Shown here piece after piece: positions 1 to 64,000 of a DNA stretch of 64,000 bases. Origin of the DNA: Kiritimatiellia bacterium (GTDB lineage Bacteria > Verrucomicrobiota > Kiritimatiellia > CAIKKV01); contig JAWOJA010000007.1 in NCBI GenBank assembly GCA_046484345.1, positions 11,206 to 75,205 of the forward strand, given 5' to 3'. A program made the translations under genes and the position numbers. How positions within the stretch are numbered: position 1 is the first letter of the stretch; each line of letters begins with the position of its first letter. The notes under the pieces are model-generated. The model was given only the letters and a program-made list of their open reading frames with translations. It made no database searches and was not told where the DNA came from.

Positions 1-737
1 CGCCCCTGCTCGAACGCCTGCTCGAAGCCGTGCGGAGCGTGCCGAGTGTCGAACTGATCCGCATCGGCACGCGCACGCCCGTGGTGTTGCCCATGCGTAT
101 CACCTCCGCGCTCACGTCCATGCTGAAGAAATACCAGCCGATCTGGATCAACACCCATTTCAACCATCCCCAGGAGCTGACCCCCGAAGCTATTGCCGCC
201 TGCGGCGCGCTGGTGGACGCCGGCATTCCAATGGGCAACCAGACCGTGCTGTTGCGCGGGGTGAACGACGATCCCGAGGTCATGGCCCAGCTCTGCCGCG
301 GCCTGTTGCGCGCGCGCGTGAAACCCTACTATCTCTTCCAGTGCGACCTGGTGCGCGGGGTGGAGCATTTCCGCACGCCGCTGACCAAGGGCCTGGAAAT
401 CATGGAATACCTGCGCGGCCGCGTGAGCGGGTTGGCCATTCCGACCTTTGTGGTCGACACCCCCCACGGCGGCGGCAAGGTTCCGTTGCTCCCCAACTAC
501 ATCGTCTCCATGAGCCCCACGCACACGGTGTTGCGGAACTTCGAGGGCATGATGATGAGTTACCCCGAGCCCCAGTATCGCGCCGCGGCCGAAGCCGCCC
601 CGGTTTCAGATTGCGGCGCCGCCCGGGGCGTGTGGCAGGTCAGCAACGGCCGCGTCTCGGCGCTCGTGCCGGCCGGCAGCGAGAGGACGACCCGGCGGGC
701 GCGGATGCAACTTCGGAAGCCCCTGTCCGATGTGTAA
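1..737 (+). CDS. kamA: Lysine 2,3-aminomutase (KamA/AblA-type radical SAM), 5'-truncated at window edge
   Basis: C-terminal 235 aa matches KamA, including the long KamA-type C-terminal extension (GGGK...NYI.S.S...VLRNFEG) that EpmB lacks. The ORF is open to position 1. Confidence 0.8.
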   Translation, partial: PLLERLLEAVRSVPSVELIRIGTRTPVVLPMRITSALTSMLKKYQPIWINTHFNHPQELTPEAIAACGALVDAGIPMGNQTVLLRGVNDDPEVMAQLCRGLLRARVKPYYLFQCDLVRGVEHFRTPLTKGLEIMEYLRGRVSGLAIPTFVVDTPHGGGKVPLLPNYIVSMSPTHTVLRNFEGMMMSYPEPQYRAAAEAAPVSDCGAARGVWQVSNGRVSALVPAGSERTTRRARMQLRKPLSDV

Positions 738-746
738 GCCGGGTTC

Positions 747-2270
747 ATGAAACGATTCAAAGAATCGGTCCTGCTGCTCTACAACGCCCCGCAATCCGAC
801 GCGGAAAGCGAACGTGGCATTTTGTACGAAGTGGCCGCTGTCGAAGCGGCTCTGGAGCATCTACACGTTCCGTTCGTCAAGGCCGGCCTCCAAGCGCTCA
901 CCGATTTGCCGGCCCTGCTGATCAGCTGCCCCGCCCGGGTGGTCATCAACCTTGTCGAAGGCTTTCCAAACCGGCCGGAGGATGCCAACCTGGTGCCGGG
1001 TGTGTGCCGCGCCTTCGGCCGCAGCGTCACCGGCAACGACCTGGGCGCGCTGGAACTTGCGCTGGACAAAAACGTGGCCAAGGCCGTTCTGGTGGCCGCC
1101 GGCGTACCCGTGCCGGCCGGCGGAGTGGTCGCTCCCGGCCGGGTCCTGTCCGAAGCCTCTTTTCCCGCCGGCACCTACATCGTCAAGCCCCTCCGCTCCG
1201 ACGGCAGCGAGGGCATCGACGCCCGTTCGGTGGTGGCCTGGCCGGGGCCGGAATTAACCGCCGCCGTGCGCCGCGTGCACGATCAATTCGGCCAGCCCGC
1301 CCTCGTGGAGACGTTCTGCGGCACCCGCGAATTTAACGTATCCCTTCTCCAGGTCGCGGATGAGCTGCGCTGCATGCCCGTGGCCGAAATCGCTTTCAAG
1401 GGGTTCGGGCCGGATCGTCCGCGCATTGTGGGCTATGAGGCCAAGTGGCGCCCCGATTCGTTTGAATTCACGAATACGACCCGTGTGCTGCCGGCCGAGG
1501 TGACCGCGGAACAGGCCGAACGCCTGTGCGAATGCGCCCGCGCGGCCTGGCAGGCGCTCGGTTGCCGCGATTACGCGCGCGTGGACCTGCGGATGGACGA
1601 GGCGGGGGAGCTGACTGTGATCGAGGTCAACCCCAATCCCGATGTCTCGCCGGATGCTGGGTTTGCCATGGCATTGAAGGCGGGCGGGGTGGCGTATTGC
1701 GATTTTGTGGAAATCCTTTTGAACAACGCCTTGATCCGGCTGGGGCCGGAAGAATCGGCCCCCGCCGGGACGAGCGCGGTTCCGGCGCACGGGTATCCGA
1801 TCCGACGCAGCGAACAGGCCGACCGGGATCGGGTGATGGAGATTATACGGGAAACCGGCTTTTTCCGGCCCGATGAAATCGAAATAGCCCGCGAGGTGCT
1901 GGACGACTCCCTGCGGGACGGCCCGGGCGGACATTATCAGTCCTTTGTGATCGAAGCGGACGGCCGCGTCACCGGCTGGGTTTGCTGCGGGCCCACGCCC
2001 TGCACGGTGGGAACCTGGGATGTTTATTGGATCGCGGTGGATCCGGATTATCAAAAAAGAAGCCTCGGGAAGGCCCTTTTGCAGCATGCCGAGTCGTGCA
2101 TTATGGAGCGGGGCGGCCGGATCAGTGTTCTGGAGACCTCCGGAAAATCGGATTATCTGCCCACCCGGGGCTTTTACCTCAAGTGCGGCTATGAGGAGTC
2201 GGCGGTCCTTCGCGATTATTACGCTCCCGGCGACGCGCTGGTCATCTATACCCGGCATCTCCAGGCGTAA
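747..2270 (+). CDS. ATP-grasp (D-Ala-D-Ala ligase-like) domain fused to C-terminal GNAT N-acetyltransferase; possible beta-lysine acetyltransferase (AblB/YodP-like) with extra ligase domain
   Basis: N-terminal ~330 aa has an ATP-grasp Ddl-like fold (VIEVNPNP...). C-terminal ~150 aa carries a GNAT motif (WIAVDPDYQKRSLGKALL). It lies 10 nt downstream of kamA on the same strand. Confidence 0.65.
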   Translation: MKRFKESVLLLYNAPQSDAESERGILYEVAAVEAALEHLHVPFVKAGLQALTDLPALLISCPARVVINLVEGFPNRPEDANLVPGVCRAFGRSVTGNDLGALELALDKNVAKAVLVAAGVPVPAGGVVAPGRVLSEASFPAGTYIVKPLRSDGSEGIDARSVVAWPGPELTAAVRRVHDQFGQPALVETFCGTREFNVSLLQVADELRCMPVAEIAFKGFGPDRPRIVGYEAKWRPDSFEFTNTTRVLPAEVTAEQAERLCECARAAWQALGCRDYARVDLRMDEAGELTVIEVNPNPDVSPDAGFAMALKAGGVAYCDFVEILLNNALIRLGPEESAPAGTSAVPAHGYPIRRSEQADRDRVMEIIRETGFFRPDEIEIAREVLDDSLRDGPGGHYQSFVIEADGRVTGWVCCGPTPCTVGTWDVYWIAVDPDYQKRSLGKALLQHAESCIMERGGRISVLETSGKSDYLPTRGFYLKCGYEESAVLRDYYAPGDALVIYTRHLQA

Positions 2271-2395
2271 GCATTTTAAGCTGGAACGAAACGGCCCTTT
2301 ACTCTATAAATATTCTCATAGCGCGTGTAGCGCCCGGTAGCTTCCGCTCAATGAGCGGTTCCGGAATAAAGCCAAAGTGCCGAGAAGGAGATCGC

Positions 2396-3733
2396 ATGTA
2401 CAAGGATAAATCGTTGTTTCGCCAGGTCGGTTTTTCGCTGATTTGCGCCGGTTTGCTGACGGCGGGTTGCAACCGCCAGAGTGAGACGACCAAGACCGAA
2501 GAGGCGGCCAAGCCCGCCGCCGCTCCCGAAGTCAAGGCCAGTGCCGCTGTCGATCCCGCCAAGGTCATGATCCAAATCGATGACAAGAAGATCACCGAAG
2601 GAGAGCTGACCAAGCAGGCCGCCGAACAGTACGAGCAGGTGGCCGCCATGGTCCCCCCGGAGCAGTCCGAGACCTACCGCAACCAAATGCGCGTCCAGGC
2701 CGCCCAGTCGTTCATCATCACCACGCTGCTGGAAAACGAAGCCACCAAGCGCAACATCACGGTCAATGAGGCCGATATCGAAAAGGCCATCGCCGATATC
2801 ACCAAGCGTCTCCCCGCGGATATGAACTTGGAGAAGGTGCTCGAAAAGGAGGGCATGACCCCCGAGACCTTCCGTGACCGTTTGAAAAAGGATCTTCGCA
2901 TCAAGAAGTTGTTCGATGTGGAGATGGATAAGGCCGGTCCGATTGCGGACAAGGAAGTCGCCGATTTCTACGCCAAACAGAAATCCGCCTTCGAAGTGCC
3001 CGAGCAGGTGACCGCCCGCCACATCCTCATCAAGGTGGATGAAAAGGACGATGAGGCCGCGAAGGCTGCCAAGAAGGGCAAGATCGAGGATCTGAAGAAG
3101 AAGATCGAAGCCGGCGCCGATTTCGCGACCCTCGCCAAGGAAAATTCCGACTGCCCTTCCGCCAAAGAGGGCGGCTCGCTGCCCAAGTTCGGCCGCGGCC
3201 AGATGGTGCCCGCGTTCGAGGAAGCCGCTTTCACGCAGGCCACGAATGTGGTGGGCCCGATTGTCGAGACCCAGTTTGGCTATCACCTCGTCCAGGTGAT
3301 CGAGAAGGACGCCGGGTCCACGCGCTCCCTCGAGGACGTCAAGGAGCAGATTCTCGACTACCTCAAAATGATGAAGAGCCGCACGATCATCCCGCCGTTC
3401 ATCGACAGCCTGCGCGCCAATGCCAAGGTGACCATCGACCCTGAGCTGGATGAAGAAATCCAGGCCCAGAAGCTGGCTGACGAAGCCCGTCAAGCTGCCT
3501 CCATGCAGGGCGACGAGGGCGACGAGGGTGAAGAGGGCGAAGAGCAGGAAGAAGAAGTTCAGGCTCCGGCCGTTGAACCGGCCCCGGAAGCCCCGGAAGC
3601 CCCGGAAGCCCCGGCGGCCCCGGAAGCCCCGGCGGCCCCGGAAGCCCCGGCGGCTCCGGAAGCCCCGGCGGCTCCGGAAGCCCCGGCGGCTCCGGCTCCG
3701 GCCGTCGAGGCCGTCCCGCCAGCGGCGAAATAA
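2396..3733 (+). CDS. Parvulin-type peptidyl-prolyl isomerase lipoprotein (PrsA/SurA-like) with acidic Pro/Ala-rich repeat tail
   Basis: RBS AAGGAG lies 7 nt before the ATG at 2396. Lipobox LLTAGC. Rotamase domain (ARHILIKV...FGYHLVQV). C-terminal (PEAPAA)n repeat. Confidence 0.75.
   Translation: MYKDKSLFRQVGFSLICAGLLTAGCNRQSETTKTEEAAKPAAAPEVKASAAVDPAKVMIQIDDKKITEGELTKQAAEQYEQVAAMVPPEQSETYRNQMRVQAAQSFIITTLLENEATKRNITVNEADIEKAIADITKRLPADMNLEKVLEKEGMTPETFRDRLKKDLRIKKLFDVEMDKAGPIADKEVADFYAKQKSAFEVPEQVTARHILIKVDEKDDEAAKAAKKGKIEDLKKKIEAGADFATLAKENSDCPSAKEGGSLPKFGRGQMVPAFEEAAFTQATNVVGPIVETQFGYHLVQVIEKDAGSTRSLEDVKEQILDYLKMMKSRTIIPPFIDSLRANAKVTIDPELDEEIQAQKLADEARQAASMQGDEGDEGEEGEEQEEEVQAPAVEPAPEAPEAPEAPAAPEAPAAPEAPAAPEAPAAPEAPAAPAPAVEAVPPAAK
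3581..3700 (+). repeat. In-frame tandem repeat (9/18-nt units gccccggaa / gccccggcggccccggaa) encoding PEAPEAPAAPEAPAA within the PPIase tail
   Basis: About 7 near-identical tandem copies, read directly from the sequence. Confidence 0.8.
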
Positions 3734-3736
3734 GGC

Positions 3737-4399
3737 GTGCCGCGACGGTTGTTTATCTTCGATCTGGACGGCACGCTGGTTGACTCCGCCGCCGATTTGG
3801 CGACAGCTGTCAACCTGACCCGGGCCGCGTTTGGGCTCGGTCCGATATCCGCGACTACCGTGACCGGTTACGTGGGCGATGGCATCCGCATGCTCATGGT
3901 TCGTGCGCTCCAAGACTGTCCTGACGCGGATATCGAACGGGCCGTGAATTTCCAGAAGGCCTATTATCTGGCCCATCTGTGCGATCAAACACGGTCCTAC
4001 GATGGGGTCAGGGAAGGCCTGGCCCATCTGCGCGTCCGCGGACATGTTCTGGCCGTAGCCACCAACAAGCCGGTGGATGTCACCGAAACGTTGCTGGCCG
4101 ATCTGAAGATGCGTCACCTTTTCGATGCAGTCTATGGGGGCGGCAGCGTGCCGGAGCTCAAACCGCATCCCGCCATGCTGGAAGCCGCCATGACCGGACT
4201 GGGATTCGGCCGACCGGACAGCTGGATGGTGGGGGATAACCGGACGGACTTGGAATCGGCGCGCCGCGCCGGGATCCGCTCGGTCCTGATGCGCTACGGC
4301 ATGGGCCGTTCGGACCCGGAAAAACCGGATTTGGCGTTCGACACGTTTTCAGAATTCGTGACACATTTTGAACCGGACTTCCGGGGGGATCAGAGATGA
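3737..4399 (+). CDS. HAD-superfamily hydrolase, phosphoglycolate phosphatase-like
   Basis: Motif I FDLDGTLVDS and the remaining HAD motifs are present. GTG start 3 nt after the PPIase stop. Confidence 0.7.
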   Translation: MPRRLFIFDLDGTLVDSAADLATAVNLTRAAFGLGPISATTVTGYVGDGIRMLMVRALQDCPDADIERAVNFQKAYYLAHLCDQTRSYDGVREGLAHLRVRGHVLAVATNKPVDVTETLLADLKMRHLFDAVYGGGSVPELKPHPAMLEAAMTGLGFGRPDSWMVGDNRTDLESARRAGIRSVLMRYGMGRSDPEKPDLAFDTFSEFVTHFEPDFRGDQR

Positions 4400-5499
4400 A
4401 AAAGCCATCGACCGTATATTTTGCATCCGTCGGCGTTGCCCGCCCCGAAGGCTCGGCAACCCTGCCCGCGAAGCTTCAGCGGATGCTGGCGCAATTCGAT
4501 CTCAAGGAGCTCAGCCAGGGCCAGGCCGTGCCCATCAAGATGCACCTGGGTGGAAACCTGGGCTATTCCACCATTCATCCTTTGCTGGTGCGCATGGTGG
4601 TCAATGCCGTCAAGGCCGCCGGCGGCAAACCGTTCGTGGTGGAAGCCGGCTTCGGCACCGTCGCCGCCGCGGCGGACCGCGGCTATACGGCCGAAACCCT
4701 CGGATGCCCCATCGTCGCGGCCGGCGGCCCGTATGACGCATACGTGGTGGAGCGCGAGGTCGGTTTCCGCCAGCTCGACAAGCTCCGCATTTACGGCACG
4801 ATCTGGGATGCCCCCTGCCTGATCAACCTCTCCCACGTCAAGGGCCATGGCGCCTGCGGTTACGGCGGCGCCTGCAAGAACATTGCCATGGGCTGTGTCG
4901 ATGCGAAAACGCGCGTCAAGATTCACGCCCTCGAGGGCGGGATCGATTGGGACAAGAACGCCTGCCTATTTTGCGGCCGTTGCGTGAAGGCGTGCGACAG
5001 CGACGCCATCACGCTCGACAAGAAGAAGAAATCCCTCGATATCTTTTTCCACAATTGCCGCTTCTGCCGCCACTGCGTGGCCGCCTGTCCCACGAAGGCG
5101 CTCGTCATGCGCGAGGAAAGCGGGTTCCGCTATTTCCAGGAAGGCATGGCGTTGACCACGAAAACGGTGCTGGATTCCTTCAAGCCGGGCCGCGTGCTGC
5201 ACATCAACGTGCTCACTCAGATCACTATGTTCTGCGATTGCTGGGGCATCACCACGCCCAGCCTGGTGCCGGACATCGGGATCATGGGGTCCACGGACAT
5301 GGTGGCGCTGGAAACGGCCTGCCTGAACGCCATCAAGACGGAGAACCTGATTCCCGGCTCCATCATCGGCAAGCGGAAAATGAGCAAGGGCTCGCATCTT
5401 TTTGAGCGGATTCACGGCAAGGATCCCTGGCTGCAGGTCAAGGCCCTGGAGGCGCACGGCGTCGGCTCCCGGAAGCACGTGGTCAAGGAAGTGGGCTGA
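4396..5499 (+). CDS. DUF362-domain protein with two 4Fe-4S ferredoxin motifs
   Basis: CxxCxxCxxxCP motifs (CLFCGRCVKACD, CRFCRHCVAACP). ATGA overlap with the upstream gene. Confidence 0.6.
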   Translation: MKKPSTVYFASVGVARPEGSATLPAKLQRMLAQFDLKELSQGQAVPIKMHLGGNLGYSTIHPLLVRMVVNAVKAAGGKPFVVEAGFGTVAAAADRGYTAETLGCPIVAAGGPYDAYVVEREVGFRQLDKLRIYGTIWDAPCLINLSHVKGHGACGYGGACKNIAMGCVDAKTRVKIHALEGGIDWDKNACLFCGRCVKACDSDAITLDKKKKSLDIFFHNCRFCRHCVAACPTKALVMREESGFRYFQEGMALTTKTVLDSFKPGRVLHINVLTQITMFCDCWGITTPSLVPDIGIMGSTDMVALETACLNAIKTENLIPGSIIGKRKMSKGSHLFERIHGKDPWLQVKALEAHGVGSRKHVVKEVG

Positions 5500-5516
5500 T
5501 CCGCGAAGGAGGACGC

Positions 5517-6038
5517 ATGAGCAGGTGGGATGATACATATCCGGGCGCGAAGATCACTCTCGGGGTTGCCACGGGGTTCGGCCTCGGCTTGAGCCGTTTC
5601 GCCTCCGGTACGGCGGGCTCCCTGCCGGGCTTGCCGCTGGCGTGGGCTTTGGCGGGCCTGACCGTGAACTGGCAGATCGCGGCCGCCCTGGCCCTGGCCA
5701 CCCTGGCTGTTCCCTTTTGCGATTACGCCGAAAAATGGTTCAGGCGCAAGGACGATGGCCGGATCGTGGCCGACGAATACCTGACCTTTCCGCTCTGTGT
5801 GATCGGGTTGCCGCTGCAAGAGGAACCCCTGCTTCTGGTCGTTGCCTTCTGCTTCGCCCGGCTTTTTGACATCCTCAAGCCTTGGCCCGCGAGGGGGTTG
5901 CAGTCGCTTTCGGGCGGCTATGGGATCGTCATCGACGATGTGTTCGCCTCCCTGTACGCCCTGGCCGGCAACTGGCTCTTTTACCTTTTCGCCTATCCGC
6001 TCGTGAAGACCTGGATTGCCCGGTATTGGGCGTTCTGA
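5517..6038 (+). CDS. pgpA: Phosphatidylglycerophosphatase A
   Basis: Similarity to PgpA (GFGLGLS...GTAGSL; LKPWP...GGxGIVIDDV). RBS GAAGGAGG. Confidence 0.75.
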   Translation: MSRWDDTYPGAKITLGVATGFGLGLSRFASGTAGSLPGLPLAWALAGLTVNWQIAAALALATLAVPFCDYAEKWFRRKDDGRIVADEYLTFPLCVIGLPLQEEPLLLVVAFCFARLFDILKPWPARGLQSLSGGYGIVIDDVFASLYALAGNWLFYLFAYPLVKTWIARYWAF

Positions 6039-6050
6039 TCCGGAGGATGC

Positions 6051-6926
6051 ATGAAAGCGGCGTTGCGGTTCCGGATGGCCGGCCTATTTCTGATGGCGGC
6101 CTTCGCGGCTGTCCCTGTTCCGGCGGCCTCTCCCCTGGTCCTTCAGGTCTTTTCCAACGCCACGCTGGTGGCCGATCACCCGGCCAATGACGGCGACAGC
6201 TTCCTGGTGACGGCGGGCGGCGTGCGCCACCATCTTCGTTTGTATTATGCGGACTGTCCCGAATCGCGCGCCACGCAGGAGTCCGATTTCAAGCGCGTGC
6301 GCGAGCAGCGCCGCTACTTCGGCCTCCCCGGCGAAGCCCGGGTGATCGATTTCGGCCGCCAGGCCTCCGCCTTCAGCCGGCAGGCGCTCGCCCGGCCGTT
6401 CGTATTCCATACGGCCTTTGTGAATGCTTTGGGGCGCAGCCAGGACAAGCGTTACTACGCCTTCATCCGCACGGCGGACGGGCAGGATCTGGCCGAACTG
6501 CTGGTCCGGGCCGGCCTCGCCAGGGCCTACGGCATGGGTCGCGAAACGCCCTCCGGCCAGGCCCAGAACGAGTATAAGGCCTGGATGGGGGACCTCGAGG
6601 CCGCCGCCATGCTGAAGCGCCGGGGGGTCTGGGCGGAGTCGGATCCGGATCAGATCGTCGCGCTCCGGGCGGAGCGCCGGCGGGAGGACCAGGAGCTGGA
6701 TACCATTCGCGAAACGCTCAAGGCCGCCGATTCGGCGGGACAGCCGCGAATCAACCTGAACAGCGCCGCGTTGGAGCAGTTGATGGATCTTCCGGGCGTG
6801 GGCGAAGCGACCGCCCGGCGCATCCGGGACGGGCGGCCGTGGAAATCCTGGGAGGCGCTCGACCGGTTGAAGGGCGTGGGGCCCGCCACGCTGGCGCAAT
6901 GGCGGGAGCGCGCGGTTCTGGAATGA
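6051..6926 (+). CDS. Secreted thermonuclease (SNase-like) with C-terminal ComEA-type helix-hairpin-helix DNA-binding domain
   Basis: Signal peptide. SNase core (GDSFLV...VRHHLRLYYADCPE). C-terminal tandem HhH (LMDLPGVGEATARRI...LKGVGPATL). Confidence 0.6.
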   Translation: MKAALRFRMAGLFLMAAFAAVPVPAASPLVLQVFSNATLVADHPANDGDSFLVTAGGVRHHLRLYYADCPESRATQESDFKRVREQRRYFGLPGEARVIDFGRQASAFSRQALARPFVFHTAFVNALGRSQDKRYYAFIRTADGQDLAELLVRAGLARAYGMGRETPSGQAQNEYKAWMGDLEAAAMLKRRGVWAESDPDQIVALRAERRREDQELDTIRETLKAADSAGQPRINLNSAALEQLMDLPGVGEATARRIRDGRPWKSWEALDRLKGVGPATLAQWRERAVLE

Positions 6927-9463
6927 GCCGCGAACTGCCCATCTTCGAACTGGAGAGCGAGCTTGTCCGGGAGGCCGGCCGCTCAAGGCGCTTCATTCTG
7001 ACCGCCCCCACGGGTTCCGGAAAATCCACGCAGGTGCCCCAGATGCTGGTGGACCGGGGCCTGGCCGACCACGGCGAAGTGGTTATTCTTCAACCCCGGC
7101 GCCTGGCCGCGCGGCTTCTCGCCGCGCGCGTGGCGCGCGAGCGCGATGGGCGGCTCGGCGGCGAAGTGGGCTACCGGATCCGGTTTGACGATGTGACCTC
7201 CGCGGAGACGCGGATCGTCTACGTCACCGAGGGCATTCTCCTGCGCCGCATCCTGGCCGACCCCTTGCTGAAGGGAGTCAGCGCGGTTCTCTTCGATGAA
7301 TTTCACGAGCGGCACCTGTATGGCGATGTCACGCTGGGCATGGTGCTGCGCCTCCAGGAAACGACCCGGCCCGATCTGCTGCTGGGCGTGATGTCCGCCA
7401 CCCTGGAGATTGCTCCGCTGAAGGCGCGCCTGGGGGACTGTCCCGTATTGACCGCCCGCGGCCGGCTCTATCCGGTCGATATTCGTTACCTCGACCGGGC
7501 CCCCGATCCCCGGCGCACCCCCCCCTGGGAGGCGGCGGCCGACGCCCTGGAGTCGCTGGTTGGCGAGGGCGTGCCCGGCGATGCGCTGGTGTTCATGCCC
7601 GGCGCTTATGAAATCGGGCGGACCCTCCAGGCACTCCAGGCCCGCTCCTGCACGCGCGGGTTCGCCCTGCTGCCTCTGCACGGCGAATTGTCCGCCGACG
7701 CCCAGGACGCGGCCGTGGCGCGAAGCGAACGCCGCAAGATCGTGGTGGCCACCAATGTGGCGGAAACGTCCCTCACCATCGACGGCGTGCGGATGGTGAT
7801 CGACAGCGGCCTGGCCCGCGTGCCGCGCTACGATCCGTGGCGGGGCATTAACACGCTTCTGGTGGAATCGATCAGCCGCGCCTCTTCGGACCAGCGCGCC
7901 GGCCGCGCGGGCCGCACCGCCCCCGGCGTCTGCATGCGGCTGTGGACCGAGCGGGAGCAGGCGGGCCGGCCCGCGGCGGAGCTTCCCGAAGTGAGGCGGG
8001 TCGACCTTTCCGAAGCCGTGCTGCTGCTGAAGGCGGCGGGCGTGGGGGAGCTGCGCGACTTCCCCTGGATCGATCCGCCCGAGGAAAAGGCGCTGACGCG
8101 CGCCCAGACCTTGCTCGACGACGCGGGGGCGATCGAGGGACCGGCGGGCGGGATTACGGAACTGGGCCGGCGCATGGCGGCCTTTCCGATGCATCCGCGC
8201 TATTCCCGCATGCTGCTGGCGGCGGAGCAGTTCGGCTGCGTGCGCGAGGCGGCCTGGATTGCGGCGCTGACCGAGGGGCGTCACCTGCTGGTCCGGCGCA
8301 CCGACGCCGACACCGAGGAGCGGCGCGATCGTTCGCTGGGCGAGGAGTCGGACTCTGATTTTGCCCTCATGATCCGGGCCTGGCGGCACGCCCAGGATGC
8401 CGGCTACGCGTTGGAGGCCTGTCGCCGCCTCGGCATTCACGCCCAGGCCGCCCGGCAGGCGGGCGCCACGGCGGACCTGTTTTTGAGGCTCGCCCGCCGG
8501 GCGGGACTGCGCATCGCCGATGCCGAAGCGGATCCCGAGGCTGTGGCGCGCTGCGTGCTGACGGCCTTTCCCGACCATGTGGCGAAGCGGTTTGACGGCG
8601 GAACCCTGCGCTGCCAGATCGTGCACGGGCGGCGCGGGATGCTGGCGCGCGAGAGCGCCGTGCGCGGCTCGCCCCTGCTCGTGGCCGCGGAGATCCGCGA
8701 GATCGAGGCCGGCCGCGGCGAGATCGAGGTGCGCCTCAGCCTGGCGGTGGCGATCCGCCAGGAGTGGCTCGAGGCCCTCTTTCCGCGCCATTTCACCCGG
8801 CAGGTCCGCGTCGCCTGGGATGCGGCGGCCAAGCGCGTGACGGCGGAGGAGGAATGGCGGTACCACGACCTGGTGCTGGAGAGCCGGCGCCTCGACCGGC
8901 CGCCCGCGGAGGAGGCCGCCGCCGTGCTCGCGGAGGAGGCGGTCAAGGGGCGCCTGGTGCTGCAGGGCTGGGACCATGCCGTGGAACAATGGATCCTGCG
9001 GGTCGATTTTCTGGCCCGTGTTTGTCCCGATTTTGATCTTCCCCCGTTCGGCGCGGCCGAACGGGAGTTCTTGATCCGACAGTTGTGCCTGGGTTCGGCC
9101 TCCTACAAGGAGATCAAGGACAAGCCCGCCCTGCCGGTGGTGCGCGACTGGCTCTCCGGCGCTCAGCGCGCGCTGGTGGAGCGCCATGCCCCCGAGCGGA
9201 TCGAGCTGGCGAACGGGAAGCGGGCGAAAGTGGTTTACGCCGCTGGTGCCCCGCCGCATATTGCCATGCGCATCCAGGAGCTTTACGGGGTGAACACGAC
9301 GCCCACGATCGCCATGGGCCGCGCGCCGCTGCAGGTGCAGATTCTCGCGCCCAGCCATCGGCCCGTGCAGATCACCCAGGATTTGCGAGGCTTCTGGCGC
9401 GATGCGTATCCCAAGATCAAGCAGGAACTCCAGCGGAAATATCCGCGGCATGAATGGCGGTAA
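6923..9463 (+). CDS. hrpB: ATP-dependent RNA helicase HrpB (DEAH-box)
   Basis: Walker A TAPTGSGKST. DEAH motif (FDEFHER). HrpB C-terminal domain. Start ATG overlaps the upstream stop (ATGA). Confidence 0.85.
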   Translation: MSRELPIFELESELVREAGRSRRFILTAPTGSGKSTQVPQMLVDRGLADHGEVVILQPRRLAARLLAARVARERDGRLGGEVGYRIRFDDVTSAETRIVYVTEGILLRRILADPLLKGVSAVLFDEFHERHLYGDVTLGMVLRLQETTRPDLLLGVMSATLEIAPLKARLGDCPVLTARGRLYPVDIRYLDRAPDPRRTPPWEAAADALESLVGEGVPGDALVFMPGAYEIGRTLQALQARSCTRGFALLPLHGELSADAQDAAVARSERRKIVVATNVAETSLTIDGVRMVIDSGLARVPRYDPWRGINTLLVESISRASSDQRAGRAGRTAPGVCMRLWTEREQAGRPAAELPEVRRVDLSEAVLLLKAAGVGELRDFPWIDPPEEKALTRAQTLLDDAGAIEGPAGGITELGRRMAAFPMHPRYSRMLLAAEQFGCVREAAWIAALTEGRHLLVRRTDADTEERRDRSLGEESDSDFALMIRAWRHAQDAGYALEACRRLGIHAQAARQAGATADLFLRLARRAGLRIADAEADPEAVARCVLTAFPDHVAKRFDGGTLRCQIVHGRRGMLARESAVRGSPLLVAAEIREIEAGRGEIEVRLSLAVAIRQEWLEALFPRHFTRQVRVAWDAAAKRVTAEEEWRYHDLVLESRRLDRPPAEEAAAVLAEEAVKGRLVLQGWDHAVEQWILRVDFLARVCPDFDLPPFGAAEREFLIRQLCLGSASYKEIKDKPALPVVRDWLSGAQRALVERHAPERIELANGKRAKVVYAAGAPPHIAMRIQELYGVNTTPTIAMGRAPLQVQILAPSHRPVQITQDLRGFWRDAYPKIKQELQRKYPRHEWR

Positions 9464-9485
9464 GTAAAGCCGTTCGCGGCCCGGA

Positions 9486-10631
9486 TCAGGCGCCGGCTGC
9501 CGCCCCGTCGGCCAGCGCGGCATTCAGACGCGCCAGCTGATCGACGGGCGCTTCGGCGAGCGCTCCATCCGGGGAGATGTTGGCGCCGAACGTGACAGGC
9601 GCCTGATTTTGGCGGCAGAGGCGCGCGTAATTCAAAAGATCCCCGTCGGAGAAGCGCGGCGGGTCGCCCAGGTCCACCCAGCCGTGCCACTGCAGCCCCC
9701 CGTCCGGCAGGAAGCGCCCCGTCGGCGGAGCGCTCAGGTCCGGCAGCTCGCCCGCCCAATAGTCCTGGTGATGCGTGTATAAGGAGGTCTCGGCCAGGCC
9801 GGCATGGTACGCCACCAGCCGCTCCCCGTAGCCGGCTTTCGCGGCGGCGGTAAAACGGTCCCACGGGAATTGAAAACCGGCCATGTCGGTCGACACGGCG
9901 TTGTGCGGGCCGGCGGGATCAAGCGCATCGGCGCCGTCAAACCACCAGGCCCGGATCATGCTCCCATAGCGTTCGCCCAGCTCCTGCACGAGGGCGCACA
10001 GGTTGTTGACCAGCCGGGTCTTGTCGGGATCGTGATAACCCGCGGCTTGTTCCCAGGACGGGTCGGCCTGGTTGCAGCAATAATGGTAACGGACAACCAG
10101 GGGCTTGCCCAGATCGGCCAGGCCGCGGCCCAGTTCCCCCAGCAGGTCGCGCCGGGCCGTGCGGCCGGGCAGGATGGCATCCAGCGCGGCACAGGGGCAG
10201 GGGAGCACCTGGCGGACTTGCGTGAGCGGGAACAGGACGTAGTCCGCGCCGCTTCGCGCGACGCCGTCGAGGAAAGCATCGAGGCGGAAAGAGTCCACCG
10301 CTTCGGGCGTTGGAGCGGACCAGCGGACGCCAAGGCCGCAGGTGCAGGCCGCCAGCCATTTGGTGGACGCCCGGTGGTAGCGGTTGGCGGCTTCCGTTTC
10401 GGCGCGGCATTGCAGGAAAAGGGTCTCCACCTTTTTCCGGGCCCACGGGGTTTTTCTCAGGAAGGTCAGGCTGGACTTGATGCTCGGATCGATGGTGAAG
10501 CATTTGAGCCGCACGCGGGCGGCCACTTCCTCCCAGCCCAGCTGGTCGACCAGTTCGGTCAGCATCCTTTCAAGCGTGATGCCGTGGAGCGGATTTTTGG
10601 GCTGGGTCCGGATGGGGGCGGGATTATCCAA
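9486..10631 (-). CDS. Fusion protein: N-terminal VF530/DUF2132 putative DNA-binding domain plus C-terminal GH29 alpha-L-fucosidase-like domain
   Basis: N-terminal ~80 aa matches the VF530 family ([21 protein letters not shown]). C-terminal region has GH29-like motifs (WWFDGA..., FGANISPDG). The second-domain assignment is tentative. Confidence 0.5.
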
Positions 10632-10702
10632 GGGCGGGCTTGTCCTCTGGCGTATGTTTTATGTTCGCGACAGCGTGCATGTGAAATCCTATTTCCATGA
10701 GG

Positions 10703-11437
10703 TTACGGTTTATCGGGCGTGCGATCAATTCTGAAATGCCGCGTCAGGCCAAGCAGGGTGGCGCCCGCAAGCGTGATAAAGGCGAACCGGACAATGGTGG
10801 CCCCCAAATATTTGCCCAGCCCCCGGATGGCGGTGGGGAGCCCCCGCTGGATCAGAACACTGGCCAGGGCCAGCAGGGCGGCCAGGAAAAGGGCCGCCGC
10901 CAGGACGACGAGCGTCCGGCGCGGGAGGACCGGCCACTGCCGCCGGTGGCGCAGGGCGAGAAGTCCCAGGATGCCCAAGCCCAGAAGGCCGCTGCCATGC
11001 TGGAGGATTTTGAAAACCGGGAGGGCGTACCAGTGGCCGTCCCAGACCGTGGCGCTCAGGGCGGGGAGGCGCAGCACGGCAAAGCCGTACTCATGGGTGA
11101 AGGCGTCCCATATGATGTGCGTCACGGAACCCAAAAGAATGCCCAGCCCGATCCGTAAAAAATGGCGCGGCGGCACGAAAAGCCCGTTCGCCGGCAAGGA
11201 ACAGAACGACTGTGCGGCCGGCAGCCAGAGCCGGCAGAAGAACCACAGGAGCACGGCGCCCGCGGGCAGGCTGAAAAGGAAAAGGCCGGGCAGCGTGTGG
11301 CTGAAATCGCTTCGCGGGGCGAGATAGAGGAAATGTTCCAGGTCGGGCGCCATGCTTCCGGCGATCAGCGCGGCGAGCGGCAGCCCGATCTTTTTGAACG
11401 GCAGCACGGCAACAGGATGGGCGATGGTCAGGGGCAT
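10703..11437 (-). CDS. DUF4184-family membrane protein (putative membrane-bound metal-dependent hydrolase)
   Basis: N-terminus MPLTIAHPVAVLPF, multiple TM segments, HxxxD-type motifs. Confidence 0.55.
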   Translation of the reverse strand: MPLTIAHPVAVLPFKKIGLPLAALIAGSMAPDLEHFLYLAPRSDFSHTLPGLFLFSLPAGAVLLWFFCRLWLPAAQSFCSLPANGLFVPPRHFLRIGLGILLGSVTHIIWDAFTHEYGFAVLRLPALSATVWDGHWYALPVFKILQHGSGLLGLGILGLLALRHRRQWPVLPRRTLVVLAAALFLAALLALASVLIQRGLPTAIRGLGKYLGATIVRFAFITLAGATLLGLTRHFRIDRTPDKP

Positions 11438-11444
11438 GGTTTAG

Positions 11445-11909
11445 TCAAAAACGGTTCCGTCTCGGAAAGGGGACCAAGCGGTTTCGCCCCCGGCGTCGGA
11501 CGAGGGGATCGGCCGCCCGGGCGGCGGAGTTGAAAACATCGCCCTGGCGGTAGAGGCCCCGCGCGCCCAGATCGCGCGGCGTGCGCAGGGCCTCAGCGGC
11601 GGCTTCGTCGCGAACGCCGGAGATCGCCGGGTCGAATCCCTCGCGCGCGGTCCGGCGGGTGGCTTCGGCCGGTTCGCGGTGGCGCGCGTAGCGGCGGAAG
11701 GAGAGCGGCCCGGGGCCGTTGTCGTCGGCCGCGTCGAACCCCTCCATGGGCTGCACGGCGAAGCGGTTGGGGGCGGATCGGGACCCGATGGGGAGGGCTG
11801 TCCCCAGAATCGACAGATTGGCGGAAAGCGGCGGTTGAAGGCCCCGGCGGGTCAGCTCGGCGGTGAGTTCGCCGAGCGTGTGCAGGTGGAAACGGGCATG
11901 CGCGGACAT
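11445..11909 (-). CDS. Hypothetical protein (weak N-terminal resemblance to OYE-type flavin oxidoreductases; possibly a truncated remnant)
   Basis: Sits 8 nt upstream of the DUF4184 gene in operon-like spacing. Composition is Arg/Ala-rich; only weak motif NRFAVQPMEG. Confidence 0.35.
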   Translation of the reverse strand: MSAHARFHLHTLGELTAELTRRGLQPPLSANLSILGTALPIGSRSAPNRFAVQPMEGFDAADDNGPGPLSFRRYARHREPAEATRRTAREGFDPAISGVRDEAAAEALRTPRDLGARGLYRQGDVFNSAARAADPLVRRRGRNRLVPFPRRNRF

Positions 11910-11957
11910 ATAAAATCCTCAGCGGTGAAAGGCATTTCCGGTCAGCAGGGGGCTTCC

Positions 11958-12947
11958 TCAGTGAACAATGAAACGGCCGTCTTCATAACGCACGTCCGGT
12001 CCTTTGAGTTTGGAAAGGTCGGTCGGGTTGAGCTTCAGCAGGCGCGCGGGGTTGTCGAACCCGACCTGCCACAGCCCCTTTTCGTCGAGCAGATGGAGGC
12101 CCGCCAGGTGGTTCATGCACTCCAAAAGGGTGGAGTGGGAGCCGGCGAGGCTCTGGCTTGTTTCCGAATAGATTTTGCCGTTTTCGCCGACCACCACAGG
12201 AAGCCCGTTGAAGATGGTGTAGCGGCCGGGCGGCATTCCGGCGAGGCAGGAGGCGTCGCTGGTGACAATGAATCCATCGGGCGTCTTGGCCCGGAGCGCG
12301 ACTTTGATCAGGTCGTCGGGCAGGTGGTGCCCGTCGGTAATGAAGAGTCCGCTCGCCTCGTCGCAGGACAGTTGCCACCAGAGCGGGTTGTCGTGCCGGT
12401 GCATCAGGTTGGGACAGCCGTTGCCGACGTGGGTGCACAGGGAGGCGCCGGCCTGGACGGCGCGGGTCATTTCCTCGTCGGAGGCCAGGTGATGGCCTAT
12501 GGAGACCACGACGCCGGAGCCCGCCGCGTAGCGGATCAGCTCCTCCGCGCCCGGCAGTTCGGGCGCCAGGGTGAGGATGCGGATGCCTCCGCCCGCCCAT
12601 TCCTGGTATTGCCGGAAGGCCTGGACATTCGGCGTCTGGACGAACTTTTTTGAATGGGCGCCAACCGCGCCCGGTTCGGTGGAAATGAAGGGGCCCTCGA
12701 GGTGGATGCCGAGGATATGGGGCCCGACGAGGGGATCTTTCATGGCCTCGGCCAGCACGCGGAGGTTGTTTTTGTAAACCGCCGGATCGCCGGTGATGAC
12801 GGTGGGGCAGTAGGCGAGGGTGCCGCGGGCGATGAGGTCCAGGGTGGTGTTCCGGACCTGTTCGAGGGTGAGTCCGGCGCAGGTGAAGTCGATGCCCATC
12901 CACCCGTTGTTTTGAACGTCGATAAAACCTTTTCGAGTTGATTTCAT
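11958..12947 (-). CDS. N-acetylglucosamine-6-phosphate deacetylase-like amidohydrolase (NagA family, short N-terminus)
   Basis: GFIDVQNNG (E. coli NagA has GFIDVQLNG), HLEGPF, SIGHH, THVGNG, TDGHH and VTSDAS motifs are collinear with NagA. Confidence 0.7.
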   Translation of the reverse strand: MKSTRKGFIDVQNNGWMGIDFTCAGLTLEQVRNTTLDLIARGTLAYCPTVITGDPAVYKNNLRVLAEAMKDPLVGPHILGIHLEGPFISTEPGAVGAHSKKFVQTPNVQAFRQYQEWAGGGIRILTLAPELPGAEELIRYAAGSGVVVSIGHHLASDEEMTRAVQAGASLCTHVGNGCPNLMHRHDNPLWWQLSCDEASGLFITDGHHLPDDLIKVALRAKTPDGFIVTSDASCLAGMPPGRYTIFNGLPVVVGENGKIYSETSQSLAGSHSTLLECMNHLAGLHLLDEKGLWQVGFDNPARLLKLNPTDLSKLKGPDVRYEDGRFIVH

Positions 12948-13017
12948 AGCCTATGAGTATAGGAAATCGCAAAACGCTTGCGCAAGTTATTCGTTGGAAG
13001 CCCGTCGCACGCCCGGG

Positions 13018-13047
13018 TTGACAGGGGGAGGCGGCTTGCCGTAGTGT
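13018..13047 (+). promoter_or_regulatory. Sigma-70-like promoter TTGACA-N17/18-TAGTGT; predicts a leaderless or near-leaderless transcript for the 13054 ORF
   Basis: TTGACA at 13018-13023 and TAGTGT at 13042-13047. A 10-bp perfect palindrome CTTGCGCAAG lies at 12977-12986 in the divergent region. Confidence 0.4.
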
Positions 13048-13053
13048 GAGGGG

Positions 13054-13539
13054 ATGAAGTGCAAATGGATGGTTGTCATGTTTTTCGGGGCGCTGACGGG
13101 CTCCCTGGCGCAGGAAGCGGCGGACAGTCTGGCCCAGGTGCGGATCCGGGTGACCGACGACGCCGGAACGCCCGTGCCCAGCGCCCAGGTGGCGTTCAGC
13201 ACCTACAATACCTGGGTGCCGGCCAGCGAAGGCGTCGGGCGCGGCGAGTACGAAACGGTGGTGGGCCGGACGGACAGCAACGGCCTGGTTCGCCTGTCGC
13301 TCAAGACGCCCACCGGCAATTGCGGCTTCATGGCGCTGCCCTTGGCGGGCTACCATTGGGACAAAGGCCAGGAGTATGTTTTCACCAACGCCGTTTTGGG
13401 TCGCTGGGAGCCCTGGTCGCCTCTTGTTGAGATCGTGCTGAAGCGGCGGGACGCGGCGCCTGAGGGGTCGCCCAAGGAGGCCAAGCCCGCCGGGGCGGTC
13501 AAGGATTCGCGGTTCGAACGGCCCGATATGCCCCGGTGA
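13054..13539 (+). CDS. Secreted hypothetical protein (carboxypeptidase-regulatory-like beta-sandwich?)
   Basis: N-terminal signal peptide MKCKWMVVMFFGALTGSLA. No catalytic motifs. Confidence 0.45.
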   Translation: MKCKWMVVMFFGALTGSLAQEAADSLAQVRIRVTDDAGTPVPSAQVAFSTYNTWVPASEGVGRGEYETVVGRTDSNGLVRLSLKTPTGNCGFMALPLAGYHWDKGQEYVFTNAVLGRWEPWSPLVEIVLKRRDAAPEGSPKEAKPAGAVKDSRFERPDMPR

Positions 13540-13554
13540 GGGGGGCCCCGGGGG

Positions 13555-14502
13555 CTAGGTTTTTTTTCCCGATGGGCGGGCTGGGTTGACCTCCACCGTG
13601 ATGTGGTGAAGGCCGGGGATGGCGGCCAGTTTTTCTTTGTAGAAGGCGGCGGGCTTCGGGTCGTCGGTGACAATCGAGACGATGGCGGCGCCGGAATCGG
13701 GCCCCACTTTCCACACATGCAGGTCCGAGAGCCGGCAATCGCCGCCCAGCGCATGGCGGACGGCGGCGACACCTTTTTCATCGATCGCGGCGTCAAGAAG
13801 GATGGCGCCCGTGTCGTGAAGCAGACCGAAGGACCAGCGGCCGATCAGGAGCGCCCCGATAATCCCCATGACCGGATCCATCCAAACCATGCCGAAAAAT
13901 TTACCGGCCAGGAGCGCGAAGATGGCCAGCACGGAGGTGAGGGCGTCGGCCAGCACATGGATGTAGGCGGCCCGCAGGTTCGGATCGTGTTTGTGGTGGT
14001 GAGGGTCCCCCGGTCCGTGCCGGTGGCCGTGGCCGCTTTCGAGGATGAAAGCGCTGGCCACGTTGACCACCAGACCGATGAGGGCGACGAGGATGGCCTG
14101 GTCGAAGAGAATGGGGGCGTCTTCCAGGAGACGGTGGACGGATTCCGCGACCATGAGAAGCGCCACGATGCCCAGCGTGGTGGCGCTGGCAAAGCCGCCC
14201 AGCACGCCGACCTTGCCGGTGCCGAAGGTGAAGCGCGTGTTGACGGCATGGCGGCGGGCAAAGCGGTAGGCGAAGACCGCGATGGCGAGCGCCAGGACGT
14301 GCGTGCCCATGTGCCAGCCGTCCGCGAGTAGGGCCATGGAGCCGGAGCAGGTGCCGGCCGCCACTTCCACCACCATGGTGACGGCGGTGAGCCAGACCAC
14401 GATCAGCGTGCGGCTTTCGTGGGAGGGATCGACTTTGGCAAATTCGTGCGAATGGCTCCAGGGATCCGGCGCGGCAACGCTCTGGCTATCGTCTTTCTTC
14501 AT
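13555..14502 (-). CDS. Cation diffusion facilitator family metal efflux transporter (CzcD/ZitB-like)
   Basis: Six TM segments. CDF signature (HVLADALTSVLAIFALL). His-rich loop. C-terminal cytoplasmic domain. Confidence 0.85.
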   Translation of the reverse strand: MKKDDSQSVAAPDPWSHSHEFAKVDPSHESRTLIVVWLTAVTMVVEVAAGTCSGSMALLADGWHMGTHVLALAIAVFAYRFARRHAVNTRFTFGTGKVGVLGGFASATTLGIVALLMVAESVHRLLEDAPILFDQAILVALIGLVVNVASAFILESGHGHRHGPGDPHHHKHDPNLRAAYIHVLADALTSVLAIFALLAGKFFGMVWMDPVMGIIGALLIGRWSFGLLHDTGAILLDAAIDEKGVAAVRHALGGDCRLSDLHVWKVGPDSGAAIVSIVTDDPKPAAFYKEKLAAIPGLHHITVEVNPARPSGKKT

Positions 14503-14811
14503 GGCGGCCCATGCGGTTAATAGGGCTGACGGAGGCGCCCGAGGGCGCTTTGCCGGCGGGCGGCCGCAATCCCTTGATCGCGGCGCGGCAGGATGTCATC
14601 GGATTCTCCTTTAATTGGCGGAATAGTAGCAAAAGGAGCGGCAAAAGTCCCCTTTTCTTTCACGCGGGCCCGAACGTCCACGTTTTGTTTGATGGCGACA
14701 ATGTTTTTTTATTGAACAAACAGGAACATCCTTTAGAATTCTGCGTCCACAATGGGGAAGGTTTTCCCGGTCGGACTTTGGGTGCGGACAGACTCACATC
14801 GAAGGAGGGGT

Positions 14812-16470
14812 ATGAGGGCAGGGGCGTGCGTGTGGCTGGCGGCGGCGTGTGCGGTTCTGGGCGGTTCGGGGGGGGCGCAAGCCGCCGGGCCCGGCTTCCC
14901 GATCCGCGAGGTGCAAGTCGGGGGCGATGCGGCGGTGCTGGCCCGGGAGGGCCTGCTGGAGCCCTGGAAGGCGGAATTGACGGGGCGGACCCTTTCTTCG
15001 GAAGAGGTCCAGGAAAAGGCCCGCCAGCTTCGCGACCAACTGCGCGAACGGGGTTACTTCCTGGCGTCGGTGCGCACGCCGCCGGCCGATTATTCCGCCG
15101 GCGTGGTGCCGATCGAGGTGGATGCCGGGCGGTTCGGCACGCTGTCCATTTCGGGGCCGGGCGGCGCCCCCTTTGAGGGCCGCTGGTTCGACGAGGAGCA
15201 GCTGCGGTACCGTCTTTCCGGCATGGGCGAGGGGCTGTTCTTCCGTGAATCCGATTTTTACCGCCACGTGCTGGGCGTCAACACGCATCCCGATCTCGTT
15301 CTGGATCCCGTACTCAAGGTGCGCAAGGAAACGGAGGACGGGCTTGTCCGGCGCCATGTGGACATCCGGGCCGAGGTGACGGAAGCCCTGCCCCTGCACG
15401 CCATCCTGACGGTGGACAACACCGGCACCGAAGCGACCGGCGAATGGCGCGCCACGGCCCTGGTGCAGTACCTGAACCTGACCCGGCACGACGATATTCT
15501 CTCCGTCTGGCTGGGGCCGGTCTCGGAGGAATCGGGCTCCAGTCGCTCGGCCGCGGCCAGCTATCTGCGGCCGAACCGGATCGGCCGGGGGGGCGGCACG
15601 CTGCTCTATGGCGGTTATTCCGATGTGGAAGCGCAGGAGGTTGCGGACGTCTTCGCCTTCCGCGGCGAAGGTTGGTTTGTCGGTTTGCGCCAAGATTGGC
15701 GCCTGGCCGCCAACGAGGTGCGGGAAGTGGTGTTCAGCCTGGGCGCCTCCTGGCGCGGCCAGGAGGAGACGCTCTCCGTCGAACAGGATGATTTAGACCA
15801 TGATGGCGACACCCGCACGGTTTCCGTGATGCCGGTCAGCGTCGGACTGCAGGTCAATCCCATGCGGACGGACGCCTGGAACGGGCGGACTTTTCTGGAT
15901 GCCGAAATCGTCTGCGGTCCCGGGGGGCTCATGGGAAGCGAGGATGACATCGAGGAATTCAAGCCGGGCGCGGAGGCCACCTATGTCGTCGGGCGCTTGC
16001 GCCTGGCGCGGCTACAGCCGCTCGGAAATGCCCCGCGCGAACGGACCGGGGATCTCTGGATGCTCTTCGGCCGGGCGGAGCTGCAGGCCGCCAACGGGGC
16101 GCTTCTGGGCGCCGAGCAACTGGCGTTGGGCGGCATGGAAACCGTGCGCGGCTTTGCGGAGCGCGCGGTCATGGGCGATCAGGGCGGGGATGCGACGCTG
16201 GAGCTGCGCACGCCGCTGGCGGGCTCGTTCCTGCACGCCCAGGGCGTCCTGTTTGCCGATGCGGGCCATGCCATTTCCGAGGGCGAGGACGACCGGGACG
16301 CCATCACGCTGGCCGGAGCGGGTGCGGGAATTCGCCTGGCCATGGGGCCCTACTCGCAACTCCGCCTGGATTACGGCGTGCCGGTGAGCGGCAAGGAAGA
16401 GGTGGAGGAGGAAACCGGAACGACCGTCGACTCCGGCCGCCTGCATCTGCGCGCGACAATTCAATTTTAA
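14812..16470 (+). CDS. ShlB/FhaC/HecB-family outer-membrane secretion/activation protein (TpsB, two-partner secretion transporter)
   Basis: RBS GAAGGAGG before the ATG at 14812. Signal peptide, POTRA region, conserved GG(M)ETVRGF motif, and a C-terminal Phe. Confidence 0.8.
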   Translation: MRAGACVWLAAACAVLGGSGGAQAAGPGFPIREVQVGGDAAVLAREGLLEPWKAELTGRTLSSEEVQEKARQLRDQLRERGYFLASVRTPPADYSAGVVPIEVDAGRFGTLSISGPGGAPFEGRWFDEEQLRYRLSGMGEGLFFRESDFYRHVLGVNTHPDLVLDPVLKVRKETEDGLVRRHVDIRAEVTEALPLHAILTVDNTGTEATGEWRATALVQYLNLTRHDDILSVWLGPVSEESGSSRSAAASYLRPNRIGRGGGTLLYGGYSDVEAQEVADVFAFRGEGWFVGLRQDWRLAANEVREVVFSLGASWRGQEETLSVEQDDLDHDGDTRTVSVMPVSVGLQVNPMRTDAWNGRTFLDAEIVCGPGGLMGSEDDIEEFKPGAEATYVVGRLRLARLQPLGNAPRERTGDLWMLFGRAELQAANGALLGAEQLALGGMETVRGFAERAVMGDQGGDATLELRTPLAGSFLHAQGVLFADAGHAISEGEDDRDAITLAGAGAGIRLAMGPYSQLRLDYGVPVSGKEEVEEETGTTVDSGRLHLRATIQF

Positions 16471-16488
16471 TTCGAGGGGGACCAGAGC

Positions 16489-17094
16489 ATGAACCGAATC
16501 ATGGGTAAATGGGTTGGTGCGGGACTGATCGGCCTGGCGCTGAGCGCGGCGATGGCGGGCCCGCCGCCTCCGCCGCCGCCAAACGGCGGCACGATCAAAC
16601 CCCCGGATACGCTTCCGCCGGGAAAGATTTATTTCGAGGACAACGTGGTCATCGTGGGGCCCGGCTTCGTGAAGCCCGATTCCAACGGCGGCACGGTGTT
16701 CGTGGACCTGTCCAAGATTAATGCCGATACGCTCGATCCAAACGGGAAAAACAGCAAAACGTTCAACCAGGTGGTTCGGGAATTGAGCCAGGTCAAGGCG
16801 CAGGTCGAGGCCGAAGCCGTTGCCCTGCCCCGCGGATTGCTGGATCCGGTCTCGCTGCTGGCGGTCCTCAACGCGGATGACCTACCGGTGGGCGAGGGCA
16901 TTTTCGAAGACCCCGCGTTCCTGCACGAGGAGGCGGGCTCGCGGGATCTGTCGGCCTCGGATCGGACGGACCAGGCCCGTTCCGGCGGGGCGGCGGTTCA
17001 GGCCGCACCCGGCGCGCCCGCGCCGGCCCGCGCCAAAAAAGGGGGCCCCGGCGCTCCGGCGATTCCGTCATACTGGCAATTGCCCATCCGCTAG
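16489..17094 (+). CDS. Small secreted Pro/Gly/Ala-rich protein of unknown function (immediately downstream of TpsB)
   Basis: Signal peptide. PPPPPPP tract. Low-complexity C-terminus. Starts 18 nt after the TpsB stop, preceded by RBS GAGGGGGA. Confidence 0.5.
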   Translation: MNRIMGKWVGAGLIGLALSAAMAGPPPPPPPNGGTIKPPDTLPPGKIYFEDNVVIVGPGFVKPDSNGGTVFVDLSKINADTLDPNGKNSKTFNQVVRELSQVKAQVEAEAVALPRGLLDPVSLLAVLNADDLPVGEGIFEDPAFLHEEAGSRDLSASDRTDQARSGGAAVQAAPGAPAPARAKKGGPGAPAIPSYWQLPIR

Positions 17095-17142
17095 CCGTTG
17101 TGATAGGCTGTCCCCCTTGCCAACGGGACGGATGGAAAATTC

Positions 17143-18927
17143 ATGCGGGACGCCTTCAGCCAGTTTAAGTTTGCGGAACGGACCGACAAGGGCCGGGTCC
17201 GCGAAAACAATGAGGATGTGATACTCTGCCTCCCCGAGGCGGGGCTTTTCGCCATAGCCGACGGCATGGGCGGCGCCCGCGAGGGGGAGGTGGCCGCCCG
17301 CGCGGCCATCGAGCATCTGCGCGAATCGTGCGGCGATGCGGGCGTGCCCCTCTTGACCCGCTTCCGCCGCTGCCGCGACGCCGTCAATGACGCCAGCCTC
17401 TGGATCCGCCAATATGCGACCCGGCACGGCAATCCCGGCATGGGCACCACGCTGGTGGTGCTGTTGTTCGATTTGGACGATCCCGCCGCCGCCGCCGTCC
17501 TGCACGCGGGCGACAGCCGCCTGTACCGTTTCCGCAAGGGCGTGCTGGAGCAGATGACCCGCGATCATTCCGTGGCCGCCATGGCCGGGGTGGGCGAAGG
17601 CGGTCATTTGCCGCCCATGTTTCGGAGTGTGATCACCCGCTCCGTGGGCGCGCGCCGGAGCGTGGAATTGGACACCACCACACTCGACGTCCAGCGTGGC
17701 GATCTGTTCCTGCTTTGTTCCGACGGCCTTCCCAACATGGTGTCGCGGGATAAAATGGCCGCGATTCTGGGGGCCCCCCAAGACCTGGAAGGCCAGGCCG
17801 AGGCGTTGATCAAGGAGGCCCTTGACCAAGGCGGGGACGACAATATTTCGGTGGTGCTGGTCCGGGCCGAGGGGGCCCCCGACGGGGAGACCCCGGTCAC
17901 GGCCGATGCCGAACCGGTTCCCCTTCGGGATATGCCTTCGCCCGCCCATGACACGCCCCCGCGCCGGGTTTGGGGCCCCCTGGCCAGCCTGTTGGCGATT
18001 GCCCTGGCGGGCGTCGTGGCCGTCTGGTTCGCGTTCCTGCCCGCTTCCGACCCCCCGCCAACCGTTCCGGCTTCCGTTCCGGAGCCCGCCCCCGTTGAGC
18101 AACAGCCGCTGTCTTTGAGGCAGGCGGCTGTTGTTCCCAATATGGATACTAATGCCGTGCCGGGCCCCGCTGCCGTGGAGGCGGCCTGGCAGGCCGAGCT
18201 TGCCGAGGTGGCGGCCGAGCCCGACCGGCTCAATCACCGCCATGAGGCCGTCTTGCGCGCCTTTGCCCAGTTGTCGGGCTGGGCCGGCAAGCCGCTTCCG
18301 GCGCCCTCGCTGATGATCGCGGGGGAGCCCGGGGAACGGGCCGAGGCCTGGGGCCGCTATCTGAAAAATGCGCAGGATCAATGGCGGACGTTCGCCGGGA
18401 TCGAATGCGCCCGCCTGCGCGCCGAAGCGTCCTGCCTGTCGGCCGAAGCGCTGCAAGCCCTCTGGCGCTGGGATCGGGCGGGGGACGGGCCCGACCCCGC
18501 CGGATTAAACGAAATTGTGGCGGACTGGGAGGCCTGGCGCCGGGAATTGGACCGGATGGAGAAGTTTTTTAATGAGGAACAAGGGGTCGCGCCTTTTCTT
18601 TATGCGCTGCGGGCGGACCTCTTCACGCCGGGCGGCCTGGCCGCCGACCTGGGCGACAGGACGTGGAACGGCGTGCTGCCCGCCATCGGCGGCATGTGGC
18701 GCAAGCGGGAGTATTGGATCGGGCCAGCCGGGGAGGCGGACGTGGTGAAGGTGGATGAGGCGATCCGGCAGGCCAACGCCATCACCGGCGGCTACCGGGA
18801 CGCCGGCTACGCGGTTCGCCCCTGGCGGCAGACGATGGACCCGGCGGGCCTCGCCGCCTTTTTAGAGCTGATGCGGTCGGAGGCGATCGGCCGTGTTTTG
18901 AAGCGGCAGCCGGACGACCCACACTAG
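17143..18927 (+). CDS. PP2C-family Ser/Thr protein phosphatase with C-terminal TM segment and ~270-aa extracytoplasmic domain
   Basis: PP2C motifs (FAIADGMGG, GTTLVVL, CSDGL). TM helix LASLLAIALAGVVAVWFAF. Confidence 0.8.
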   Translation: MRDAFSQFKFAERTDKGRVRENNEDVILCLPEAGLFAIADGMGGAREGEVAARAAIEHLRESCGDAGVPLLTRFRRCRDAVNDASLWIRQYATRHGNPGMGTTLVVLLFDLDDPAAAAVLHAGDSRLYRFRKGVLEQMTRDHSVAAMAGVGEGGHLPPMFRSVITRSVGARRSVELDTTTLDVQRGDLFLLCSDGLPNMVSRDKMAAILGAPQDLEGQAEALIKEALDQGGDDNISVVLVRAEGAPDGETPVTADAEPVPLRDMPSPAHDTPPRRVWGPLASLLAIALAGVVAVWFAFLPASDPPPTVPASVPEPAPVEQQPLSLRQAAVVPNMDTNAVPGPAAVEAAWQAELAEVAAEPDRLNHRHEAVLRAFAQLSGWAGKPLPAPSLMIAGEPGERAEAWGRYLKNAQDQWRTFAGIECARLRAEASCLSAEALQALWRWDRAGDGPDPAGLNEIVADWEAWRRELDRMEKFFNEEQGVAPFLYALRADLFTPGGLAADLGDRTWNGVLPAIGGMWRKREYWIGPAGEADVVKVDEAIRQANAITGGYRDAGYAVRPWRQTMDPAGLAAFLELMRSEAIGRVLKRQPDDPH

Positions 18928-18930
18928 GGG

Positions 18931-21900
18931 ATGAGGGGCATGGCAGAAACCGAGCAGGCGCGGATCGGCGATTTCCAAATCGAGGGCAAAATCGGCGAAG
19001 GCTCCCTCGGCACGGTCTTCAAGGCGGTTTGCCTCGCCGATGGGCCGCCCCCGTTGCGGAAAGGGCTGGCGGTGGCGCTCAAAAAGCTCCACCCGTCCGC
19101 GGATCTCACGCGCGAGATGAAGGCGTTGCAGGCCCTGGCCCATCCGCATATTGTCCGGTTTTTCTCCTGTTTTGTCTCCCGTCCGGGCGAGTGGGACGAA
19201 GCGCCGTTCCTGGTTACGGAACTCCTCGAGGGGTGCGACCTGGCCCGGCATTTGCAGGGATTCCCCTCCGGCCTTCCGTGGGAGGAGGCGAAACGGCTCC
19301 TGGACCAGACGCTGGATGCGCTGGCCTTTGCCGAATCCCAGGGCGTGACGCATCGCGACCTGAAACCGTCCAACCTATTTGTCTGCCGCGACGGCTCCGT
19401 GAAAATCATCGATTTCGGCCTGGCCCGGCGGACGGGCGGCACGGTGTCGGTGGCCGAAGCCGGCCGGGCGGGCGGCTTGACCGGCACGCTGGACTACATG
19501 GCCCCGGAATTTGCCCGGATCGACGGTTTCCGGGGAGATGCGCTGTCGGACCTGTTCAGCTTCGGGGTGCTGGCCAGCCAGATCCTGACCGGGCAGTTGC
19601 CGTTCCCTCCGCTGGGGGAGCATCCGGAAATCGCGTTCATCCGGCGTTGGACGGGGCCCCAGCCGCCGCGCGCCATCCTGCCCCGGCCCATTGCGTACGC
19701 CTGGGAGGGCGCGGGCCCCTTTCTGGCGCGAGTCCTGCATGTGAATCGCGAAGCCCGCTTCCCGCATTTTGACGCTGCCCGCGAAGCCTTGGCCGGCATC
19801 CGGCCGCGGGTGTTGGCGGGAGGCCGCGAGGTCTACACGCTGGAAGCGTTCGTGGCATCGGGCGGATTTTGCGATGTTTTCCGCGGGCGGGCGGAGCGCG
19901 GCGGCGGCCCGGTGGCGATCAAGCGGCTGCATGCGGGACGGCACGAATGGCGCTTCCGCCGGGAAGCGGGGCTGTTGGACGCGTTGCAGAGCCTCGAGCA
20001 TCCCGCCCTGGTGAAGGTGCATGAATTGGTGGAGGAACCCGGACCCGACGGGGCCCCCTGCCTGGTCATGGAATATTTGCCCGGCGAGGATCTGCGCCGG
20101 CGGCTGTCCGATGGCTGGGAAGCGGGCGGGCTTGCGCCGGCGGAAGTCGCGCGCCTGTTTATCCGTTACCTCGAGGGGCTTGAAGCCCTGCACCGCCGGG
20201 GAATCGCCCACCGTGACATCAAGCCCGCCAACCTGTATGCGCCGGTCGGGAAGGCCGGCGAGGCCAAGCTCCTCGATCTTGGCATTGCCTGCGAGAAGGA
20301 AGGCACGCTGTCGATGAACGGCATGCCGCCGGGAACCCTCGATTACATGGCCCCCGAACTCGCCTCCGGCGCGGGCTCGCGCGGGTCGCCGCAGGCGGAC
20401 CTGTTCGCGCTGGGCTGCAGCCTGTACGAGGCTTTGACCGGGCGCCCGGCCTTCAAGCGGCTGCCCCGCGAGGATGCGGCCGCCCTGCGGGGCCTGTGCG
20501 CCCGCTCGGAGAGCGAATCGGCGTTTCTGGCGGCGTTTGAGGGCTTCGAGCTGCCGGTGTTTGAGGCGCAACCCGAATGGGCGGCCGTGATCGGCCGAGC
20601 CCTTCAGTATAATCCCGAAATTAGGTACGGTGGCCGGGAAGAAGAGCAGGCGAAGGGCTGGCAGGGGGCGGGCGCCCGGGCGATGCGGGTGGACCTGGAG
20701 GCGCTTCTGGAGCAGACGGCTTCCGGCCCGGGAGGCCCCGTTTCCGCGGGGGCATCCGCGGCCGCGCCGCCCACCTCGGATTTGACGGTGGCGCTGGAGC
20801 CCCCGCCTCCACCTAAGCGACGGCGGCGGGTTTGGCTGGCGGCGGGCCTGGCGTTGCTGGCCGCCGCCGGTGCCCCGCTCATCTGGTCCGGCCTTCCGGA
20901 AGCGGAAAAACCGGCCGCGTCCGCCGTGTCGGAGCCGGTGCCGCTGCGGGAGCAAGTGGAGCCTCCGGTTCAGGAGCCCGCGGTTCGGCCCGATCCTCCG
21001 GCGGCTGAAGTTCCACCCGAACTTCCGACCCCGGCCCCGGTTGTTCCGGCGCCCGAGGCCCCGCGCGTGGTGATCCGGCCCGCCCCGGCCGCGCCCAAAC
21101 CAATTGCAGTACCGGTTGCGCCCGTTGCCTCCCGGCCGGCGGTCCCGCCGGAGCCCGCCGGGCCTGTGGCCGCAGCACCGGATATTCCGGCGCCGCCTAT
21201 TCCCGACCCGCCCCCGGCACCAGCGAGGGAACCGGTGGAGGCGGAATTGGGGCTGGAGGAAAAATCGATCGACGCCTGGCGCGACTGGCTTTTCCGGGTG
21301 AACGATCCGCTGCAATCGCTCACGTTGAAGCGCTATGAGCAGGGGCTGACGAGTCCCGCCTGGAAGGGGCAGCTGCCGTTCCTGCTGGCGGCCGAGCGGG
21401 AGGCCATGCCGGCGGGGTTGCGCTGGCGGTATGAACGGGCGCACGTGTGGGAACAGGCTGTTCCCGGATTGAATGGGGCGGCGGCCTTTCAGGCGCTGGG
21501 CAAGGCTTTGCGCGGCGTGGCGGAGCGGGCGCGGGCGGAGGATCCGGGAACGGCCGATCAGTGCCTGTTCGACAGCGCCCTGGTGGAATGGGACGGCCGC
21601 ACGCCGCCCGATCCGGGGAAACTGCCCGCGCTGCCCGAAGCGGGAATCTGGCTTGCCCATGCGCTGGCGGCGTCGGGCGACGACCAGGACTGCCGTGACG
21701 TGCTGGCCGAAATTGCCGGCTATGCGGGACAGCCGGGCGCGCAGATCCGGGTGGAAGACGCCTTGCTGGCCCTGCGGGCGGCCGACACCTGCCTGGGCGG
21801 GCTGGTGAGGGATATTCGCGAGAAAACCTCCGCGGACGTGGTCAAGCCCGGCACGGGCCGCGCGGTCCGGGACCCGGTGGCCGCCTATGCGCTGGCGGTG

Positions 21901-22206
21901 GAGCGCGTGAGGGAAGAGGCGGCGGGGGCTGTCCGGCGGCTGTTGATTGTGGCGGGCGCGACCGGGCCGGGGGTTGCCCGGGCTATGGAGGAACGCCTGC
22001 GGACTGGAGTTAAAAAGGGGACGGTTGGCGATTATGCCTGGTCCGTTTCCGAATTGGGAAAGACGCCCTGGCGGGAAAGCCGCCAGACAGGGCTGCCGCG
22101 GCCGGAACGGCTGGCGGCGGAGGACCGCGCCATCCTGGGCCATGTGCTGGGCTATTCGCCCCTGCCGAAGCGGCCGGAGGAGCTTCCGCTGGCCCGGTTG
22201 CGCTAG
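18931..22206 (+). CDS. Membrane-anchored Ser/Thr protein kinase with two tandem, apparently intact kinase domains
   Basis: Domain 1 has GEGSLGTV, VALKKL, HRDLKPSN, DFG, APE. Domain 2 has VAIKRL, HRDIKPAN, DLG, APE. A Pro-rich linker and one TM helix precede a ~430-aa C-terminal domain. Confidence 0.8.
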   Translation: MRGMAETEQARIGDFQIEGKIGEGSLGTVFKAVCLADGPPPLRKGLAVALKKLHPSADLTREMKALQALAHPHIVRFFSCFVSRPGEWDEAPFLVTELLEGCDLARHLQGFPSGLPWEEAKRLLDQTLDALAFAESQGVTHRDLKPSNLFVCRDGSVKIIDFGLARRTGGTVSVAEAGRAGGLTGTLDYMAPEFARIDGFRGDALSDLFSFGVLASQILTGQLPFPPLGEHPEIAFIRRWTGPQPPRAILPRPIAYAWEGAGPFLARVLHVNREARFPHFDAAREALAGIRPRVLAGGREVYTLEAFVASGGFCDVFRGRAERGGGPVAIKRLHAGRHEWRFRREAGLLDALQSLEHPALVKVHELVEEPGPDGAPCLVMEYLPGEDLRRRLSDGWEAGGLAPAEVARLFIRYLEGLEALHRRGIAHRDIKPANLYAPVGKAGEAKLLDLGIACEKEGTLSMNGMPPGTLDYMAPELASGAGSRGSPQADLFALGCSLYEALTGRPAFKRLPREDAAALRGLCARSESESAFLAAFEGFELPVFEAQPEWAAVIGRALQYNPEIRYGGREEEQAKGWQGAGARAMRVDLEALLEQTASGPGGPVSAGASAAAPPTSDLTVALEPPPPPKRRRRVWLAAGLALLAAAGAPLIWSGLPEAEKPAASAVSEPVPLREQVEPPVQEPAVRPDPPAAEVPPELPTPAPVVPAPEAPRVVIRPAPAAPKPIAVPVAPVASRPAVPPEPAGPVAAAPDIPAPPIPDPPPAPAREPVEAELGLEEKSIDAWRDWLFRVNDPLQSLTLKRYEQGLTSPAWKGQLPFLLAAEREAMPAGLRWRYERAHVWEQAVPGLNGAAAFQALGKALRGVAERARAEDPGTADQCLFDSALVEWDGRTPPDPGKLPALPEAGIWLAHALAASGDDQDCRDVLAEIAGYAGQPGAQIRVEDALLALRAADTCLGGLVRDIREKTSADVVKPGTGRAVRDPVAAYALAVERVREEAAGAVRRLLIVAGATGPGVARAMEERLRTGVKKGTVGDYAWSVSELGKTPWRESRQTGLPRPERLAAEDRAILGHVLGYSPLPKRPEELPLARLR

Positions 22207-22431
22207 CTGTGGTCGGTTGGACAGGGTGCGGCGTTTCGATCAGACGGACGCTGGCGATGCGATTTTGCGATGCTGGCGGTTGACGGCGAGGGGAGCTGGG
22301 CTCGTGCCCGCGAGCCTCCAGCCGGAAACCGGCAGCGCGCAAAAGCGCGCGGCAGGGAACGCCCGAAACGCCGCACCCAGCCCAACCGGGCATATAACCG
22401 CAACCATGTCGAATCCGCCGACGGCTTTCGC

Positions 22432-22460
22432 TTGAAGATCGGGACGGGAAGCGGTAGTGT
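22432..22460 (+). promoter_or_regulatory. Sigma-70-like promoter TTGAAG-N17-TAGTGT for the small-membrane-protein / sigma-54 activator operon
   Basis: Same -10 hexamer and spacer length as the promoters at 13018 and 44449. The ATG follows ~10 nt after the -10. Confidence 0.4.
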
Positions 22461-22469
22461 TTCACCACT

Positions 22470-22694
22470 ATGTACGAATTCTGGCTCTGTTTTATTCCGT
22501 TGTTTGTGGCCGTTCTCACCACCGGCATGCTGCTGGTCGGGCTGACGTTTCTGTTTGCCGATTCCATCACGCGCCGGCTGGGGCGCACGGGGACGAAGGC
22601 GATATCCAAGCCGACCAGCCTGTTTCTGGCGGCCATTGCCGTGATGCTGATGCGAAAGGGAATTGTCCTGGCCATTGCGACGGCGGGACCGTAA
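22470..22694 (+). CDS. Small (74 aa) two-TM membrane protein, hypothetical
   Basis: Two hydrophobic helices. Lies directly upstream of the FHA sigma-54 activator on the same strand. Confidence 0.4.
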
Positions 22695-22704
22695 GGGGTG
22701 CCGG

Positions 22705-24510
22705 ATGAAGACAGGGGTGCTGGTCAGGCAGAGGGCGGATGGGCATATGCGGCCGTGGCCGCTGCTGAAGCCGCTGGTGCGCGTTGGGCGGGCGCTTTCC
22801 CATGATATTGCCCTGACGGACCCCAGCGTGTCGCGCGATCATGCGGTCATTGAGACCCAGTACGGCGCCTGGGTGCTGACCGACCGGGACAGCCGCAACG
22901 GCACGCGGGTGAACGGCGTGGCCGTGGCCCGGCGGCAGTTGAACGACGGCGATGTGATCGCCTTCGGCGATGTGGCCATGGTCTTTCACGTGGTCGACGA
23001 GGAGCCGGCGCCCTCAGCGGTGGCGGCCGAATCGCGTGTGGGGCTGGATCTCGACCGGCGAACGATCGTCGCGCCGGATATCGCCCCGGAGGCGACCGCG
23101 TGGCCGGGCGTGTATGCCTGGCAGATGCTCAAGGCCCTTTCCAGCATCCAGACCCGGCCGCTGGACGATTATGTGCGCATGGCGATCAACGATTTGTCGG
23201 GCATTCGCCATGTGACGGGCAACGGGGTGGGGCTGATGGTGGAGCCCGGGGGCGCGTGGAAATGGATCTGGCACGAGGGGGCGGACGCCTCCATCAAGAC
23301 CTGGTGCGCCACGGAAGAGGTGGCGGCGGAGGTGCGGGCCAATCGCGCCGTTTATCGCTCCAAGGGCGCGCGGATTGAGGTGGAGGAGCTGGCCGACGGC
23401 GCCGTGTTTCCCATTGCCACCTGCGGCCGCGTGATTGGCTGCCTGTGCGTGCAGGGGCGCGGCGTGTTTCCCTCCGCGCTGCTGGCCATTTTTCGTGTTG
23501 CGGCCGAGGCGGTCGGCACGGCCCTGGGCTTGCGGGAGGTCATGGCCCAGCGCGCCGCCGAGCCGGGCCGGGGTCCGGCGGATGCCCGGCGGGCTCCGGT
23601 GATTGTGGGGCGCGGGCCCGCGCTGCTCCAGGTGATGCGCCAGGCCGGCAAGGCGGCGAAGCACGATGCCACGGTTTTGATCCGGGGCGAAACGGGAACA
23701 GGCAAGGAGCTGTTCGCCCGGCTGATCGTGGAGGAGAGCCCGCGGCGGGAGAAGCCTTTTATTCCGGTGCACTGCAGCGCGATCGATGAAAATTTGCTGG
23801 GCAGCATGCTGTTCGGGCACGAGAAGGGCGCCTTCACCGGGGCCGTGGGGCTGAAGAAGGGCGTGTTTGAAGAGGCGGACGGCGGCACCATTTTTCTCGA
23901 CGAAATCGGCGAGCTTTCGCTTTCCATGCAGGTCAAGCTATTGCGGGTGCTGCAGGAGGGGGAGTTTATGCGGCTGGGGGGGACCAAGCCCCTGCGGGTG
24001 AACGTGCGCATCATTGCGGCGACGAACCGCGATCTGGAGAAAGCGATCCGCGGGGGCCATTTCCGGGAGGATCTTTTTTACCGGTTGAATGTCATTTCGT
24101 TGCGGCTGCCGTCGTTGCGTGAGCGGCGCGAGGACATTCCCGAGCTGGTGCGCCATTATGTGGAGCAGCTTTCGCGCGAGACGGCCCGGGGCGTCTGCAC
24201 GGTGAGCGAAGAGGCCATGGCGCGTTTGCGGGAATATGATTGGCCCGGCAACATCCGGGAGCTGCGCAATGTTGTGGAGCGCGGCCTGGTGCTGGCCGAA
24301 GGGGGCGCCATCACGGAGGACGACCTTCCCATCGAGGTGGCGGCCCGGGCGGCCTGGCCGTCTGGCGCGCCCGAAGGCCATTCCCTAGAGCGGATGGAGC
24401 AGGGGCATATTCAGAGCGTGTTGCGCGACTGTGGCGGCAACAAGCGCCTGGCGGCCGGGCGGCTCGGTATTAGCCGCAGCACGTTGTATGTGAAATTGAA
24501 GGGCGAGTGA
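22705..24510 (+). CDS. Sigma-54-dependent transcriptional activator (bEBP) with N-terminal FHA domain
   Basis: FHA motifs (GR...DI.L.D..VSR.HA, NGT.VNG). AAA+ sigma-54 interaction domain ([28 protein letters not shown]-like). C-terminal Fis-type HTH. Confidence 0.85.
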
Positions 24511-24667
24511 CGTTCCTGTCCGCGGGCGAAGCGTGGAGGGCGAGGCGCCGTCCGAGCCGCATAGCGGAGTTCTAGCGGGATGTGTTGTGGTTGGCTTCCA
24601 GATAAAGCCCTCAGGATGTAGTGCCGCTCTGTGAGCGGCATCGCAGTGTGTCTCAAACACCGGTCCC

Positions 24668-25831
24668 TCACAGCTTGACGTGATAGCGGACGCTGCGGCC
24701 GCCGCCAGTTGAAACAAAAACTTCTTTTTCGACCAGATCCCGGAGATCGCGCGTGGCCGTCGGTTTTGTTGTCCCGGTAATGGACTTATACTTCTCCGCG
24801 CTCATGCCGCCTTCAAAGCCGTCAGGGCCATCCTTCAGCATGCGGCGGAGCGCCTTGAGCTGGCGTTCGTTGAGTTGGTTCTGCACCCGATCGAACAGGC
24901 GGGTCTTTTTCAATGTGAATTCAAGGGCGGCCTCCGCCTGGTTTTGGGCCGTGAGAAGCATGCCCGTGAACCAAACGATCCAGGGGGTGATTTCATTCGA
25001 ACGCTGGCCCTGCTTAAGCGCGGCATAATAACTTGACCGATCGGTTTCGATGGATTTTGAAAGGCTCAGCAGCGCGGGCCGGCCGATGCCCTGAGAGACG
25101 GCCTTTTCCGCAAGCCCCCGTCCGATCCTGCCGTTTCCGTCTTCAAACGGGTGGATCGTTTCAAAATAGAGATGGGCGATGGCCGCACGCACCGGAGCCC
25201 ACCGGATTTCGCACGTGCCACCGGGTGCTGTCTTGTTGAACCAGGTGATAAAGCGTTTCATTTCACCCGGCACCTTTTCGGAAGGGGGGGCTTCAAAATG
25301 AACGGTTTCGTTGCCGACAGTCCCGGAAACAACCCGCATGGCCTCATCATGCTTACGCCATGCGCCGGAGCGAACGTTGCGGGATCCTTTCATCAGCATC
25401 ACGTGCCATGAAAACAGCGACTCCCGACTTAAGGGTTTCTGCCAGTTATTTCGAACGCAGAGCATCAGCTCGGCGATTCCCTCCGCCCGTTTATCGCCAA
25501 TCGGCTCCGCTGTCCTGTTCAGGCCCAGGTTATTCCGGATCGACGACAGCACGTCGGGTCGGCTGAGATACGCCCCCTCAATTTCGGAAGTTTTGATGGC
25601 TTCCGAAACCATCAGATCGATTATGGTTTCGCTTTGCACATTTTGCGGCATAGCATCCAGCAGTCCGCCCAGGCGCCCGGTTTTCTCTCTGAACGTCAAG
25701 AGCAGGCCTTCAAGCGCTTCCAGTTTGAACGTGAAGTTTGGCCAGTCCGATTGTTGCCAATTGTAACTCTTGAGGCGATTATATCCTTTATTCGGCTCAT
25801 GAAGCCCCCCTCCGCCGGGTCTTTTCCACAT
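24668..25831 (-). CDS. Fic-family protein (AMPylation/adenylyltransferase-type) with C-terminal winged-helix domain
   Basis: Canonical Fic motif HPFEDGNGRIGR. N-terminal DUF4172-like region. Visibly lower GC than its flanks. Confidence 0.85.
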   Translation of the reverse strand: MWKRPGGGGLHEPNKGYNRLKSYNWQQSDWPNFTFKLEALEGLLLTFREKTGRLGGLLDAMPQNVQSETIIDLMVSEAIKTSEIEGAYLSRPDVLSSIRNNLGLNRTAEPIGDKRAEGIAELMLCVRNNWQKPLSRESLFSWHVMLMKGSRNVRSGAWRKHDEAMRVVSGTVGNETVHFEAPPSEKVPGEMKRFITWFNKTAPGGTCEIRWAPVRAAIAHLYFETIHPFEDGNGRIGRGLAEKAVSQGIGRPALLSLSKSIETDRSSYYAALKQGQRSNEITPWIVWFTGMLLTAQNQAEAALEFTLKKTRLFDRVQNQLNERQLKALRRMLKDGPDGFEGGMSAEKYKSITGTTKPTATRDLRDLVEKEVFVSTGGGRSVRYHVKL

Positions 25832-25925
25832 TCGCTCCCTGGTGAATCACGAGCATTTCATTCGCGCTCCGGCGGTGAAAAAACTATCTTTCCCCTTCGC
25901 TTGGCGCTATGATAAAAAGCCTATT

Positions 25926-29449
<3,524 letters not shown>

Positions 29450-29453
<4 letters not shown>

Positions 29454-31387
29454 CCGTGGCATCCGCAGTCGGCACCGACCAATGGCTGCTTCGCGCCCCC
29501 GGCGGGCAGGAGTACGGCCCGGTCTCCTTCGATACGCTCCGCGCCTGGGCCGCGCAGAACCGCTTCACCGCCGGCTACGGCGTCTCGTCGAACCGCGCCG
29601 ACTGGCGCCCCGTGGAGGCCATTCCCGAATTGGGAATGGATTGGTTCGTGGAGCCCGGCGACGGCAACCGCTACGGGCCGTTCCATCCGCTCGCGTTGCT
29701 GGATTATGTCCGCGAGGGGGCCGTCCCCCCCGAAACCCGGGTGACCCACAAGTCCAACGGAGGACAGGCCCGCGCCTACCAGGTGCTGCTCGAGGCCTTC
29801 GTGGACGCCATCGACCAGACCGGCGAAGTGCAGGGCGAGCTCATCCAGCAGATCCAGACGCTGCAGGAGCGGCTCGAGGAGCGCGACCGCTGGTTCCAGG
29901 AGGAAAGCCGCCGGCTTCAGGCGGAGCGGGAAAAACGGCAGGAAATCGAACTGGCCGCCCGCCGTCTCGAGGAGCAGGCCCGCCCGCTGAACGAATTGAA
30001 GGGGCGCATAACCCGTTTGGAGGCCGAGCTGGCCCAGGCCCGGGCCGAGACGGAGGCCGAACGCAAAGCCCACCAGGAATCCCGCGCCCGGCTGGAGGAG
30101 AACGCCCGCCGTGAAAATGCCGAGGCGGTCCGTCGGGCGGCCGAACTGGAGCAGAAGTCGGCCGCGCTGCTGGCCGTAACCGAGGGTTGCAAGCGCGATG
30201 TTGAGCGCATGGCCGGCCGATTGGCCCAGGAGCGCGAGGCCCGGGAAACCGAAAAGAGGTCGCTCGTGGAGCAGGCCCGCCTCGCGGCGGAAACCCTCCA
30301 GCAGTCCCATGAACGGCGTCAGGCCGAAACGGAAGCGCGGCTCCAAGTCCAGGCCGCCGCCGAAGCCCGCGTGCGCGAGGAGCTATCCGTCCTGCGGGCC
30401 TCGCTGAAGGCCGACGAGTCCGGCGTTCAGCAGGAGCTGCTGAAGTCCCGCGAGGAGTCCCAGCGGCAGAAGCGGGAGCTGGATGCGCGGCTTCAGGAGG
30501 CGGAAACCCGGGCCGCCGAATCCGCCGTGTCCGCCAGCCGGGCGGAGGCGGAACTGGCCCTGCTCAAAGGCCGCGCCGAGCGCGCCCTGCAGGCGCGCGA
30601 GTCCGAGCAGGCCCAGGTCGAGTCGCGCGTGATCAGCGCCGGCGGCGAGCTGGAGGCCGCCAAGGCTCAGCTGAAGGCCGGGGAGGCGGAACAGGCGTTG
30701 CTGCGCGGTCAGCTTGAAAAGGAACGCAAGGCCCGCGCCGAGGATCAGGCCGCCATGGCTGCCCGGGCCGAAGCCGAGATTCAACAACGCGAAGCCCTCG
30801 GGGCGCTGACCCAGGAAGTCAGCGGCCTGCGGCGGGAGAAGGCCGATTTGACCCACCGGCTCGACAGCGTGCGGGCCCGGACGGAGGAAAACGCGCAGGC
30901 CGACCGGGAGCTGGCCGTGCTGCGCGGATCGCTGATTTCACTGAAAAAGGAACAAGCCGAGTCGGAGGCCCGCGCCCGGCGGCGGCTGGTGGAAATCGAC
31001 GAACGGCTGGGTCATGCGGTCCGCGCCGGCGAGGAGGCCGCGCGCGAGGCGGCCGCCGGCCGCGAGCGGATCCGGTTGCTCGAATCGCGCCTCGCGGAAA
31101 CCGCCCGCCCTGCGGCGCGCCCCGCCTGGGACTCCGGGCCCGTAACGGAAGCCGCGGTGGAGAGTTCGGCTCCGGAAGGCCGGCCCGTTTCGGAGCCCTG
31201 GCCCGCCGCGGAACCCCGTTCCGCCCCCGACCCGGTGCGCGTTCCGCCCCGCAAGGCCGGCAGCCTGGCCGGCTTGGAAGCGCAGGCCCAGGCCGAGTTG
31301 AAGGCCTGGCAGGAAAAGAAGCAGGTCCCGCCCGCCGTTGAAAATCCGCCCCGCAACAAAAGCTGGCTGCCCTGGAAAAAATCATGA
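29450..31387 (+). CDS. Hypothetical protein: two N-terminal DUF4339/GYF-like domains, long Glu/Arg/Ala/Gln coiled coil, Pro-rich C-terminus
   Basis: ATGA overlap with the dnaE stop. Repeated W..YGP...L..W motifs. Heptad-like ERA-rich central region. Confidence 0.5.
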
Positions 31388-32226
31388 GCCGTATTCACGA
31401 TCCCAAAAATGCGGGGGCTGACCCGGGCCGAGATGACGAGCGCGAGCCCGTTGGGACGGAGGAGTATCCCGCCCCCCGGCGCCGCCCCCGCCGCGAGCGC
31501 GGGGTTGTGCTTTTTGCCGACCGCTCCGGCTCCATTATCCGGGCCGGCGCGGATACGGACGAGGAGTCCATGCCGGTCCTCAACGCGTTCCGTCAGTTCC
31601 TTGAAGCGGAACGCCGGCGCTCGCGCCGGCAGCTGATCGCCCTGGTCTGCGTCTTCAGCGCCCTGGTGGCGGCGCTGCTGGGCTCGGGCGGGTGGTACCT
31701 GAAGACCCGCCTGGCCCGCCTGGAAAGCGGGATCGAGTCCGACAAGATCCGCAGCCAGGAGGATCTCCTGGCGTCGGTTTCCAACATGCAGAGCGTGGCC
31801 CGCGCCGCCGTGTCCCTTAAAAAGGATGTCGTCGACACGCGCAAGCTGTCGGCCGTGCTGAATGAAAAAGTGGCCGAACAGTCGGGCGAGCTGTCCAAGC
31901 TGATCGACACCATTACCACGCTCGAGATCCAGAACTCGCTGCTGCAGGGCTCCTTCCGGAAGATGGCGGGGGGCCGGCGGCCGGATCCCGCGCTCGACTG
32001 GGAAGCCTATCCGGCCCCCGTAACGACGTCCCCTGTTCAGGTCCAATCGCCGCCGGTCCAATCGCCTCCGGTTGCCGCGCCCCGGGCCGCGCCGATCCGC
32101 GAGGAGGCCAAGCCCATCCCCGCCTGGGAGCCGCCCCAGGCGCCCGGTCCGGCGGATCAAACGCCGGTTCCCGTCGACACCACCCCGGGGGGCGTGCCGT
32201 TCCGGCTGCCCCTCCCGCGGGGTTGA
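31384..32226 (+). CDS. Hypothetical membrane-anchored coiled-coil protein
   Basis: ATGA overlap with the upstream gene. One TM helix (LIALVCVFSALVAALLG), then coiled coil, then a Pro-rich tail. Confidence 0.45.
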   Translation: MSRIHDPKNAGADPGRDDEREPVGTEEYPAPRRRPRRERGVVLFADRSGSIIRAGADTDEESMPVLNAFRQFLEAERRRSRRQLIALVCVFSALVAALLGSGGWYLKTRLARLESGIESDKIRSQEDLLASVSNMQSVARAAVSLKKDVVDTRKLSAVLNEKVAEQSGELSKLIDTITTLEIQNSLLQGSFRKMAGGRRPDPALDWEAYPAPVTTSPVQVQSPPVQSPPVAAPRAAPIREEAKPIPAWEPPQAPGPADQTPVPVDTTPGGVPFRLPLPRG

Positions 32227-33819
32227 TCAGGGCTTGTGCGAATAGCTTTCCACGATCCAGCGCGAAAGCTCGCGGTCCGGTGAATCCACCACGGCTTTTG
32301 TGATGGTGAAGGTCGTCTGCCCGGTGTTGCGCGCGATCAGCTGGAGCCCATGTTGGAAATCGGCGAACTTCTCCGAACAGATGGCGGGAACGGATTTGCC
32401 GGTGCTGATGCTCGCGTCGAGCAGGGCGTTGACGCCGTCCGGGTCGAAGGCCAGTTTCAAGCCGTGCTCGGTCGCGAACCCGCTGGCGAATTCGTCCAGC
32501 GCGGTGCGGAGATTTTCCATGTGCAGCGAGTAGCCGGCCTTGAGCAGCCGGTTGAGCGCCTGGCGCGGATCGGCCACGGTGTCGGTGGTCACCTCGAACG
32601 AGGCGATGGAGGTGGAGGGCAACTCGAATTTGAACTCCCGGAACAGCCGCTCCATCACGGTCATCAGGCCGCGCGCGCCCGTCTTCTCCCCCCATGCCCG
32701 CTCGGCAATTTCGCGGATCGCTTCCTTCGAAAGGCTGACCTCGATGCCGTACCCCCGGAAGTCGGCCTTGTATTGCTTCAAGATGCTGCCCTCGGATCCC
32801 ATCAGGATGGCCTGCAAGTCGTCCGTGGAAAGGGGATCGCAGACCACCCGCACGGGCAGCCGGCCGATGAATTCGGGCTCGAAGCCGTAGGCGATGAAGT
32901 CGGGGGTTTGCATCAGCCGGAGATATTCGGATTCCTCGCTTTTGCCCTTGGAGGAGGAAAAGCCGATCGCGGAACTGCCGACCCGGCGGCGGATGATGTC
33001 GCCAAGGGTGTCGAAGGCGCCGCTGACGATGAACAGGATGTGGCGGGTGTTGATGGTGCGCTTGCCCGGTTTGCGGCCTTTCTGCATCTCCATCATGGCC
33101 TGCATCTGGCCGATCAGGTCCGTCTGGCTGAAGAGGTTCACGTCGGTGTCCTCCATCAGCTTCAGGAGGTTGATCTGCACGCCGCGCCCCGAGACGTCCC
33201 GCGTGCCCGGGGTGGACTGCGTGGCGATTTTGTCGATCTCATCGATGTAGACGATGCCGTAGGCGGCCAGGTCGGTGTTGCCGTTGGCGGCCTTGACGAG
33301 GTCGCGGACGATATCCTCCACGTCGAAGCCCACGTAGCCGGTTTCCGAGAACTTGGTGGCGTCGGCCTTGACGAAGGGTACCCCGATGAGGCGGGAGAGG
33401 CAGCGCATGAGATAGGTTTTGCCCACGCCCGTGGGGCCCAGCAGGATGACGTTCTGCTTGATGTAGTCGGCCTCCACGAGGGCCGGATCTTCGAGGCATT
33501 GGCGCACATGGTTGAAATGGTCGCAAACGGCCACGGAGAGGACTTTTTTGGCGTCGCCCTGCCCGATGACAAAGCGGTCCAGCCATTCGCGCACGTCGCG
33601 CGGGGTGTGGTGGAAGGCCCGGACTTTTTCCAGGGCTTTGTGGACGTCGTCCTCTTCGGCTTTCGGGGGGGGAGGAGGCGGCTGGGCGTGCAGACGGCTG
33701 GGGTCGCCGACGAAGGAGAGGTTGGCATGCTTGAGCAGTTCGCTTAGTTGTTCCTTCAGCTCCTCTTCGGTGCGTGAGGCGTCGGGCTTCTCTTTTTTCT
33801 TTTCGGGGTCATCCATCAT
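32227..33819 (-). CDS. ClpX-like AAA+ ATPase lacking the N-terminal zinc-binding domain
   Basis: [13 protein letters not shown], Walker [19 protein letters not shown] and the sensor regions are collinear with ClpX. The N-terminus is acidic/Pro-rich with no C4 zinc finger. Confidence 0.7.
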
Positions 33820-33908
33820 GATGGGGTTCTCCGGAAGGTGATTTCATACCCTTACAGTATGCGTCCGCCATGGGGGCTGTCAATTCGGGATATCCCTATT
33901 GGGGGTGT

Positions 33909-34007
33909 CTTAATCGTAATCTTAATCGTAATCCCTTCCTGCTCGGCCGTACCTCAAACAGCCAGGGGCGCAGCAAGAGTTGGATTGAGATTAAGATTAC
34001 GATTAGG
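33909..34007. promoter_or_regulatory. Large AT-rich inverted repeat between the ClpX-like gene and uvrA; candidate repressor operator
   Basis: Arm 1 is cttaatcgtaatcttaatcgtaatccc at 33909-33935. Arm 2 is agattaagattacgattagg at 33988-34007. The arms share a 17-nt perfect reverse-complement match, and arm 2 abuts the uvrA -35. Confidence 0.5.
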
Positions 34008-34025
34008 AGTAAGAGTAAGCCTGAC

Positions 34026-34054
34026 TTACAGGGGGTAGACAGTTGTGGTATACT
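34026..34054 (+). promoter_or_regulatory. Predicted uvrA promoter: TTACAG-N17-TGgTATACT (extended -10)
   Basis: Extended -10 TGnTATACT at 34046-34054. RBS AAGGAA lies 9 nt before the ATG at 34079. Confidence 0.45.
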
Positions 34055-34078
34055 GATTGGTAAGAAGGAAATCCGGAA

Positions 34079-39514
<5,436 letters not shown>

Positions 39515-39607
39515 TCCAAGCCTTGCGCGAAGCATGGAGGGCGGCGCGCTGTCGCCGCCGCCGCATGGGATTGTCTCGGTTGATGGTTTCCGATACGCCC
39601 GCGAAGG

Positions 39608-39653
39608 TGGTGGGCAGTACAGGAATCGAACCTGTAACATCCAGCGTGTAAAG
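39608..39653 (-). pseudogene. 46-nt fragment of tRNA-Val (anticodon loop through CCA), inverted relative to the intact tRNA-Val at 44497; candidate att-site remnant
   Basis: The reverse complement of 39608-39653 equals ctttacacgctggatgttacaggttcgattcctgtactgcccacca, identical to the 3' 46 nt of the tRNA at 44497-44572. Similarity ends abruptly at the anticodon-stem/loop junction. Confidence 0.8.
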
Positions 39654-40051
39654 GTATTCAAGCTGTTTTCGTAAGTGCCACAATAAGAAGTTGTTGTGGC
39701 TATAAGCCCTTGAAAACACAATTTTTAAGGCGATCCAGATCGATCCGCCACGATAACAGGCGATCAAGTGAGAAACCAAGTGTCATGCGGTGTGTCATGC
39801 ACTTTGTTAAAAAGCATTTTATAGGGACAGGAAATGCGCTCTTATGATTGAGATTCTCCTGATATATCCACTGGACCTTAACAGGCGAAATCCTACCCTT
39901 ATCGCTTTACTCTATAATATTACTTTAAAGGATGTTGACTGAATGCCCTGTTGAGTCCAACATTGAAGAAGCTCGTTTTTGAGAAATTTCTCTTTGTCAA
40001 ACAAGACCCGCAAAGTCCAGAGGGGAACGAGACACCGAAAGGAGGCTACAC

Positions 40052-40273
40052 ATGGGCGACTGGTCAGACTACTTCGAGCAATTCCCCGAGGAGAATCCCG
40101 GCAACTACGATAAGAACGGCCAATTCGACCCGCACGGGGTTCTCCGGAAAGAGCGGGCAACCCAGCAACTTGCCCAAAGGCGTTTGACCGAAGTGCAACT
40201 GGCGAACGCAACGGCAACCCAACCGGTGACGCAAGTTGACACAGGAATATCCCAACACCCGCGTCCACGGTAG
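40052..40273 (+). CDS. Small (73 aa) hydrophilic hypothetical protein
   Basis: Strong RBS AAAGGAGG 7 nt before the ATG. Its stop codon lies inside REP-like hairpin copy 1. Confidence 0.45.
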   Translation: MGDWSDYFEQFPEENPGNYDKNGQFDPHGVLRKERATQQLAQRRLTEVQLANATATQPVTQVDTGISQHPRPR

Positions 40274-40301
40274 CCTCGCAAGCTCGGCACCGTGACGCGG
40301 G
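40258..40301 (+). repeat. REP-like imperfect palindromic repeat, copy 1 (core cacggtagcctcgcaagctcggcaccgtg)
   Basis: A 13-14 bp stem with one bulge (cccgcgtccacggt / accgtgacgcggg). Contains a GTAG tetranucleotide. The 29-nt core is repeated at 41699-41727. Confidence 0.6.
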
Positions 40302-40320
40302 ACGTTCGAATATAATAAGA

Positions 40321-41064
40321 ATGATAAAAACCATGACAGACATCCGTAAGTTTTGTGGATGGCTAATGCTGGTCTTGGTGATCGGCGAATTTGTATTCTT
40401 TGCCAACAGTTGGCTTCGATATTGCCCGCCAACCGAAGCACTCCAATTTGCTTTCAGCGGCGCGTGGTTTAGGGACAAATTCCCGTATGGCGGTGCAGGT
40501 TTCGCCTTGGATAAGCCGACGATAGGAAAATTATTCTTATGGACCTCAGTTTTGACCTGCCTCGCCTGCACAATAATATTGCTGCTACATACTGTCGTAG
40601 AACGCAATCACCGCGTGGGGTGGCGGTGCGCGAAAGCAAGTGCGGCTTTTCTTATTGCTTTTGTCTTGGTTGAGTTCCTCGTCCCAACCTTTTTTCTTGT
40701 TCAGTATGTTTTTTCCATGGGTGTGACGATTCGTCGGTTCCTGGGGCTTTGTTTGTGTTGTGGTTTTTGGTTCTCTCTTCCGTCAATCATATTCTGGATC
40801 AGGAAGACGGGGCCATCGCTGATAGATTGGAAACGTAATCCTCTTGTTTTAGCGCTCGCCTGCTCTATTGTTATTCCTACTTACTATTTGATCCTCATAC
40901 TGCAACCATACGAATGTCGCCATTGGGGAACAGTAAACACAATGTTCTTACTTGCATGGCTAATGCTGGTTGCTCCAATACTCTGCGTCATGTGGCTAAA
41001 CTCACGGGTCAAGACTAATGTCACCGAACCAGCGGTTGCGACTAACCGCAAGAGCCGCAATTGA
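40321..41064 (+). CDS. Hypothetical polytopic membrane protein (about 6 TM), low-GC
   Basis: Six predicted hydrophobic helices. No recognisable catalytic motif. ATGA overlap with the next ORF. Confidence 0.45.
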   Translation: MIKTMTDIRKFCGWLMLVLVIGEFVFFANSWLRYCPPTEALQFAFSGAWFRDKFPYGGAGFALDKPTIGKLFLWTSVLTCLACTIILLLHTVVERNHRVGWRCAKASAAFLIAFVLVEFLVPTFFLVQYVFSMGVTIRRFLGLCLCCGFWFSLPSIIFWIRKTGPSLIDWKRNPLVLALACSIVIPTYYLILILQPYECRHWGTVNTMFLLAWLMLVAPILCVMWLNSRVKTNVTEPAVATNRKSRN

Positions 41065-41681
41065 ACCTAGTCATTCAGGCAGTGGCCGCACAGGCCAGTC
41101 GTTCGGCAGGCAAACATCACATGACAAAACATCGCATCGTATTCATTGGCGCATGGATAGTGCTCATATTAGCTCTTTTCGCGTTCCCGGGGTTCGAGGC
41201 ACGAGGTATCGCGAGTGGTCTTGTCATTGGCTGGTGGCCTTTCCTGTTCCTCGGACCCCTGGTCGCAAATTCACAGAACGGGGAGGGAATCGCATATCTC
41301 ATTGCCTTCATAACGAGCGGGACAATAGTTGGATTTTGTGCATGGGTTATGGACAGAGCTGAATTGACGAAAAAGGCCTGGCTGGTGTTACTGTTGTCGA
41401 TCATAGGAGGAGCCGCCGTTATCTACGTCTTGACCGATTACAGTTTTGATGATTGGAAAAGATCTCCCGCTGTGTCGGCTGCAATGGAGTCACCAGAATT
41501 GAGCTACGAACCCACAGGGGGGGAGTTTAACGAGTCAATTGTGATACCGCAATTGCTGGCCGGTGGCATGTGGGGTCTATATGTGGCTACAACCTTGAGT
41601 TTCTTTTATTCAATAATCCTCTTGAGGATACTTCGCTTGAAGCAGATGCAGGCGGCGGCTGACTCACAACATGAAACATGA
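41061..41681 (+). CDS. Hypothetical polytopic membrane protein (about 5 TM), low-GC; alternative start at 41121
   Basis: Hydrophobic helices. Translationally coupled to the upstream membrane protein. REP-like copy 2 lies 12 nt after its stop. Confidence 0.45.
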   Translation: MNLVIQAVAAQASRSAGKHHMTKHRIVFIGAWIVLILALFAFPGFEARGIASGLVIGWWPFLFLGPLVANSQNGEGIAYLIAFITSGTIVGFCAWVMDRAELTKKAWLVLLLSIIGGAAVIYVLTDYSFDDWKRSPAVSAAMESPELSYEPTGGEFNESIVIPQLLAGGMWGLYVATTLSFFYSIILLRILRLKQMQAAADSQHET

Positions 41682-41692
41682 AGCCGAACACT

Positions 41693-41730
41693 GCGGCGCA
41701 CGGTAGCCTCGCAAGCTCGGCGCCGTGCCT
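41693..41730 (+). repeat. REP-like palindromic repeat, copy 2 (core cacggtagcctcgcaagctcggcgccgtg)
   Basis: 28/29 identity with the copy-1 core; the flanks are unrelated. Confidence 0.6.
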
Positions 41731-41943
41731 CGAAGAGGCATTGGGGTCACGTCTATAAATTCTAATTTCATAAATTAGGGACAAATAGCCTTCTCATGCG
41801 GAGCATCCGCTTTCCGAAGGCTGAGTAGCTCCCGTTGTCGTTGAACGGGGCAACCGAGTACCAGAGATCCGACTCCTTCGTCGTCCGGATCACGGTGCCC
41901 GGCACGGACTGCACTTCCTTCATCAACGTGTCCGATTCTCGCT

Positions 41944-42945
41944 TCACGTCGATTGCACGGTTCCCGGACGCTCGTACGGCGCATTGTAACTGACGATGGC
42001 TTGTGCCCATTCATTCAGTTCCATGCATTGTTCGCGGGTGACCGGCTTGCGCTGCCTTTGGTAAGGGAATGGGGCGATCATCAGCAGTCGTCCTGCGGCG
42101 CAGGCATCGAAATAGCGTCCAATGGGTTTGTATTGGGGCGCGAACCCATTGGCGAGCAGCACTATGAGTGGTCGGCCGGCTTCCAGCGCCGCACGGGCAA
42201 TGGCTTTCTCTCCAGGGCTGATGCAGGGAGAAACCAGAACGGCGCCGTGTTCCGCTTCGCAGAGCAGTTCCCGCCGCCTGGCGTCCAGTTCTTCCGCAGA
42301 GACGCGCCGCGAGACTTGGATCTGGCATTTCAAAGGGTGCTGCAGGAGAAAACGGTTGCCGATGGCGGCAGAGGTTCTGCCGGCGGCGATTTCCAGATGG
42401 GAGACAACGGTAAAGAGGCTCGGGTTCGCCCTTTTCACGGCCAGACGCCGGGGATTGTCTGCAATATAGGCCGCCATGGCCTTCAACTGGCCACGGCGCA
42501 GGAGGATGCTATCCTGGAAACCGGGCTGCCATAACCCGGCGGCAGGGGCTGCCGCCCGAACTGGACTGGAGGCTGCCGCCGGGTCCGGGCGCAGGAGCAA
42601 CCCCCTGCTCCTGCATTCCTTCTCGCTCACGCTCTTGAACGCCTTCACCATGTGGCCCATCGGCCGCACCAGGCGTTCTTTGACCCAGAGAATGCCATGA
42701 AAGTGGTCGGGCATCACCACATGCTCGCAGGCCTCCACTCCGGGATACACGGACGAACTCCGCCGCCAGACGTCGCGGACGATCTCCCCCATGGTCGAGA
42801 GTGCCATGGCGGCCTGGCCGCCGGGGCCGGCATGCAACGCGCCGAGGCAATTCCGCCGCTGTTCGGTGACTACCGTAATCATGTAGAAGCTGGGAGCGTA
42901 GTAGTCGTGCTCCCAGCAGCGCTGAAGCATTCCCGTGTTGCTCAT
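41944..42945 (-). CDS. REP-associated tyrosine transposase (RAYT)-like HuH/Y1 protein with a ~140-aa C-terminal DprA/SLOG-like extension
   Basis: N-terminal ~190 aa carries the RAYT hallmarks YY...ITVVT, HuH motif VVMPDHFHGILWV, and catalytic-Tyr motif YIADNPRRLAV (compare YIxxNPVRAGLV). The C-terminal region resembles the DprA Rossmann domain (VLVSP.ISPGEKAIARAALEAGRPLIVLL...LLMIAPFP). The second domain is tentative. Confidence 0.6.
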   Translation of the reverse strand: MSNTGMLQRCWEHDYYAPSFYMITVVTEQRRNCLGALHAGPGGQAAMALSTMGEIVRDVWRRSSSVYPGVEACEHVVMPDHFHGILWVKERLVRPMGHMVKAFKSVSEKECRSRGLLLRPDPAAASSPVRAAAPAAGLWQPGFQDSILLRRGQLKAMAAYIADNPRRLAVKRANPSLFTVVSHLEIAAGRTSAAIGNRFLLQHPLKCQIQVSRRVSAEELDARRRELLCEAEHGAVLVSPCISPGEKAIARAALEAGRPLIVLLANGFAPQYKPIGRYFDACAAGRLLMIAPFPYQRQRKPVTREQCMELNEWAQAIVSYNAPYERPGTVQST

Positions 42946-43066
42946 GCTCTGGTTCGCTATTCGCTATCCATCATTGAGATGGCCCTCCTACGCGCGGCGT
43001 CGAAACCGACTTGCGATTCGAAGGGCCCACCACCTTCGCGAAAACGCTGACCCGACGACCGGCGAA

Positions 43067-44362
43067 TCAGCCGCGTTTTTCGTTCCGCGCGTGAAGAACG
43101 GCCCGGTAGGAGCCGAGGTCGAAGCCCTCCTTGGCGGCGCCCGATTTCACGGCGGCCTCGGCCACGGCCGCCGGCACGGTTTCGAAGAGCCGGCGGTCGA
43201 AGGGCTTCGGGATGATGTAATGGCGCCCGAAGGTCATTTCGGGCTCCCCGTAAATATCCTTCACGTGGGCCGGAACGGGTTCGCGCGCCAGTTCGGCCAG
43301 TGCCCGGGACGCCGCTTGTTTCATTTCCAGGTTCACGGTGCGGGCGCGCGCGTCGAGCGCGCCGCGGAAGAGGTACGGAAAGCCCAGCACGTTGTTGATC
43401 TGGTTGACGTAGTCCGACCGGCCCGTGGCCATCACGTAGGGCTCCCTGCCCATAACCTCGGCTACCAGTTCGGGCCGGATCTCGGGGTCGGGATTGGCCA
43501 TCGCGAAGACGGCGGGGTAGGAGGCCATGGACTTGACTTCGGCCGGCTTGAGGCAGTCGGCCGCCGACACGCCGACGAACACGTGGGCGCCCTTCAGCGC
43601 GTCGGCCAGCGTGGCGGCCGTGGTTTCGACCGCGTGTTCCTTTTTCTTGCCCGACAGGCCGGCCCGCGCGGTCCGCACCACGCCCTTGGTGTCGCACAGC
43701 GTCACGCGGGTGCAGCCGGCCACCTTCAGCATTTCACAGATCCGGATGCCGGCCGCGCCCGCGCCGTTGATCACGATTTTCAGCTCGCTCATGTCGCGGG
43801 CGGAAAGCCGGGCGTAGTTCATGACGCCCGCGAGGGTGATGACCGCCGTGCCCCACTGGTCGTCGTGGAACACGGGGATATCGAGCAGGGCGTCGAGCTT
43901 GTCCTCGATTTCGAAGCAGGCGGGGGCGGCGATGTCTTCCAGGTTGATGCCGCCGTACATGCCGGCCAGGGCGGCGGTGGCGTCGATGACGCGGGCGGGG
44001 TCGGTTTTGCCCGTGTTGGCGCCGCCCAGGCGGCAGCGGTCGAGGGGAACGGGCCAGCCGTCCACGTCGCCGAAGGCCTTGAAGAGGACGGCCTTGCCCT
44101 CCATGACGGGGATGCTGGCCTGGGCGCCGAGGTCGCCTAGGCCGAGGATGGCGGTGCCGTCGGACACCACGCCCACCAGGTTGGCGCGGCTGGTGTATTG
44201 GTAGACGGAGTCGGGCCGGGCGGCGATTTCTTTGACGGCCTGGGCCACGCCGGGGGTGTAGGCGAGGCAGAGGTCCTGCTGCGAGGCAAAGGGTTTCATG
44301 ATGCGCATCCCGACCTTGCCGCCGAGATGATAGTGAAGAACGTCTTCTTTGGTGATGGCCAT
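43067..44362 (-). CDS. NAD(P)-dependent malic enzyme (short MaeB-N-type)
   Basis: Malic enzyme motifs are collinear (YTPGVA..., GAGAAG NAD-binding). ATG at 44362 with RBS AAGGAA. Confidence 0.85.
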   Translation of the reverse strand: MAITKEDVLHYHLGGKVGMRIMKPFASQQDLCLAYTPGVAQAVKEIAARPDSVYQYTSRANLVGVVSDGTAILGLGDLGAQASIPVMEGKAVLFKAFGDVDGWPVPLDRCRLGGANTGKTDPARVIDATAALAGMYGGINLEDIAAPACFEIEDKLDALLDIPVFHDDQWGTAVITLAGVMNYARLSARDMSELKIVINGAGAAGIRICEMLKVAGCTRVTLCDTKGVVRTARAGLSGKKKEHAVETTAATLADALKGAHVFVGVSAADCLKPAEVKSMASYPAVFAMANPDPEIRPELVAEVMGREPYVMATGRSDYVNQINNVLGFPYLFRGALDARARTVNLEMKQAASRALAELAREPVPAHVKDIYGEPEMTFGRHYIIPKPFDRRLFETVPAAVAEAAVKSGAAKEGFDLGSYRAVLHARNEKRG

Positions 44363-44448
44363 GTCCAATTCCTTCTTGATGAGACGGAAAAATATACCGG
44401 ATTGTGGCCGTCCGTGCAATTGTGTTTAATCCCGAAAGGCTGTCCGGC

Positions 44449-44477
44449 TTGCAATTGAAGGCGCGCTTCGCTAGTGT
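44449..44477 (+). promoter_or_regulatory. tRNA-Val promoter TTGCAA-N17-TAGTGT
   Basis: Hexamers lie ~20 nt upstream of the mature tRNA 5' end. Same architecture as the promoters at 13018 and 22432. Confidence 0.45.
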
Positions 44478-44496
44478 ACACGGATTGTTGCACGCC

Positions 44497-44572
44497 GGGC
44501 AGTTAGCTCAATTGGCAGAGCGCCAGCTTTACACGCTGGATGTTACAGGTTCGATTCCTGTACTGCCCACCA
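44497..44572 (+). tRNA. tRNA-Val (anticodon TAC)
   Basis: 76-nt cloverleaf: acceptor GGGCAGT/ACTGCCC, D-arm GCTC...GAGC, anticodon loop TTTACAC, T-arm ACAGGTTCGATTCCTGT, 3' CCA encoded. Confidence 0.9.
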
Positions 44573-44886
44573 TCATCTATCCTGTCCGCTATCCGCTATC
44601 CGCCGGGCAATCGATGTGAAACGGGAGCCGGATGCTAATTTTGGGAGTAGGGGCAGCCACAAAGCCATTTATCGAGTCACTTGGCTTATTTATTATTGTT
44701 AGGACTGATTTCAAGATTCGGTATCGTAACATCCGCAATGCCGGATTCCAGCATAAACGCATACATTCATACGCCTCATTTCCTTCGGCCGAAGGAGTCG
44801 TAAACCGATCAAATCCATAAACCCGTTTTACGATGACCATTTTCTCGGTATCAGTTTGTCGTTTGTCGGGACTTGACCCCTTTCGG

Positions 44887-44921
44887 AAAAAAGCCCGCAA
44901 AGAGGGTGCTTTGCGGGCTTT
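44887..44921 (-). terminator. Rho-independent terminator downstream of the XRE gene
   Basis: On the minus strand reads AAAGCCCGCAAAG-caccct-CTTTGCGGGCTTTTTT: a GC-rich stem followed by a U-run. Confidence 0.6.
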
Positions 44922-44939
44922 CAGGAATGGGAAAACGAA

Positions 44940-45194
44940 TCAACCGCGTTTCTTGCCGGCCTTGCCGGTGCCGATGAGCTTCAGCCCCTTCGTGGCATCG
45001 ATGCCGAGGGCTTCGCAGAAGCGGACATACTCCAGCACGTCCAGGCGGCGTTCTCCGGTTTCATTCTTGCTCACCCAGGAGGGCGGCATTTTGAGGGTCT
45101 TGGCCAAGGTCCGAAGCGTGATCTTCTGGGAGGTCCGCGCATTCCGCAACCAGGCGAGCAACTCGGCAAACTGCTTTATTTGTTTCGTTTTCAT
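44940..45194 (-). CDS. XRE-family helix-turn-helix transcriptional regulator (Cro/CI-like)
   Basis: An 84-aa HTH_XRE domain (LRTLAKTLKMPPSWVSKNETGERRL). Lies in an AT-rich segment between two tRNA genes. Confidence 0.7.
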   Translation of the reverse strand: MKTKQIKQFAELLAWLRNARTSQKITLRTLAKTLKMPPSWVSKNETGERRLDVLEYVRFCEALGIDATKGLKLIGTGKAGKKRG

Positions 45195-45208
45195 GCTGTA
45201 TAGAGTAC

Positions 45209-45221
45209 CTGTTTTGAACAG
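45209..45221. promoter_or_regulatory. Small inverted repeat CTGTT-ttg-AACAG 15 nt upstream of the XRE start; candidate autoregulatory operator
   Basis: Perfect 5-bp arms with a 3-nt spacer inside TACCTGTTTTGAACAGTA. Confidence 0.3.
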
Positions 45222-45332
45222 TAATACAATGCTGATATTTTAAGGTTTTTAGACCCCGGGATTCATGTTTTGCCCGATAAACAGGTTTGCTTTGATTTTG
45301 GCGGGGCCGGTTGGTAAGATGGGCTTTCTTTA

Positions 45333-45409
45333 AGGGCCCATAGCTCAGTTGGTCAGAGCGGGAGACTCATAATCTCTTGGTCGCAGGTTCGAGCCCTGCT
45401 GGGCCCACC
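45333..45409 (+). tRNA. tRNA-Met (anticodon CAT; elongator, or tRNA-Ile2 if lysidinylated)
   Basis: 77-nt cloverleaf: acceptor GGGCCCA/TGGGCCC, anticodon loop CTCATAA, T-arm GCAGGTTCGAGCCCTGC, CCA encoded. Confidence 0.85.
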
Positions 45410-45456
45410 ATATCGACGAGGCGCTCCATGAAGCTATTATCCGGCGGGACCGCGTT

Positions 45457-46632
45457 TTGAAGCTATTCGGGGAAAAAAGCGAAAATTTCCTGGTGGACCT
45501 GATCACCGGGCGCATTCCGTTGCGGTTGTTGCTGCGGCGGGATATTTTCCTGTTGCGGATCCTGCGCGGGCTGGCCCTGGTTTATGGCGCCGGCGTCCAG
45601 TTCCGCCTGTTCCTTTATCACCACGGCATTTTTCGCCACCACACTCTCGGTTGCCAGATCATCAGCGTCGGAAACCTGACTGTGGGCGGGACCGGAAAGA
45701 CACCCGTGGTGGAAGTTTTTGCCCGAACCTTGCAGCGCCAGGGGCGGCATGTGGCCGTGTTGAGCCGCGGTTACCGCCGCAAGGCGCCCCCGGTTTCCTG
45801 GTGCCAGCGGCTGAGCCTCCTGCGGAATCCGCACGCGCCGCCCTCCTGCGTGGTGTCCGACCCGCAGGGTGTTCGCGCCGAACCGCTGGAAAGCGGCGAC
45901 GAGCCCTACATGTTGGCCCGCCGGCTTCCCGGCACGGCCGTTCTGGTGGATCCCGATCGCGTCAAGAGCGGCCGTTTTGCCATCCGGAGCCTGGGCTGCG
46001 ACACCTTGATCCTCGACGACGGCTTCCAGCATCCCGAACTGCATCACCGGCTCGACATCGTGCTGGTCGACAGTCGCAATCCCTTCGGCAACGGCTATGT
46101 GTTGCCGCGCGGCGTTCTGCGCGAGCCGTTCGCCAACATCCGGCGGGCCAGTTACATTTTTCTGACCAAGTGCGAGGATGGCGGGCCGCCCAAGCTGGTC
46201 GCCCGCATCCGGGCGCTGAACCCCACGGCCGAAATCATCGCCTGCCGCCACCAGGCCCGGTACCTGCAGGATGTCCAGTCGCCGGCCACCCGGCCGCTGG
46301 AGTATCTGCGGGGCTTGCGGGTCGCGGCGCTTTCGGGCATCGCCGCTCCCGAGGGCTTCGAGCAGGAGCTGGAGAAACGCGGCGCGATTCTGCTCCGCCG
46401 CGAACGGTATGCCGATCATCACTGGTATTCCCGCGAGGAGCTCGAGACGCTGATCCGGGCTGCGGCGCTGGAGGGCGTCCAGGCCATCGTCACGACGGAG
46501 AAGGACGCCGTCCGTTTTCCCCGGCTGGAGACGGGCGGGATGGAGGTCCTGTACCTGCGCGTGGAAATCGAACTGTCCAGTGGAACAGGAACCCTCGATG
46601 AATGCATTTCCCGCATCTGCTCCCTGCGCTGA
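45457..46632 (+). CDS. lpxK: Tetraacyldisaccharide 4'-kinase
   Basis: LpxK P-loop [15 protein letters not shown] and collinear similarity. Confidence 0.8.
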
Positions 46633-47701
46633 GGCGCCGGCCGCCGGGGATGTCCTCTGGATCCGCGCGGTGAACTGGCTGGGCGACAGCGTGATGACGC
46701 TGCCCGCGCTGGGTGCCTTTCGCGCGGCTTTCCCCCGGGTGCGCGTGCTCATGGGCTGCCGCCCCGGACTGGCCCCATTTTGGGAAATGTGCCCCTCCGT
46801 GGACGGCGTCACGCTGCTGCCCCCCGGCGGGATGGGCGACTGGGCGGCGGCCCGGGAACTGCGCCGCCTGGGCGCGGGGCGGGCGGTTGTTTTTCCGCAC
46901 TCTTTCCGCTCGGCCTGGGTGCCCTTCCTGGCCCGCATTCCCGAGCGGATCGGCTATGCGGGCCATTTCCGGCGCTTTCTGTTGACGCGCGCGGCCTCGC
47001 CGGTTTCCTGTCCGGGCTCGGCGCACCAGGCGCTCGATTATTATCCGCTCCTGGGCGTGGTGCCGGACGTCGTTCCGCCGGCGCTGGACGGGCTGTTGCG
47101 CGTTCCGGAGGCGGTCCTGCTGGCGACGGCGGAGCGGCTTGGCCGGGCTGCGGCGGCGTTGCCGGGATTTCCGCCCGGTGGGCCCTGGATGGCGGTGGCG
47201 CCGGGCGCGGCCCGCGGCGGATCGAAGCGCTGGCCGGCGGAGCATTTCGCCGCCGCCGTCGCCCGGATCGTGCGCGAGCGGCCCTGCGGGGTCCTCGTGT
47301 GCGGCACGCCGGCGGAGAAGGCGGCGGCGGCCCAGATCGCCGCGGCGGCGCCGGGGGCCGCCGTGGACCTGACGGGCGCCACGACGCTGGCGCAGCTGGC
47401 GGCGGTGTTCCGTTTGTGCCGCCTTGTGCTGTGCAACGACAGCGGGGCCATGCACCTGGGCGCGGCGGTCGGCACGCCCGTGGTGGCGATTTTCGGCCTG
47501 ACGGATCCCGGGCGCACGGGGCCGCTGGGCCTCGGGCATGCGGTGCTGGCGCCGACGGGGGTCGCCGGCCACGCCGCTATTGCGCGGGAATCCGGCCGGG
47601 CGGCCGAAGTGTTGGCGGCCATCCGGCCGGAGTCGGTGGCGACCGCGGCCATCGGGATATTTAACGGCAACGGAAACGGGGGGGCGCCTCATGCGCGATA
47701 A
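46598..47701 (+). CDS. ADP-heptose:LPS heptosyltransferase (GT9 family, WaaF/WaaC-like)
   Basis: GT9 fold motifs (WIRAVNWLGDSVMTLPAL..., CNDSGAMHLGAAVGTPVVAIFG). Confidence 0.75.
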   Translation: MNAFPASAPCAEAPAAGDVLWIRAVNWLGDSVMTLPALGAFRAAFPRVRVLMGCRPGLAPFWEMCPSVDGVTLLPPGGMGDWAAARELRRLGAGRAVVFPHSFRSAWVPFLARIPERIGYAGHFRRFLLTRAASPVSCPGSAHQALDYYPLLGVVPDVVPPALDGLLRVPEAVLLATAERLGRAAAALPGFPPGGPWMAVAPGAARGGSKRWPAEHFAAAVARIVRERPCGVLVCGTPAEKAAAAQIAAAAPGAAVDLTGATTLAQLAAVFRLCRLVLCNDSGAMHLGAAVGTPVVAIFGLTDPGRTGPLGLGHAVLAPTGVAGHAAIARESGRAAEVLAAIRPESVATAAIGIFNGNGNGGAPHAR

Positions 47702-48506
47702 AATCTCAGCCTGCATCACCGCCTGCGACGAGGATCTCAACATTCGCCGCTGCCTGGAGAGCGTCAAGTGGGCGGACGAGATTGTGGTGGTGGACAGCTT
47801 CAGCAAAGATCGCACCGTTGCGATCTGCAAGGAATACACCGACCGCGTCTATCAGCACGAATGGCTGGGCTACATCGGGCAGAAGAACCTGATCAAGGAC
47901 CTCGCGCAAGGCCCCTGGCTGCTGTTCATCGACGCCGATGAGGAGGTGTCCCCGGCGCTGCTGGAGGAGATCCGCTCGGAATTCGAATCCGGTTCCAACC
48001 GGGAGTTTGCCGGCTACATGTTTCCCCGCATGGTCTATTACCTGGGGAAATGGATCCGCCACGGCGAGTGGTACCCGGACATCAAGCTGCGTCTTTTCCG
48101 CAAGGACAAGGGGACCTGCGCCGGGCACGAACCCCACGACCGCACCACGGTGGACGGGGCGGTCAAGCTGCTCCGCGGGCACCTGCACCATTACACGTAC
48201 GAGGACATTTTCGACCAGATCAAGACCATGAACCAGTTCTCCAGCATCGCGGCCCGTTCGATGCACGACGCGGGTTATCCCTTCCTGTGGCGGGACCTGC
48301 TCTTCCGGCCGGGCTGGCGCCTGTTCAAGGCCCTGGTGCTCAAGCGCGGCATCCGGGACGGCATCCGGGGCATCATCATTGCCATGTGCTCGGGGTTCGG
48401 CGTCTTCATGAAATACGCCAAGCTGATGGAGCTTTATCTCGAAAAGCCGAAGAGTCCGGCGCCTTCGAAGATGGGCGAACTAAAAAAAGGCGGCGGTAAC
48501 CGTTGA
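47691..48506 (+). CDS. GT2-family glycosyltransferase (LPS core, KdtX/WaaE-like)
   Basis: Start MRDKISACITACDED. DxD motif in FIDADEE. Confidence 0.7.
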   Translation: MRDKISACITACDEDLNIRRCLESVKWADEIVVVDSFSKDRTVAICKEYTDRVYQHEWLGYIGQKNLIKDLAQGPWLLFIDADEEVSPALLEEIRSEFESGSNREFAGYMFPRMVYYLGKWIRHGEWYPDIKLRLFRKDKGTCAGHEPHDRTTVDGAVKLLRGHLHHYTYEDIFDQIKTMNQFSSIAARSMHDAGYPFLWRDLLFRPGWRLFKALVLKRGIRDGIRGIIIAMCSGFGVFMKYAKLMELYLEKPKSPAPSKMGELKKGGGNR

Positions 48507-48532
48507 CAAACAAGCCGTTTTGCGGCTATATT
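48503..48532 (+). promoter_or_regulatory. tRNA-Ala promoter TTGACA-N17-CTATAT(T), overlapping the stop of the upstream GT2 gene
   Basis: Consensus -35. An inverted repeat CGTTTTGC / GCAAAACG at 48516-48523 and 48561-48568 brackets the -10 and leader. Confidence 0.5.
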
Positions 48533-48569
48533 TTGACCCTTGTCCGCATGAAGGCATCCGGCAAAACGT

Positions 48570-48645
48570 GGGGGATTAGCTCAGTTGGTAGAGCGCTTGA
48601 ATGGCATTCAAGAGGCCAGGGGTTCGAATCCCCTATCCTCCACCA
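48570..48645 (+). tRNA. tRNA-Ala (anticodon GGC)
   Basis: 76-nt cloverleaf with the G3:U70 Ala identity pair, anticodon loop ATGGCAT, T-arm CAGGGGTTCGAATCCCCTA, CCA encoded. Confidence 0.9.
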
Positions 48646-48691
48646 ATCCACGTTTTCTTTTTAACCCTTCTTATCGGCTGGTCAAAACCCT

Positions 48692-49543
48692 ATGAGCCGG
48701 TATTCCGTCAGTGTGGTTGTCACGACTTTCAACTCCCCGGAAATCCTCCGGCTGGTTTTGCTGGGGTTGGCCCGGCAAATCGTCCTGCCCGCCGAGGTGC
48801 TGGTGGCGGACGACGGCTCCGAGGCGAACACCGCCGACACCCTTGAGCGCGTGGCCCCGGAGATGCCGTTTTCGCTGATTCACCTCTGGCAGCCCCACGA
48901 GGATTTTCGCGCCGCCCGCAGTCGCAACAACGCCATTGCCCGGGCCCGGGGCGATGTGCTGGCGTTCCTGGACCAGGACACGATTCCCCACGCCGGCTGG
49001 CTCGAAGCCCATGTTTCCGGACTGGGGGCGGACCAGGTCTCCCTGGGCGATGTGATTGCGCTTTCGCGCGACGAGGCGGCCCTGGTGACCGAGTCGGCCA
49101 TCCGGACCGGGCGCTTCGAGCATTTCCTTTCGTTTGCCAACCGGCGGCGCATGGCGTGGCTGCAGGCCAAGTATGCCCTGTATGCCTGGATGCGGCGCCA
49201 GGGCGCGCCCGTCAAGTCCAAGCCCCGCCTGCGCTCGTCCAATTTCGTCGTTCCTGCGCCCCCCCTGCGGGAGGTGAACGGGTTTGACGAAGCCTATGTG
49301 GGGTGGGGGCAGGAGGATGACGACCTGGGCCGCCGCCTGTACAAACTGGGCGTGAATCCCCTCATCCGCGTGAGCGCGGCGCGGGTCAGCCATTTTCCCC
49401 ATCCCCCCCGCCGCCCGGTCCACTGGCATGCCGGCGACAATGCCCGGCGGTATGCGGAAGGCGCCGCCGCCTCGGCCCGGTGCGACGCCGGGCTCTCGAA
49501 GCATCCCTACCCGGACGTGCGGGTCAAGGTGCTGAGCTTTTAA
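48692..49543 (+). CDS. GT2-family glycosyltransferase
   Basis: N-terminus VSVVVTTFNSPEIL, DDGS, and a DQD motif. Confidence 0.7.
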   Translation: MSRYSVSVVVTTFNSPEILRLVLLGLARQIVLPAEVLVADDGSEANTADTLERVAPEMPFSLIHLWQPHEDFRAARSRNNAIARARGDVLAFLDQDTIPHAGWLEAHVSGLGADQVSLGDVIALSRDEAALVTESAIRTGRFEHFLSFANRRRMAWLQAKYALYAWMRRQGAPVKSKPRLRSSNFVVPAPPLREVNGFDEAYVGWGQEDDDLGRRLYKLGVNPLIRVSAARVSHFPHPPRRPVHWHAGDNARRYAEGAAASARCDAGLSKHPYPDVRVKVLSF

Positions 49544-50726
49544 CGGCCGGCCGGGGTTGTGACACCGCCAGGGCCAGCGGCACCAGGCCGACCAGCCCCA
49601 GTTGAAGCCGGTTGTCGGGGCAGTCGACGAGCCCGTAGAGGTGCCACATCAGCAGCAGCAGGGACACGAGCGCGACGCGCAGGCGGGCCGCCTCGTCTTG
49701 TTCCCTTTTCATTGCCATCATCAGGCGGGCCGCCAGGAGCAACCACAGCGTCCCGTGCAGGATGAGCCAGACCCGCCCCCCCTGGAACAGCACGAACAGC
49801 GTGTATTGGTGCGGGTGGGGGAAGACAAAGGGCGAGGGGGGCGGATCCGAGGCCCGGTAAACCGTCTGGAAGGTTGTCTTGCCGTACCCGTAACCCAGCC
49901 AAGGACGGTCCCCGATCAGGCGGACGGTGTGGCTCCAGACGGCGTCACGGCCGGAGAGAAAGTCCTTTTTTTCAAGGAAACGCGCGTTGATCCGCGAAAG
50001 GTTGGCTCCGATCGGCAGGGCCACCATGACGGCCAGGCCGAGTCCGATCAGCCGCCCCCGCCAGGAGCGCGGGGCGAGCAGGAGCACGGCGGCGGCCGCT
50101 CCGGCGAAGGCGGCCTGCGGCCCGCGCGAGGCGAGGGCTACCAGGTAGGCGAGCGCGATTCCCGCGCCCGCGGCGAACCCCGTTGCCTGGATCCGGCGGC
50201 GCCGGCGGGTCCACGCGCCATACAGCCCGACGAGGACCGTTGCGCCAGCCAGCAGGCTCGCCACGTTCGGATGGTTCAGGACATAGGGTTTATAGTAGCG
50301 ACCCTGGACCAGCAGCGCGGGGCCCAGAGCCGTGGAAAGCCGGATCAGGTCTCCGGCAAAAAGAAGGGTCAGCACGCCGGCGGAAGCGAAGAGCACCCGC
50401 TCCGCCCGCCGTCCGTCCGCCACCCACACCGAAAGGGCAAAAGCGCCGGCCGCGAGGCGCCAATCGCTCAGCAGTTCCCACCCCGCAGCGGCCGGAAAAA
50501 CCGCGAAGGGCAGCAGGAGCGCGGCGGACAGGGGGATGAGCAGGGCGGCCAGCCCGGGCGGGGAGGACCAGAGGGCGGCGGCACGGCGCCAGCGTGGGAG
50601 CGCCCAGAGAAAGGCGCCGCCGATCAGGATGTCGGTGACGGCCTTCGAGGGAAGAGCCCAGACCAGAAACGCGGCCGCCAGACCCGCCGTGATCCGGCTA
50701 ATTTTGCATGCGGCGGAACAGCTCAT
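49524..50726 (-). CDS. O-antigen ligase family protein (WaaL/Wzy_C-like polytopic membrane protein)
   Basis: About 10 TM segments and a periplasmic loop with the ligase-type HPH (NHPN) region. Start chosen at the first ATG, overlapping the kinase 3' end by 29 nt. Confidence 0.65.
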   Translation of the reverse strand: MSCSAACKISRITAGLAAAFLVWALPSKAVTDILIGGAFLWALPRWRRAAALWSSPPGLAALLIPLSAALLLPFAVFPAAAGWELLSDWRLAAGAFALSVWVADGRRAERVLFASAGVLTLLFAGDLIRLSTALGPALLVQGRYYKPYVLNHPNVASLLAGATVLVGLYGAWTRRRRRIQATGFAAGAGIALAYLVALASRGPQAAFAGAAAAVLLLAPRSWRGRLIGLGLAVMVALPIGANLSRINARFLEKKDFLSGRDAVWSHTVRLIGDRPWLGYGYGKTTFQTVYRASDPPPSPFVFPHPHQYTLFVLFQGGRVWLILHGTLWLLLAARLMMAMKREQDEAARLRVALVSLLLLMWHLYGLVDCPDNRLQLGLVGLVPLALAVSQPRPAVKSSAP

Positions 50727-53700
50727 AGCCGTTGAGTTCCTTGAGGCGGGGGAAGGCCTGAAACAGGCCCATTTGGCCCATCTGGCCGGGGCGCAGGTCG
50801 CAGTACAGGATTTCAAGGTCGGGGGAGCGCAGGACGGCCAGGCACTCGGGATTGAGCCCCTCGCAGCGCAGCTCGGTCAGCGGAGCGCTCGCCAAGGGCT
50901 TCAGGCTGGTCACCTTGGTGTTGGAGAGGATGACGCGGCTCAGGGGCATCCCCTCCAGGGGCGACAGATCGCCGATGCCGGTGTTGGCCGCCACGAATTC
51001 CGTGAGCGACAGGCCGCGCAGGGGAGTCAGGTCCTCGATCAGGGTTCCGCTGAAGGCGATGACTTTCAAAGGCAAGCCGGCGAGCGGGGTCAGGTCTTTT
51101 ATCCGGCAGTTGTTGAAGCGCAGTTGTTCGATTTTATGGCCCTGAAGGGGCGACAGATCCTTCACGGGGGTGCCGGAGATGTTCAGATTCTGCAGGGGCA
51201 TCCGGCGGAGGGCGGTTAAGTCGTTCAGTTTGGTGTTTGCCAGGTTGAGTTCGACGAGCGGCATCTCGGCCAGCAGGGAGGGGTCCTTGAAGCCGGTGTC
51301 GGCCGCCTGGAAAACGGCCAGTTGCGGGAAACGGCGCAGGGAGAGGAAGTCGAACACCTTGGTGCCCGAGATGTTCATATCCCGCAGGGGCATGTCGCGG
51401 ATGAAGGAGAGTTCGCTGAACGGAGTGTTGGCGAGGTTGACCCGGGTGAGGCTGAAGTTGCGCAGGGGATCGAAGATGGAAACCCGTGTGGCGGCGATTT
51501 CCAATTCCAGCAGCGGCATGCCGCGCAGGGGGCTCAGGTCCTTGACGCGAGTGTTGTTCAGGTTCAAAGATTCGAGCCGAAGATCTTTGATGGCTGCCAG
51601 GTCCGCCACGGAGGAGCCTGCGAGATTCAGCCGGCGCAGGCGGCTCAAGCCGGCGAGGGGCGCCAAGTTGGCGGCCTGGTTGTCGGGTATGGAGAGGCAC
51701 TCAAGGGAGGCCGCCAGTTTGTTCAGGGGCTCCAGGTTCTGCAGGTGGGGGGATTTGCACTCGAAGCGGACGATGTTTCCCCGGCTGTCCGTTTCGCACT
51801 TGATGTTGAAAAGTTTCAGGCCGGGATTGGCCTCGACCAGCAGGGCGGCGAACGCATCCGCAGAGGGTCGGATGCCGTCCGCCGGAGCAGCTTTGGCAGG
51901 CTCCGCGCTTGGGGGCGGGGCGACGGTTGGAGCGGCCGGCCGCGCGGCGGCCGCTTCGGCTTCGCGTCGCTCAAGCCCCGCGAGCAGGCGGGGGCCCAAA
52001 GGTTCCGGGAGGGCCGAGAAAAAGAGGCGCGCGTCGGCGGCGCCGCGGTTGTGCAAGGCGGCGCAGCCCTTGAACAGGGCGACATCGGGATCGGTGTCCG
52101 GTCCCATGCGCTGGAGCCGTTCTCGTGGCGCCAGTTCGTCGAATGAAAAGCGGATTTTGATGAGCGCCACGGCCACGCCCTCGCCGACAGAGACCTTCTG
52201 GTCCCCGAAAACAGCGCCGTTGCGCACGGCGTCGAGGACGATGGTTTTGGGGCCGGACAGGAGTTGGACCGTCACCTCCTGGCCTGCCTGGCGAGTGAAC
52301 GAATCGGCGATTTTCTGATCCATGGCCCCGGCCTTTTTGACAAGGTCGGCAACGGTCTTCAATTCGGCCAGCAGGGATTGCATTTCCGGGCGGCTTTCGG
52401 CCGCGGCGAGTGTTTGGGCGGCTTCTTCCAGCCGGTTTTGGAGCAGGCTGGCGACTGCTTCATCCAGGAGCCCCTCGAAGGCGAGGCGGGCTTCGTTTCC
52501 CTGTGCCTGCCGCGACTGGTGGGCCTGGGCGGCCTTTTTCCGCCAGCGCTGGGCTTCGATCCGGCGTTCCCGGCCGGTCTCGGCGGCCAATTTTCCGGAA
52601 TAATCCTCGAACAGCGCGGCCGCATCGTCGAATTGCCGCGCCTGGCCCAGCTTGGCGGCGCCGTCCCGGAGTGGCTGCATGACGCCCTGGAGGGCGGCCT
52701 GGCGTGCCTCGCGGACGGAGCGCATGGCGTCCAGGGCCATCAGCGAGTACTTGGAATCTCTAGTCGCCTTGGCCACGCGGTCGAACTGGTCGATGGCCTC
52801 CTGGTAGCGTTCGGGATTGGACTGCCACCAGTTTTTGGCGAACTCGAACATCTCCGCGTACCTTTTTTCGGCGCTATCCACGGCCGGGTTGGGCGTGGGA
52901 GCCGGGGCCCGGTGCACGGCCGGCGGCGGTCTGAGCGGGGTGTGGGGGGCGGCGCGGGGCCGGAAAATGAAATACGCGGCCACGGCCAGCGCGGCCAGGA
53001 TTCCGATAACAAGCAACGTGCGCAACACCGTATCCGAGGAGGAACCCGGCGCCTTGTCCAGCGTCGTCGTGGGAGGCGGGGCGGGCTGGTGGGGCTTCAG
53101 GCGCCGGTTGCTGCGTTGCATTACGCTGCCGACGGGGGCGGGGAACGGCGGGGCCGGGTATCCGCGCCGCATCAGGCGCGCGACATCGGCCGTCACCGCC
53201 GACCAGTCCGCGTGGCGGTGTTCGCGGTTGCGCGCCAGCATTTTTTCGGTCATCCAGGCGATGCGGGAGGAGAGGGACGGGGTCAGGTCAAGCACGTCGG
53301 GGACCTGGCCCTTAAGCATCAGGTCCAGGACGGCATCGTCCGCGGTGCCTTCGAACAGCATTTTTCCGGTCAGCATCTGGTAGACCGTGGCGCCCATGGA
53401 AAAGATGTCCGTCCGGGTGTCCAGGGCGGGCGTTCCGATAATCTGCTCGGGCGACATGTACTGGGGCGTGCCCATGACTTCGTCGGTCTGGGCGAGGGCG
53501 TTCATGCCCCCCAGGGTGGTGGCCAGGCCCAGATCGGTGACTTTGACCGATCCGTCGGCGTCGATCAGGATATTGTCGGGCTTGATGTCGCAGTGGATCA
53601 GGCCCGCGCTTTTCCAGGCGTGGCCGAGGGCTTGCCCGACGTGTTCGAGCACGAAGAGGACCTCGTCCTCCGACATCTTCTTTTTGCGCCGGATGCGGTT

Positions 53701-54000
53701 GCCGAGGCTTTCGCCGGCCACGTATTCCATGATCAGGCAGTAAAGGCCCTTGTGCATCAGGGCGTCGTAGACCTGCACGATGCCGGGATGCTTGAGCATG
53801 GCGGCGGAGCGGCATTCGGCGTGGAAGCGTTCGACGTCGGCCGGCTCGCTGGCGAGGCGGGGCGAGAGAACCTTGATGGCGACAAGGCGGTCGAGTGACA
53901 ACTGCCTGGCTTTCCACACGGTTGCCATGCCGCCCTGCCCGATTTTGTCCAGCAACTCAAAGCCTGGTAAAGACAGTTGATCCATACATCCATTTTCCAC
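50698..54000 (-). CDS. Transmembrane Ser/Thr protein kinase with periplasmic helical/TPR-like region and C-terminal leucine-rich-repeat (LRR) domain
   Basis: Kinase motifs (GQGGMATV, VAIKVL, HCDIKPDN, DLG, SPE). One TM helix. More than 12 LRR-like units (L..L.L..T.v.DLSPL.g) in the C-terminal 350 aa. Confidence 0.8.
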   Translation of the reverse strand: MENGCMDQLSLPGFELLDKIGQGGMATVWKARQLSLDRLVAIKVLSPRLASEPADVERFHAECRSAAMLKHPGIVQVYDALMHKGLYCLIMEYVAGESLGNRIRRKKKMSEDEVLFVLEHVGQALGHAWKSAGLIHCDIKPDNILIDADGSVKVTDLGLATTLGGMNALAQTDEVMGTPQYMSPEQIIGTPALDTRTDIFSMGATVYQMLTGKMLFEGTADDAVLDLMLKGQVPDVLDLTPSLSSRIAWMTEKMLARNREHRHADWSAVTADVARLMRRGYPAPPFPAPVGSVMQRSNRRLKPHQPAPPPTTTLDKAPGSSSDTVLRTLLVIGILAALAVAAYFIFRPRAAPHTPLRPPPAVHRAPAPTPNPAVDSAEKRYAEMFEFAKNWWQSNPERYQEAIDQFDRVAKATRDSKYSLMALDAMRSVREARQAALQGVMQPLRDGAAKLGQARQFDDAAALFEDYSGKLAAETGRERRIEAQRWRKKAAQAHQSRQAQGNEARLAFEGLLDEAVASLLQNRLEEAAQTLAAAESRPEMQSLLAELKTVADLVKKAGAMDQKIADSFTRQAGQEVTVQLLSGPKTIVLDAVRNGAVFGDQKVSVGEGVAVALIKIRFSFDELAPRERLQRMGPDTDPDVALFKGCAALHNRGAADARLFFSALPEPLGPRLLAGLERREAEAAAARPAAPTVAPPPSAEPAKAAPADGIRPSADAFAALLVEANPGLKLFNIKCETDSRGNIVRFECKSPHLQNLEPLNKLAASLECLSIPDNQAANLAPLAGLSRLRRLNLAGSSVADLAAIKDLRLESLNLNNTRVKDLSPLRGMPLLELEIAATRVSIFDPLRNFSLTRVNLANTPFSELSFIRDMPLRDMNISGTKVFDFLSLRRFPQLAVFQAADTGFKDPSLLAEMPLVELNLANTKLNDLTALRRMPLQNLNISGTPVKDLSPLQGHKIEQLRFNNCRIKDLTPLAGLPLKVIAFSGTLIEDLTPLRGLSLTEFVAANTGIGDLSPLEGMPLSRVILSNTKVTSLKPLASAPLTELRCEGLNPECLAVLRSPDLEILYCDLRPGQMGQMGLFQAFPRLKELNGYELFRRMQN

Positions 54001-54312
54001 AGTTTACCGCGCAGGGGTCTCGCCAGTTGATATGCTTTCCCAAACAGCGGTTAAAGTCAAGCCACATCCCCCAGGGCAAACGCATCAAAAAACCGTTCAA
54101 CCGGCCAAAAACCGGCATGGTTCTTGATCGGGCGGGTCACCCGGTGGCCGCGGAGCAGGCCCTGATCCGGTCGGCGCCGGCTTCTGGGCTCAAGGGGTCA
54201 AACCTAACAATAGAGAATATGGCCGGTGACGGTTGAGGAACCTTGGGAGGATTGCCGCGATAGCGCAAGGACGGGGATCCGAGGATCGGACTCAGAAGGT
54301 TGAAAAACGCAG

Positions 54313-54341
54313 TTGCATCACAAACGGCACTGCGATATAAA
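54313..54341 (+). promoter_or_regulatory. Predicted comM promoter TTGCAT-N17-TATAAA
   Basis: Near-consensus hexamers with a 17-nt spacer, 50 nt upstream of the comM ATG. Confidence 0.45.
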
Positions 54342-54361
54342 CAGCGTAGACATTCCCGGAC

Positions 54362-54390
54362 GATCCCCGCATTCAAACGGGGATTTTTTT
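54362..54390 (+). promoter_or_regulatory. Leader hairpin GATCCCCG-cattcaaa-CGGGGAT followed by a T7 run ending at the comM ATG; it sequesters the only SD-like GGGGA
   Basis: A 7-bp GC-rich stem whose 3' arm contains GGGGA 7 nt upstream of the ATG, followed by TTTTTTT. Confidence 0.5.
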
Positions 54391-55929
54391 ATGTTAGCCA
54401 AAGTCATGTCGGGCGCCGTTTGCGGTGTTGAAGCCTATCCGGTTGAAATCGAAGTCAATGCCGGCCGCGGCGACCCCTCCATGGTGCTGGTCGGCCTGCC
54501 CGACACCGCCGTCAAGGAATCCAAGGACCGCGTTCTCACGGCCCTCACCAACTCCGGCTTTAAGCTTCACGTCGGCAAGGTGACCGTCAACCTCGCGCCG
54601 GCCGACATCCGCAAGGAGGGGCCCTGCTTCGATCTGCCCATCGCCATGGGCCTGCTCGCGGCCAAGGAGGAGAGTCTCGACCCCGCCGTGCTGGCGCAAT
54701 ACGCCCTCATCGGCGAACTCGCGTTGAGCGGGGAGGTCCGCAAGGTCAAGGGCGTGCTCCCCATGGCGATCCGCCTCAAAAAGGAGGGCATCAAGGGGTT
54801 CATCGTGCCGTTCGATAACGCCGAAGAGGCCGCCGTGGTGGATGGCATTGAAATCTATCCCGTCCGCACGCTCCGCGAAGCCGCCGACTTTCTCTGCGGA
54901 GTCGGCCCGCTCGCCCCGTATCGCGTCGAGCCCGACGCGCTACTCGAAGCCGGCCAGGCCGACGCCGAGGATTTCGAGGACGTCAAGGGCCAGGAGCTGG
55001 CCAAGCGCGCGTTGGAGATAGCGGTTTCAGGTAACCATAATGTTTTAGTGATTGGGCCGCCAGGGACGGGCAAGACGATGCTGGCCAGGAGGCTGCCCGG
55101 CATCCTGCCGCCGCTGACGCTCGACGAAGCGCTGGAGAGCACGAAGATACACAGCATCGCGGGGGTGTTGCCGGCCCACCAGGCGCTGATCGTGCACCGG
55201 CCGTTCCGCGCGCCGCACCACACGATCTCCGACGCGGGACTGCTGGGCGGGGGCACGCATCCCTTTCCCGGCGAGGTGAGCCTGGCCCACCGCGGCGTGC
55301 TTTTTCTCGACGAGCTGCCCGAGTTCCACCGCAACGTGCTGGAGGTCATGCGCCAGCCGCTGGAAGATGGCGCGGTCACGATCTCCCGCGCCATTGCCAC
55401 GGTGACGTTTCCCTGCCGCTTCATGCTCGTGGCGGCCATGAATCCGTGCCCGTGCGGCCACTTCGGCGACCCCAAGCGCGAGTGCCGCTGCTCGAACCAG
55501 CAGATACTTCATTATCGGAACAAGATATCGGGGCCGCTTCTCGACCGCATCGACCTGCATGTCGAGGTGCCGGCCGTTTCGTACAACCAGTTGTCGTCCG
55601 TTTCAAAGGGCGAGAGTTCGGCCGCCATTCGCGGGCGGGTGATGGCGGCGCGGCGGGTGCAGCGCGAGCGGTTCGCGGGGCGTCCGGGGGCGCACTGCAA
55701 CGCCCAGATGCGCCCCAAGGAGATCCAGTCCTGCTGCAAGCTCGATGCGGCGGGGCAGGAGATTCTGCGGGCGGCGATCACGGAACTGCACTTCAGCGCC
55801 CGCGCCTACGACCGCATTCTCAAGGTGGCGCGAACCATTGCGGACATGGCGGGCAGCGAGATCCTTCGCGCGGAACATGTTTCCGAGGCGATCCAATACC
55901 GGACGCTCGACCGCCAGTGGTGGGTGTGA
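54391..55929 (+). CDS. comM: Mg-chelatase-like AAA+ ATPase ComM/YifB
   Basis: Collinear with YifB/ComM. Lon-like N-terminal domain, Walker [10 protein letters not shown]-terminal chelatase domain. Confidence 0.85.
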
Positions 55930-55975
55930 TGACTTTCCGCTTGCCCGGGGTTGCGTTGTCTGACAAAGTTCCCGC

Positions 55976-57166
55976 ATGAATCTGGCCTTTATCGCCAAGG
56001 GGTTGGAAGGGAAGGGCGGCACCGAAAGCGACCTGCTCCAACTCCTCCGGGGGCTGGCGGAGCGCGGGCATCGCCTCACCGTGTACAGCCTGAAGCCGTG
56101 GCTTCCACCCGGACTTTCCTGTCGGCTTATCCGTGTTCCTGTTATTGGCCGCGGTTCGCTGGCCGCCCTGTGGAGTCTGGCCTGGCTGGGTCCGCGCCTG
56201 GCATTCGGCGGGGGGCACGACCTGGTGATCGGCTATGCCCGGTTGTTGCGGCAGGATGTGGTCCGTTGCGGCGGCGGGGCGCACGAGAGCTGCCTGGCGA
56301 GCCTCCATGCCGCCGGCCCCCGCTGGCGAGGCTGGCTGCGCCGGATCCAGCCGCTGCACCGCTCCATCCTGGCCATTGAGCGCCGGCAATACCAGCCCGG
56401 CCGCTACCGCCGGGTGCTGGCGGTCTCCCATGCCGTCAAGGCGGATCTCATGCGCGTGCACGGAGTGCCCGCCGAGGCGGTCGCCGTGATTCCCGGAGGC
56501 GTGGATACCGCCCGTTTCCATCCCCGCCGGCGCGAGGAGTATCGGGCGGCCGTGCGTGCCGCCTGTCGGATTCCCTCAAATGCGCCGTGCCTGCTTTTTG
56601 TGGGCAACGGCTTTCGCCGCAAGGGGCTGGAGACGTTTCTGCGCGCCCTGGCGGTGGAGCCGGACCCGAATCTCTACGCCCTGGTCGTCGGAACGGATCC
56701 CGATGCCGGCCGTTACCGCGAGCTGGCCGTCCGGCTCGGCGTGCGCGGCCGGGTAGTCTTTACAGGAGCCGTAACGGACACGGAACGGTATTACGCCGCC
56801 GCGGATCTGTTGGCCTTGCCGGCTCTTCAGGAAGCGTTCGGCAACGTCGTGCTGGAGGCGCTCGCATCGGGTTTGCCGGCGGTCGTCAGCGCTTGTGCGG
56901 GCGTGGCCGAAGTCCTTGGGAAGGGACTGGAAGAGGGCCTGCTTTCCGATCCGCTCGATCCGCGGGAACTGGCCGCGCGGGTCAAATCGATGCTGGCCGT
57001 TCGTGCGGCCGGCGTCTTCGCCGCCCCCGCCCGCCGCGTGGCCGAATCCTATTCCATGACGGCCTCCCTTGACCGGACCGAAGCGCTTTTCGGGGAAGCA
57101 ATCCGCGAAAAAACCGAAAGCGCCGCCGGAATGGCGGAAAATAGTGGGGCAAAGGTTGCTTTTTAA
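55976..57166 (+). CDS. GT4-family glycosyltransferase (WaaG/RfaG-like)
   Basis: GT-B fold with the EX7E-type C-terminal motif region (EAFGNVVLEALASGLPAV). Confidence 0.75.
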   Translation: MNLAFIAKGLEGKGGTESDLLQLLRGLAERGHRLTVYSLKPWLPPGLSCRLIRVPVIGRGSLAALWSLAWLGPRLAFGGGHDLVIGYARLLRQDVVRCGGGAHESCLASLHAAGPRWRGWLRRIQPLHRSILAIERRQYQPGRYRRVLAVSHAVKADLMRVHGVPAEAVAVIPGGVDTARFHPRRREEYRAAVRAACRIPSNAPCLLFVGNGFRRKGLETFLRALAVEPDPNLYALVVGTDPDAGRYRELAVRLGVRGRVVFTGAVTDTERYYAAADLLALPALQEAFGNVVLEALASGLPAVVSACAGVAEVLGKGLEEGLLSDPLDPRELAARVKSMLAVRAAGVFAAPARRVAESYSMTASLDRTEALFGEAIREKTESAAGMAENSGAKVAF

Positions 57167-57190
57167 GTCAAAGCGCCCTAGTATAAACAA

Positions 57191-58336
57191 ATGCTCAAAA
57201 TCCTGCATCTGCTGAGCAACTGGAAGTGGACCGAGCGGGCGGAGCCGGCTGCGGACATGGTTTTGGGGCAAACCCAGCTCGGCGCCAAGGTTTCCTTTGT
57301 TTGCGGCCGTTGTCCGTTTGACGCTCCGGATGCCGTGGAGCATCGCGCGCGCAGCAAGGGGCTGGATCCCGTGGCGATGGACTTGTGCAAGCACTTCAAT
57401 CCCATCACCGCCGCCCTGGCCTGGCCGCGCCTGGCGCGCTACTTGCGCGAAAATGCCTTTGATATCGTGCACCCCCACATGATCAACGCCCACCTGATGG
57501 GCGGCACGGCGGCCCGCCGGGCTCTGCCCAAGGCGCGCATCATCACCACCTTTTACGAAGCGGACGGCCCTCCCCGGGGGTGGCGTCAGAAATTTCTGCT
57601 CAAGGGGCATACCGACGGCGCTATTGTGATCACGCCGCAGGCCCGGGACAATCTCGTGCGGCTATTCCGTTTCCCCGCCGACCGCATCGCCATCATTGAG
57701 CCGGGCCTGGATGTAGCCCGTTTCGATTCGTCGTTATCGCGGGAAGCCGCTCGGTCCCTCTTCCACCTTTCTTCCGAGGATGCCGTGGTCGGCATGGTCA
57801 CCCGAATCCGCGAGGCGCGGCGACTGGACTTGGTTCTCGAAGCCGTGGCCCGGCTGGCGCCGAAAATGCCCAACCTGAAGCTGATGATCGTGGGCCGGGG
57901 CGGCGAGGGGGCCGTCGAAGAGGTCATCGAAAAGCCCGCCGAAGCGCTGGGCATCCGCAGCCGCATCGTACTGCCGGGCTATTGCCGCGACCGGATGCTG
58001 GTGGCCGCCTACAAGGCCATGGATCTGCTGGCCTATCCTTTTCCCGGGACTGATCCCTCGTGCCGGACGGTCCGGGAGGCCATGGCCTCCGGACTGCCCG
58101 TGGCGGCAAGCCGCGTGGGCTATCTCAAAACCCTGGTGCGGGAGGGTGAAACCGGGTTCTTGACGGAGTTGGACTCCGGCTCCCTGGCCGGGGCGCTCCA
58201 ACGCATCCTGACGGATCCTGCCTTGCGCGCCAAGATGGCCCAGCAGGCGGTCCGGGAGGCGCGCGAACGCTTTTCGAGCAAGCAGCAAGCTGAAAAATGC
58301 CTGACCTTTTACGAGAAAATAGGAACACGCCGGTGA
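57191..58336 (+). CDS. GT4-family glycosyltransferase
   Basis: GT-B C-terminal motif (REAMASGLPVAASRVG). Confidence 0.75.
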   Translation: MLKILHLLSNWKWTERAEPAADMVLGQTQLGAKVSFVCGRCPFDAPDAVEHRARSKGLDPVAMDLCKHFNPITAALAWPRLARYLRENAFDIVHPHMINAHLMGGTAARRALPKARIITTFYEADGPPRGWRQKFLLKGHTDGAIVITPQARDNLVRLFRFPADRIAIIEPGLDVARFDSSLSREAARSLFHLSSEDAVVGMVTRIREARRLDLVLEAVARLAPKMPNLKLMIVGRGGEGAVEEVIEKPAEALGIRSRIVLPGYCRDRMLVAAYKAMDLLAYPFPGTDPSCRTVREAMASGLPVAASRVGYLKTLVREGETGFLTELDSGSLAGALQRILTDPALRAKMAQQAVREARERFSSKQQAEKCLTFYEKIGTRR

Positions 58337-59388
58337 CAGCCTCCATCCTTTTCCTTGAAAAGGTGTTTTTGGAGCCCTGCCGCTCCGCTCCGCGCGGGGT
58401 GGAGATATTCAATGTCAATTTACTGCAGGACTTGGTCCGCCTGGGCCGCTCGGTCACCGTGATTGTCCATCCCGATTGGAAGAGCGTCCTGTGCGAGCGC
58501 CTGGGCCCGGCGGCTCCCGAAATGTTGCTCTTCCCCCATTTCTTGAAGGGCGCGCTGGGCGCCATGGCGGCCCTTTATCGCGCCCGCACCCGGCGTTTCT
58601 CAACGCTTCTGACCGCCAATGTGGGCGATCGCCTGATTCCGGCCTTGTCGGTGATCCGGCACTACGGGATGGCGAGCCAGGCCGTGCTGATCGCGCACCG
58701 CGAGCCCACCAGCCGCTTTGTCGCCGCGCAGGGGGCCTTCCCCTGCACCGTGGTCGCGGTGAACGGCAAGATCGCCCGTCACTTTGAGGGGGGCAATTAT
58801 GGCCGCGTCCAGGTCTATTATGGCATCACGGAGGGCGAACGGTTCCTGGGCGAGCGCCCCGTCAAGCCCGCGGAGGAACCGGTCCATTTCTGCGTGGTGG
58901 GCGACCTGAGTTCGGCCTGGAAGGGGGCGGATACGGCGGTCAAGGCCTTTTTGATGCTGGATCCGGCCTTGGCCGGCCGCGCCCGCCTTCACCTCGCGTC
59001 TTTCCGCGAGCCGCGCGAAAGCGGCGATCCGCGGATTATTTGCTATCCCTGGCTGCCCTATGAGGAGATGCCGGCCTTCCTCAAGCGCATGGATGTGATG
59101 CTGGTGCCGTCGCGCGACGAGGGGGTCATGCGCGAAACCTTCAGCCAGGCCGCGGTTCAGGGCATGTTGTCCGGCTTGCCCCTGATCGTGAGCGACCTGC
59201 CCGTCCTGATCGAAAAGGTGGACGAAGGCGGGGGGGTGGTGGCGCACTCCGCCGAGGAGATGGTCAAGGCCATGGCGATGCTGATCCGGGACGTGGCCTG
59301 GCGCGGGCGCATGGGTGAAACAGCCCGCCAGGTTGCCCGGGTCCGCTATATGTGGTCCACGGAGGAGTTTCTTCGCCGCTTTTTCTAG
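58333..59388 (+). CDS. GT1/GT4-like glycosyltransferase (GTGA-overlap start)
   Basis: The GTG at 58333 overlaps the upstream stop by 4 nt. GT-B C-terminal domain (ETFSQAAVQGMLSGLPLIVSDLP). An alternative ATG start exists at 58297. Confidence 0.55.
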   Translation: MTASILFLEKVFLEPCRSAPRGVEIFNVNLLQDLVRLGRSVTVIVHPDWKSVLCERLGPAAPEMLLFPHFLKGALGAMAALYRARTRRFSTLLTANVGDRLIPALSVIRHYGMASQAVLIAHREPTSRFVAAQGAFPCTVVAVNGKIARHFEGGNYGRVQVYYGITEGERFLGERPVKPAEEPVHFCVVGDLSSAWKGADTAVKAFLMLDPALAGRARLHLASFREPRESGDPRIICYPWLPYEEMPAFLKRMDVMLVPSRDEGVMRETFSQAAVQGMLSGLPLIVSDLPVLIEKVDEGGGVVAHSAEEMVKAMAMLIRDVAWRGRMGETARQVARVRYMWSTEEFLRRFF

Positions 59389-59472
59389 GCTGGGTTTTTG
59401 CTGACAGGCGGGGGCCGGCCTCTTATACTACCCCCTCGATTATCGGATTGTGAACCGGAATTGAGGAGTACC

Positions 59473-60765
59473 ATGATACCACGCTACACCGGTCCCGAAA
59501 TGGGAGCCATTTGGACGGACGAAAACAAGTTCGCCATTTGGCTGAAGATTGAAATCCTGGCCTGCGAGGCCATGCACAAGCGGGGCCAGGTTCCGGCCGC
59601 CGATCTCAAGAACATCCGCGAAAAAGCCGCCTTTGAGGTCGACCGGATCAACGAGATCGAAAAAAAGGTCAACCACGACGTCATCGCGTTCCTCACCAAT
59701 GTGGCCGAGCATGTGGGGCCGTCCTCCCGCTTCATCCACAAGGGCATGACCAGTTCCGATGTGCTCGACACCGCCCTGGCCGTCCAGATGGTGCAGGCGG
59801 CCGACATTCTCATCCGGGGCGTCAAAGCCGTCCGCGCGGCCGCCGCGCGCAAGGCCCGCAAATACAAGTTCACCCCCATGATCGGCCGATCCCACGGCAT
59901 CCACGCCGAGCCGATCACGTTCGGGCTCAAGATGGCCCTGATGTACGACGAATTCGGCCGGGTCCTCCAGCGGCTAGTGGCGGCTCGCGAAACCGTGCGG
60001 GTGGGGCAGCTCTCCGGCGCCGTGGGCACCCACGCCCACCTGGACTACCGCGTGGAAGAATATGTCTGCCGCAAGCTCGGCCTGCGTCCGGCGGCCATCT
60101 CCACCCAGGTCCTGCAGCGCGACCGCCATGCGGAATACATGAGCGCCATCGCCCTGGCCGGCGCCTCCGTGGACCGCTGGGGCCAGGAGTTCCGCCACCT
60201 TCAGCGCACCGAGGTGCACGAGGTCGAGGAGTTTTTCGGCAAGGAGCAGAAGGGCTCCTCCGCCATGCCCCACAAGAAGAACCCCATTACGGGCGAGAAG
60301 CTTTGTGGCCTGGCCCGCCTGCTGCGCGGCAACCTGGTGGCGGCCCTCGAAAACGTGGCCCTTTGGCACGAGCGCGATATTTCGCACTCGTCGGTCGAGC
60401 GGGTCATCCTGCCCGACAGCACGATCGCCCTGGACCACATGTTCACGAATCTGACCAAGCTGGTCGAGAACCTGCGCGTCTTTCCGGCCCGCATGAAGAC
60501 CAACCTGCAGATGACCCACGGGCTGATTCATTCCCAGCAGGTGCTGCTGTTGCTGACGGAAAAGGGCTTTTCACGCGAGGACGCCTACCGGCTGGTCCAG
60601 AAACACGCCATGGCCGCGTGGGAAACGGGGCGCGAGCTGAAGGAGCTGGCGGCAACCGATCCCGAGCTGATGAGCAAAGTCACGCCGGCCGACCTGGAGC
60701 GGGTCTTCGACCTGGCCGTGCATTTCCGGGACGTGAACCGCACCTTCAAGGCGGTGGGATTGTGA
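59473..60765 (+). CDS. purB: Adenylosuccinate lyase
   Basis: RBS GAGGAG. Fumarate-lyase signature GSSAMPHKKNP. Full-length collinearity with PurB. Confidence 0.9.
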   Translation: MIPRYTGPEMGAIWTDENKFAIWLKIEILACEAMHKRGQVPAADLKNIREKAAFEVDRINEIEKKVNHDVIAFLTNVAEHVGPSSRFIHKGMTSSDVLDTALAVQMVQAADILIRGVKAVRAAAARKARKYKFTPMIGRSHGIHAEPITFGLKMALMYDEFGRVLQRLVAARETVRVGQLSGAVGTHAHLDYRVEEYVCRKLGLRPAAISTQVLQRDRHAEYMSAIALAGASVDRWGQEFRHLQRTEVHEVEEFFGKEQKGSSAMPHKKNPITGEKLCGLARLLRGNLVAALENVALWHERDISHSSVERVILPDSTIALDHMFTNLTKLVENLRVFPARMKTNLQMTHGLIHSQQVLLLLTEKGFSREDAYRLVQKHAMAAWETGRELKELAATDPELMSKVTPADLERVFDLAVHFRDVNRTFKAVGL

Positions 60766-60776
60766 AAGGGGGGGCC

Positions 60777-61811
60777 ATGAAAAAGAAAAACGTGTCCGCA
60801 TATGCCGCCGCCGGCGTCAATATCGACGAGAAAATGGCCGGCATCAACGCCATCAAGAAAATGGTCAAGACCACCGCCACGCCGGGCGTATTGACCGGCA
60901 TCGGCTCCTTCGGGGGCATGTTCCGCTCGCCGGGCAAGGGCCAGATCCTCGTCGCCAGCACGGACGGCGTGGGCACGAAGCTCAAGATCGCCACCCTCGC
61001 GAACCGTCACGACACGGTGGGCCAGGACATCGTCAACCATTGCGTGAACGACATCCTGGTGCAGGGCGCCAGGCCGCTCTTTTTCATGGATTACATCGGC
61101 ACCTCCAAGGTTGACCGCCACGTGATGGCCGCCCTCGTCAAGGGCATGTGCGCCGCCTGCCGGCAGAACGACTGCGCCCTGCTTGGCGGCGAAACCGCCG
61201 AGATGCCCGGCGTCTATCCCCCCGGGGAATACGATCTCGTTGGCACCATCGTCGGCGTGGTGGACAAGCGCGCCGTGATCACGGGCGGCACGATCCGCCC
61301 CGGCGACGTCATCCTGGGGTTGCCCTCCTCGGGGCTCCACACGAACGGCTATTCCCTGGCGCGCAAGATTGTGTTCGAGACCGCCGGCCTGAAGGTCGGG
61401 GACCGCTTCCCCGGCACGAAGGAAAGTGTGGCCGACGTGCTGCTGGCCGTCCATCGCAGCTACCTGAAGCCGGTGTCCACGCTCCTGAAAAAGGTGTCGA
61501 TCCGCGGCCTCGCCCATATCACGGGCGGCGGGTTTCCCGACAATGTTCCGCGCATTCTGCCCGAAGGCGTGACAGCGGTGTTCGACCGGTCCGCCTGGAA
61601 GATTCCGCCGCTCTTCTCCTTCCTGCAGGAAAAGGGAGACGTGAACCGCGAGGAGATGTACCGCGTCTTCAACATGGGCATTGGCATGGTGGTTATCGTG
61701 CGCGAGGCGGACGCGGCGCAGGCCCTGGCCGTTCTCAAGGCCGCCCGGGCCCGGCCGATCCGGATCGGCCGCATCGCGAAGGGGCGCGTTCCCGTTCTGC
61801 TGGAAAATTGA
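60777..61811 (+). CDS. purM: Phosphoribosylformylglycinamidine cyclo-ligase (AIR synthetase)
   Basis: PurM motifs (YAAAGVNID, GIGSFGGMF, DYIGTSK, HITGGG). Confidence 0.9.
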   Translation: MKKKNVSAYAAAGVNIDEKMAGINAIKKMVKTTATPGVLTGIGSFGGMFRSPGKGQILVASTDGVGTKLKIATLANRHDTVGQDIVNHCVNDILVQGARPLFFMDYIGTSKVDRHVMAALVKGMCAACRQNDCALLGGETAEMPGVYPPGEYDLVGTIVGVVDKRAVITGGTIRPGDVILGLPSSGLHTNGYSLARKIVFETAGLKVGDRFPGTKESVADVLLAVHRSYLKPVSTLLKKVSIRGLAHITGGGFPDNVPRILPEGVTAVFDRSAWKIPPLFSFLQEKGDVNREEMYRVFNMGIGMVVIVREADAAQALAVLKAARARPIRIGRIAKGRVPVLLEN

Positions 61812-62611
61812 AAGCCTTTTGGCCAGCATGGGGGTTGTGGCTTCTGGTTGCCCAGGCCGCCTGCGGCGAGGTGATCCAGCTTCAGGCCGCCATGCTGCGG
61901 CACGGGAATGCCGGGGCGTCGTCGATACTCTTTATCCTGCGCAACTCGGGCGACGAGGCGGCGCGCGCCATCCGCATCGAAGGCCGGCTGGCCGGCGTTT
62001 CCCTTGTTCGGGAACTGCCTGACCTGGAGCCGGATTCCGAACAGGATGCGGAATTTGATTTTCCCGCCTCCGCCATGCCCCGGGGGCTCCACGCCGCCGA
62101 GTTCCTGATCCGCTACCATGACGCCAACGGGTATCCTTTTTCCTCCCCCCAGGCCGTCCTGGTCGACCGTGGGGCGCCCGCGCCGGCGGCGGAAATCGCG
62201 GCGCACGTGGAACCCCTGGTCCTGGCGGATACCGGCCGCCTTCGGCTGTGGCTGACCCTTCCGGAAGGCGCTTCTCCCGTCAACGTCCGGGTGCGGATCC
62301 TCGCGCCGGACGAACTGGTCTGCGAAGCTCCGGATCGAACGCTGGCCCTTTTCCCCGGCCGGCCGGTCCTGGTGGAGGCGGCGGTTTCCAACCGGTCGGG
62401 TCGGGCGGGAAGCGACTATCCCGTGTTCGCGGTTGTTTCCGCGACGCACACGAACGGGGTCCTGGAATCGCTGGCCGAGGGCCGGGTCCGGGTGAAGGGC
62501 GGCGGGCTGGGGGATTATTCCTGGCCGCCGGCGGCGCTGGGCGCGGCCGTGATCCTGCTGACCGCCTTTTTCCTGGCGCAGCGGAAGGGGGGCGGCGAGC
62601 GTGCAGCCTGA
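61808..62611 (+). CDS. Hypothetical exported protein with C-terminal TM anchor (TTG start, tentative)
   Basis: Signal-peptide-like WPAWGLWLLVAQAA and a C-terminal hydrophobic helix. The ORF continues in-frame from the TTG at 61808, overlapping the purM stop. Confidence 0.35.
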   Translation: MKAFWPAWGLWLLVAQAACGEVIQLQAAMLRHGNAGASSILFILRNSGDEAARAIRIEGRLAGVSLVRELPDLEPDSEQDAEFDFPASAMPRGLHAAEFLIRYHDANGYPFSSPQAVLVDRGAPAPAAEIAAHVEPLVLADTGRLRLWLTLPEGASPVNVRVRILAPDELVCEAPDRTLALFPGRPVLVEAAVSNRSGRAGSDYPVFAVVSATHTNGVLESLAEGRVRVKGGGLGDYSWPPAALGAAVILLTAFFLAQRKGGGERAA

Positions 62612-64000
62612 ACCCAAGCGGAGTGAATATGAGGGGCGCGGGACCGGCTGGGGCACGGCGGCGGTGCTGGTCCTGATCGCATTGTTTCTGCTGGATCACA
62701 TTCCGTGGAAGCTGCTCCTGCTGGACACGACCCCGACCGGGGGCGACACGCCCGCCCATCTGTACCTGATGTCGCATCTCAAGCGGACGCTCCTCGGCGA
62801 GGGGCGCATCGTCTCCTGGGCGAACGGCTGGTGGTGCGGCTTCCCGATGTTCCGCTACTATTTTCCCCTGCCATACCTGGCGGCCGTTCTGCTGAGCCTG
62901 GCGGTTCCGTTCAACGTGGCCTTCAAGCTGGCCACCGTCCTGGGCCTTTTCCTGCTGCCGCCGGCCGCGTGGGCGGCGGGGCGGCTGATGCGCCTGCCCC
63001 GGCCCGTCCCTGTTTTGTTGGCTGTCGCCATGGTACCCTTCCTGTTTGTGCGCACGCATTCGATGTGGGGCGTCAATATTTCCAGCACGTTGGCCGGGAT
63101 GATCGCCAACAGCCTGAGTTTCCCCCTCATGTTGCTGGCCGTCGCCTCCGCCTGGCGGGACGCCCAGGATGAGGCGATCCGCCTGCGCACCGTCCTGCTG
63201 CTGGTGCTGACCCTGATGTCCCATTTTTTCACCTCGCTCATGGCGGGCCTGACCATCGCGCTGATTCCGGTTCTCCTCATCTCCAAGCGGCGATTCCTGA
63301 AAACGGCCGGACTGCTGGCCGCGGAGGGCGCGCTCGCGGCTCTGATGACGGGCTGGTGGCTGATTCCGCTGCTGGCGCGCCGCGAGTTCAGCATGGACTT
63401 TGGAACGAACTGGGCGATCTCCTTATTCAGAACTTTTCCGCCCTATGCCCCGGCCCTGCTGCCGCTTGTCGGGGCCGCCCTGTTCCTGGCCGGCCGGCGC
63501 GGCGTTCAGGCGGTCTGGCTCTTTGCCGGGATGGGGGCGGCCGCGGGCCTGCTGTTGTGGAAGGGGTCCCTGCTCTCCCCGGTATTTGTGAACGTCCGCC
63601 TCTGGCCGTTCCTCTATTTTAGTTTCCTGGCGCTGGCCGCCTGCGGGGCCGGCCTTCTGCTGGCCGGCCGCCGCAAACCCGGTCTGGCGGTTGCGGCGTT
63701 GACCCTGGCGGCGCTGGCCGCCGTGGAACTGGGCGAGCGGGACGACCGGTGGGCGGTGGGCTCCGGGGTGGAGGCGGGGCCGGTGGCGCGGCTTAGCGCC
63801 GAGTGGAATTATGAAGGCGTGGAGCCCAAGCCGCTGGGCCCCGTGTTCCGGCAATTGATCGAGCCGCTGCGCGGAACGCCGGGCCGCCTGGCCAACGAGC
63901 TGAACGCCGAAAACACGGTGTTCGGGTCTGTCCGCATTTTCGAAACAGTGCCCCATCTCCTCGGCAAGCCGGTGCTGGAGGGCGGACTGGTCAACTCCGC
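62601..64000 (+). CDS. Polytopic membrane protein (possibly GT-C/YfhO-like glycosyltransferase fold), 3'-truncated at window end
   Basis: Open frame from the GTG at 62601 to the window end with 8 or more TM helices. Absent from the ORF track because no stop codon falls within the window. Confidence 0.45.
   Translation, partial: MQPEPKRSEYEGRGTGWGTAAVLVLIALFLLDHIPWKLLLLDTTPTGGDTPAHLYLMSHLKRTLLGEGRIVSWANGWWCGFPMFRYYFPLPYLAAVLLSLAVPFNVAFKLATVLGLFLLPPAAWAAGRLMRLPRPVPVLLAVAMVPFLFVRTHSMWGVNISSTLAGMIANSLSFPLMLLAVASAWRDAQDEAIRLRTVLLLVLTLMSHFFTSLMAGLTIALIPVLLISKRRFLKTAGLLAAEGALAALMTGWWLIPLLARREFSMDFGTNWAISLFRTFPPYAPALLPLVGAALFLAGRRGVQAVWLFAGMGAAAGLLLWKGSLLSPVFVNVRLWPFLYFSFLALAACGAGLLLAGRRKPGLAVAALTLAALAAVELGERDDRWAVGSGVEAGPVARLSAEWNYEGVEPKPLGPVFRQLIEPLRGTPGRLANELNAENTVFGSVRIFETVPHLLGKPVLEGGLVNS

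What the first reader, a model, noticed from the sequence alone, without database searches (positions are those of the whole stretch)
1..2270. kamA followed by an ATP-grasp/GNAT fusion: beta-lysine pathway with an extra ligase domain
The true KamA-type lysine 2,3-aminomutase (with the long C-terminal extension) is followed 10 nt later by a 507-aa protein. That protein combines a D-Ala-D-Ala-ligase-like ATP-grasp domain with a C-terminal GNAT acetyltransferase. In methanogens and Bacillus the kamA partner is a stand-alone GNAT (AblB/YodP) that makes N-epsilon-acetyl-beta-lysine. Adding an ATP-dependent carboxylate-amine ligase domain suggests a different product, such as a beta-lysine-containing dipeptide, an acyl-beta-lysine, or a peptide-tethered compatible solute.
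Basis: partly seen in the sequence, partly recalled or inferred. Interest (0 to 1): 0.55.

Follow-up and report, generated by a model that had tools for sequence, protein, structure and literature searches.

The report
Beta-lysine gene beside ligase-acetyltransferase fusion
The gene pair is real, and it is a trimmed, fused version of an uncharacterised gene cluster found in hundreds of bacterial species, which probably turns the unusual amino acid beta-lysine into an acetylated, amide-linked small molecule whose identity is still unknown.

Summary
Window 1-737 holds the last 244 codons of a KamA/AblA-type lysine 2,3-aminomutase, cut by the window edge. Nine nucleotides later, 747-2270 encodes a 507-aa protein. 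It is a catalytically intact D-Ala-D-Ala-ligase-fold ATP-grasp joined to a GNAT acetyltransferase.

The pair is not an isolated oddity. It is a reduced version of a cluster conserved in at least 585 species genomes across more than 10 phyla. The usual cluster has kamA, two paralogous Ddl-like ligases (A and B) and a cluster-specific GNAT. That GNAT belongs to the family of the function-unknown PDB entry 2R7H from Oleidesulfovibrio alaskensis G20. Some clusters add an acetylpolyamine-amidohydrolase-like deacetylase.

kamA lies next to ligase B in 68 of 74 evaluable genome loci. B and the GNAT are fused in 33 loci and separate in 75. The window's Kiritimatiellia lineage lacks ligase A locally.

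The GNAT is not AblB-like. In nine loci, pyruvoyl arginine decarboxylase takes the place of kamA while the ligase signatures stay the same. This suggests, but does not prove, that the ligases acylate an amino group of a diamine-type substrate.

Best reading: beta-lysine is ligated and then N-acetylated. The product and its role are unknown, and I found no paper describing the cluster.

The parts
1..737 (+). 3' part of kamA/ablA-type lysine 2,3-aminomutase. Reading frame starts at base 3; 244 codons; stop TAA at 735-737. The 5' part with the radical-SAM CxxxCxxC motif lies outside the window.
   Evidence: LAM_C 98.9 bits. AblA model E 2.3e-90. The syntenic orthologue L001 matches 2A5H at E 1.2e-130. 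QCD (Asp293 equivalent) lies within 327-350. VVD...GGGK (Asp330 and PLP-Lys337 equivalents) lies within 441-479.
738..746 (+). 9-nt spacer (gccgggttc) between the kamA stop and the fusion-gene start. It implies one transcript.
   Evidence: Sequence read. The spacer is 4 nt in the orthologous locus L001. No terminator-like site on the + strand in 1-4500.
747..1760 (+). ATP-grasp ligase domain of the D-Ala-D-Ala-ligase fold, residues 1-338. It is the 'B' paralogue of the conserved cluster.
   Evidence: Pfam Dala_Dala_lig_C E 2e-22. AF2 model pLDDT 92.4. Foldseek top hits are Ddl, TM about 0.8 normalised to the target. DdlB catalytic residues are all conserved: K108, K147, E188, E195, K233, R278, D280, E293, N295. 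B-type signature residues E71, D152, W234, R282, N297 and D299 are present.
1761..1784 (+). Inter-domain linker, residues 339-346.
   Evidence: It is the only segment with pLDDT below 50 in the AF2 model. Length and sequence vary in the alignment. This is where the genes are separate in 75 other loci.
1785..2270 (+). GNAT acetyltransferase domain, residues 347-507, plus the stop codon at 2268-2270.
   Evidence: Acetyltransf_7 and Acetyltransf_1 at E about 2e-13. PDB 2R7H at E 2.3e-34 over residues 337-502, sharing the GPTPxTxGTxDxYWIAV motif. Acetyl-CoA loop R438-S-L-G441-K-A443. No AblB hit; RimI 44 bits against a cut-off of 86.4.

Best explanation
The two genes form an operon for a beta-lysine-derived small molecule. 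The steps below are marked as supported by homology or inferred. No step is supported by biochemistry.

Step 1 (by homology and conserved substrate-binding residues). KamA converts L-lysine to beta-lysine (3,6-diaminohexanoate).

Step 2 (inferred). The N-terminal Ddl-fold ATP-grasp domain uses ATP to activate a carboxylate as an acyl-phosphate and couples it to an amino group. Beta-lysine is one partner, most likely as the amine nucleophile.

Step 3 (inferred). The C-terminal GNAT domain uses acetyl-CoA to cap a remaining free amino group on the same molecule.

The predicted product is an N-acetylated, amide-linked beta-lysine conjugate. It could be a dipeptide-like solute or a charge-masked polyamine analogue.

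The pair is the reduced, fused form of a widespread cluster: kamA, ligase A, ligase B and a GNAT, sometimes with an acetylpolyamine-amidohydrolase-like deacetylase, under TetR or sigma-54 control. That full cluster would make a larger, doubly ligated version. The second building block and the physiological role (osmolyte, polycation homeostasis, other) are not known.
For: Gene identity:
- KamA keeps the residues that bind the lysine epsilon-amino group (Asp293 and Asp330 equivalents) and the PLP lysine. The roles of these residues are from my own knowledge of Lepore 2005 and Ruzicka & Frey 2007, not checked here.
- The ligase keeps every DdlB catalytic residue but not the D-Ala-binding ones.

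Coupling:
- The spacer in the window is 9 nt.
- kamA is adjacent in 68 of 74 evaluable genome loci and 56 of 66 metagenome loci. 124 of 129 pairs are co-oriented.
- Ligase B and the GNAT are fused in 33 loci and adjacent but separate in 75.
- The same cluster is present in cultured Desulfovibrio mangrovi and Oleidesulfovibrio alaskensis G20.

Small-molecule amine chemistry:
- The deacetylase in many clusters is closest to acetylpolyamine amidohydrolases (E 4e-66).
- In 9 loci, pyruvoyl arginine decarboxylase (with agmatinase in 2 of them) replaces kamA upstream of ligase A, ligase B and the GNAT.
- The conserved-residue signatures of ligases A and B are the same in both cluster types. Beta-lysine and agmatine or putrescine share a 4-carbon amine skeleton, which could be the moiety both recognise.
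- Ligase B carries invariant acidic residues absent from Ddl: E71, D152, E214, D299.

Precedent: Ngg combines N-acetylation and peptide-bond formation to make the osmolyte precursor NAGG (PMC8070244, citing Sagot 2010).
Against: - No biochemical or genetic data exist for any member, and neither ligase substrate is assigned.
- The window lineage (window, L001-L003) has no ligase A within reach. Its product may differ from that of the full cluster, or ligase A may be encoded elsewhere.
- Identical ligase signatures in kamA-type and ArgDC-type clusters could equally mean that the ligases do not touch the KamA or ArgDC product at all.
- Only 9 ArgDC-type loci were seen, and absence of kamA elsewhere in those genomes was not shown.
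- The GNAT's nearest curated family is RimI, a protein N-terminal acetyltransferase, although below its cut-off.
- The cluster occurs in freshwater, soil and digester MAGs as well as saline ones (record titles), so an osmolyte role is not indicated by habitat.
Confidence: 0.5

Rival explanations
1. Plain N-epsilon-acetyl-beta-lysine synthesis. The GNAT domain is a non-orthologous replacement of AblB. The ATP-grasp domain does a later or unrelated step, for example further derivatisation or recycling.
For: kamA followed by a GNAT is the AblA/AblB logic that makes this osmolyte in methanogens (Pfluger 2003, as cited in PMC3543383 and PMC9337991). A deacetylase in many clusters would fit turnover of an acetylated diamino acid.
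Against: - No AblB-family hit for the GNAT.
- The ligases are more tightly linked to kamA than the GNAT is. kamA plus ligase B clusters without any GNAT exist (L095-L105 type).
- The ligase catalytic residues are fully conserved, so they are under selection within the same operon.
Confidence: 0.15
2. Protein or peptide modification. The ligase would attach beta-lysine or another residue to a protein or ribosomal peptide, and the GNAT would acetylate it. Analogues are RimK/RimI, EF-P beta-lysylation, or the microviridin-type arrangement of two ATP-grasps plus a GNAT.
For: The GNAT's nearest curated family and next-best PDB hits are RimI. The microviridin composition (two ATP-grasps plus a GNAT) is from my own knowledge. 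A weak TTL-family hit appears in one ligase A.
Against: - There is no room for a precursor-peptide gene. The gaps in the window are 9 nt and 80 nt, and genes abut or overlap in most loci.
- The ligases have the complete three-domain Ddl fold and match only Ddl-type enzymes in the PDB.
- The deacetylase is of the polyamine type, not the protein type.
- Agmatine from ArgDC-type clusters has no carboxylate to be attached in the way EpmA attaches beta-lysine.
Confidence: 0.1
3. Lysine degradation. KamA would start lysine fermentation or an acetyl-beta-lysine catabolic route, with the other genes as accessory functions.
For: KamA is the first enzyme of clostridial lysine fermentation. Some kamA genes cluster with beta-lysine acetyltransferase in what one paper calls a 'lysine degradation pathway' (figure legend in PMC2821294).
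Against: None of the downstream fermentation genes was seen next to the cluster in 166 loci. I did not see beta-lysine 5,6-aminomutase, a dehydrogenase or a cleavage enzyme. ATP-consuming ligases do not fit catabolism. [quoted passage not shown]
Confidence: 0.07
4. A cell-wall enzyme. The ATP-grasp would be the organism's D-Ala-D-Ala (or D-Ala-X) ligase, fused to an acetyltransferase.
For: Public annotations call relatives 'D-alanine-D-alanine ligase'. The fold and catalytic residues are those of Ddl.
Against: - The best Ddl model scores 92.5 bits against a cut-off of 243.
- The D-Ala-binding residues are replaced: E15 to S, S150 to G/A, Y216 to W, S281/L282 to A/S-G.
- The linkage is to kamA, not to mur/fts genes.
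- The cluster is also present in Dehalococcoidia and in a Bathyarchaeota MAG.
Confidence: 0.03

Closest known systems
AblA/AblB (KamA/YodP) pathway for N-epsilon-acetyl-beta-lysine
   Same: A lysine 2,3-aminomutase with the LAM_C domain is directly followed, in one operon, by a GNAT-containing gene. Acetylation of a beta-lysine-derived amine is the likely last step.
   Different: The GNAT is not AblB-like. An active Ddl-fold ligase is fused to it, and in most genomes a second ligase is present. The KamA orthologue scores below the AblA equivalog cut-off (479.6 against 525.4).
Ngg, the bifunctional enzyme of N-acetylglutaminylglutamine amide (NAGGN) synthesis
   Same: One polypeptide combines N-acetylation and ATP-dependent amide-bond formation to build a small N-acetylated dipeptide solute (PMC8070244).
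   Different: From my own knowledge, Ngg has the opposite domain order (GNAT then ATP-grasp) and a different ATP-grasp subfamily. Its substrates are glutamines and its partner gene is asnO, not kamA. Homology to Ngg was not tested here.
D-alanine-D-alanine ligase (Ddl/VanA family)
   Same: Same three-domain fold (Foldseek TM about 0.8 normalised to the target). All ATP, Mg and acyl-phosphate catalytic residues are conserved.
   Different: It is far below the family cut-offs. The substrate-binding residues are changed and there are extra invariant acidic residues. The genomic context is kamA rather than cell-wall genes.
PDB 2R7H, 'putative D-alanine N-acetyltransferase of GNAT family' (Oleidesulfovibrio alaskensis G20, ABB39838.1)
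   Same: Same GNAT family (E 2.3e-34, shared GPTPxTxGTxDxYWIAV motif). Its gene sits in the same cluster: sigma-54 activator, kamA, ligase A, ligase B, GNAT.
   Different: It is a stand-alone 176-aa protein, not fused. Its function is unassigned, and the deposited name appears to be a guess.
Polyamine acetylation/deacetylation pair (SpeG-type GNAT and acetylpolyamine amidohydrolase)
   Same: Many clusters carry both a GNAT and an APAH-like HDAC-fold deacetylase (E 4e-66 to APAH structures). This suggests reversible charge masking of an amine.
   Different: The window has no deacetylase within 64 kb. The substrate would be a ligated beta-lysine derivative, not a classical polyamine.

Membership tests
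KamA family / lysine 2,3-aminomutase | Scores above the KamA-family model TIGR00238 cut-off (199.2 bits) | tested here: met
   The full-length syntenic orthologue L001 scores 301.1 bits. The window fragment alone scores 165.9 bits because it is truncated.
KamA family / lysine 2,3-aminomutase | Radical-SAM CxxxCxxC cluster motif | not testable with these tools
   This part of the gene lies outside the window. The orthologue L001 has CSMYCRHC.
KamA family / lysine 2,3-aminomutase | PLP-binding Lys337 and the lysine epsilon-amino binders Asp293 and Asp330 (C. subterminale numbering; residue roles from my own knowledge) | tested here: met
   QCD at 327-350 and VVDTPHGGGK at 441-479 align with D293, D330 and K337 of 2A5H.
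KamA family / lysine 2,3-aminomutase | C-terminal LAM_C domain, which is absent from EpmB/YjeK-type enzymes | tested here: met
   LAM_C scores 98.9 bits against a cut-off of 26.7. PMC2821294 describes YjeK as a truncated LAM lacking the C-terminal multimerisation domain.
AblA equivalog (TIGR03820) | Score at or above 525.4 bits | tested here: not met
   The orthologue L001 scores 479.6 bits. AblA is still the best-scoring model, ahead of glutamate 2,3-aminomutase at 419.8 bits.
AblB/YodP beta-lysine N-epsilon-acetyltransferase | Match to the AblB family model | tested here: not met
   Six NCBIfam families hit the GNAT domain at E <= 0.01, and none is AblB. The best is RimI at 44 bits against a cut-off of 86.4. 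Caveat: I assume, from memory, that the library holds the AblB model TIGR03827.
D-Ala-D-Ala ligase | Ddl fold and ATP/Mg/acyl-phosphate catalytic residues | tested here: met
D-Ala-D-Ala ligase | Family score cut-off and the D-Ala-binding residues E15, S150, Y216, S281, L282 | tested here: not met
   92.5 bits against a cut-off of 243. The window protein has S, G, W, A and G at those positions.
Conserved kamA / ligase A / ligase B / GNAT cluster (unnamed) | kamA adjacent and co-oriented; B-type ligase signature (E71, D152, W234, R282, N297, D299); 2R7H-type GNAT | tested here: met
Conserved kamA / ligase A / ligase B / GNAT cluster (unnamed) | Second (A-type) Ddl-like ligase in the cluster | tested here: not met
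   No second paralogue in the 64-kb window, nor in L001-L003. The rest of the genome could not be searched.
Microviridin/graspetide-type RiPP cluster | Adjacent precursor-peptide gene | tested here: not met
   The intergenic gaps are 9 nt and 80 nt in the window. No conserved small ORF family appeared in the 82 loci clustered.
Ngg-type bifunctional NAGGN synthetase | Sequence homology to Ngg, GNAT-then-ATP-grasp domain order, asnO partner gene | not tested
   Only the functional analogy was considered. No asnO-like neighbour was noticed in the loci examined.

The most novel reading that the evidence does not exclude
The cluster makes a so far undescribed class of metabolites. Two Ddl-like ligases would build small N-acetylated peptides or amides onto a 4-carbon diamine scaffold, which is beta-lysine in most lineages and agmatine or putrescine in others. 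An acetylpolyamine-amidohydrolase-type enzyme would reversibly deacetylate them. Such a molecule could be a polyamine surrogate or stress metabolite, common in anaerobes of more than 10 phyla, that current annotation files as 'D-Ala-D-Ala ligase' or 'RimI-like'. The window would encode its minimal, single-ligase form.
Probability: 0.35. Interest if true: 0.75.

Novelty: new variant of a known kind. Interest (0 to 1): 0.6.

Why it matters
[quoted passage not shown] Here the GNAT belongs to a different family and comes with one or two active ATP-dependent ligases, so that inference is probably wrong for hundreds of species.
- The cluster is widespread in environmentally important anaerobes: PVC bacteria, Aminicenantes, Dehalococcoidia, Ignavibacteria, Gemmatimonadota and Desulfovibrionaceae.
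- One component has a solved structure (2R7H) with no assigned function.
- The cluster is present in a genetically tractable organism, O. alaskensis G20, which has an archived transposon library. The question of what these cells make from beta-lysine is therefore directly testable.
- If the product is a new solute or polyamine analogue, it would add a metabolite class and give names to two large families of misannotated 'Ddl' and 'RimI-like' proteins.

Tried and rejected
- **Exact look-up.** The window protein and P0001 were not on record in the contig index. I used the 75%-identical orthologue P0003 instead.
- **Riboswitch or other known RNA upstream of kamA.** None was found at gathering scores in 8 loci. 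Regulation appears to be protein-based, by TetR or sigma-54 activators.
- **Promoter and terminator scan.** It gave nothing useful on the + strand.
- **Second ligase, deacetylase or TetR gene in the window.** tblastn found none.
- **Genuine Ddl.** Rejected on score and substrate residues.
- **AblB orthology.** Rejected.
- **RiPP reading.** No space for a precursor gene, and the ligases are Ddl-type rather than peptide-type.
- **Specificity-determining positions.** I looked for positions that differ between kamA-type and ArgDC-type ligases. Only one consistent difference appeared in B (V228 to C) and none in A. This test did not identify a substrate pocket.
- **Literature.** Ten searches found no description of the cluster. 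Only 6 papers hold both 'ATP-grasp' and 'beta-lysine', and none concerns it. Subscription-journal papers are not covered.
- **Lepore 2005 structure paper.** It could not be read, so the residue roles in KamA rest on my own knowledge.
- **afdb50 fold library.** It was unavailable.
Full report
**1. What is in the sequence**

Two co-oriented + strand genes occupy 1-2270.

The first runs off the left edge. Bases 3-737 translate to 244 residues ending in TAA at 735-737. They match Pfam LAM_C (98.9 bits, cut-off 26.7). The best NCBIfam model is the AblA lysine 2,3-aminomutase (E 2.3e-90), ahead of glutamate and arginine 2,3-aminomutases and EpmB.

After a 9-nt spacer, ATG 747 opens a 507-codon ORF that ends at 2270. 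Residues 137-325 match the Ddl C-terminal ATP-grasp domain (E 2e-22). Residues 376-484 match GNAT models (E about 2e-13).

An identical protein is deposited from a Kiritimatiellia MAG as 'GNAT family N-acetyltransferase'. Only the C-terminal half of kamA is in the window, and the spacer is 9 nt, not 10.

**2. The aminomutase**

A syntenic locus from a related MAG carries the full 451-aa orthologue. This is L001, from GCA_945898015.1, whose fusion protein is 75% identical to the window's.

- The orthologue matches the Clostridium subterminale enzyme 2A5H at E 1.2e-130.
- It passes the KamA-family model (301 bits, cut-off 199).
- It falls short of the AblA equivalog cut-off (479.6 against 525.4). 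AblA is still its best model, ahead of glutamate 2,3-aminomutase at 419.8.
- In the alignment, the residues I know to bind the lysine epsilon-amino group (Asp293, Asp330) and PLP (Lys337) are conserved. All three lie inside the window (327-350 and 441-479). Their roles are from my own knowledge, because the structure paper could not be read.
- The C-terminal domain distinguishes it from truncated EpmB/YjeK-type enzymes (PMC2821294).

Beta-lysine is therefore the likely product. This rests on homology only.

**3. The fusion protein**

An AlphaFold2 model built on 114 homologues has mean pLDDT 92.4. Its only disordered stretch is residues 339-346, between the two domains. Foldseek places the N-terminal 335 residues with D-Ala-D-Ala ligases.

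I aligned it to E. coli DdlB. I had typed the DdlB sequence from memory, and it proved identical to 2DLN.

- Every catalytic residue is conserved: K97, K144, E180, E187, K215, R255, D257, E270, N272.
- The D-Ala-binding residues are not. E15 becomes S, S150 becomes G, Y216 becomes W, and S281/L282 become A-G. In addition H63 becomes Glu and G276 becomes Asp.
- Ddl family scores are far below their cut-offs (92.5 against 243).

The domain is therefore an active ligase, but not a D-Ala-D-Ala ligase.

The GNAT half has the acetyl-CoA loop RSLGKA. It gave no AblB hit; its best curated family is RimI at 44 bits, below the 86.4 cut-off. Its true relative is PDB 2R7H (E 2.3e-34), a structural-genomics protein of unknown function.

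**4. The family and its neighbourhood**

The fused architecture is common. All 120 best database hits are full-length or fragmentary copies of it, and the full-length ones are 490-558 aa and 46-86% identical.

By record title, the 80 loci fetched come from:

- Kiritimatiellia and Verrucomicrobiota, Lentisphaerae, several Planctomycetota orders;
- Acidobacteriota, Eisenbacteria, Dehalococcoidia and SAR202, Ozemobacter;
- Bacteroidota, Ignavibacteria, Gemmatimonadota, Aminicenantes;
- Myxococcota, Deltaproteobacteria and one Bathyarchaeota MAG.

I located homologues of each component by tblastn.

- kamA is present next to the ligase in 68 of 74 evaluable loci.
- Over all loci fetched there are 129 kamA-ligase B pairs. 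124 are co-oriented, 121 lie within 1.5 kb and all within 3.5 kb.
- The dominant architecture is kamA, ligase A (about 330 aa, a paralogue), ligase B and the GNAT. It accounts for 46 of the 60 loci with full flanks, and 5 more add a deacetylase.
- In PVC lineages a TetR regulator often precedes the cluster.
- In Bacteroidota, Ignavibacteria and Aminicenantes the order is A, B, GNAT, kamA.
- Ligase B and the GNAT are fused in 33 loci and are separate neighbours in 75.

**5. Cultured organisms**

Stand-alone GNATs of the 2R7H family sit in the same cluster in several genomes.

- Desulfovibrio mangrovi has a sigma-54 activator, kamA, A, B, the GNAT and a GNAT-like/HDAC protein.
- A Woeseia MAG and a further, unnamed 3.7-Mb assembly carry it as well.
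- The 2R7H protein itself is ABB39838.1 of Oleidesulfovibrio alaskensis G20. There the order is sigma-54 activator, kamA, A, B, GNAT.

**6. Informative variants**

(a) The HDAC-fold protein found in about 10 loci is closest to acetylpolyamine amidohydrolases (E 4e-66). Protein deacetylases match it less well.

(b) In L061 and eight metagenome loci (L087-L094) kamA is absent. A pyruvoyl-dependent arginine decarboxylase (with agmatinase in two of them) directly precedes A, B and the GNAT, and a SAM methyltransferase follows in all but the two loci whose contigs end before that position.

(c) A third type has ligase A, a PAS histidine kinase, a sigma-54 response regulator, a further response regulator, kamA and ligase B, with no GNAT.

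(d) The conserved-residue signatures of both ligases are the same in kamA-type and ArgDC-type clusters.

**7. What is special about the window**

Only the window and its close relatives L001-L003 have kamA plus the B/GNAT fusion without ligase A. L003 is the single such case among the 60 genome-scan loci with full flanks. No second ligase, deacetylase or TetR gene lies in the 64 kb.

Downstream genes are a SurA-like isomerase, a HAD phosphatase, a DUF362 protein, PgpA and HrpB. These are syntenic housekeeping genes. The locus therefore looks like a two-gene operon.

**8. Mechanistic reading**

Shown:
- gene identities and intact catalytic residues;
- tight and phylogenetically broad linkage;
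- both fused and split forms of ligase B and the GNAT.

Inferred:
- KamA supplies beta-lysine.
- The ligase forms an amide that involves it.
- The GNAT acetylates a free amine of the same molecule.

I favour beta-lysine acting as the amine partner, for three reasons. Arginine decarboxylase, which makes an amine with no carboxylate, can replace kamA without any change in the ligase signatures. Beta-lysine is in effect a carboxymethyl-substituted 1,4-diaminobutane. Ligase B has invariant acidic residues that Ddl lacks. This argument is suggestive, not proof. The same data would also fit ligases that act on other substrates.

The full cluster would add two acyl units, and the window's version would add one.

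The role is open. An Ngg-like or AblB-like osmolyte is possible. Against that, the habitats are not especially saline, and the deacetylase and ArgDC contexts point to polyamine-like chemistry.

**9. Rivals**

| Rival | Confidence |
|---|---|
| Plain N-acetyl-beta-lysine synthesis | 0.15 |
| Protein or RiPP modification | 0.10 |
| Lysine catabolism | 0.07 |
| Cell-wall Ddl | 0.03 |

The evidence for and against each is given under rival explanations. The main arguments against them are:
- the absence of an AblB-type GNAT;
- no space for a precursor gene;
- no fermentation genes nearby, and G20 not believed to catabolise lysine;
- loss of the D-Ala-binding residues.

**10. Novelty and score**

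All the enzyme families are known, and the general logic has precedents in AblAB and Ngg. I therefore rate it a new variant of a known kind rather than categorically new.

I found no description of the cluster in ten full-text searches. This does not cover subscription journals.

Interest is 0.6. The cluster is widespread, consistently misannotated, linked to an orphan crystal structure, and testable in a tractable sulfate reducer. Set against that, the window's instance is a reduced form and its product is unknown.

Noticed in passing
window 258-284 and 594-629 (KamA C-terminal half): Compared with C. subterminale LAM (2A5H), the cysteines I recall as the inter-subunit zinc site are absent. 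Cys268 aligns with Asp (GVNDD), and the CxCxxC stretch at 375-380 aligns with a region holding a single Cys (AAPVSDCGAARG). The zinc-site role is from memory, not checked.
   Followed up: partly
L061:5092-10120; L087-L094: A sister cluster type has a pyruvoyl arginine decarboxylase (agmatinase also present in L061 and L089) in place of kamA. It is followed by ligase A, ligase B and the GNAT, and by a SAM methyltransferase in all but L090 and L091, whose contigs end before that position. It was seen in 9 loci.
   Followed up: yes
L105:711-7852 (also L095-L099, L104, L110, L114-L119 and others): Another cluster type has ligase A, a PAS histidine kinase, a sigma-54 response regulator, a single-domain response regulator, kamA and ligase B, with no GNAT nearby.
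   Followed up: partly
L003:9554-10927: In the closest genome-scan relative (67% identity), a MatE-family exporter gene overlaps the stop codon of the ligase/GNAT fusion. This hints that the product could be exported in that lineage. No such gene follows in the window.
   Followed up: no
L001:7961-8467; L003:5801-6367: A thioredoxin-like (Thioredoxin_7/DsbH-like) gene lies directly upstream of kamA in both Kiritimatiellia relatives. The corresponding region lies outside the window.
   Followed up: no
window 2351-3733 (+): This SurA/PpiC-type peptidyl-prolyl isomerase has an acidic stretch and then a C-terminal tail of (APEAP/AAPEAP) repeats (about 3560-3720). The repeats also create long spurious ORFs on both strands.
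   Followed up: no
window 34079-39514 (+): An unusually long (1811 aa) UvrA-like protein has several ABC/UvrA segments, roughly twice the size of canonical UvrA.
   Followed up: no
window 17143-24510 (+): A signalling gene row: a PP2C phosphatase (594 aa), a 1091-aa Ser/Thr kinase for which Pfam reports two kinase-domain stretches, and an FHA-domain sigma-54 activator (615 aa). A second kinase with LRR repeats lies at 50698-54000 (-).
   Followed up: no
L069, L072, L073, L066, L081 (Aminicenantes loci): In Aminicenantes the cluster lies directly downstream of V/A-type ATPase subunit genes A, B and D, in the same orientation.
   Followed up: no

Follow-up and report, generated by a model that had tools for sequence, protein, structure and literature searches.

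The genes at 17143–24510 of the window (the whole 64-kb stretch of DNA that was analysed, from a Kiritimatiellia MAG) appear to form a trans-envelope Hanks-type module with an adjacent FHA-type sigma-54 activator as its transcriptional output, a reading of the sequence that we rate slightly above an even chance (probability approx. 0.55). The locus is a variant of known signalling logic and not a new kind of system. Kinase–FHA–sigma-54 coupling is favoured by the intact FHA, GAFTGA, Walker, kinase and PP2C residues, by the position of the activator 3′ of the PP2C/dual-STK pair in close relatives and the recurrence of the trio in two distant loci, by the conservation of Thr120 in an otherwise variable linker, by the similarity of the FHA domain to FHA modules of STK pathways, and by the precedents of EmbR/PknH and the M. 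xanthus FHA-EBPs. This coupling had already been predicted by the first-pass annotation; its parts seem competent and the trio recurrent, whereas unlinked lineages, numerous paralogous kinases and a window in which neither a sigma-54 promoter nor rpoN was found limit the claim.

The ORF list contains the phosphatase, kinase and enhancer-binding protein (EBP) genes exactly where they had been annotated, all on the + strand, and GC3 values of 0.80–0.83 support coding in those frames. However, the operon starts upstream of 17143, at a TpsB/ShlB-like gene and the gene of a 201-aa secreted protein, which share the orientation of the PP2C gene, are spaced by gaps of 18 and 48 nt and are conserved with the PP2C/STK pair. 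This half of the operon, with its outer-membrane barrel and secreted protein, had been missed. The features are the following:

14712–14739, + strand: candidate sigma-70-type promoter TTGAAC-16-TAGAAT, 5′ of the first operon gene (consensus scan, 9/12 matches)
14752–16470, + strand: TpsB/ShlB-like outer-membrane protein, 572 aa (Pfam ShlB, E 4.1e-23; POTRA_2; Omp85), with signal peptide, POTRA, 16-strand-type barrel and loop-6 motif VRGF at residue 465
16489–17094, + strand: orphan secreted protein, 201 aa (translation, alignment of 7 orthologues), with signal peptide, poly-Pro, an invariant PPPGKIYFEDNVVIVGPGF block and an invariant extreme C-terminus SYWQLPI(R/P)
17143–18927, + strand: membrane PP2C phosphatase, 594 aa (Pfam PP2C_2, E 5.9e-9), with cytoplasmic catalytic domain (17182–17871), TM (17980–18036), Pro-rich linker and periplasmic Trp-rich helical domain (18172–18924)
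18931–22206, + strand: receptor Ser/Thr kinase, 1091 aa, probable start 18940 (two Pkinase domains, E 1.9e-74 over 2 stretches), with kinase domain 1 (18973–19800), kinase domain 2 (19834–20700) and a conserved juxtamembrane PPT615SD (20767–20781) on the cytoplasmic side, then TM (20830–20886), Pro-rich linker and TPR-like periplasmic domain (21247–22203)
22470–22694, + strand: remnant of a MarC-family gene, 74 aa, from which approximately 120 internal codons are deleted in frame (Pfam MarC positions 147–200 of 203)
22705–24510, + strand: FHA-type sigma-54 EBP, 601 aa (Pfam and NCBIfam), with FHA (22777–22968), acidic linker with conserved Thr120 (23062–23064), divergent GAF-like domain (approx. 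23119–23574), AAA+ (23602–24102), GAFTGA (23827–23844) and HTH_8 (24382–24501)

The sigma-70-type scan was weak, with five such sites in the region against 1.2 expected, and the sequence of the site at 14712–14739 is not conserved among the relatives compared. The window also holds a SoFic-like Fic gene (24668–25831), just 3′ of the activator in a lower-GC stretch, and an LRR-STK gene (50698–54000).

Kinase and activator are separated by approximately 500 nt and the decayed MarC gene, and may therefore lack co-transcription. The ‘small membrane protein’ first annotated before the activator does exist as an ORF, but it is an internally deleted MarC gene: residues 1–21 are joined in frame to approximately 132–195 (tblastn with the full MarC of L003, L005 and L009). 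It was thus rejected as a full MarC/NAAT protein (approx. 200 aa, six TM), being only 74 aa long with residues approximately 22–131 deleted. Relatives carry an intact MarC of 195–197 aa, and a full-length gene occupies the equivalent position in L003, L005, L009 and the P0005 contig.

Phosphatase, kinase and envelope partners

The PP2C had been described as extracytoplasmic. Its catalytic domain is instead cytoplasmic, since it is N-terminal, precedes the single TM (residues 280–298) and has no signal peptide; only the C-terminal helical domain lies outside the membrane, and Pfam gave no match to the C-terminal 295 aa. An NCBIfam Stp1/IreP model matches residues 14–240 (E 1.7e-52, below the model's equivalog cut-off), the best PDB match is PppA (E 1.1e-31), and PstP is among the closest solved relatives. 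The metal-binding motifs are intact (R20/N23/E24/D25, D40-G-M-G-G44, G123-D-S-R126, D194-G195, D233-N234) and invariant in an alignment of seven orthologues.

The adjacent gene encodes, as annotated, a tandem dual-kinase membrane STK, with a single TM at residues 634–652 preceded by KRRRR; phosphatase and kinase are both inner-membrane proteins. Catalytic residues are present in domain 1 (K51, H141-R-D143, N148, D161-F-G, APE) and domain 2 (K331, H427-R-D429, N434, D449-L-G, APE) and are invariant in six orthologues; judged by these residues, both kinase domains are intact. Structurally, the ectodomain is best matched by PlcR in complex with PapR. Paralogous PP2C/dual-STK pairs are numerous in these genomes, which makes the cognate kinase of the activator uncertain and leaves room for another kinase.

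In the outer-membrane half of the operon, the product of 14752–16470 matches Pfam PF08479, PF03865 and PF01103; its residues 74–547 align to FhaC 82–534, and it can also be aligned to CdiB. Its predicted POTRA, ShlB-type barrel and loop-6 motif are those of a TpsB transporter. For the 201-aa protein, Pfam, NCBIfam and PDB gave no relative; it falls in only three representative clusters among 1.84 billion proteins and is restricted to this clade. A TPS (haemagglutination activity) domain was absent from it in the Pfam, NCBIfam and PDB searches, and no large exoprotein gene adjoins the TpsB-like gene. We therefore rejected a canonical two-partner secretion system, the adjoining protein being no canonical TpsA.

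The FHA-type activator and its linkage to the kinase

The domain architecture proposed for the EBP is borne out by the profile matches: FHA at residues 25–88 (PF00498, E 1e-17, full profile 1–67), Sigma54_activat at residues 300–466 (PF00158, E 2.4e-69, with the AAA lid also matched) and a Fis-type HTH at residues 560–599 (HTH_8, PF02954, E 1.2e-11). Walker A (GETGTGKE) lies at residue 328; the Walker B residues D399/E400 and the GAFTGA motif (residues 375–380) are invariant in eight homologues. The middle domain was matched by hhalign to the GAF-annotated domain of FHA-GAF EBPs (probability 88%, E 3e-6), and this GAF-like domain could be the true sensor.

Loss of the Arg/Ser/His phosphopeptide-binding residues would have spoken against the FHA domain as a phosphothreonine reader. 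Closer alignment found the site residues present (G28-R29, S43-R44-x-H46, S63-x-N65-G66-T67, N70-G71), invariant in the eight activators and kept in 34–36 of 36 members of a wider set. In a PDB search, the domain was closest to Rv1747, FhaA, GarA (including its pThr22 form), EmbR and OdhI. The linker that follows is hypervariable, and Thr120 is its sole conserved column among the 36 homologues (median identity to the window activator 30%): 33 have T and one S, against 23/36 for the next best linker column. Thr120 stands a fixed 19–20 residues before W139, with mostly L/I/V/F at the +3 position, and the alignment makes it a candidate phospho-acceptor. An analogous motif, [DE]TxxxT, occurs 12–15 residues past the FHA domain in 42 of 54 short FHA-AAA+ activators (shuffle control: mean 2.6, maximum 8).

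PP2C, dual-STK and FHA-activator genes are linked in eight contig lineages. An activator gene 3′ of the PP2C and dual-STK genes is seen in the window, L005/L006, L009/L014, L013, L007 (where the contig breaks off after the first 123 aa of the activator, which match at 76%) and, probably, the P0005 contig; kinase and activator are separated by MarC or by a UroD gene in inverted orientation. Two distant loci, Lentisphaerae L012 and Victivallales L017, also hold the trio contiguously on one strand: PP2C, dual-STK and EBP measure 799, 1656 and 608 aa in L012, and at least 988, 2201 and 617 aa in L017. The membrane topology of L012 is that of the window; the ectodomains of L012 and L017 are different, and neither trio has a TpsB gene. 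This recurrence suggests that linkage tracks the cytoplasmic domains. However, the L012 and L017 kinases are 36–38% identical to the window kinase, no closer than its own paralogues, so that the distant trios are not proven orthologues.

At least four activator lineages lack this linkage. L003 has MarC with no EBP nearby, and L001/L008 have no activator linked to the module; the closest EBP homologues in that clade (52–53% identity) adjoin ftsZ and rubrerythrin in L010 and L011, the latter from the same sample as L001. The activator homologues of L016 and L018 have no kinase nearby. The TpsB-like gene is directly 5′ of the small protein/PP2C/STK genes in L001, L003, L005, L008, L009 and the P0005 contig, and in L007 a 6.7-kb insertion separates it from the PP2C gene. 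The module is inherited vertically, keeping its chromosomal synteny with housekeeping genes.

Neither the window nor the close relatives L005, L009 and L013 yielded a convincing intergenic TGGCAC-N5-TTGCW, and rpoN was not among the scanned genes of the window. Sigma-54 use in this activator subfamily is supported by a near-consensus TGGCAC-N5-TTGC in L012, 74 nt 5′ of the ORF that comes next after the activator, and by a second site with the same extended motif, 5′ of an RHS gene. The first of these sites and the conserved GAFTGA lend no more than indirect support to the presence of rpoN in the genome.

Proposed mechanism and alternative readings

In the reading that we prefer, a periplasmic or envelope cue would be sensed by the two different ectodomains of phosphatase and kinase, possibly with the TpsB-like and secreted proteins involved, and would tip the kinase/phosphatase balance. 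The kinase would autophosphorylate on its activation loops, perhaps also at the juxtamembrane PPT615SD, and phosphorylate the activator, most likely at Thr120 (TxxΦ). The FHA domain would bind phosphothreonine either on the kinase, as a docking step, or at Thr120, whether its own or that of an adjacent protomer; binding at Thr120 would amount to a GarA/OdhI-like self-recognition switch. Such binding could alter how the AAA+ ring assembles and thereby sigma-54-dependent transcription, and the PP2C would reset the system.

The activator may nevertheless be a mere neighbour, answering to its GAF-like domain or to other kinases, while the TpsB-like/secreted protein/PP2C/dual-STK unit acts post-translationally on envelope or secretion targets by a logic like that of TagQRST-PpkA-PppA over type VI secretion. 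We hold this to be possible, if doubtful: the four-gene core is tightly spaced wherever these ectodomains occur, including L001/2, L008 and L003/4, where no activator is nearby; activator homologues stand alone in L010, L011, L016 and L018; the MarC or UroD gene intervenes; and many other STKs, the LRR-STK of the window among them, could supply the input. However, inherited synteny alone explains poorly why the trio recurs without TpsB in Lentisphaerae and Victivallales, and the strong conservation of the FHA site and Thr120 implies some kinase input, for which the adjacent kinase is the simplest candidate. It seems unlikely that both outputs exist with the main role in control, by kinase and phosphatase, over export or display of the 201-aa protein through the TpsB-like barrel, the activator tuning operon expression. 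The TpsB-like and 201-aa protein genes do accompany these ectodomains in 7/8 loci and are absent where the ectodomains differ, the secreted protein is clade-confined, and a weak GG-N10-GC site, TGGCGG-N5-TAGCA (8/11), lies 135 nt 5′ of the TpsB-like gene in the window. Yet this site is not conserved in L001, L003, L005, L008 and L009, the protein has no TPS domain and hence is no canonical TpsA substrate, and no link leads from cytoplasmic phosphorylation to the outer-membrane barrel.

Distinctly unlikely, in our judgement, is a self-contained extracellular protein or peptide circuit, in which the barrel would export the 201-aa protein as ligand of the TPR-like domain of the kinase, the helical domain of the PP2C, or both. 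The ligand would be either the entire protein or just its invariant C-terminal SYWQLPI(R/P), and occupancy would lead through Thr120 phosphorylation and FHA self-recognition to sigma-54 transcription. The 7/8 co-occurrence, the clade-restricted small protein and the PlcR–PapR match are compatible with such a circuit. If real, it would serve a diderm PVC bacterium for quorum or contact sensing in an RRNPP-like manner, combining an exporter of the two-partner-secretion kind with a Hanks-type kinase and phosphatase. Anti-phage defence of the PD-T4-6 or MADS type, based on a Ser/Thr kinase, is highly improbable. The PADLOC models mad6 and PD-T4-6 match the kinase domains strongly and the Fic gene lies in a lower-GC stretch just downstream, but PADLOC matches are limited to generic kinase, PP2C and AAA+ domains, with none to the TpsB-like and small proteins; NCBIfam MAD6 scores 177 against a cut-off of 460; partner genes of PD-T4-6 and MADS systems are absent; and the module is a membrane receptor pair with periplasmic domains, inherited vertically among housekeeping genes.

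Comparison with known systems

In the H1-T6SS pathway of Pseudomonas aeruginosa (TagQRST-PpkA-PppA-Fha1), outer-membrane and periplasmic proteins signal to an inner-membrane STK, with PppA as opposing PP2C and an FHA protein as reader (PMC10482370). Its output is post-translational type VI assembly and its outer-membrane component a lipoprotein, whereas the FHA reader of the window is a transcription activator and the outer-membrane component a TpsB-type barrel. No T6SS families were found among neighbours in the window or related loci, and membership of this threonine-phosphorylation pathway was ruled out, there being no type VI cluster around the module. The actinobacterial fhaA-fhaB-pstP-…-pknA-pknB operon likewise groups membrane receptor kinases and FHA proteins with PstP, a PP2C that is membrane-bound and has an extracellular domain. 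It has two separate kinase genes, a PASTA sensor, FHA scaffolds for cell wall and division, and no outer-membrane component; the window has a fused dual kinase, an FHA transcription activator and an outer-membrane barrel.

The TpsB-like protein resembles FhaC, ShlB and CdiB in its POTRA, ShlB-type barrel, VRG(F/Y) motif, near full-length FhaC alignment and neighbouring secreted protein. Unlike in two-partner secretion, that neighbour, an orphan of 201 aa, lacks a TPS domain, and the pair sits inside a kinase/phosphatase operon. The RRNPP receptor class (PlcR/NprR/Rap) was rejected for the kinase, whose TPR-like domain is periplasmic and kinase-fused, in contrast to a cytoplasmic HTH or phosphatase receptor with Opp re-import.

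GarA and OdhI likewise pair their FHA domain with a conserved Thr motif, located in a flexible acidic tail of the same polypeptide, the phospho-Thr being bound by the protein's own FHA; PDB 2kfu (‘Rv1827 pThr 22’) is among the FHA matches. The ETTS motif of GarA is N-terminal to the FHA domain and its output is enzyme inhibition, whereas the candidate Thr120 comes after the FHA domain, with AAA+ assembly as putative output. ‘Rarely characterised’, as this coupling had been called, is fair; its principle is already known from FHA activators in Myxococcus and from STK-controlled FHA regulators. EmbR is an FHA transcription factor that is phosphorylated by PknH and interacts with it through the FHA domain (PMC6213207). 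The FHA chain of EmbR is one of the solved chains closest to that of the window; EmbR is, however, of SARP/OmpR type and no AAA+ sigma-54 activator, and PknH (Mycobacterium tuberculosis) has a single kinase domain. FHA-EBPs of M. xanthus were described by Jelsbak, Givskov & Kaiser (2005, PNAS 102:3010), as cited in PMC11980068. In these as in the window EBP, an N-terminal FHA domain replaces the NtrC-type receiver domain and Ser/Thr kinase input is presumed. We know of no cognate kinase established for the Myxococcus proteins. By comparison, the window activator is genetically linked, in a PVC-group bacterium, to one particular membrane PP2C and to a receptor in which two kinase domains are fused, and has a GAF-like middle domain and the conserved Thr120 linker motif.

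Gene content of the module

The PP2C phosphatase, membrane Ser/Thr kinase (STK), small ORF and FHA-bearing sigma-54 activator listed in the first-pass annotation were all found in the window, whose G+C is approximately 65%. Third-position GC singled out one coding frame for each gene of the 14.7–24.5 kb set.

Genes of the 14.7–24.5 kb set and its flanks
Upstream flank: cation-efflux gene, divergent
14752–16470, + strand: ShlB/TpsB-like outer-membrane protein
16489–17094, + strand: 201-aa secreted protein
17143–18927, + strand: PP2C
18931–22206, + strand: Ser/Thr kinase
22470–22694, + strand: 74-aa ORF, MarC remnant
22705–24510, + strand: sigma-54 activator
24668–25831, − strand: Fic/DUF4172 gene (downstream flank; dnaE beyond)

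The module does not start with the PP2C gene at 17143, as had been proposed: two upstream genes, separated by gaps of 18 and 48 nt, are conserved together with the PP2C–STK pair. The phosphatase had also been described as extracytoplasmic; its catalytic domain lies N-terminal to the TM segment and no signal peptide is present, so that this domain is cytoplasmic. Residues 14–240 match PP2C_2 and the Stp1/IreP model, and a single TM segment (280–298) leads to a 295-aa C-terminal part without family match. All metal-binding motifs are invariant in an alignment of 7 orthologues, and the closest solved PP2Cs are PppA, tPphA and PstP. When metagenomes were scanned with the PP2C alignment (pattern FxxxDGMGG), only generic PP2Cs appeared among the matches listed.

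The kinase displays two Pkinase domains with 37% mutual identity, one TM segment at 634–652 after KRRRR, then a Pro-rich linker and a C-terminal domain of approximately 320 aa. Lys, HRD, Asn, D(F/L)G and APE are kept in both kinase domains in an alignment of 6 orthologues, and neither domain looks like a pseudokinase. Two kinase domains were likewise detected in 116 of the 120 best homologues (P0001–P0120, P0001 being the window kinase), and the named sources of these dual kinases are Kiritimatiellia, Lentisphaerae and Verrucomicrobia. In 110 of 111 homologues, the best match of window domain 1 is the first domain and that of domain 2 the second; the fusion is therefore ancient. As judged from these homologues, possession of two kinase domains characterises the family, and the C-terminal sensor domains differ (PEGA, FGE-sulfatase, TPR, FHA). 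A regular expression for strict catalytic cores retrieved two cores in 67 of the 120 dual kinases, a count that is no measure of family-wide activity because its first-core DxG calls are unreliable.

Literature searches yielded no account of tandem-kinase STKs in bacteria; dual-kinase receptors form a large, apparently undescribed bacterial family, usually paired with a membrane PP2C. At least 10 PP2C and dual-kinase matches coincide in the size of their longest contig (22942, 9211, 8833, 9875, 86062, 28020, 136493, 11649, 5720 and 37795), which suggests that these genomes carry PP2C and dual-STK gene pairs as a multi-copy cassette. The juxtamembrane motif PPT615(S/R)D is conserved in the kinase and could be a docking site.

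Activator, candidate phospho-site and sigma-54 sites

The activator, for which an exact-sequence look-up returned no record, comprises an FHA domain (25–88), a middle domain, a Sigma54_activat domain (300–466), a lid and HTH_8. The FHA domain is not degenerate, one of two points on which the first-pass annotation had made its prediction depend: the phosphothreonine-binding residues (GR 28–29, SRxH 43–46, SxNGT 63–67 and NG 70–71) are invariant, as are Walker A, GAFTGA (375–380) and Walker B. Its nearest solved chains all belong to Ser/Thr kinase pathways (Rv1747, FhaA, GarA, EmbR, OdhI). Compared by hhalign with the GAF-annotated domain of FHA–GAF activators (probability 88%, E 3e-6), the middle domain is a divergent GAF-like domain.

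In an alignment of the N-terminal 330 residues of 36 activator homologues, whose median identity to the window protein is 30%, the linker that joins FHA and GAF-like domains is acidic and hypervariable, with the single exception of the Thr120 column. This column holds T in 33/36 sequences and S in 1/36, the second-best linker column reaching 23/36. Thr120 stands at a constant 19–20 residues before a conserved AWQ helix, mostly with L/I/V/F at +3 (TxxΦ), which is the classical FHA ligand pattern, and is thus a candidate phospho-site. Phosphorylation of Thr120, and of Thr615 in the kinase, is what we infer from conservation. A parallel is offered by GarA and OdhI, each of which uses its FHA domain to bind a phosphothreonine in its own flexible tail, and PDB 2kfu ('Rv1827 pThr 22') is among the structural matches of the window FHA domain. 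In short FHA–AAA+ activators devoid of the GAF-like domain, 42 of 54 sequences (P0155–P0225; shuffles: mean 2.6, maximum 8) carry an acidic stretch with [DE]TxxxT (e.g. DDAETCAMT, DEAETSVLT) 12–15 residues past the FHA domain. TQSTI-type motifs occur at a comparable place in FHA–GAF activators of Acidobacteria and Planctomycetes, and such motifs may constitute a general phospho-switch of FHA activators.

Regarding the output of the activator, a gene scan detected no rpoN in the 64-kb window, and we found no description of sigma-54 in Kiritimatiellia in the literature. Neither the window nor its close relatives yielded a convincing −24/−12 promoter in intergenic regions, and in the relatives no site scores 10 or more except an intragenic one in locus L003. 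The best matches in the window (4888, − strand; 19241, + strand) lie inside coding regions. Upstream of the TpsB-like gene, no sigma-54 site is conserved across 6 loci, and the sole local candidate (TGGCGG-N5-TAGCA) is weak and not conserved.

Two sigma-54-type sites were identified in L012, a Lentisphaerae MAG (12282–12611 and 19041–19145), both downstream of the FHA activator. The first, GTTGGCACGCCTTTTGCGGT, is found 74 nt 5′ of a hydrophobic 79-aa ORF, beyond which are RcpC, secretin and TadA-like genes; the second, GTTGGCCCGAAAGTTGCGGT, displays the same extended motif (GTTGGCxCG-N4-TTGCGGT in both) upstream of an RHS-repeat gene. Sites of this quality are expected by chance at 0.53 per 21.8-kb locus (mononucleotide shuffles), and support thus rests on the location of the sites between genes and on how they are oriented, not on their number. 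On account of these L012 sites, the activator subfamily probably drives sigma-54 promoters.

Elsewhere in the window, a sigma-54-like sequence (TGGGGC-N5-TTGCT, 9/11; 57145–57160, + strand) overlaps the end of one glycosyltransferase gene and stops 31 nt short of the next, which starts at 57191 and also encodes a glycosyltransferase.

Conservation of the module and its surroundings

Related loci were drawn from contigs encoding kinase, PP2C or activator homologues and scored by tblastn with each window domain as query. The four-gene core (TpsB-like protein, small secreted protein, PP2C and dual-STK) was found in the window, L001/2, L003/4, L005, L008, L009 and the contig of homologue P0005. 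Between kinase and activator, the first-pass annotation had placed a small membrane protein. An ORF is indeed present there; what it represents is a MarC gene lacking approximately 120 internal codons, with residues 1–21 joined in frame to approximately 132–195. A full MarC of 195–197 aa occupies this position in relatives: in L005/6 and L009, the activator follows the kinase behind a full MarC with a spacing of 5–25 nt, as it probably does on the P0005 contig. In L013 and L007, it is an inverted UroD gene that separates the kinase from the activator downstream. The spacer 5′ of the MarC ORF measures 263 nt in the window versus approximately 80 nt in relatives; together with the deletion, this suggests that the interval from kinase to activator has recently decayed or been rearranged. 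Another candidate for the small membrane protein, a 91-aa ORF at 22270–22545, was rejected, being Arg-rich and without family match. Three tRNAs were the only matches when the window was scanned against Rfam and for tRNAs, the 500-nt gap yielding no RNA element, and the matches of a terminator scan were not above chance.

The ectodomains are the periplasmic C-terminal parts of PP2C and kinase; an alignment of ectodomain sequences was too variable to seed a scan. A sensor domain shared by the two proteins was considered and rejected (BLASTP E 0.08; hhalign of orthologue alignments, probability 0.3%). No sequence relative was found in the PDB for either ectodomain or for the small secreted protein. 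Periplasmic TPR arrays on kinases of the PVC group are a known architecture (PMC11032199).

The region around the module is reshuffled between lineages. A block of GT2, Wzy_C (− strand) and LRR-containing Ser/Thr kinase (− strand) genes at 48692–54000, 27 kb 3′ of the window module, comes after the module in L001 (14587–20076) and L008 (14548–19922) with only PfkB between. In L005 and on the P0005 contig, the malic enzyme gene, which in the window is at 43067–44419 (− strand), stands directly 5′ of the TpsB-like gene. The Fic/DUF4172 protein resembles defence-associated SoFic (PADLOC E 6.8e-45); its gene lies in a lower-G+C stretch (0.586) between the activator and dnaE, where relatives lack it. 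Oxidative-stress genes (rubredoxin, ferritin-like/rubrerythrin, AhpC/redoxin, DsbD) and GH114 recur a few kb 3′ of the activator in several lineages (L005 20795–21473; L009 14503–15184; L010 10810–11310; L011 11856–12356; L013 13035–13616), and no sigma-54 promoter was found in front of them.

Further along the window, an 1811-aa protein (34079–39514, + strand) combines several ABC ATPase P-loops with the DNA-binding and interaction domains of UvrA; at about twice the usual UvrA length, it is apparently a duplicated or fused UvrA. A low-GC stretch at 39900–42950 (0.513 at 40–42 kb) contains ORFs without Pfam match (39912–40607, −; 40321–41064, +; 41061–41681, +; 41944–42945, −), lies a few kb from tRNA-Val (44497), tRNA-Met (45334) and tRNA-Ala (48570), and is possibly acquired DNA.

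Proposed coupling and its alternatives

We propose that kinase and PP2C together determine whether the activator is phosphorylated; its FHA domain would read a phosphothreonine, either one of the kinase or Thr120 itself, and would by this reading gate AAA+ assembly. We estimate the probability of this mechanism at approximately 0.55. If the coupling is wrong, the locus consists of ordinary signalling genes that are neighbours by chance. The activator could be a mere neighbour of a module acting post-translationally on envelope targets, a distinctly less probable explanation on which the related loci bear in both directions. No activator was found downstream of the kinase in L003 or L001/L008; in the L001/L008 clade, activator homologues (52–53% identity) adjoin ddl–ftsQAZ and rubrerythrin (L010 and L011, the latter from the same sample as L001), and the homologues in L016 and L018 have no kinase nearby. 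The trio of PP2C, dual-STK and activator is contiguous on one strand in L012 (799, 1656 and 608 aa), with the single-TM topology of the window, and in L017, a Victivallales MAG (at least 988, 2201 and 617 aa). Moreover, a Hanks kinase lies within the flanks of four of the seven further FHA activators fetched by chance from other phyla.

A variant with export control of the small secreted protein as the main function is improbable, and a defence system is an unlikely explanation of the module.

The operon links an outer-membrane protein of two-partner-secretion type with Ser/Thr signalling. The TpsB-like protein aligns over nearly its full length to FhaC, and VRGF is present. Its 201-aa neighbour carries a signal peptide and a poly-Pro run, and both its PPPGKIYFEDNVVIVGPGF block and its extreme C-terminus, SYWQLPI(R/P), are invariant. 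This small protein has only three relatives among 1.84 billion representatives and no TPS domain; with the TpsB-like protein, it therefore does not make up a canonical two-partner system. L013 shows no TpsB-like or small-protein gene in the available 1.9 kb 5′ of its PP2C–STK pair; in L012 and L017, the ectodomains are unrelated to those of the window and much larger, and there is no TpsB-like gene. In gene content, the activator travels with the cytoplasmic kinase/phosphatase side, and the TpsB-like and small-protein pair with these particular ectodomains. In L007, a 6.7-kb toxin–antitoxin block (1468–8186; PIN, BrnT/BrnA, DUF4160/DUF2442, META and others) splits the core between the small secreted protein and PP2C genes.

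Genome sequences have revealed FHA-bearing sigma-54 activators since 2005. For the question of which kinase feeds them and how the reading of phosphothreonine yields AAA+ activation, the window locus and its Lentisphaerae and Victivallales counterparts provide a genetically linked candidate kinase, phosphatase and activator; with the candidate Thr120 (TxxΦ) and the related [DE]TxxxT motif, this question becomes directly testable in vitro.

The logic of the proposed coupling matches that of EmbR/PknH (PMC6213207) and of the Myxococcus FHA activators. A similar pairing of membrane PP2C, receptor kinases and FHA proteins exists in the actinobacterial pstP–pknA–pknB operon, and a similar outer-membrane-to-kinase layout in TagQRST–PpkA–PppA–Fha1 (PMC10482370). 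The window module differs from these systems in its fused dual kinase, its sigma-54 AAA+ output, its TpsB-type component with an orphan secreted protein, and its Thr120 motif.

Follow-up and report, generated by a model that had tools for sequence, protein, structure and literature searches.

An inverted tRNA-Val 3' fragment beside uvrA and a low-GC islet in a Kiritimatiellia genome: a candidate remnant of an integrative element

The 64-kb stretch of Kiritimatiellia DNA analyzed here (the window) contains, between uvrA and an intact tRNA-Val gene, an incomplete copy of that tRNA on the opposite strand, which raises the question of how the fragment came to lie there and whether it marks a former site of integration. 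The intact tRNA-Val(TAC) is located at 44497–44572 on the plus strand (ARAGORN; Rfam, 74.3 bits), and a repeat search together with direct reading placed an exact 46-nt copy of its 3' part, the putative attR-type core (O), at 39608–39653 on the minus strand. An inverted-repeat search returned longer arms of 51 nt (39603–39653 and 44527–44577), 96% complementary and spaced by 4873 nt, within which the exact stretch read from the sequence is the 46 nt at 39608–39653. The identity (46/46) runs from the last base of the 5' anticodon stem through the loop, 3' stem, variable loop, T arm, and acceptor to the CCA, and the 25-mer GGTTCGATTCCTGTACTGCCCACCA occurs at only two sites in the 64 kb, tRNA-Val and the 39608–39653 copy, where none would be expected. 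The exact inverted duplicate reported in the initial annotation is thus borne out. Its CCA end faces uvrA, and its anticodon-loop edge touches a low-GC islet. The copy had been placed immediately after uvrA, which is roughly right, as it starts 93 nt beyond the stop (39514) of the 1811-aa reading frame.

Neither ARAGORN nor Rfam called a tRNA at 39608–39653, the 30-nt 5' half of tRNA-Val is present once in the window with no second one found, and the 5' flanks of tRNA-Val and of the copy show no similarity. These results rule out a misread second full tRNA-Val. Because no further 5' half occurs anywhere in the window, the 46-mer is an end piece rather than a whole gene that decayed. The anticodon breakpoint had been considered typical of tyrosine-integrase att sites, a view supported by the Islander collection, in which the tDNA fragments are mostly 3' fragments and the anticodon-centered "A" site is the commonest class, with 2083 of 3919 islands (PMC4383910).

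The low-GC DNA adjoins the inner end of the 46-mer without an intervening base and extends from 39654 to ~41790, about 2.1 kb. In windowed analysis, GC is 0.40–0.52 across 39550–41800 against 0.65–0.70 in the flanks, and falls from ~0.64 to 0.40–0.47 at the inner edge of the 46-mer. The ORFs of the islet have a GC3 of 0.51–0.54 compared with 0.80–0.88 in core genes, and by GC3 this is the sole strongly atypical stretch of the 64 kb, so that calling it the window's accessory hotspot, as was done earlier, is reasonable. The islet DNA and its proteins had no match in phage, plasmid, and IMG/VR collections or in the PADLOC and PHROG libraries.

Beside the 46-mer, composition and repeat reading delimit an AT-rich non-coding arm (39654–40051) with short, phased direct repeats 110–150 nt from the 46-nt core. 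Of the repeats listed in the initial annotation, GTGTCATGC is real, located at 39780 and 39792 (12-nt phase) with no further copies in the window, while the other exists with a shorter true unit, CAAGTG, which has the same 12-nt spacing (39765 and 39777). The arm also contains TAACAGGCGA twice and AGGCGATC[C/A]AG twice. These repeats are possible arm-type or operator sites. The arm is followed by three plus-strand ORFs. The first (40052–40273) has an AAGGAGG ribosome-binding site and encodes 73 aa with no family match in profile searches. The second, orf247 (40321–41064; NCBI start 40333; MFO7534184.1), was assigned by homology searches to a small, patchy family of polytopic membrane proteins, with 27 matches among 5.8 billion sequences, whose members lie in unrelated gene contexts in different phyla. 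In another metagenome (L087/L088), a 532-aa Phage_integrase gene within a defense island borders a 3' fragment of tRNA-Gly(TCC), and an orf247 homolog is located ~0.9 kb from that fragment. The third, orf206 (41121–41681), encodes a membrane protein of 186 aa from the ATG at 41121, and its family is likewise patchy, a search of 1.84 billion proteins giving 54 representative relatives. Both membrane protein genes are patchily distributed accessory genes. A direct-repeat search also revealed a 49-nt repeat on the plus strand at 40251–40299 and 41684–41732, the low-GC DNA ending ~60 nt beyond the second copy. The copies are 80% identical overall and share the exact 23-nt core CACGGTAGCCTCGCAAGCTCGGC, and the first folds as a strong hairpin (−28.8 kcal/mol, z = −4.1). 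No second att repeat was found at the right islet edge. A 51-aa minus-strand ORF just downstream of a RAYT-like gene (41768–41923) runs into the AT-rich DNA with its last codons and may represent a native gene cut short where the islet ends on the right, ~41750–41790.

The 4.9 kb between the two tRNA copies had been treated as one accessory segment, which does not hold, since only the ~2.1 kb from 39654 to ~41790 looks foreign, and the RAYT-like gene and the malic enzyme gene are native-like. The proposed check of GC and codon usage gives a divided result in the same way: the islet deviates, but the RAYT-like gene (GC3 0.73) and the malic enzyme gene (GC3 0.88) do not. The NAD(P)-malic enzyme gene (43067–44362, minus strand) looks native from its GC3 and from a promoter region resembling that of the nearest relative (L001). 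The RAYT-like gene (41944–42945, minus strand; MFO7534187.1) encodes a 333-aa protein that, according to profiles, an AF2 model (pLDDT 85), and Foldseek, fuses an HUH/Y1 nuclease core (residues ~19–175) to a DprA/ShosA-like Rossmann domain (~180–320). Residues 19–167 match the NCBIfam model REP_Tyr_transpos (NF047646, E = 1e-12) with 48.2 bits, below the cut-off of 80, and no Pfam match was obtained even at E ≤ 10. Foldseek retrieved IS200/IS605 TnpA structures (2vjv and 2xma, E = 1e-6) and the E. coli RAYT (4er8, rmsd 2.4 Å), and H81, H83, Y160, N164, and P165 are invariant across 30 homologs. The term RAYT-like is thus right for residues 19–167, but does not cover the extra domain of the 333-aa protein, and the NCBIfam score stays below the cut-off. 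Compared with RAYT/TnpA-REP proteins (PDB 4er8, PMC3479197; classification in PMC6006769), this protein shares the H81-F-H83 and YIxxNP (Y160) motifs, the IS200/IS605-type fold, and a conserved, host-gene-like pattern, but it is longer, carries the C-terminal DprA/ShosA-like domain, and has no REP family in the window. No repeated palindrome (REP/REPIN) family was found in the 64 kb, the sole candidate being a pair of 15-mers at 42955 and 44587. The RAYT-like family is conserved at 57–82% identity in Kiritimatiellia, Lentisphaeria, and Verrucomicrobia, its members are often translationally coupled to unrelated neighbors, and its divergence from the nearest relative (82%) is on par with that of malic enzyme and uvrA (84%). 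The RAYT-like gene is PVC-conserved, lies outside the foreign islet, and looks native.

No relatives closer than 80–84% identity were present in the searched collections, and every junction of the segment is a synteny break against the relatives at that distance. In the closest uvrA relative (80% nucleotide identity), the similarity stops within ~15 nt of the uvrA stop, and uvrA is followed by DUF2059 and hom genes with no tRNA. Searches of IMG/VR and JGI metagenomes returned no exact match to the 46-mer or its junction.

The locus resembles the tDNA islands of Islander (Hudson, Lau and Williams, 2015, PMC4383910; sublocations in Williams, 2002) in having an intact tRNA gene and an exact cognate fragment on the same replicon, the fragment being a terminal 3' piece from the known "A" crossover site, with accessory genes of foreign composition touching it. 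It differs in that no tyrosine integrase lies between gene and fragment, only one boundary is left, and the foreign part of 2.1 kb is at the lower size limit. It also fails two Islander filters: the fragment and the tRNA are on opposite strands (minus and plus), and the 3' fragment lies 4.9 kb to the 5' side of the tRNA gene instead of downstream. The earlier statement that integrase is lacking holds for the 49 window ORFs scanned with Pfam, those of the segment included, and a tblastn search with the L087 integrase revealed no integrase relic. A Hin/Gin or shufflon-type invertible segment does not fit either; inverted repeats of 46 and 16 nt are present, but no recombinase domain was found in the 49 ORFs.

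We consider it somewhat probable that the inverted 46-mer is an attR-type remnant of an integrative element targeting the anticodon loop, which has since lost its integrase and was later inverted. A tyrosine-integrase element would have recombined in the anticodon loop of tRNA-Val, leaving a displaced 3' fragment in an attR-type junction, P-O-B'. The tRNA-Val gene would have been kept whole because a copy of the 3' part came with the element. The 2.1-kb islet may be the surviving cargo end, with the 73-aa protein, the two membrane proteins, and the AT-rich arm with its phased repeats; deletion would have removed the integrase module together with the element's other end. The tRNA-Val gene and the fragment are inverted repeats with their 3' ends outward, [B'*]-O*-[P*] ... 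[B]-O-[P'], where * denotes the reverse complement. Integration alone gives direct repeats, and at least one later inversion is therefore required, which may have been a flip of the tRNA-Val/malic/RAYT block or, equivalently, recombination of tRNA-Val with an inverted att copy in cis. In Thermococcus kodakarensis, a full tRNA and a partial copy are documented on opposite strands following an inversion (PMC9897764), and integrase-driven inversions have been described under the title "Flipping chromosomes in deep-sea archaea" (PMC5495485). Those pairs share the opposite-strand partial and full copies and the explanation by integration and then inversion, but are archaeal and ~179 kb apart, whereas in this PVC bacterium 4.9 kb separates the two copies and no integrase is left.

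Several features around the RAYT-like and malic enzyme genes bear on possible rearrangements. The 16-mer GCCCACCACCTTCGCG was recovered by repeat search at 39600–39615 (minus strand), where it spans the fragment's end, with 8 nt inside the tRNA sequence and 8 nt in the outer flank, and, inverted relative to that junction, in the RAYT–malic intergenic region at 43025–43040 (plus strand), where it may mark a rearrangement endpoint. The 15-mer CGCTATTCGCTATCC at 42955–42969 (plus strand), 10 nt upstream of the RAYT-like start, matches at 14 of 15 positions the 15-mer CGCTATCCGCTATCC at 44587–44601, 3' of tRNA-Val. The latter lies in a non-coding flank of low windowed GC (0.46–0.52) at 44573–44939, which also contains a 13-bp hairpin (44890–44921) and may be a P' arm or native RAYT-downstream DNA; it is followed by a gene for an 84-aa Xre-type HTH regulator (HTH_31; 44940–45194, minus strand) with a native-like GC3 of 0.79. 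The 16-mer at 43025–43040 and the 15-mer pair are not accounted for by the integrase-remnant model.

The inverted orientation would need no extra inversion if a second tRNA-Val had lain on the minus strand, convergent with uvrA, and illegitimate recombination or deletion, with no integrase involved, had brought in the low-GC DNA and removed the 5' 30 nt. This explanation, which we regard as rather unlikely, agrees with the ordinary high-GC DNA of the fragment's outer flank by the uvrA terminator hairpin and with the finding of neither an integrase nor a second att copy. However, the identity breaks off precisely where anticodon stem and loop join, the preferred integrase crossover site, foreign DNA begins at the very first base beyond the identity, and no tRNA follows uvrA in the nearest relative; moreover, a dead half-gene would be expected to drift, yet this one is 46/46 identical to the live gene. 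Another alternative, which seems unlikely, is that a low-GC element with an unrecombined attP-like tRNA-Val half (islet–O–44573–44939 flank) lay between the RAYT gene and tRNA-Met, and that its recombination with a native tRNA-Val on the minus strand by uvrA, via integrase or the 46-nt homology, flipped the 4.87 kb between them, the present order being one of two interconvertible isomers. The observed layout is exactly the product expected from attB and an inverted attP in cis, and flipping the segment joins all low-GC DNA around the 46-mer, sets malic and RAYT on the strand of lpxK and the downstream genes, and leaves the RAYT gene between inverted 15-mer copies. In addition, ATTCGCTATCCGGCCGGG of a relative, ~90 nt downstream of its RAYT gene, matches 44585–44601 and beyond (p ~0.016), but the motif matches are short and marginal (p 0.016–0.05), and the RAYT tail has no other similarity to the relative. 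The native codon usage of the HTH gene beside the putative P' arm also speaks against this alternative, which leaves the first insertion of the element unexplained and likewise has no integrase.

The sequence comes from a 91-kb MAG contig, and its composition changes abruptly at a repeat edge, as would be seen if assembly had wrongly connected two sequences through a k-mer that a tRNA-Val gene or fragment elsewhere also contains. The final k-mers of common assemblers are generally longer than 46 nt, which would make such a mis-join unlikely; both sides of the islet run on into Kiritimatiellia-like genes, the islet/half-tRNA junction must be present in the reads by any path, and the 16-mer has the same flank elsewhere on the contig, so that we consider an artifact very improbable. 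Read-through from uvrA, whose transcript would reach the fragment in the sense direction 93 nt beyond the gene, could produce 46 nt perfectly complementary to the 3' half of tRNA-Val, with a role as an anti-tRNA or as a signal for processing; with a GC-rich hairpin after the uvrA stop, no Rfam match, and the fragment absent in the relative, such a functional RNA is extremely improbable.

An island remnant of the kind favored here is an already known kind of genome scar. Cis-mobilizable elements (CIMEs) are integrase-less island remnants, small att-bounded DNA minus the recombination module, which retain two directly oriented att sites and are mobilizable in cis. The Kiritimatiellia locus is similarly small, att-bounded, and devoid of a recombination module, but has a single att-type junction, which is inverted. 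It is distinctly unlikely that the two inverted 46-nt copies form a recombination switch that is still active, or was so until recently, in which tRNA-Val and a cis att copy flip the 4.87-kb malic/RAYT-DprA block. Such a switch would be the bacterial analog, on a small scale, of the chromosome flipping driven by integrases in Thermococcales, and the 16-mer and 15-mer repeats at the other breakpoints would then represent either traces left by recurrent flipping or targets of the HUH-DprA protein.

Three tRNA genes were predicted in the window by ARAGORN, including tRNA-Val(TAC) (44497–44572, +), which scores 74.3 bits in Rfam. The exact inverted copy of its 3′ part near uvrA, described in the initial annotation, was confirmed at 46 of 46 nt (39608–39653, −), 93 nt past the uvrA stop. 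A repeat finder reported inverted arms of 51 nt (39603–39653 and 44527–44577; 96% complementary, spacing 4,873 nt), while direct sequence reading gave an exact identity of 46 nt, spanning the last base of the 5′ anticodon stem, the anticodon loop, the 3′ stem, the variable loop, the T arm, the acceptor strand, and CCA. Within the 64 kb, a 25-mer taken from the 46-nt part occurs only at the two known sites, in tRNA-Val and the fragment, with none expected by chance, and a chance origin was therefore rejected. A misread second full tRNA-Val gene was likewise ruled out, as neither ARAGORN nor Rfam predicts a tRNA at the fragment, the 30-nt 5′ half of tRNA-Val is single-copy in the window, and the DNA adjoining the 5′ side of the fragment has no resemblance to a tRNA. 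Neither the 46-mer nor the junction between fragment and outer flank has an exact match in IMG/VR or the JGI metagenomes.

The first base past the 46-nt identity is the start of AT-rich DNA, and GC content falls from about 0.64 to 0.40–0.52 across 39550–41800. GC3 is 0.80–0.88 in the core genes of the window and 0.51–0.54 in the two larger ORFs of this low-GC islet, compared with 0.73 in the RAYT-like gene, 0.88 in the malic enzyme gene, and 0.79 in the small HTH gene after tRNA-Val; third-position GC by gene revealed no comparably atypical stretch elsewhere in the window. Since only the islet is so atypical, the foreign part measures about 2.1 kb (39654 to ~41790), and the accessory segment of 4.9 kb proposed earlier is upheld for the islet but not for the RAYT-like and malic enzyme genes. 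The islet starts with a non-coding arm of 400 nt carrying short direct repeats phased by 12 nt (CAAGTG at 39765 and 39777; GTGTCATGC at 39780 and 39792, its only two copies in the window), with two additional short repeats close by. It contains a 73-aa ORF, whose ribosome-binding site is strong, and genes for two membrane proteins, of 247 aa (orf247; 40321–41064, +; MFO7534184.1) and 186/206 aa (orf206; 41121–41681, +). A 49-nt repeat, exact over a core of 23 nt (CACGGTAGCCTCGCAAGCTCGGC), follows the first and the last islet ORF, the first copy being a strong hairpin; it was rejected as a REP for the RAYT, as both of its only two copies lie inside the islet.

The islet proteins look real despite having no functional match in Pfam, NCBIfam, PADLOC, or PHROGs, and the islet itself has no match in the phage, plasmid, and IMG/VR collections. 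Twenty-seven homologues of orf247 (46–60% identity) were found in Kiritimatiellae, Hydrogenedentota, and unbinned metagenomes, in mutually unrelated neighbourhoods, and for orf206 a set of 1.84 billion proteins contains 54 representative relatives. Modelled with AlphaFold (pLDDT 74), orf247 forms a bundle of membrane helices; no structure in the PDB matches it significantly. At two metagenome loci, L087 and L088, ~0.9 kb separates an orf247 homologue from a 3′ fragment that resembles tRNA-Gly(TCC). This fragment begins in the anticodon arm and ends with CCA; its Rfam score of 25.9 bits falls short of the threshold (29), the locus has no full tRNA, and next to the fragment, at the edge of a defence-gene cluster, is a 532-aa Phage_integrase gene. 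The orf247 family is thus carried as cargo in the vicinity of tDNA att sites, and orf247 and orf206 represent two small membrane-protein families travelling as island cargo. At L087 (7074–7359; also L088), three tandem 89-nt repeats come after the tRNA-Gly-like fragment, then a GIY-YIG gene and the orf247 homologue, all within the defence-gene cluster, which includes PycTM, DUF87, N6_N4_Mtase, and a PLD-SNF2 helicase.

The segment outside the islet looks native. The malic enzyme (43067–44362) is 84% identical to its closest relative, L001, with which it has in common a TTGCAC...TATATT element upstream of the start, read as a putative promoter. The RAYT-like protein (41944–42945, −; MFO7534187.1) matches NCBIfam REP_Tyr_transpos over residues 19–167 with 48 bits, below the threshold of 80, and has no match in Pfam. 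More than 780 homologues, at 57–82% full-length identity, occur in Kiritimatiellia, Lentisphaeria, and Verrucomicrobia, often translationally coupled to neighbours unrelated to them; H81/H83 (HUH, DHFH) and Y160 (YIADNP) are invariant in 30 of the homologues compared. In the AlphaFold model (pLDDT 85), the N-terminal half matches IS200/IS605 TnpA and the Escherichia coli RAYT (4er8), the C-terminal half ShosA and DprA. In this fusion, which is conserved among the homologues (P0001–P0120; L081–L086, L099), an HUH/Y1 nuclease core is joined to a DprA/ShosA-like Rossmann domain. Identity to the nearest relative is 82%, a divergence equal to that of the malic enzyme and the uvrA C-terminus (84%); this, together with the breadth of the family, is taken to favour vertical inheritance. 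Given the subthreshold RAYT match, the DprA/ShosA-like half, the native-like inheritance, and the lack of any REP-like family in the window, the gene is a domesticated HUH/Y1-DprA-like fusion outside the islet rather than a classical RAYT; the RAYT-like label stands for the N-terminal half only. No 333-aa DprA-fused subclass was found in the searched passages of the 2018 TnpA-Y1 classification (PMC6006769). In the nearest relative (L081 10230–10340; also L082), the DNA ~200 nt downstream of its RAYT homologue contains a long and nearly perfect palindrome (GGGAGCGCGGCACCGTCCGCGCG...) whose arms measure ~23 bp.

The window derives from a 91-kb contig of an NCBI Kiritimatiellia MAG, and the closest relatives in the collections searched are 80–84% identical, with nothing nearer. 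A malic enzyme search of genome contigs returned 80 loci, the best (L001) 84% identical and offering no empty site or pre-insertion order: synteny and tRNA-Val are absent, and the malic enzyme gene lies between a homologue of the window's 14.8–16.7 kb gene and DNA unrelated to the window. At L092, the nearest uvrA relative, similarity is lost right after the uvrA stop, followed by DUF2059 and hom without a tRNA, and the RAYT homologues reside in other operons, in contexts that all differ. Every junction among uvrA, fragment-islet, RAYT, malic enzyme, and tRNA-Val is thus a synteny break relative to these relatives, so no empty site can be demonstrated.

The uvrA gene (34079–39514, +) is a single ORF of 1811 aa with four copies of the ABC-signature region, corresponding to two fused UvrA-like halves. 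Its C-terminal 499 aa share 57–70% identity with many UvrA entries, which reach ~870 aa, are in many cases partial, and include several named from Proteobacteria; one 84% relative is a partial sequence from a JGI metagenome. Just upstream of uvrA, a 27-nt inverted repeat (33908–34008; 89% complementary, 47-nt spacer) with TAATC-type short repeats may be a regulatory palindrome. Other repeats in the window include 9-nt tandem runs of GGCGACGAG- and CCCCGGAAG-type units (3497–3713) at the C-terminal end of a SurA/PPIase-like ORF (2351–3733), a self-palindromic, near-perfect 24-nt repeat, CGGCCGATCCGGATCGGCCG, within ORFs 46 kb apart (15566–15589 and 61750–61773), and a 25-nt inverted repeat (22214–22388; 92% complementary, 125-nt spacer) between kinase and sigma-54 activator genes.

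Short repeats also lie at the putative breakpoints. A 16-mer, GCCCACCACCTTCGCG, comprising the last 8 nt of the tRNA and the 8-nt flank found after the fragment, occurs as exact inverted copies at the fragment/flank junction (39600–39615, −) and in the 121-nt spacer between the RAYT and malic enzyme genes (43025–43040, +); a 16-nt inverted repeat was reached in one of 300 composition-matched random regions. Similarity does not extend beyond these 16 nt, and a decayed second tRNA half or a longer shared flank was rejected on that ground; nor is the 16-mer conserved downstream of the malic enzyme in L001. Together with the two bases before it, the first 10 nt of the 16-mer are also identical to the 3′ end of tRNA-Met (GGGCCCACCA). 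A 15-mer, CGCTATCCGCTATCC, lies 15 nt past tRNA-Val (44587–44601), with a 14/15 match 10 nt upstream of the RAYT start (42955–42969); both places carry a tandem heptamer motif, CGCTAT[C/T]CGCTATCC (+). The related ATTCGCTATCCGGCCGGG occurs ~90 nt downstream of the RAYT gene of the 82% relative (L081 10116–10133; p ~0.016). The motif could be recognised by the HUH-DprA protein as its cognate site, or could serve as an att arm site. A search for repeats shared by the right edge of the islet and the DNA on the tRNA-Met side found none, either inverted or direct.

Either junction, by itself, is the product expected from tDNA integration, as the earlier att-site interpretation held, although for an accessory unit of ~2.1 kb instead of 4.9 kb. 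With B, B′, P, and P′ as the att-site arms around the core O, the full tRNA followed by low-GC DNA corresponds to B-O-P′, and the other junction, which passes from low-GC DNA through the displaced 3′ fragment into ordinary flank, to P-O-B′. Among 3919 islands detected by Islander, 2083 have anticodon-centred sites and 3760 have 3′ fragments, and the locus shares this tDNA/3′-fragment signature (PMC4383910). Unlike those islands, the O copies here are inverted with their 3′ ends outward, and the fragment lies on the 5′ side of the tRNA gene, so that the pair fails the Islander filters twice, by orientation and by fragment side (PMC4383910). Integration yields direct repeats, and the order observed here, [B′*]-O*-[P*]...[B]-O-[P′] (asterisks denoting reverse complements), therefore requires at least one inversion. 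The tRNA-Val might have recombined in cis with an inverted att copy, or standard integration beside uvrA might have been followed by inversion of the tRNA-Val/malic enzyme/RAYT block. In Thermococcus kodakarensis, a full and a partial tRNA copy lie on opposite strands following inversion, as do the two here (PMC9897764), and integrase-driven inversions are documented in Thermococcales (PMC5495485). The absence of an integrase, already reported, held up: no Phage_integrase or other recombinase domain was found by Pfam in 49 ORFs that include the main ones along the window, and tblastn with the L087 integrase detected no relic there. The window consists of core DNA encoding DnaE, LpxK, a heptosyltransferase, LPS glycosyltransferases, and an O-antigen ligase.

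A degraded, rearranged tDNA island is, with moderate confidence, the best explanation. A second tRNA-Val gene that became truncated would also leave a 3′ half, but the break falls exactly in the anticodon loop and the identity is 46/46, which makes this origin unlikely. Assemblers generally finish with k-mers longer than 46 nt, and the repeat, being shorter, makes an assembly artefact very improbable. An antisense-tRNA function is without support and scarcely credible. Third-position skew was uninformative as an inversion clock, being dominated by coding-strand bias, and promoter and terminator counts were at background level.

A specific cis-flip of the 4.87 kb between the 46-mers is a doubtful candidate as well, and rather an improbable one: the layout fits, but the motif matches behind it are marginal. 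If this DNA were flipped, inverted 15-mers would flank the RAYT gene, all the low-GC DNA would form one continuous stretch around the 46-mer, and the malic enzyme and RAYT genes would be co-oriented with the downstream genes, three effects that would favour the flip and, resting on short matches, are suggestive; the uvrA flank would then lead into the full tRNA-Val (−) and the islet into the 46-mer plus TCATCTATCC.

As a degraded tDNA island remnant, the feature is a scar of a known kind in an unusual inverted, close-range configuration. It matters mainly for annotation: Islander-type finders discard half-tRNA scars of the "wrong" orientation, although, as this locus shows, such a scar can lie precisely where acquired DNA begins. 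The 46 nt carry no substitution and the GC is un-ameliorated, signs that acquisition and rearrangement took place recently in this uncultured Kiritimatiellia lineage, for which the locus would serve as a dated marker. The HUH/Y1-DprA-like fusion family conserved in PVC bacteria and the two cargo membrane-protein families may outweigh the scar itself in value.

Follow-up and report, generated by a model that had tools for sequence, protein, structure and literature searches.

The DNA analysed here, referred to as the window, is a 64-kb stretch (64,000 nt) from a Kiritimatiellia bacterium, in which a small islet of low GC content carries three ORFs on the + strand, each followed by a repeat element or its remnant (Table 1). 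The GC content of 39600-41800 was 37–57% compared with ~65% in the flanks, and it fell from 0.65 to 0.37–0.47 immediately to the right of a tRNA-Val fragment. This fragment was 96% complementary to 44527-44577, a segment that lies inside or just after the tRNA-Val gene at 44497-44572. The leader that follows the fragment contained no + strand promoter-like site in a consensus scan. To the right of the islet, a RAYT-like gene (41944-42945, - strand) encodes a conserved 333-aa Y1-HUH/DprA-like fusion. Exact-sequence look-up of the RAYT-like protein, its 100% identical entry P0001 and ORF247 returned no record, and ORF206 had no family match in Pfam or NCBIfam.

Table 1. Features of the islet, with cassettes and attC sites named according to the preferred reading.
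Feature	Position	Strand	Basis or remark
tRNA-Val 3'-half inverted duplicate (plus 5 nt)	39603..39653	-	left edge of the low-GC islet; 51 nt
AT-rich non-coding leader of the islet	39654..40030	.	GC 0.37-0.47; not common to the related ORF73 cassette (L143)
Putative cassette 1: ribosome-binding region and ORF73 (40052-40273), into attC-1	40031..40303	+	similarity to L143
attC-1, intact, top strand as written	40254..40306	+	fold, register and covariation; repeat copy 1 (40266-40294) is its centre
Putative cassette 2: ORF247, predicted membrane protein (40321-41064)	40305..41103	+	homologues occur as a cassette gene
attC-2, probable decayed remnant: AACCtAGTC ... GTCGTTCGG	41064..41103	+	~21 nt of the middle deleted
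Putative cassette 3: ORF206, predicted membrane protein (41061/41121-41681)	41104..41727	+	ORF list
attC-3, truncated; R'' box GCCGAAC (41683-41689)	41683..41727	+	repeat copy 2 (41699-41727) is its centre
Small unrelated hairpin GCCTC-GAA-GAGGC	41727..41739	+	seen in folds, directly past the attC-3 truncation point

A previous sequence-only reading had described two copies of a 29-nt palindromic element in this region, both in low-GC DNA, and this description was borne out. A search of the 64-kb window allowing <=3 mismatches gave exactly two matches, both on the + strand and 28/29 identical, with position 24 (A/G) as the sole difference, and no match was obtained in 100 dinucleotide-preserving shuffles. 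The copies form direct repeats around 1433 nt of low-GC DNA, and copy 1 overlaps the stop codon of the 73-aa ORF as claimed, the TAG at 40271-40273 falling within it. Other parts of the description had to be revised. The flanking sequence, said to be unrelated, is so on the right only, whereas the left flanks are similar from 40251/41684 (AACAC...) over 49 nt at 80%. The hairpin of copy 1 does form, but instead of 13–14 bp with a single bulge it comprises 19 bp, from the AAC at 40254 to the GTT ending at 40306, and its 5' arm carries two extra bases. Moreover, the distance from the ORF206 stop (41679-41681) to copy 2 had been given as 12 nt; the 29-mer begins 17 nt after this stop, and the AAC of the extended element begins 5 nt after it.

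The extended copy 1, attC-1, is a 53-nt imperfect hairpin with the layout AAC-N8-bulge-N5-TA...GTT, an R'' box TCCCAAC (40250-40256) and an R' box GTTCGAA (40304-40310). Counted from the 7-nt R'' box, the extra 5'-arm bases are C40265/6 (position 16) and A40272 (position 23), and the tip stem (40273-40275 / 40286-40288) closes a loop at 40276-40285. On the bottom strand, the extra C16 and A23 correspond to G16 and T23, the extrahelical positions named for attC aadA7 (PMC5027507). Folding as ssDNA gave -18.4 kcal/mol for the + strand and -19.9 kcal/mol for the - strand (z = -4.1 and -4.7, respectively). The bottom (-) strand is predicted to be the recombining strand, with the crossover between G40304 and T40305. 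In addition, apart from attC-1, no complete AAC..GTT hairpin lay in the non-coding DNA of the window, as judged by an ad hoc scan that also returns false matches in GC-rich coding DNA (three of its four matches in the window).

The other two sites are degenerate. In attC-3, the left arm and tip are kept and the L'/R' arm is missing after CCGTG; no long hairpin is formed (z = -1.1 and -1.9), and the complementary right arm was found neither locally nor anywhere in the window. Truncated copies of the same kind are also present in L031, L065 and L075/L112. A tRNA-linked inversion would predict that the right arm of attC-3 lies elsewhere in the window; the arm was not found there, and nothing attC-like occurs in 44578-45333. 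The small hairpin directly past the truncation point had no T-run after it and no terminator-like call. At both ends, attC-2 aligns with the corresponding ends of the L139 attC located after the ORF247 homologue, and its fold is lost (z = 0.2 and 0.75); on this one pairwise alignment, the assignment of 41064-41103 as an internally deleted attC is made with moderate confidence.

The attC-1-type hairpin was also found at about 100 other loci, mostly in PVC-superphylum genomes and freshwater or groundwater metagenomes, with 55 genome loci collected by the 20-mer tip and 75 metagenome loci by a 26-nt degenerate pattern. Both AAC and GTT were present in 67/84 distinct family sites, and the register was exact in 58. 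The register of attC-1 coincides with that of 49 further distinct sites, and the arms covary: across 50 of the 58 register sites the helix was 93.5% paired, with changes on both sides at 13/19 pairs. None of 500 shuffles reached the observed values, and slid controls were 26–53% paired. The outer four pairs of the R boxes, beyond AAC/GTT, were 54% paired. Invariance of the loop was rejected as a sign of selection and regarded as an ascertainment artefact, since the loop sequence was fixed in each of the two collection scans. The tip GSC-TCGCAAGCTC-GSC recurs in contigs of Kiritimatiellia, Lentisphaerae, Victivallales, Planctomycetota and Verrucomicrobiota, and a scan of viral contigs gave two matches, of which one was a family site (on a contig of 5 kb) and the other was unrelated. 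A small conserved peptide read through the element (M..NGVHGRLASSPP*) was also considered and discarded; the upstream ATG(A) occurred in all three frames and consisted mostly of the TGA stops of upstream ORFs.

The arrangement of these sites was compared among loci. Co-oriented arrays were present in L031 (three copies), L038, L056, L061, L088, L093, L117 and L128, and L085 and L071 each hold about 7–8 co-oriented AAC..GTT hairpins with several tip types. Bulges occupied the same positions in 22/25 other array hairpins; this is a position count, used in place of a MAFFT alignment of the 25 non-family attC hairpins, which was unusable owing to their variable tips. Furthermore, 15 locus pairs had 84–726 nt of upstream sequence and the element in common and diverged 18–21 nt past the tip, right after cGTT. 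The 5' edge of the shared cassette was GTT|cgg again, preceded by different attC hairpins. ORF stops clustered 10–25 nt before the AAC or inside the element, and the bias towards forward ORFs upstream of the sites was modest (36 vs 23).

Cassette 1 was ~93% identical to L143 at the nucleotide level from about 40031 to 40302, ending within 2 nt of the GTT, and its left edge in this comparison lacked a canonical G|TT junction. Nine homologue clusters were obtained for ORF73. In L145 and L146, other AAC..GTT hairpins of co-oriented arrays come after the homologue, L147 shows the same gene order, and in L144 the homologue lies within such an array, with no hairpin found between it and the contig end. 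ORF247 had 27 homologue clusters, and its annotated relative P0121 starts at the position equal to 40333. In the Kiritimatiellae contigs L139/L140, the ORF247 homologue terminates within an attC-like hairpin of another type, 61 nt long (L139:5650-5710). As far as sequence comparison can tell, these results identify the ORF73 and ORF247 families as cassette genes that stand beside other attC types in relatives.

No integron integrase was found in the 64-kb window, either by motif regex or by tblastn with IntI1. Among the loci with related sites, L110:1390-2694 scored 289 bits on the integron integrase model TIGR02249 (cut-off 265); this gene is divergent from a family site, at a distance of ~1 kb for the ORF as listed and 1.6 kb for the beginning of the TIGR02249 match. 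It was the only one of four recombinases near sites to pass the IntI cut-off, those of L099/L069 and L123 scoring below it.

Taken together, these results make it likely, with a probability of about 0.85, that the repeats are integron attC sites and that the islet (39654-41800) consists of three former cassettes in a decaying integrase-less cluster (CALIN). The element is thus of a known kind and not a REP family, and the suggestion of the sequence-only reading that the copies might be cassette-boundary or recombination sites agrees with this result. All three cassettes would face the same way, with the attC of ORF73 intact, that of ORF247 internally deleted and that of ORF206 devoid of its right arm, and the cluster is taken to be a decaying CALIN because no integrase was found in the window. 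According to established integron biology, the single-stranded bottom (-) strand would fold into an imperfect hairpin, and the tyrosine recombinase IntI, supplied in trans, would bind both the R (AAC/GTT) and L boxes, with the extrahelical bases 16 and 23 deciding which strand it uses. Its cut would fall between the A and the C of AAC on the bottom strand (G|TT when read on the top strand), and the cassette would then be exchanged with another attC or with attI. Judged by its sequence, attC-1 alone appears to retain every part needed for this process; the other two sites are, on the same grounds, presumably dead, and therefore the cassettes here would be effectively fixed. The anatomy, the covariation across the family, the arrays, the shuffling of cassettes at GTT, the link to IntI in a relative and the cassette character of the two gene families are observed, whereas the action of IntI on these particular copies, now or formerly, and the arrival of the islet are inferred.

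The agreement with known attC sites, such as that of aadA7 (60 nt) and the Vibrio VCRs, extends from the 53-nt imperfect hairpin with AAC...GTT ends and extra '' arm bases at 16 and 23 to the variable tip, the position right after a promoterless ORF, the co-oriented arrays, the exchange of neighbours at GTT and the one family relative located beside a TIGR02249 integron integrase. In contrast to classical sites, which have a central spacer of 5–6 nt, the spacer here is very short and mostly paired (unpaired 1–2 nt vs 2–3 nt), and the R boxes, those of attC-1 included, fit RYYYAAC/GTTRRRY only loosely beyond AAC/GTT. The family also differs in that its tip sequence recurs across PVC contigs, and its recombination is presumed by analogy. 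CALINs are defined by two or more attC sites with no integron integrase nearby. Such clusters have been read as a step between integron capture and genome fixation (Cury et al., 2016, PMC4889954). The islet resembles those described there in its co-oriented sites, its cassettes that lack an annotated function and have few database homologues, and the absence of intI nearby. It differs in lying in a tRNA-linked islet and in having one intact and two degenerate sites; with only 1/3 sites intact, a program that needs >=2 attC might report a single attC or nothing.

Other explanations of the repeats were weighed against the attC reading. Hairpins that act in the transcript at gene 3' ends, as terminators, RNA stabilisers or translation attenuators with a conserved RNA structure, would account for the strong RNA fold of copy 1 (-30.1 kcal/mol, z = -4.0) and for the location of the sites directly past stop codons and 15–25 nt before the next ribosome-binding site. 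Folded attC RNA is said to affect the translation of downstream cassettes. However, the proposal that the copies are dedicated terminators was not supported, as neither copy had a T-run or a terminator-like call, and the regional count of terminator-like sites equalled the shuffle expectation. Rfam yielded only tRNAs or chance matches and no family for the element, at the gathering threshold for the window and at E<=1 for six related loci, and the reverse strand folds better as RNA (-39.9 kcal/mol). An RNA role leaves the invariant AAC/GTT and the recombination breakpoints unexplained; it is quite improbable as the primary function and would be at most a secondary effect of attC. The sequence-only reading had favoured REP/BIME elements close to a RAYT-like gene; in the form considered here, the protein encoded by this gene would mobilise or bind them, and the GTAG hairpin would be its recognition site. 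The N-terminal half of this protein indeed has the Y1 HUH transposase fold: although a PDB sequence search with the 333-aa protein gave nothing significant, the fold search matched TnpA-REP 4er8 (rmsd 2.4 A) and the TnpA of IS608/ISDra2 (E about 1e-6), and the HUH and Tyr motifs are invariant. The distance between copy 2 and the 3' end of the gene is 217 nt, and the identical tip is found beside IS200-like Y1 transposase genes in Verrucomicrobiota. As in REPtrons, an ssDNA hairpin, a GTAG and an adjoining Y1 HUH gene thus occur together. In REP elements, however, the GTAG tetranucleotide lies at the foot of the hairpin (PMC8266576), whereas here it (40270-40273) is 13 bp up the 19-bp stem, spanning the extrahelical A and the opening base of the tip stem, and other attC types within the same arrays commonly carry (G/C)TA at that stem position. 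The two copies in 64 kb are direct and confined to one islet, and none lies 5' of the gene, which is therefore not flanked by copies. The protein scored 48 bits on NCBIfam REP_Tyr_transpos, under the cut-off of 80, and had no Pfam match. Its 77–82% identical relatives (P0005, P0002) have different neighbours, so that synteny is not conserved, and no element copy was found around relatives (three loci of 11.7–21 kb and two contigs with only 0.3 kb downstream). A RAYT-like homologue was encoded in 0/130 element-bearing loci, and a Y1 transposase does not account for the exchange breakpoints at GTT. The REP/BIME reading is accordingly considered very improbable.

The copies might also be the ends or att duplications of a 1.4-kb mobile unit with two membrane-protein genes, a MITE- or PATE-like derivative of the Y1-associated clusters of Verrucomicrobiota. 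Their disposition as direct repeats around the 1433-nt interval is in keeping with such a unit, and in L032 an IS200-like gene lies between two direct copies of the hairpin cluster, one of them with the same 20-mer. Among known systems, the comparison is with the subterminal hairpins of IS200/IS605 elements and their non-autonomous derivatives (PATEs): in Verrucomicrobiota, the same 20–23-nt tip forms the middle hairpin of a three-hairpin cluster, which flanks 151-aa Y1_Tnp genes (PF01797, 74–79 bits; NCBIfam IS200, 54–56 bits, cut-off 55) and is also present as many solo copies. However, the window copies show the attC architecture with AAC..GTT arms, which the Verrucomicrobiota clusters lack, and the window contains neither the H1/H3 hairpins nor a Y1 IS200-like gene. 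Moreover, each copy elsewhere is linked to a different gene, with neighbours exchanged at GTT, the interval itself holds a third, different attC remnant, and in L139 the ORF247 homologue stands apart from ORF206. This is the least probable of the readings that we considered.

The ~30-nt tip CCA-S-GG-TA-GCC-TCGCAAGCTC-GGC-A-CC-S-TG may be common by descent to the attC family and the middle hairpin of the Verrucomicrobiota IS200-like cluster, although we regard this as unlikely. If true, two ssDNA-hairpin mobile systems of PVC bacteria would exchange or co-opt hairpin modules. In one direction, Y1-transposase repeats would originate from attC sites; in the other, repeat hairpins that abound after genes would be recruited as new attC sites, and this second route would bear on the birth of integron cassettes. 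A weaker extension of this idea is that such hairpins might be acted on by the neighbouring Y1-HUH/DprA-like fusion.

What appeared to be a REP family is thus better described as an ordinary but clear case of stranded, decaying cassettes in Kiritimatiellia, a little-studied class of the PVC bacteria. The loss of attC is seen here side by side in three successive states: intact, internally deleted and truncated. In addition, the analysis defines a widespread attC sequence family, found in PVC bacteria as well as in metagenomes from freshwater and groundwater, which could help to assign cassettes to their hosts. The identical tip, if it reflects a real exchange, would provide a concrete clue to how attC sites arose and is the only point that could matter beyond annotation.

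A pattern search of the window for the 29-mer CACGGTAGCCTCGCAAGCTCGGC[A/G]CCGTG returned exactly two occurrences, and no third match was found there at up to three mismatches, as the sequence-only reading had stated. No match arose in 100 dinucleotide-preserving shuffles. Both copies indeed lie in low-GC DNA, an islet of 37–57% GC surrounded by DNA of ~65% GC. The flanks had been described as unrelated, which held only on the right, where the similarity ends abruptly past CCGTG; on the left it reaches to an AACAC motif, giving 49 nt with 80% identity. A 53-nt imperfect hairpin bounded by AAC and GTT has copy 1 at its centre; its stem counts 19 base pairs, and its 5′ arm carries two additional bases. 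The hairpin noticed earlier stands, but its stem of 13–14 bp with one bulge does not. The ssDNA fold of copy 1 had an energy of −18.4 kcal/mol on the + strand (z = −4.1) and −19.9 kcal/mol on the − strand (z = −4.7). In copy 2 the left arm is preserved together with the tip, but no right arm complementary to it is present (z = −1.1 and −1.9), and a search across the window did not find the missing arm. Folds with RNA parameters were consistent with the ssDNA folds. The TAG stop of ORF73, the 73-aa ORF, was confirmed to lie inside copy 1, and the 29-mer of copy 2 begins 17 nt, and its AAC 5 nt, past the stop of the islet gene ORF206, correcting the 12 nt given before.

Positions of the repeats and associated features (window coordinates unless prefixed by L, which denotes related loci from genome and metagenome searches)
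Feature	Position	Strand or size	Remark
29-mer copy 1	40266-40294	+	
AAC and GTT of copy 1 hairpin	40254-40256; 40304-40306		
29-mer copy 2	41699-41727	+	
Low-GC islet	39600-41800	2.2 kb	
RAYT-like ORF	41944-42945	−; 333 aa	
Hairpin remnant	41064-41103		AACCtAGTC...GTCGTTCGG
Inverted duplicate of tRNA-Val 3′ half	39603-39653 vs 44527-44577	51 nt	abuts islet left edge
Second low-GC patch	44578-45333		after tRNA-Val
Xre-type gene	44940-45194	−; 84 aa	HTH_31/HTH_3; between tRNA-Val and tRNA-Met
Repeat-built hairpin	33908-34019	27-nt arms	TCTTAATCGTAATC...; arms 89% complementary
UvrA-like gene	34079-39514	1811 aa	double-length
Similar repeat-built hairpins	L003:2365-2453; L029:4831-4991; L038:6893-6949; L031:2208-2270		near family sites
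Integron integrase ORF	L110:1390-2694		
Xer-like recombinase	L099:716-1660; L069:1489-2349	314 aa	
Tandem tyrosine recombinases	L112:2900-4300; L075:680-890		
Thoeris-like array	L145:3492-6160		example
Class A cluster examples	L032:38-140 and 676-778; L046:4188, 5231		within L001-L055

The sequence-only reading had found the repeats to fit REP/BIME elements by their hairpin shape, their GTAG and the nearby RAYT-like gene. In REPs, GTAG at the palindrome foot is the recognition and guide sequence (PMC8266576), whereas in the window element it is placed within the stem, 13 bp above the foot. Among array hairpins with other tips, nucleotide 12 from AAC is bulged and nucleotides 17–19 read (G/C)(T/G)A in 22 of 25, indicating that the GTA of the window is part of the extrahelical-base geometry of attC sites, the recombination sites of integron cassettes. 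The RAYT-like protein matched no Pfam family and reached only 48 bits on NCBIfam REP_Tyr_transpos (cut-off 80). Its AlphaFold model (pLDDT 83.7) has two domains: a predicted N-terminal Y1 HUH transposase fold (IS608 and ISDra2 TnpA; TnpA-REP 4er8), in which the HUH and catalytic Tyr motifs are invariant, and a predicted DprA-like C-terminal domain (ShosA, DprA). A 100% identical database entry comes from a Kiritimatiellia MAG, by which the window is placed in this class. The protein belongs to a conserved family, since it has 785 homologues, largely from Kiritimatiellia, the best 120 of which are 52–82% identical over 73–98% of the query; the modelled fusion resembles an ssDNA enzyme that is conserved and may have been domesticated. 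Relatives of the gene with 77–82% identity are neighboured by glycoside hydrolase and other unrelated genes, and the element was absent near them (three loci of 11.7–21 kb and two contigs with only 0.3 kb downstream of the gene). In addition, none of 130 element-bearing loci encoded a homologue of any islet protein. We therefore conclude that the adjacency of gene and element is coincidental, and the REP reading was rejected on the position of GTAG and the lack of linkage in relatives. The suggestion of dedicated terminators fared no better: no T-run follows either copy, and a consensus scan reported no terminator-like site at either of them. No Rfam family matched the elements.

When one genome per species was scanned with the 20-nt tip GGTAGCCTCGCAAGCTCGGC, 55 loci were recovered, against a roughly calculated chance expectation of ~1. 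Nearly all were in Verrucomicrobiota, Lentisphaerae, Victivallales and Planctomycetota MAGs, with a few in bins bearing other labels, and 4 lay in unrelated, non-palindromic contexts. The tip is common to two architectures. Class B is the long AAC...GTT hairpin (seven genome loci and the window), and class A is a three-hairpin cluster of Verrucomicrobiota (~45 copies), in which another stem (ACCCAGGG...CCCTGGG), flanked by caaccgcGTTgcggttg and gaatcccGTTgggattc, carries the tip. A metagenome scan with a degenerate class-B-specific pattern added 75 loci. Because both collection scans fixed the 10-nt loop sequence, its apparent invariance was rejected as an artefact.

The class B sites, including the window repeats, are attC sites, in line with the alternative of cassette-boundary or recombination sites raised earlier. 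Their consensus is (G/C)AAC - 1-2 nt - CGGCGT - bulged C/G - CA(T/C)GG - TA - GSC - TCGCAAGCTC - GSC - A - CC(A/G)TG - ACGCCG - 2-3 nt - GTT. If numbering starts with the 7-nt R″ box (positions 1–7), the two additional 5′-arm bases are numbers 16 and 23; read on the bottom strand, they correspond to the extrahelical bases of attC aadA7 named G16 and T23 by Nivina et al. (PMC5027507). Since they lie on the 5′ arm of the ORF-bearing strand, the + strand is the top strand and the − strand the predicted recombining bottom strand, as in canonical cassettes. A common register was found in 58 distinct sites, 50 of which aligned gap-free; in these 50, the helix was 93.5% paired and 13 of 19 helix pairs showed changes on both sides. 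None of 500 shuffles reached the observed values, and pairing fell to 26–53% when partners were slid by 1–3 columns. The 3-bp tip stem varied as GCC/GGC, GGC/GCC and CGC/GCG, the last read directly from metagenome-locus sequences. Moreover, co-oriented class B sites, two to three per contig and spaced 234–770 nt, were present in L031, L038, L056, L061, L088, L093, L117 and L128. In L085 (6.8 kb) and in L071 (7.8 kb), ~7–8 co-oriented AAC...GTT hairpins of 48–80 nt with different tips form an array, as detected by a simple ad hoc hairpin scan that produces spurious hits where coding DNA is GC-rich (3 of its 4 hits in the window). Furthermore, 15 contig pairs have 84–726 nt upstream and the site in common and diverge 18–21 nt past the tip, the 18th base being the last T of GTT. 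The shared cassette again has ...GTT|cgg as its own 5′ boundary, and the hairpin before it differs strongly between contigs. Such breakpoints are what recombination at G|TT is expected to produce. ORFs upstream of sites showed a modest forward bias (36 vs 23).

No integron integrase was found in the 64-kb window by motif search or tblastn. A tblastn probe with IntI1 matched four site-bearing contigs. The ORF in L110 scored 289 bits on NCBIfam TIGR02249 "integron integrase" (cut-off 265) and is divergent from a cassette ORF whose end lies 9 nt before a class B site; the recombinases of L099/L069 and L123 scored under the cut-off. The L099/L069 recombinase, Xer-like and with 167 bits on this model, is divergent from a family attC ~0.5 kb away and may be an integrase that lacks the insertion specific to IntI, arranged as in an integron. 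In L112/L075, a truncated family site with a replaced right arm has two tyrosine recombinase genes in tandem within a few kb; judged by motif and by the strength of the tblastn match, these are not IntI. They may represent another route to broken sites.

Class A is an undescribed multi-hairpin repeat family in Verrucomicrobiota, without a match in Rfam. In 11 loci the cluster starts 20–70 nt past the stop of a 151-aa Y1_Tnp gene (74–79 bits on PF01797; 54–56 bits on NCBIfam IS200/IS605, cut-off 55), and these IS200-like transposase genes are flanked by directly oriented clusters. Immediately upstream of the gene in L032 there is another direct copy whose middle tip differs, and clusters and gene form an IS200-sized unit of ~740 nt. 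Most copies are solo. The window lacks both a 151-aa Y1_Tnp-type gene and the flanking H1/H3 hairpins. The class A middle hairpin resembles class B attC over ~30 nt, one covarying stem pair included, far beyond chance. As the (G/C)TA there is general in attC sites and stands without a bulge in class A, we suspect, by inference only, that the class A tip derived from attC.

ORF73 has 9 homologue clusters and the islet gene ORF247 has 27. L143 carries the ORF73 cassette, ~93% identical over ~40031 to 40302, together with a decayed copy of the window's site. In L145 and L146, an ORF73 homologue lies in a co-oriented small-gene array with another AAC...GTT hairpin after it, and the gene order of L147 matches. 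The homologue in L144 also lies in such an array, and no hairpin was found past it up to the contig end. The L145–L147 arrays carry Thoeris-like ThsB_TIR, ThsA_Macro and a SEFIR/TIR gene beside the ORF73 homologue, a pattern consistent with the movement of defence genes as integron cassettes. In the Kiritimatiellae contigs L139/L140, the ORF247 homologue terminates within a different 61-nt hairpin, of which the window retains both ends in alignment, with ~21 nt of the middle gone; this remnant no longer folds as a hairpin. Together with the contexts of the ORF73 and ORF247 homologues, it indicates that the islet comprises three former cassettes.

The tRNA-Val duplication and the two low-GC patches, the second carrying the Xre-type helix-turn-helix gene, suggest that an islet integrated at a tRNA was later divided by an inversion whose ends lie near 41800 and 45333; reversing this single inversion would restore a 2.9-kb islet with direct repeats at the tRNA-Val gene. 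The cassettes may have been carried in by an element that targets tRNA genes, or inserted off-site (attG-type insertion, bioRxiv 10.1101/2022.09.11.507474) by an integrase encoded elsewhere, or they may be left over from an integron that was lost. No canonical G|TT marks the left junction of cassette 1, that of ORF73. Just upstream of the UvrA-like gene lies a long hairpin with arms of short tandem repeats. The window repeats are attC sites, a known kind of element, in a probable degenerate CALIN, a cluster of attC sites lacking integron integrase.
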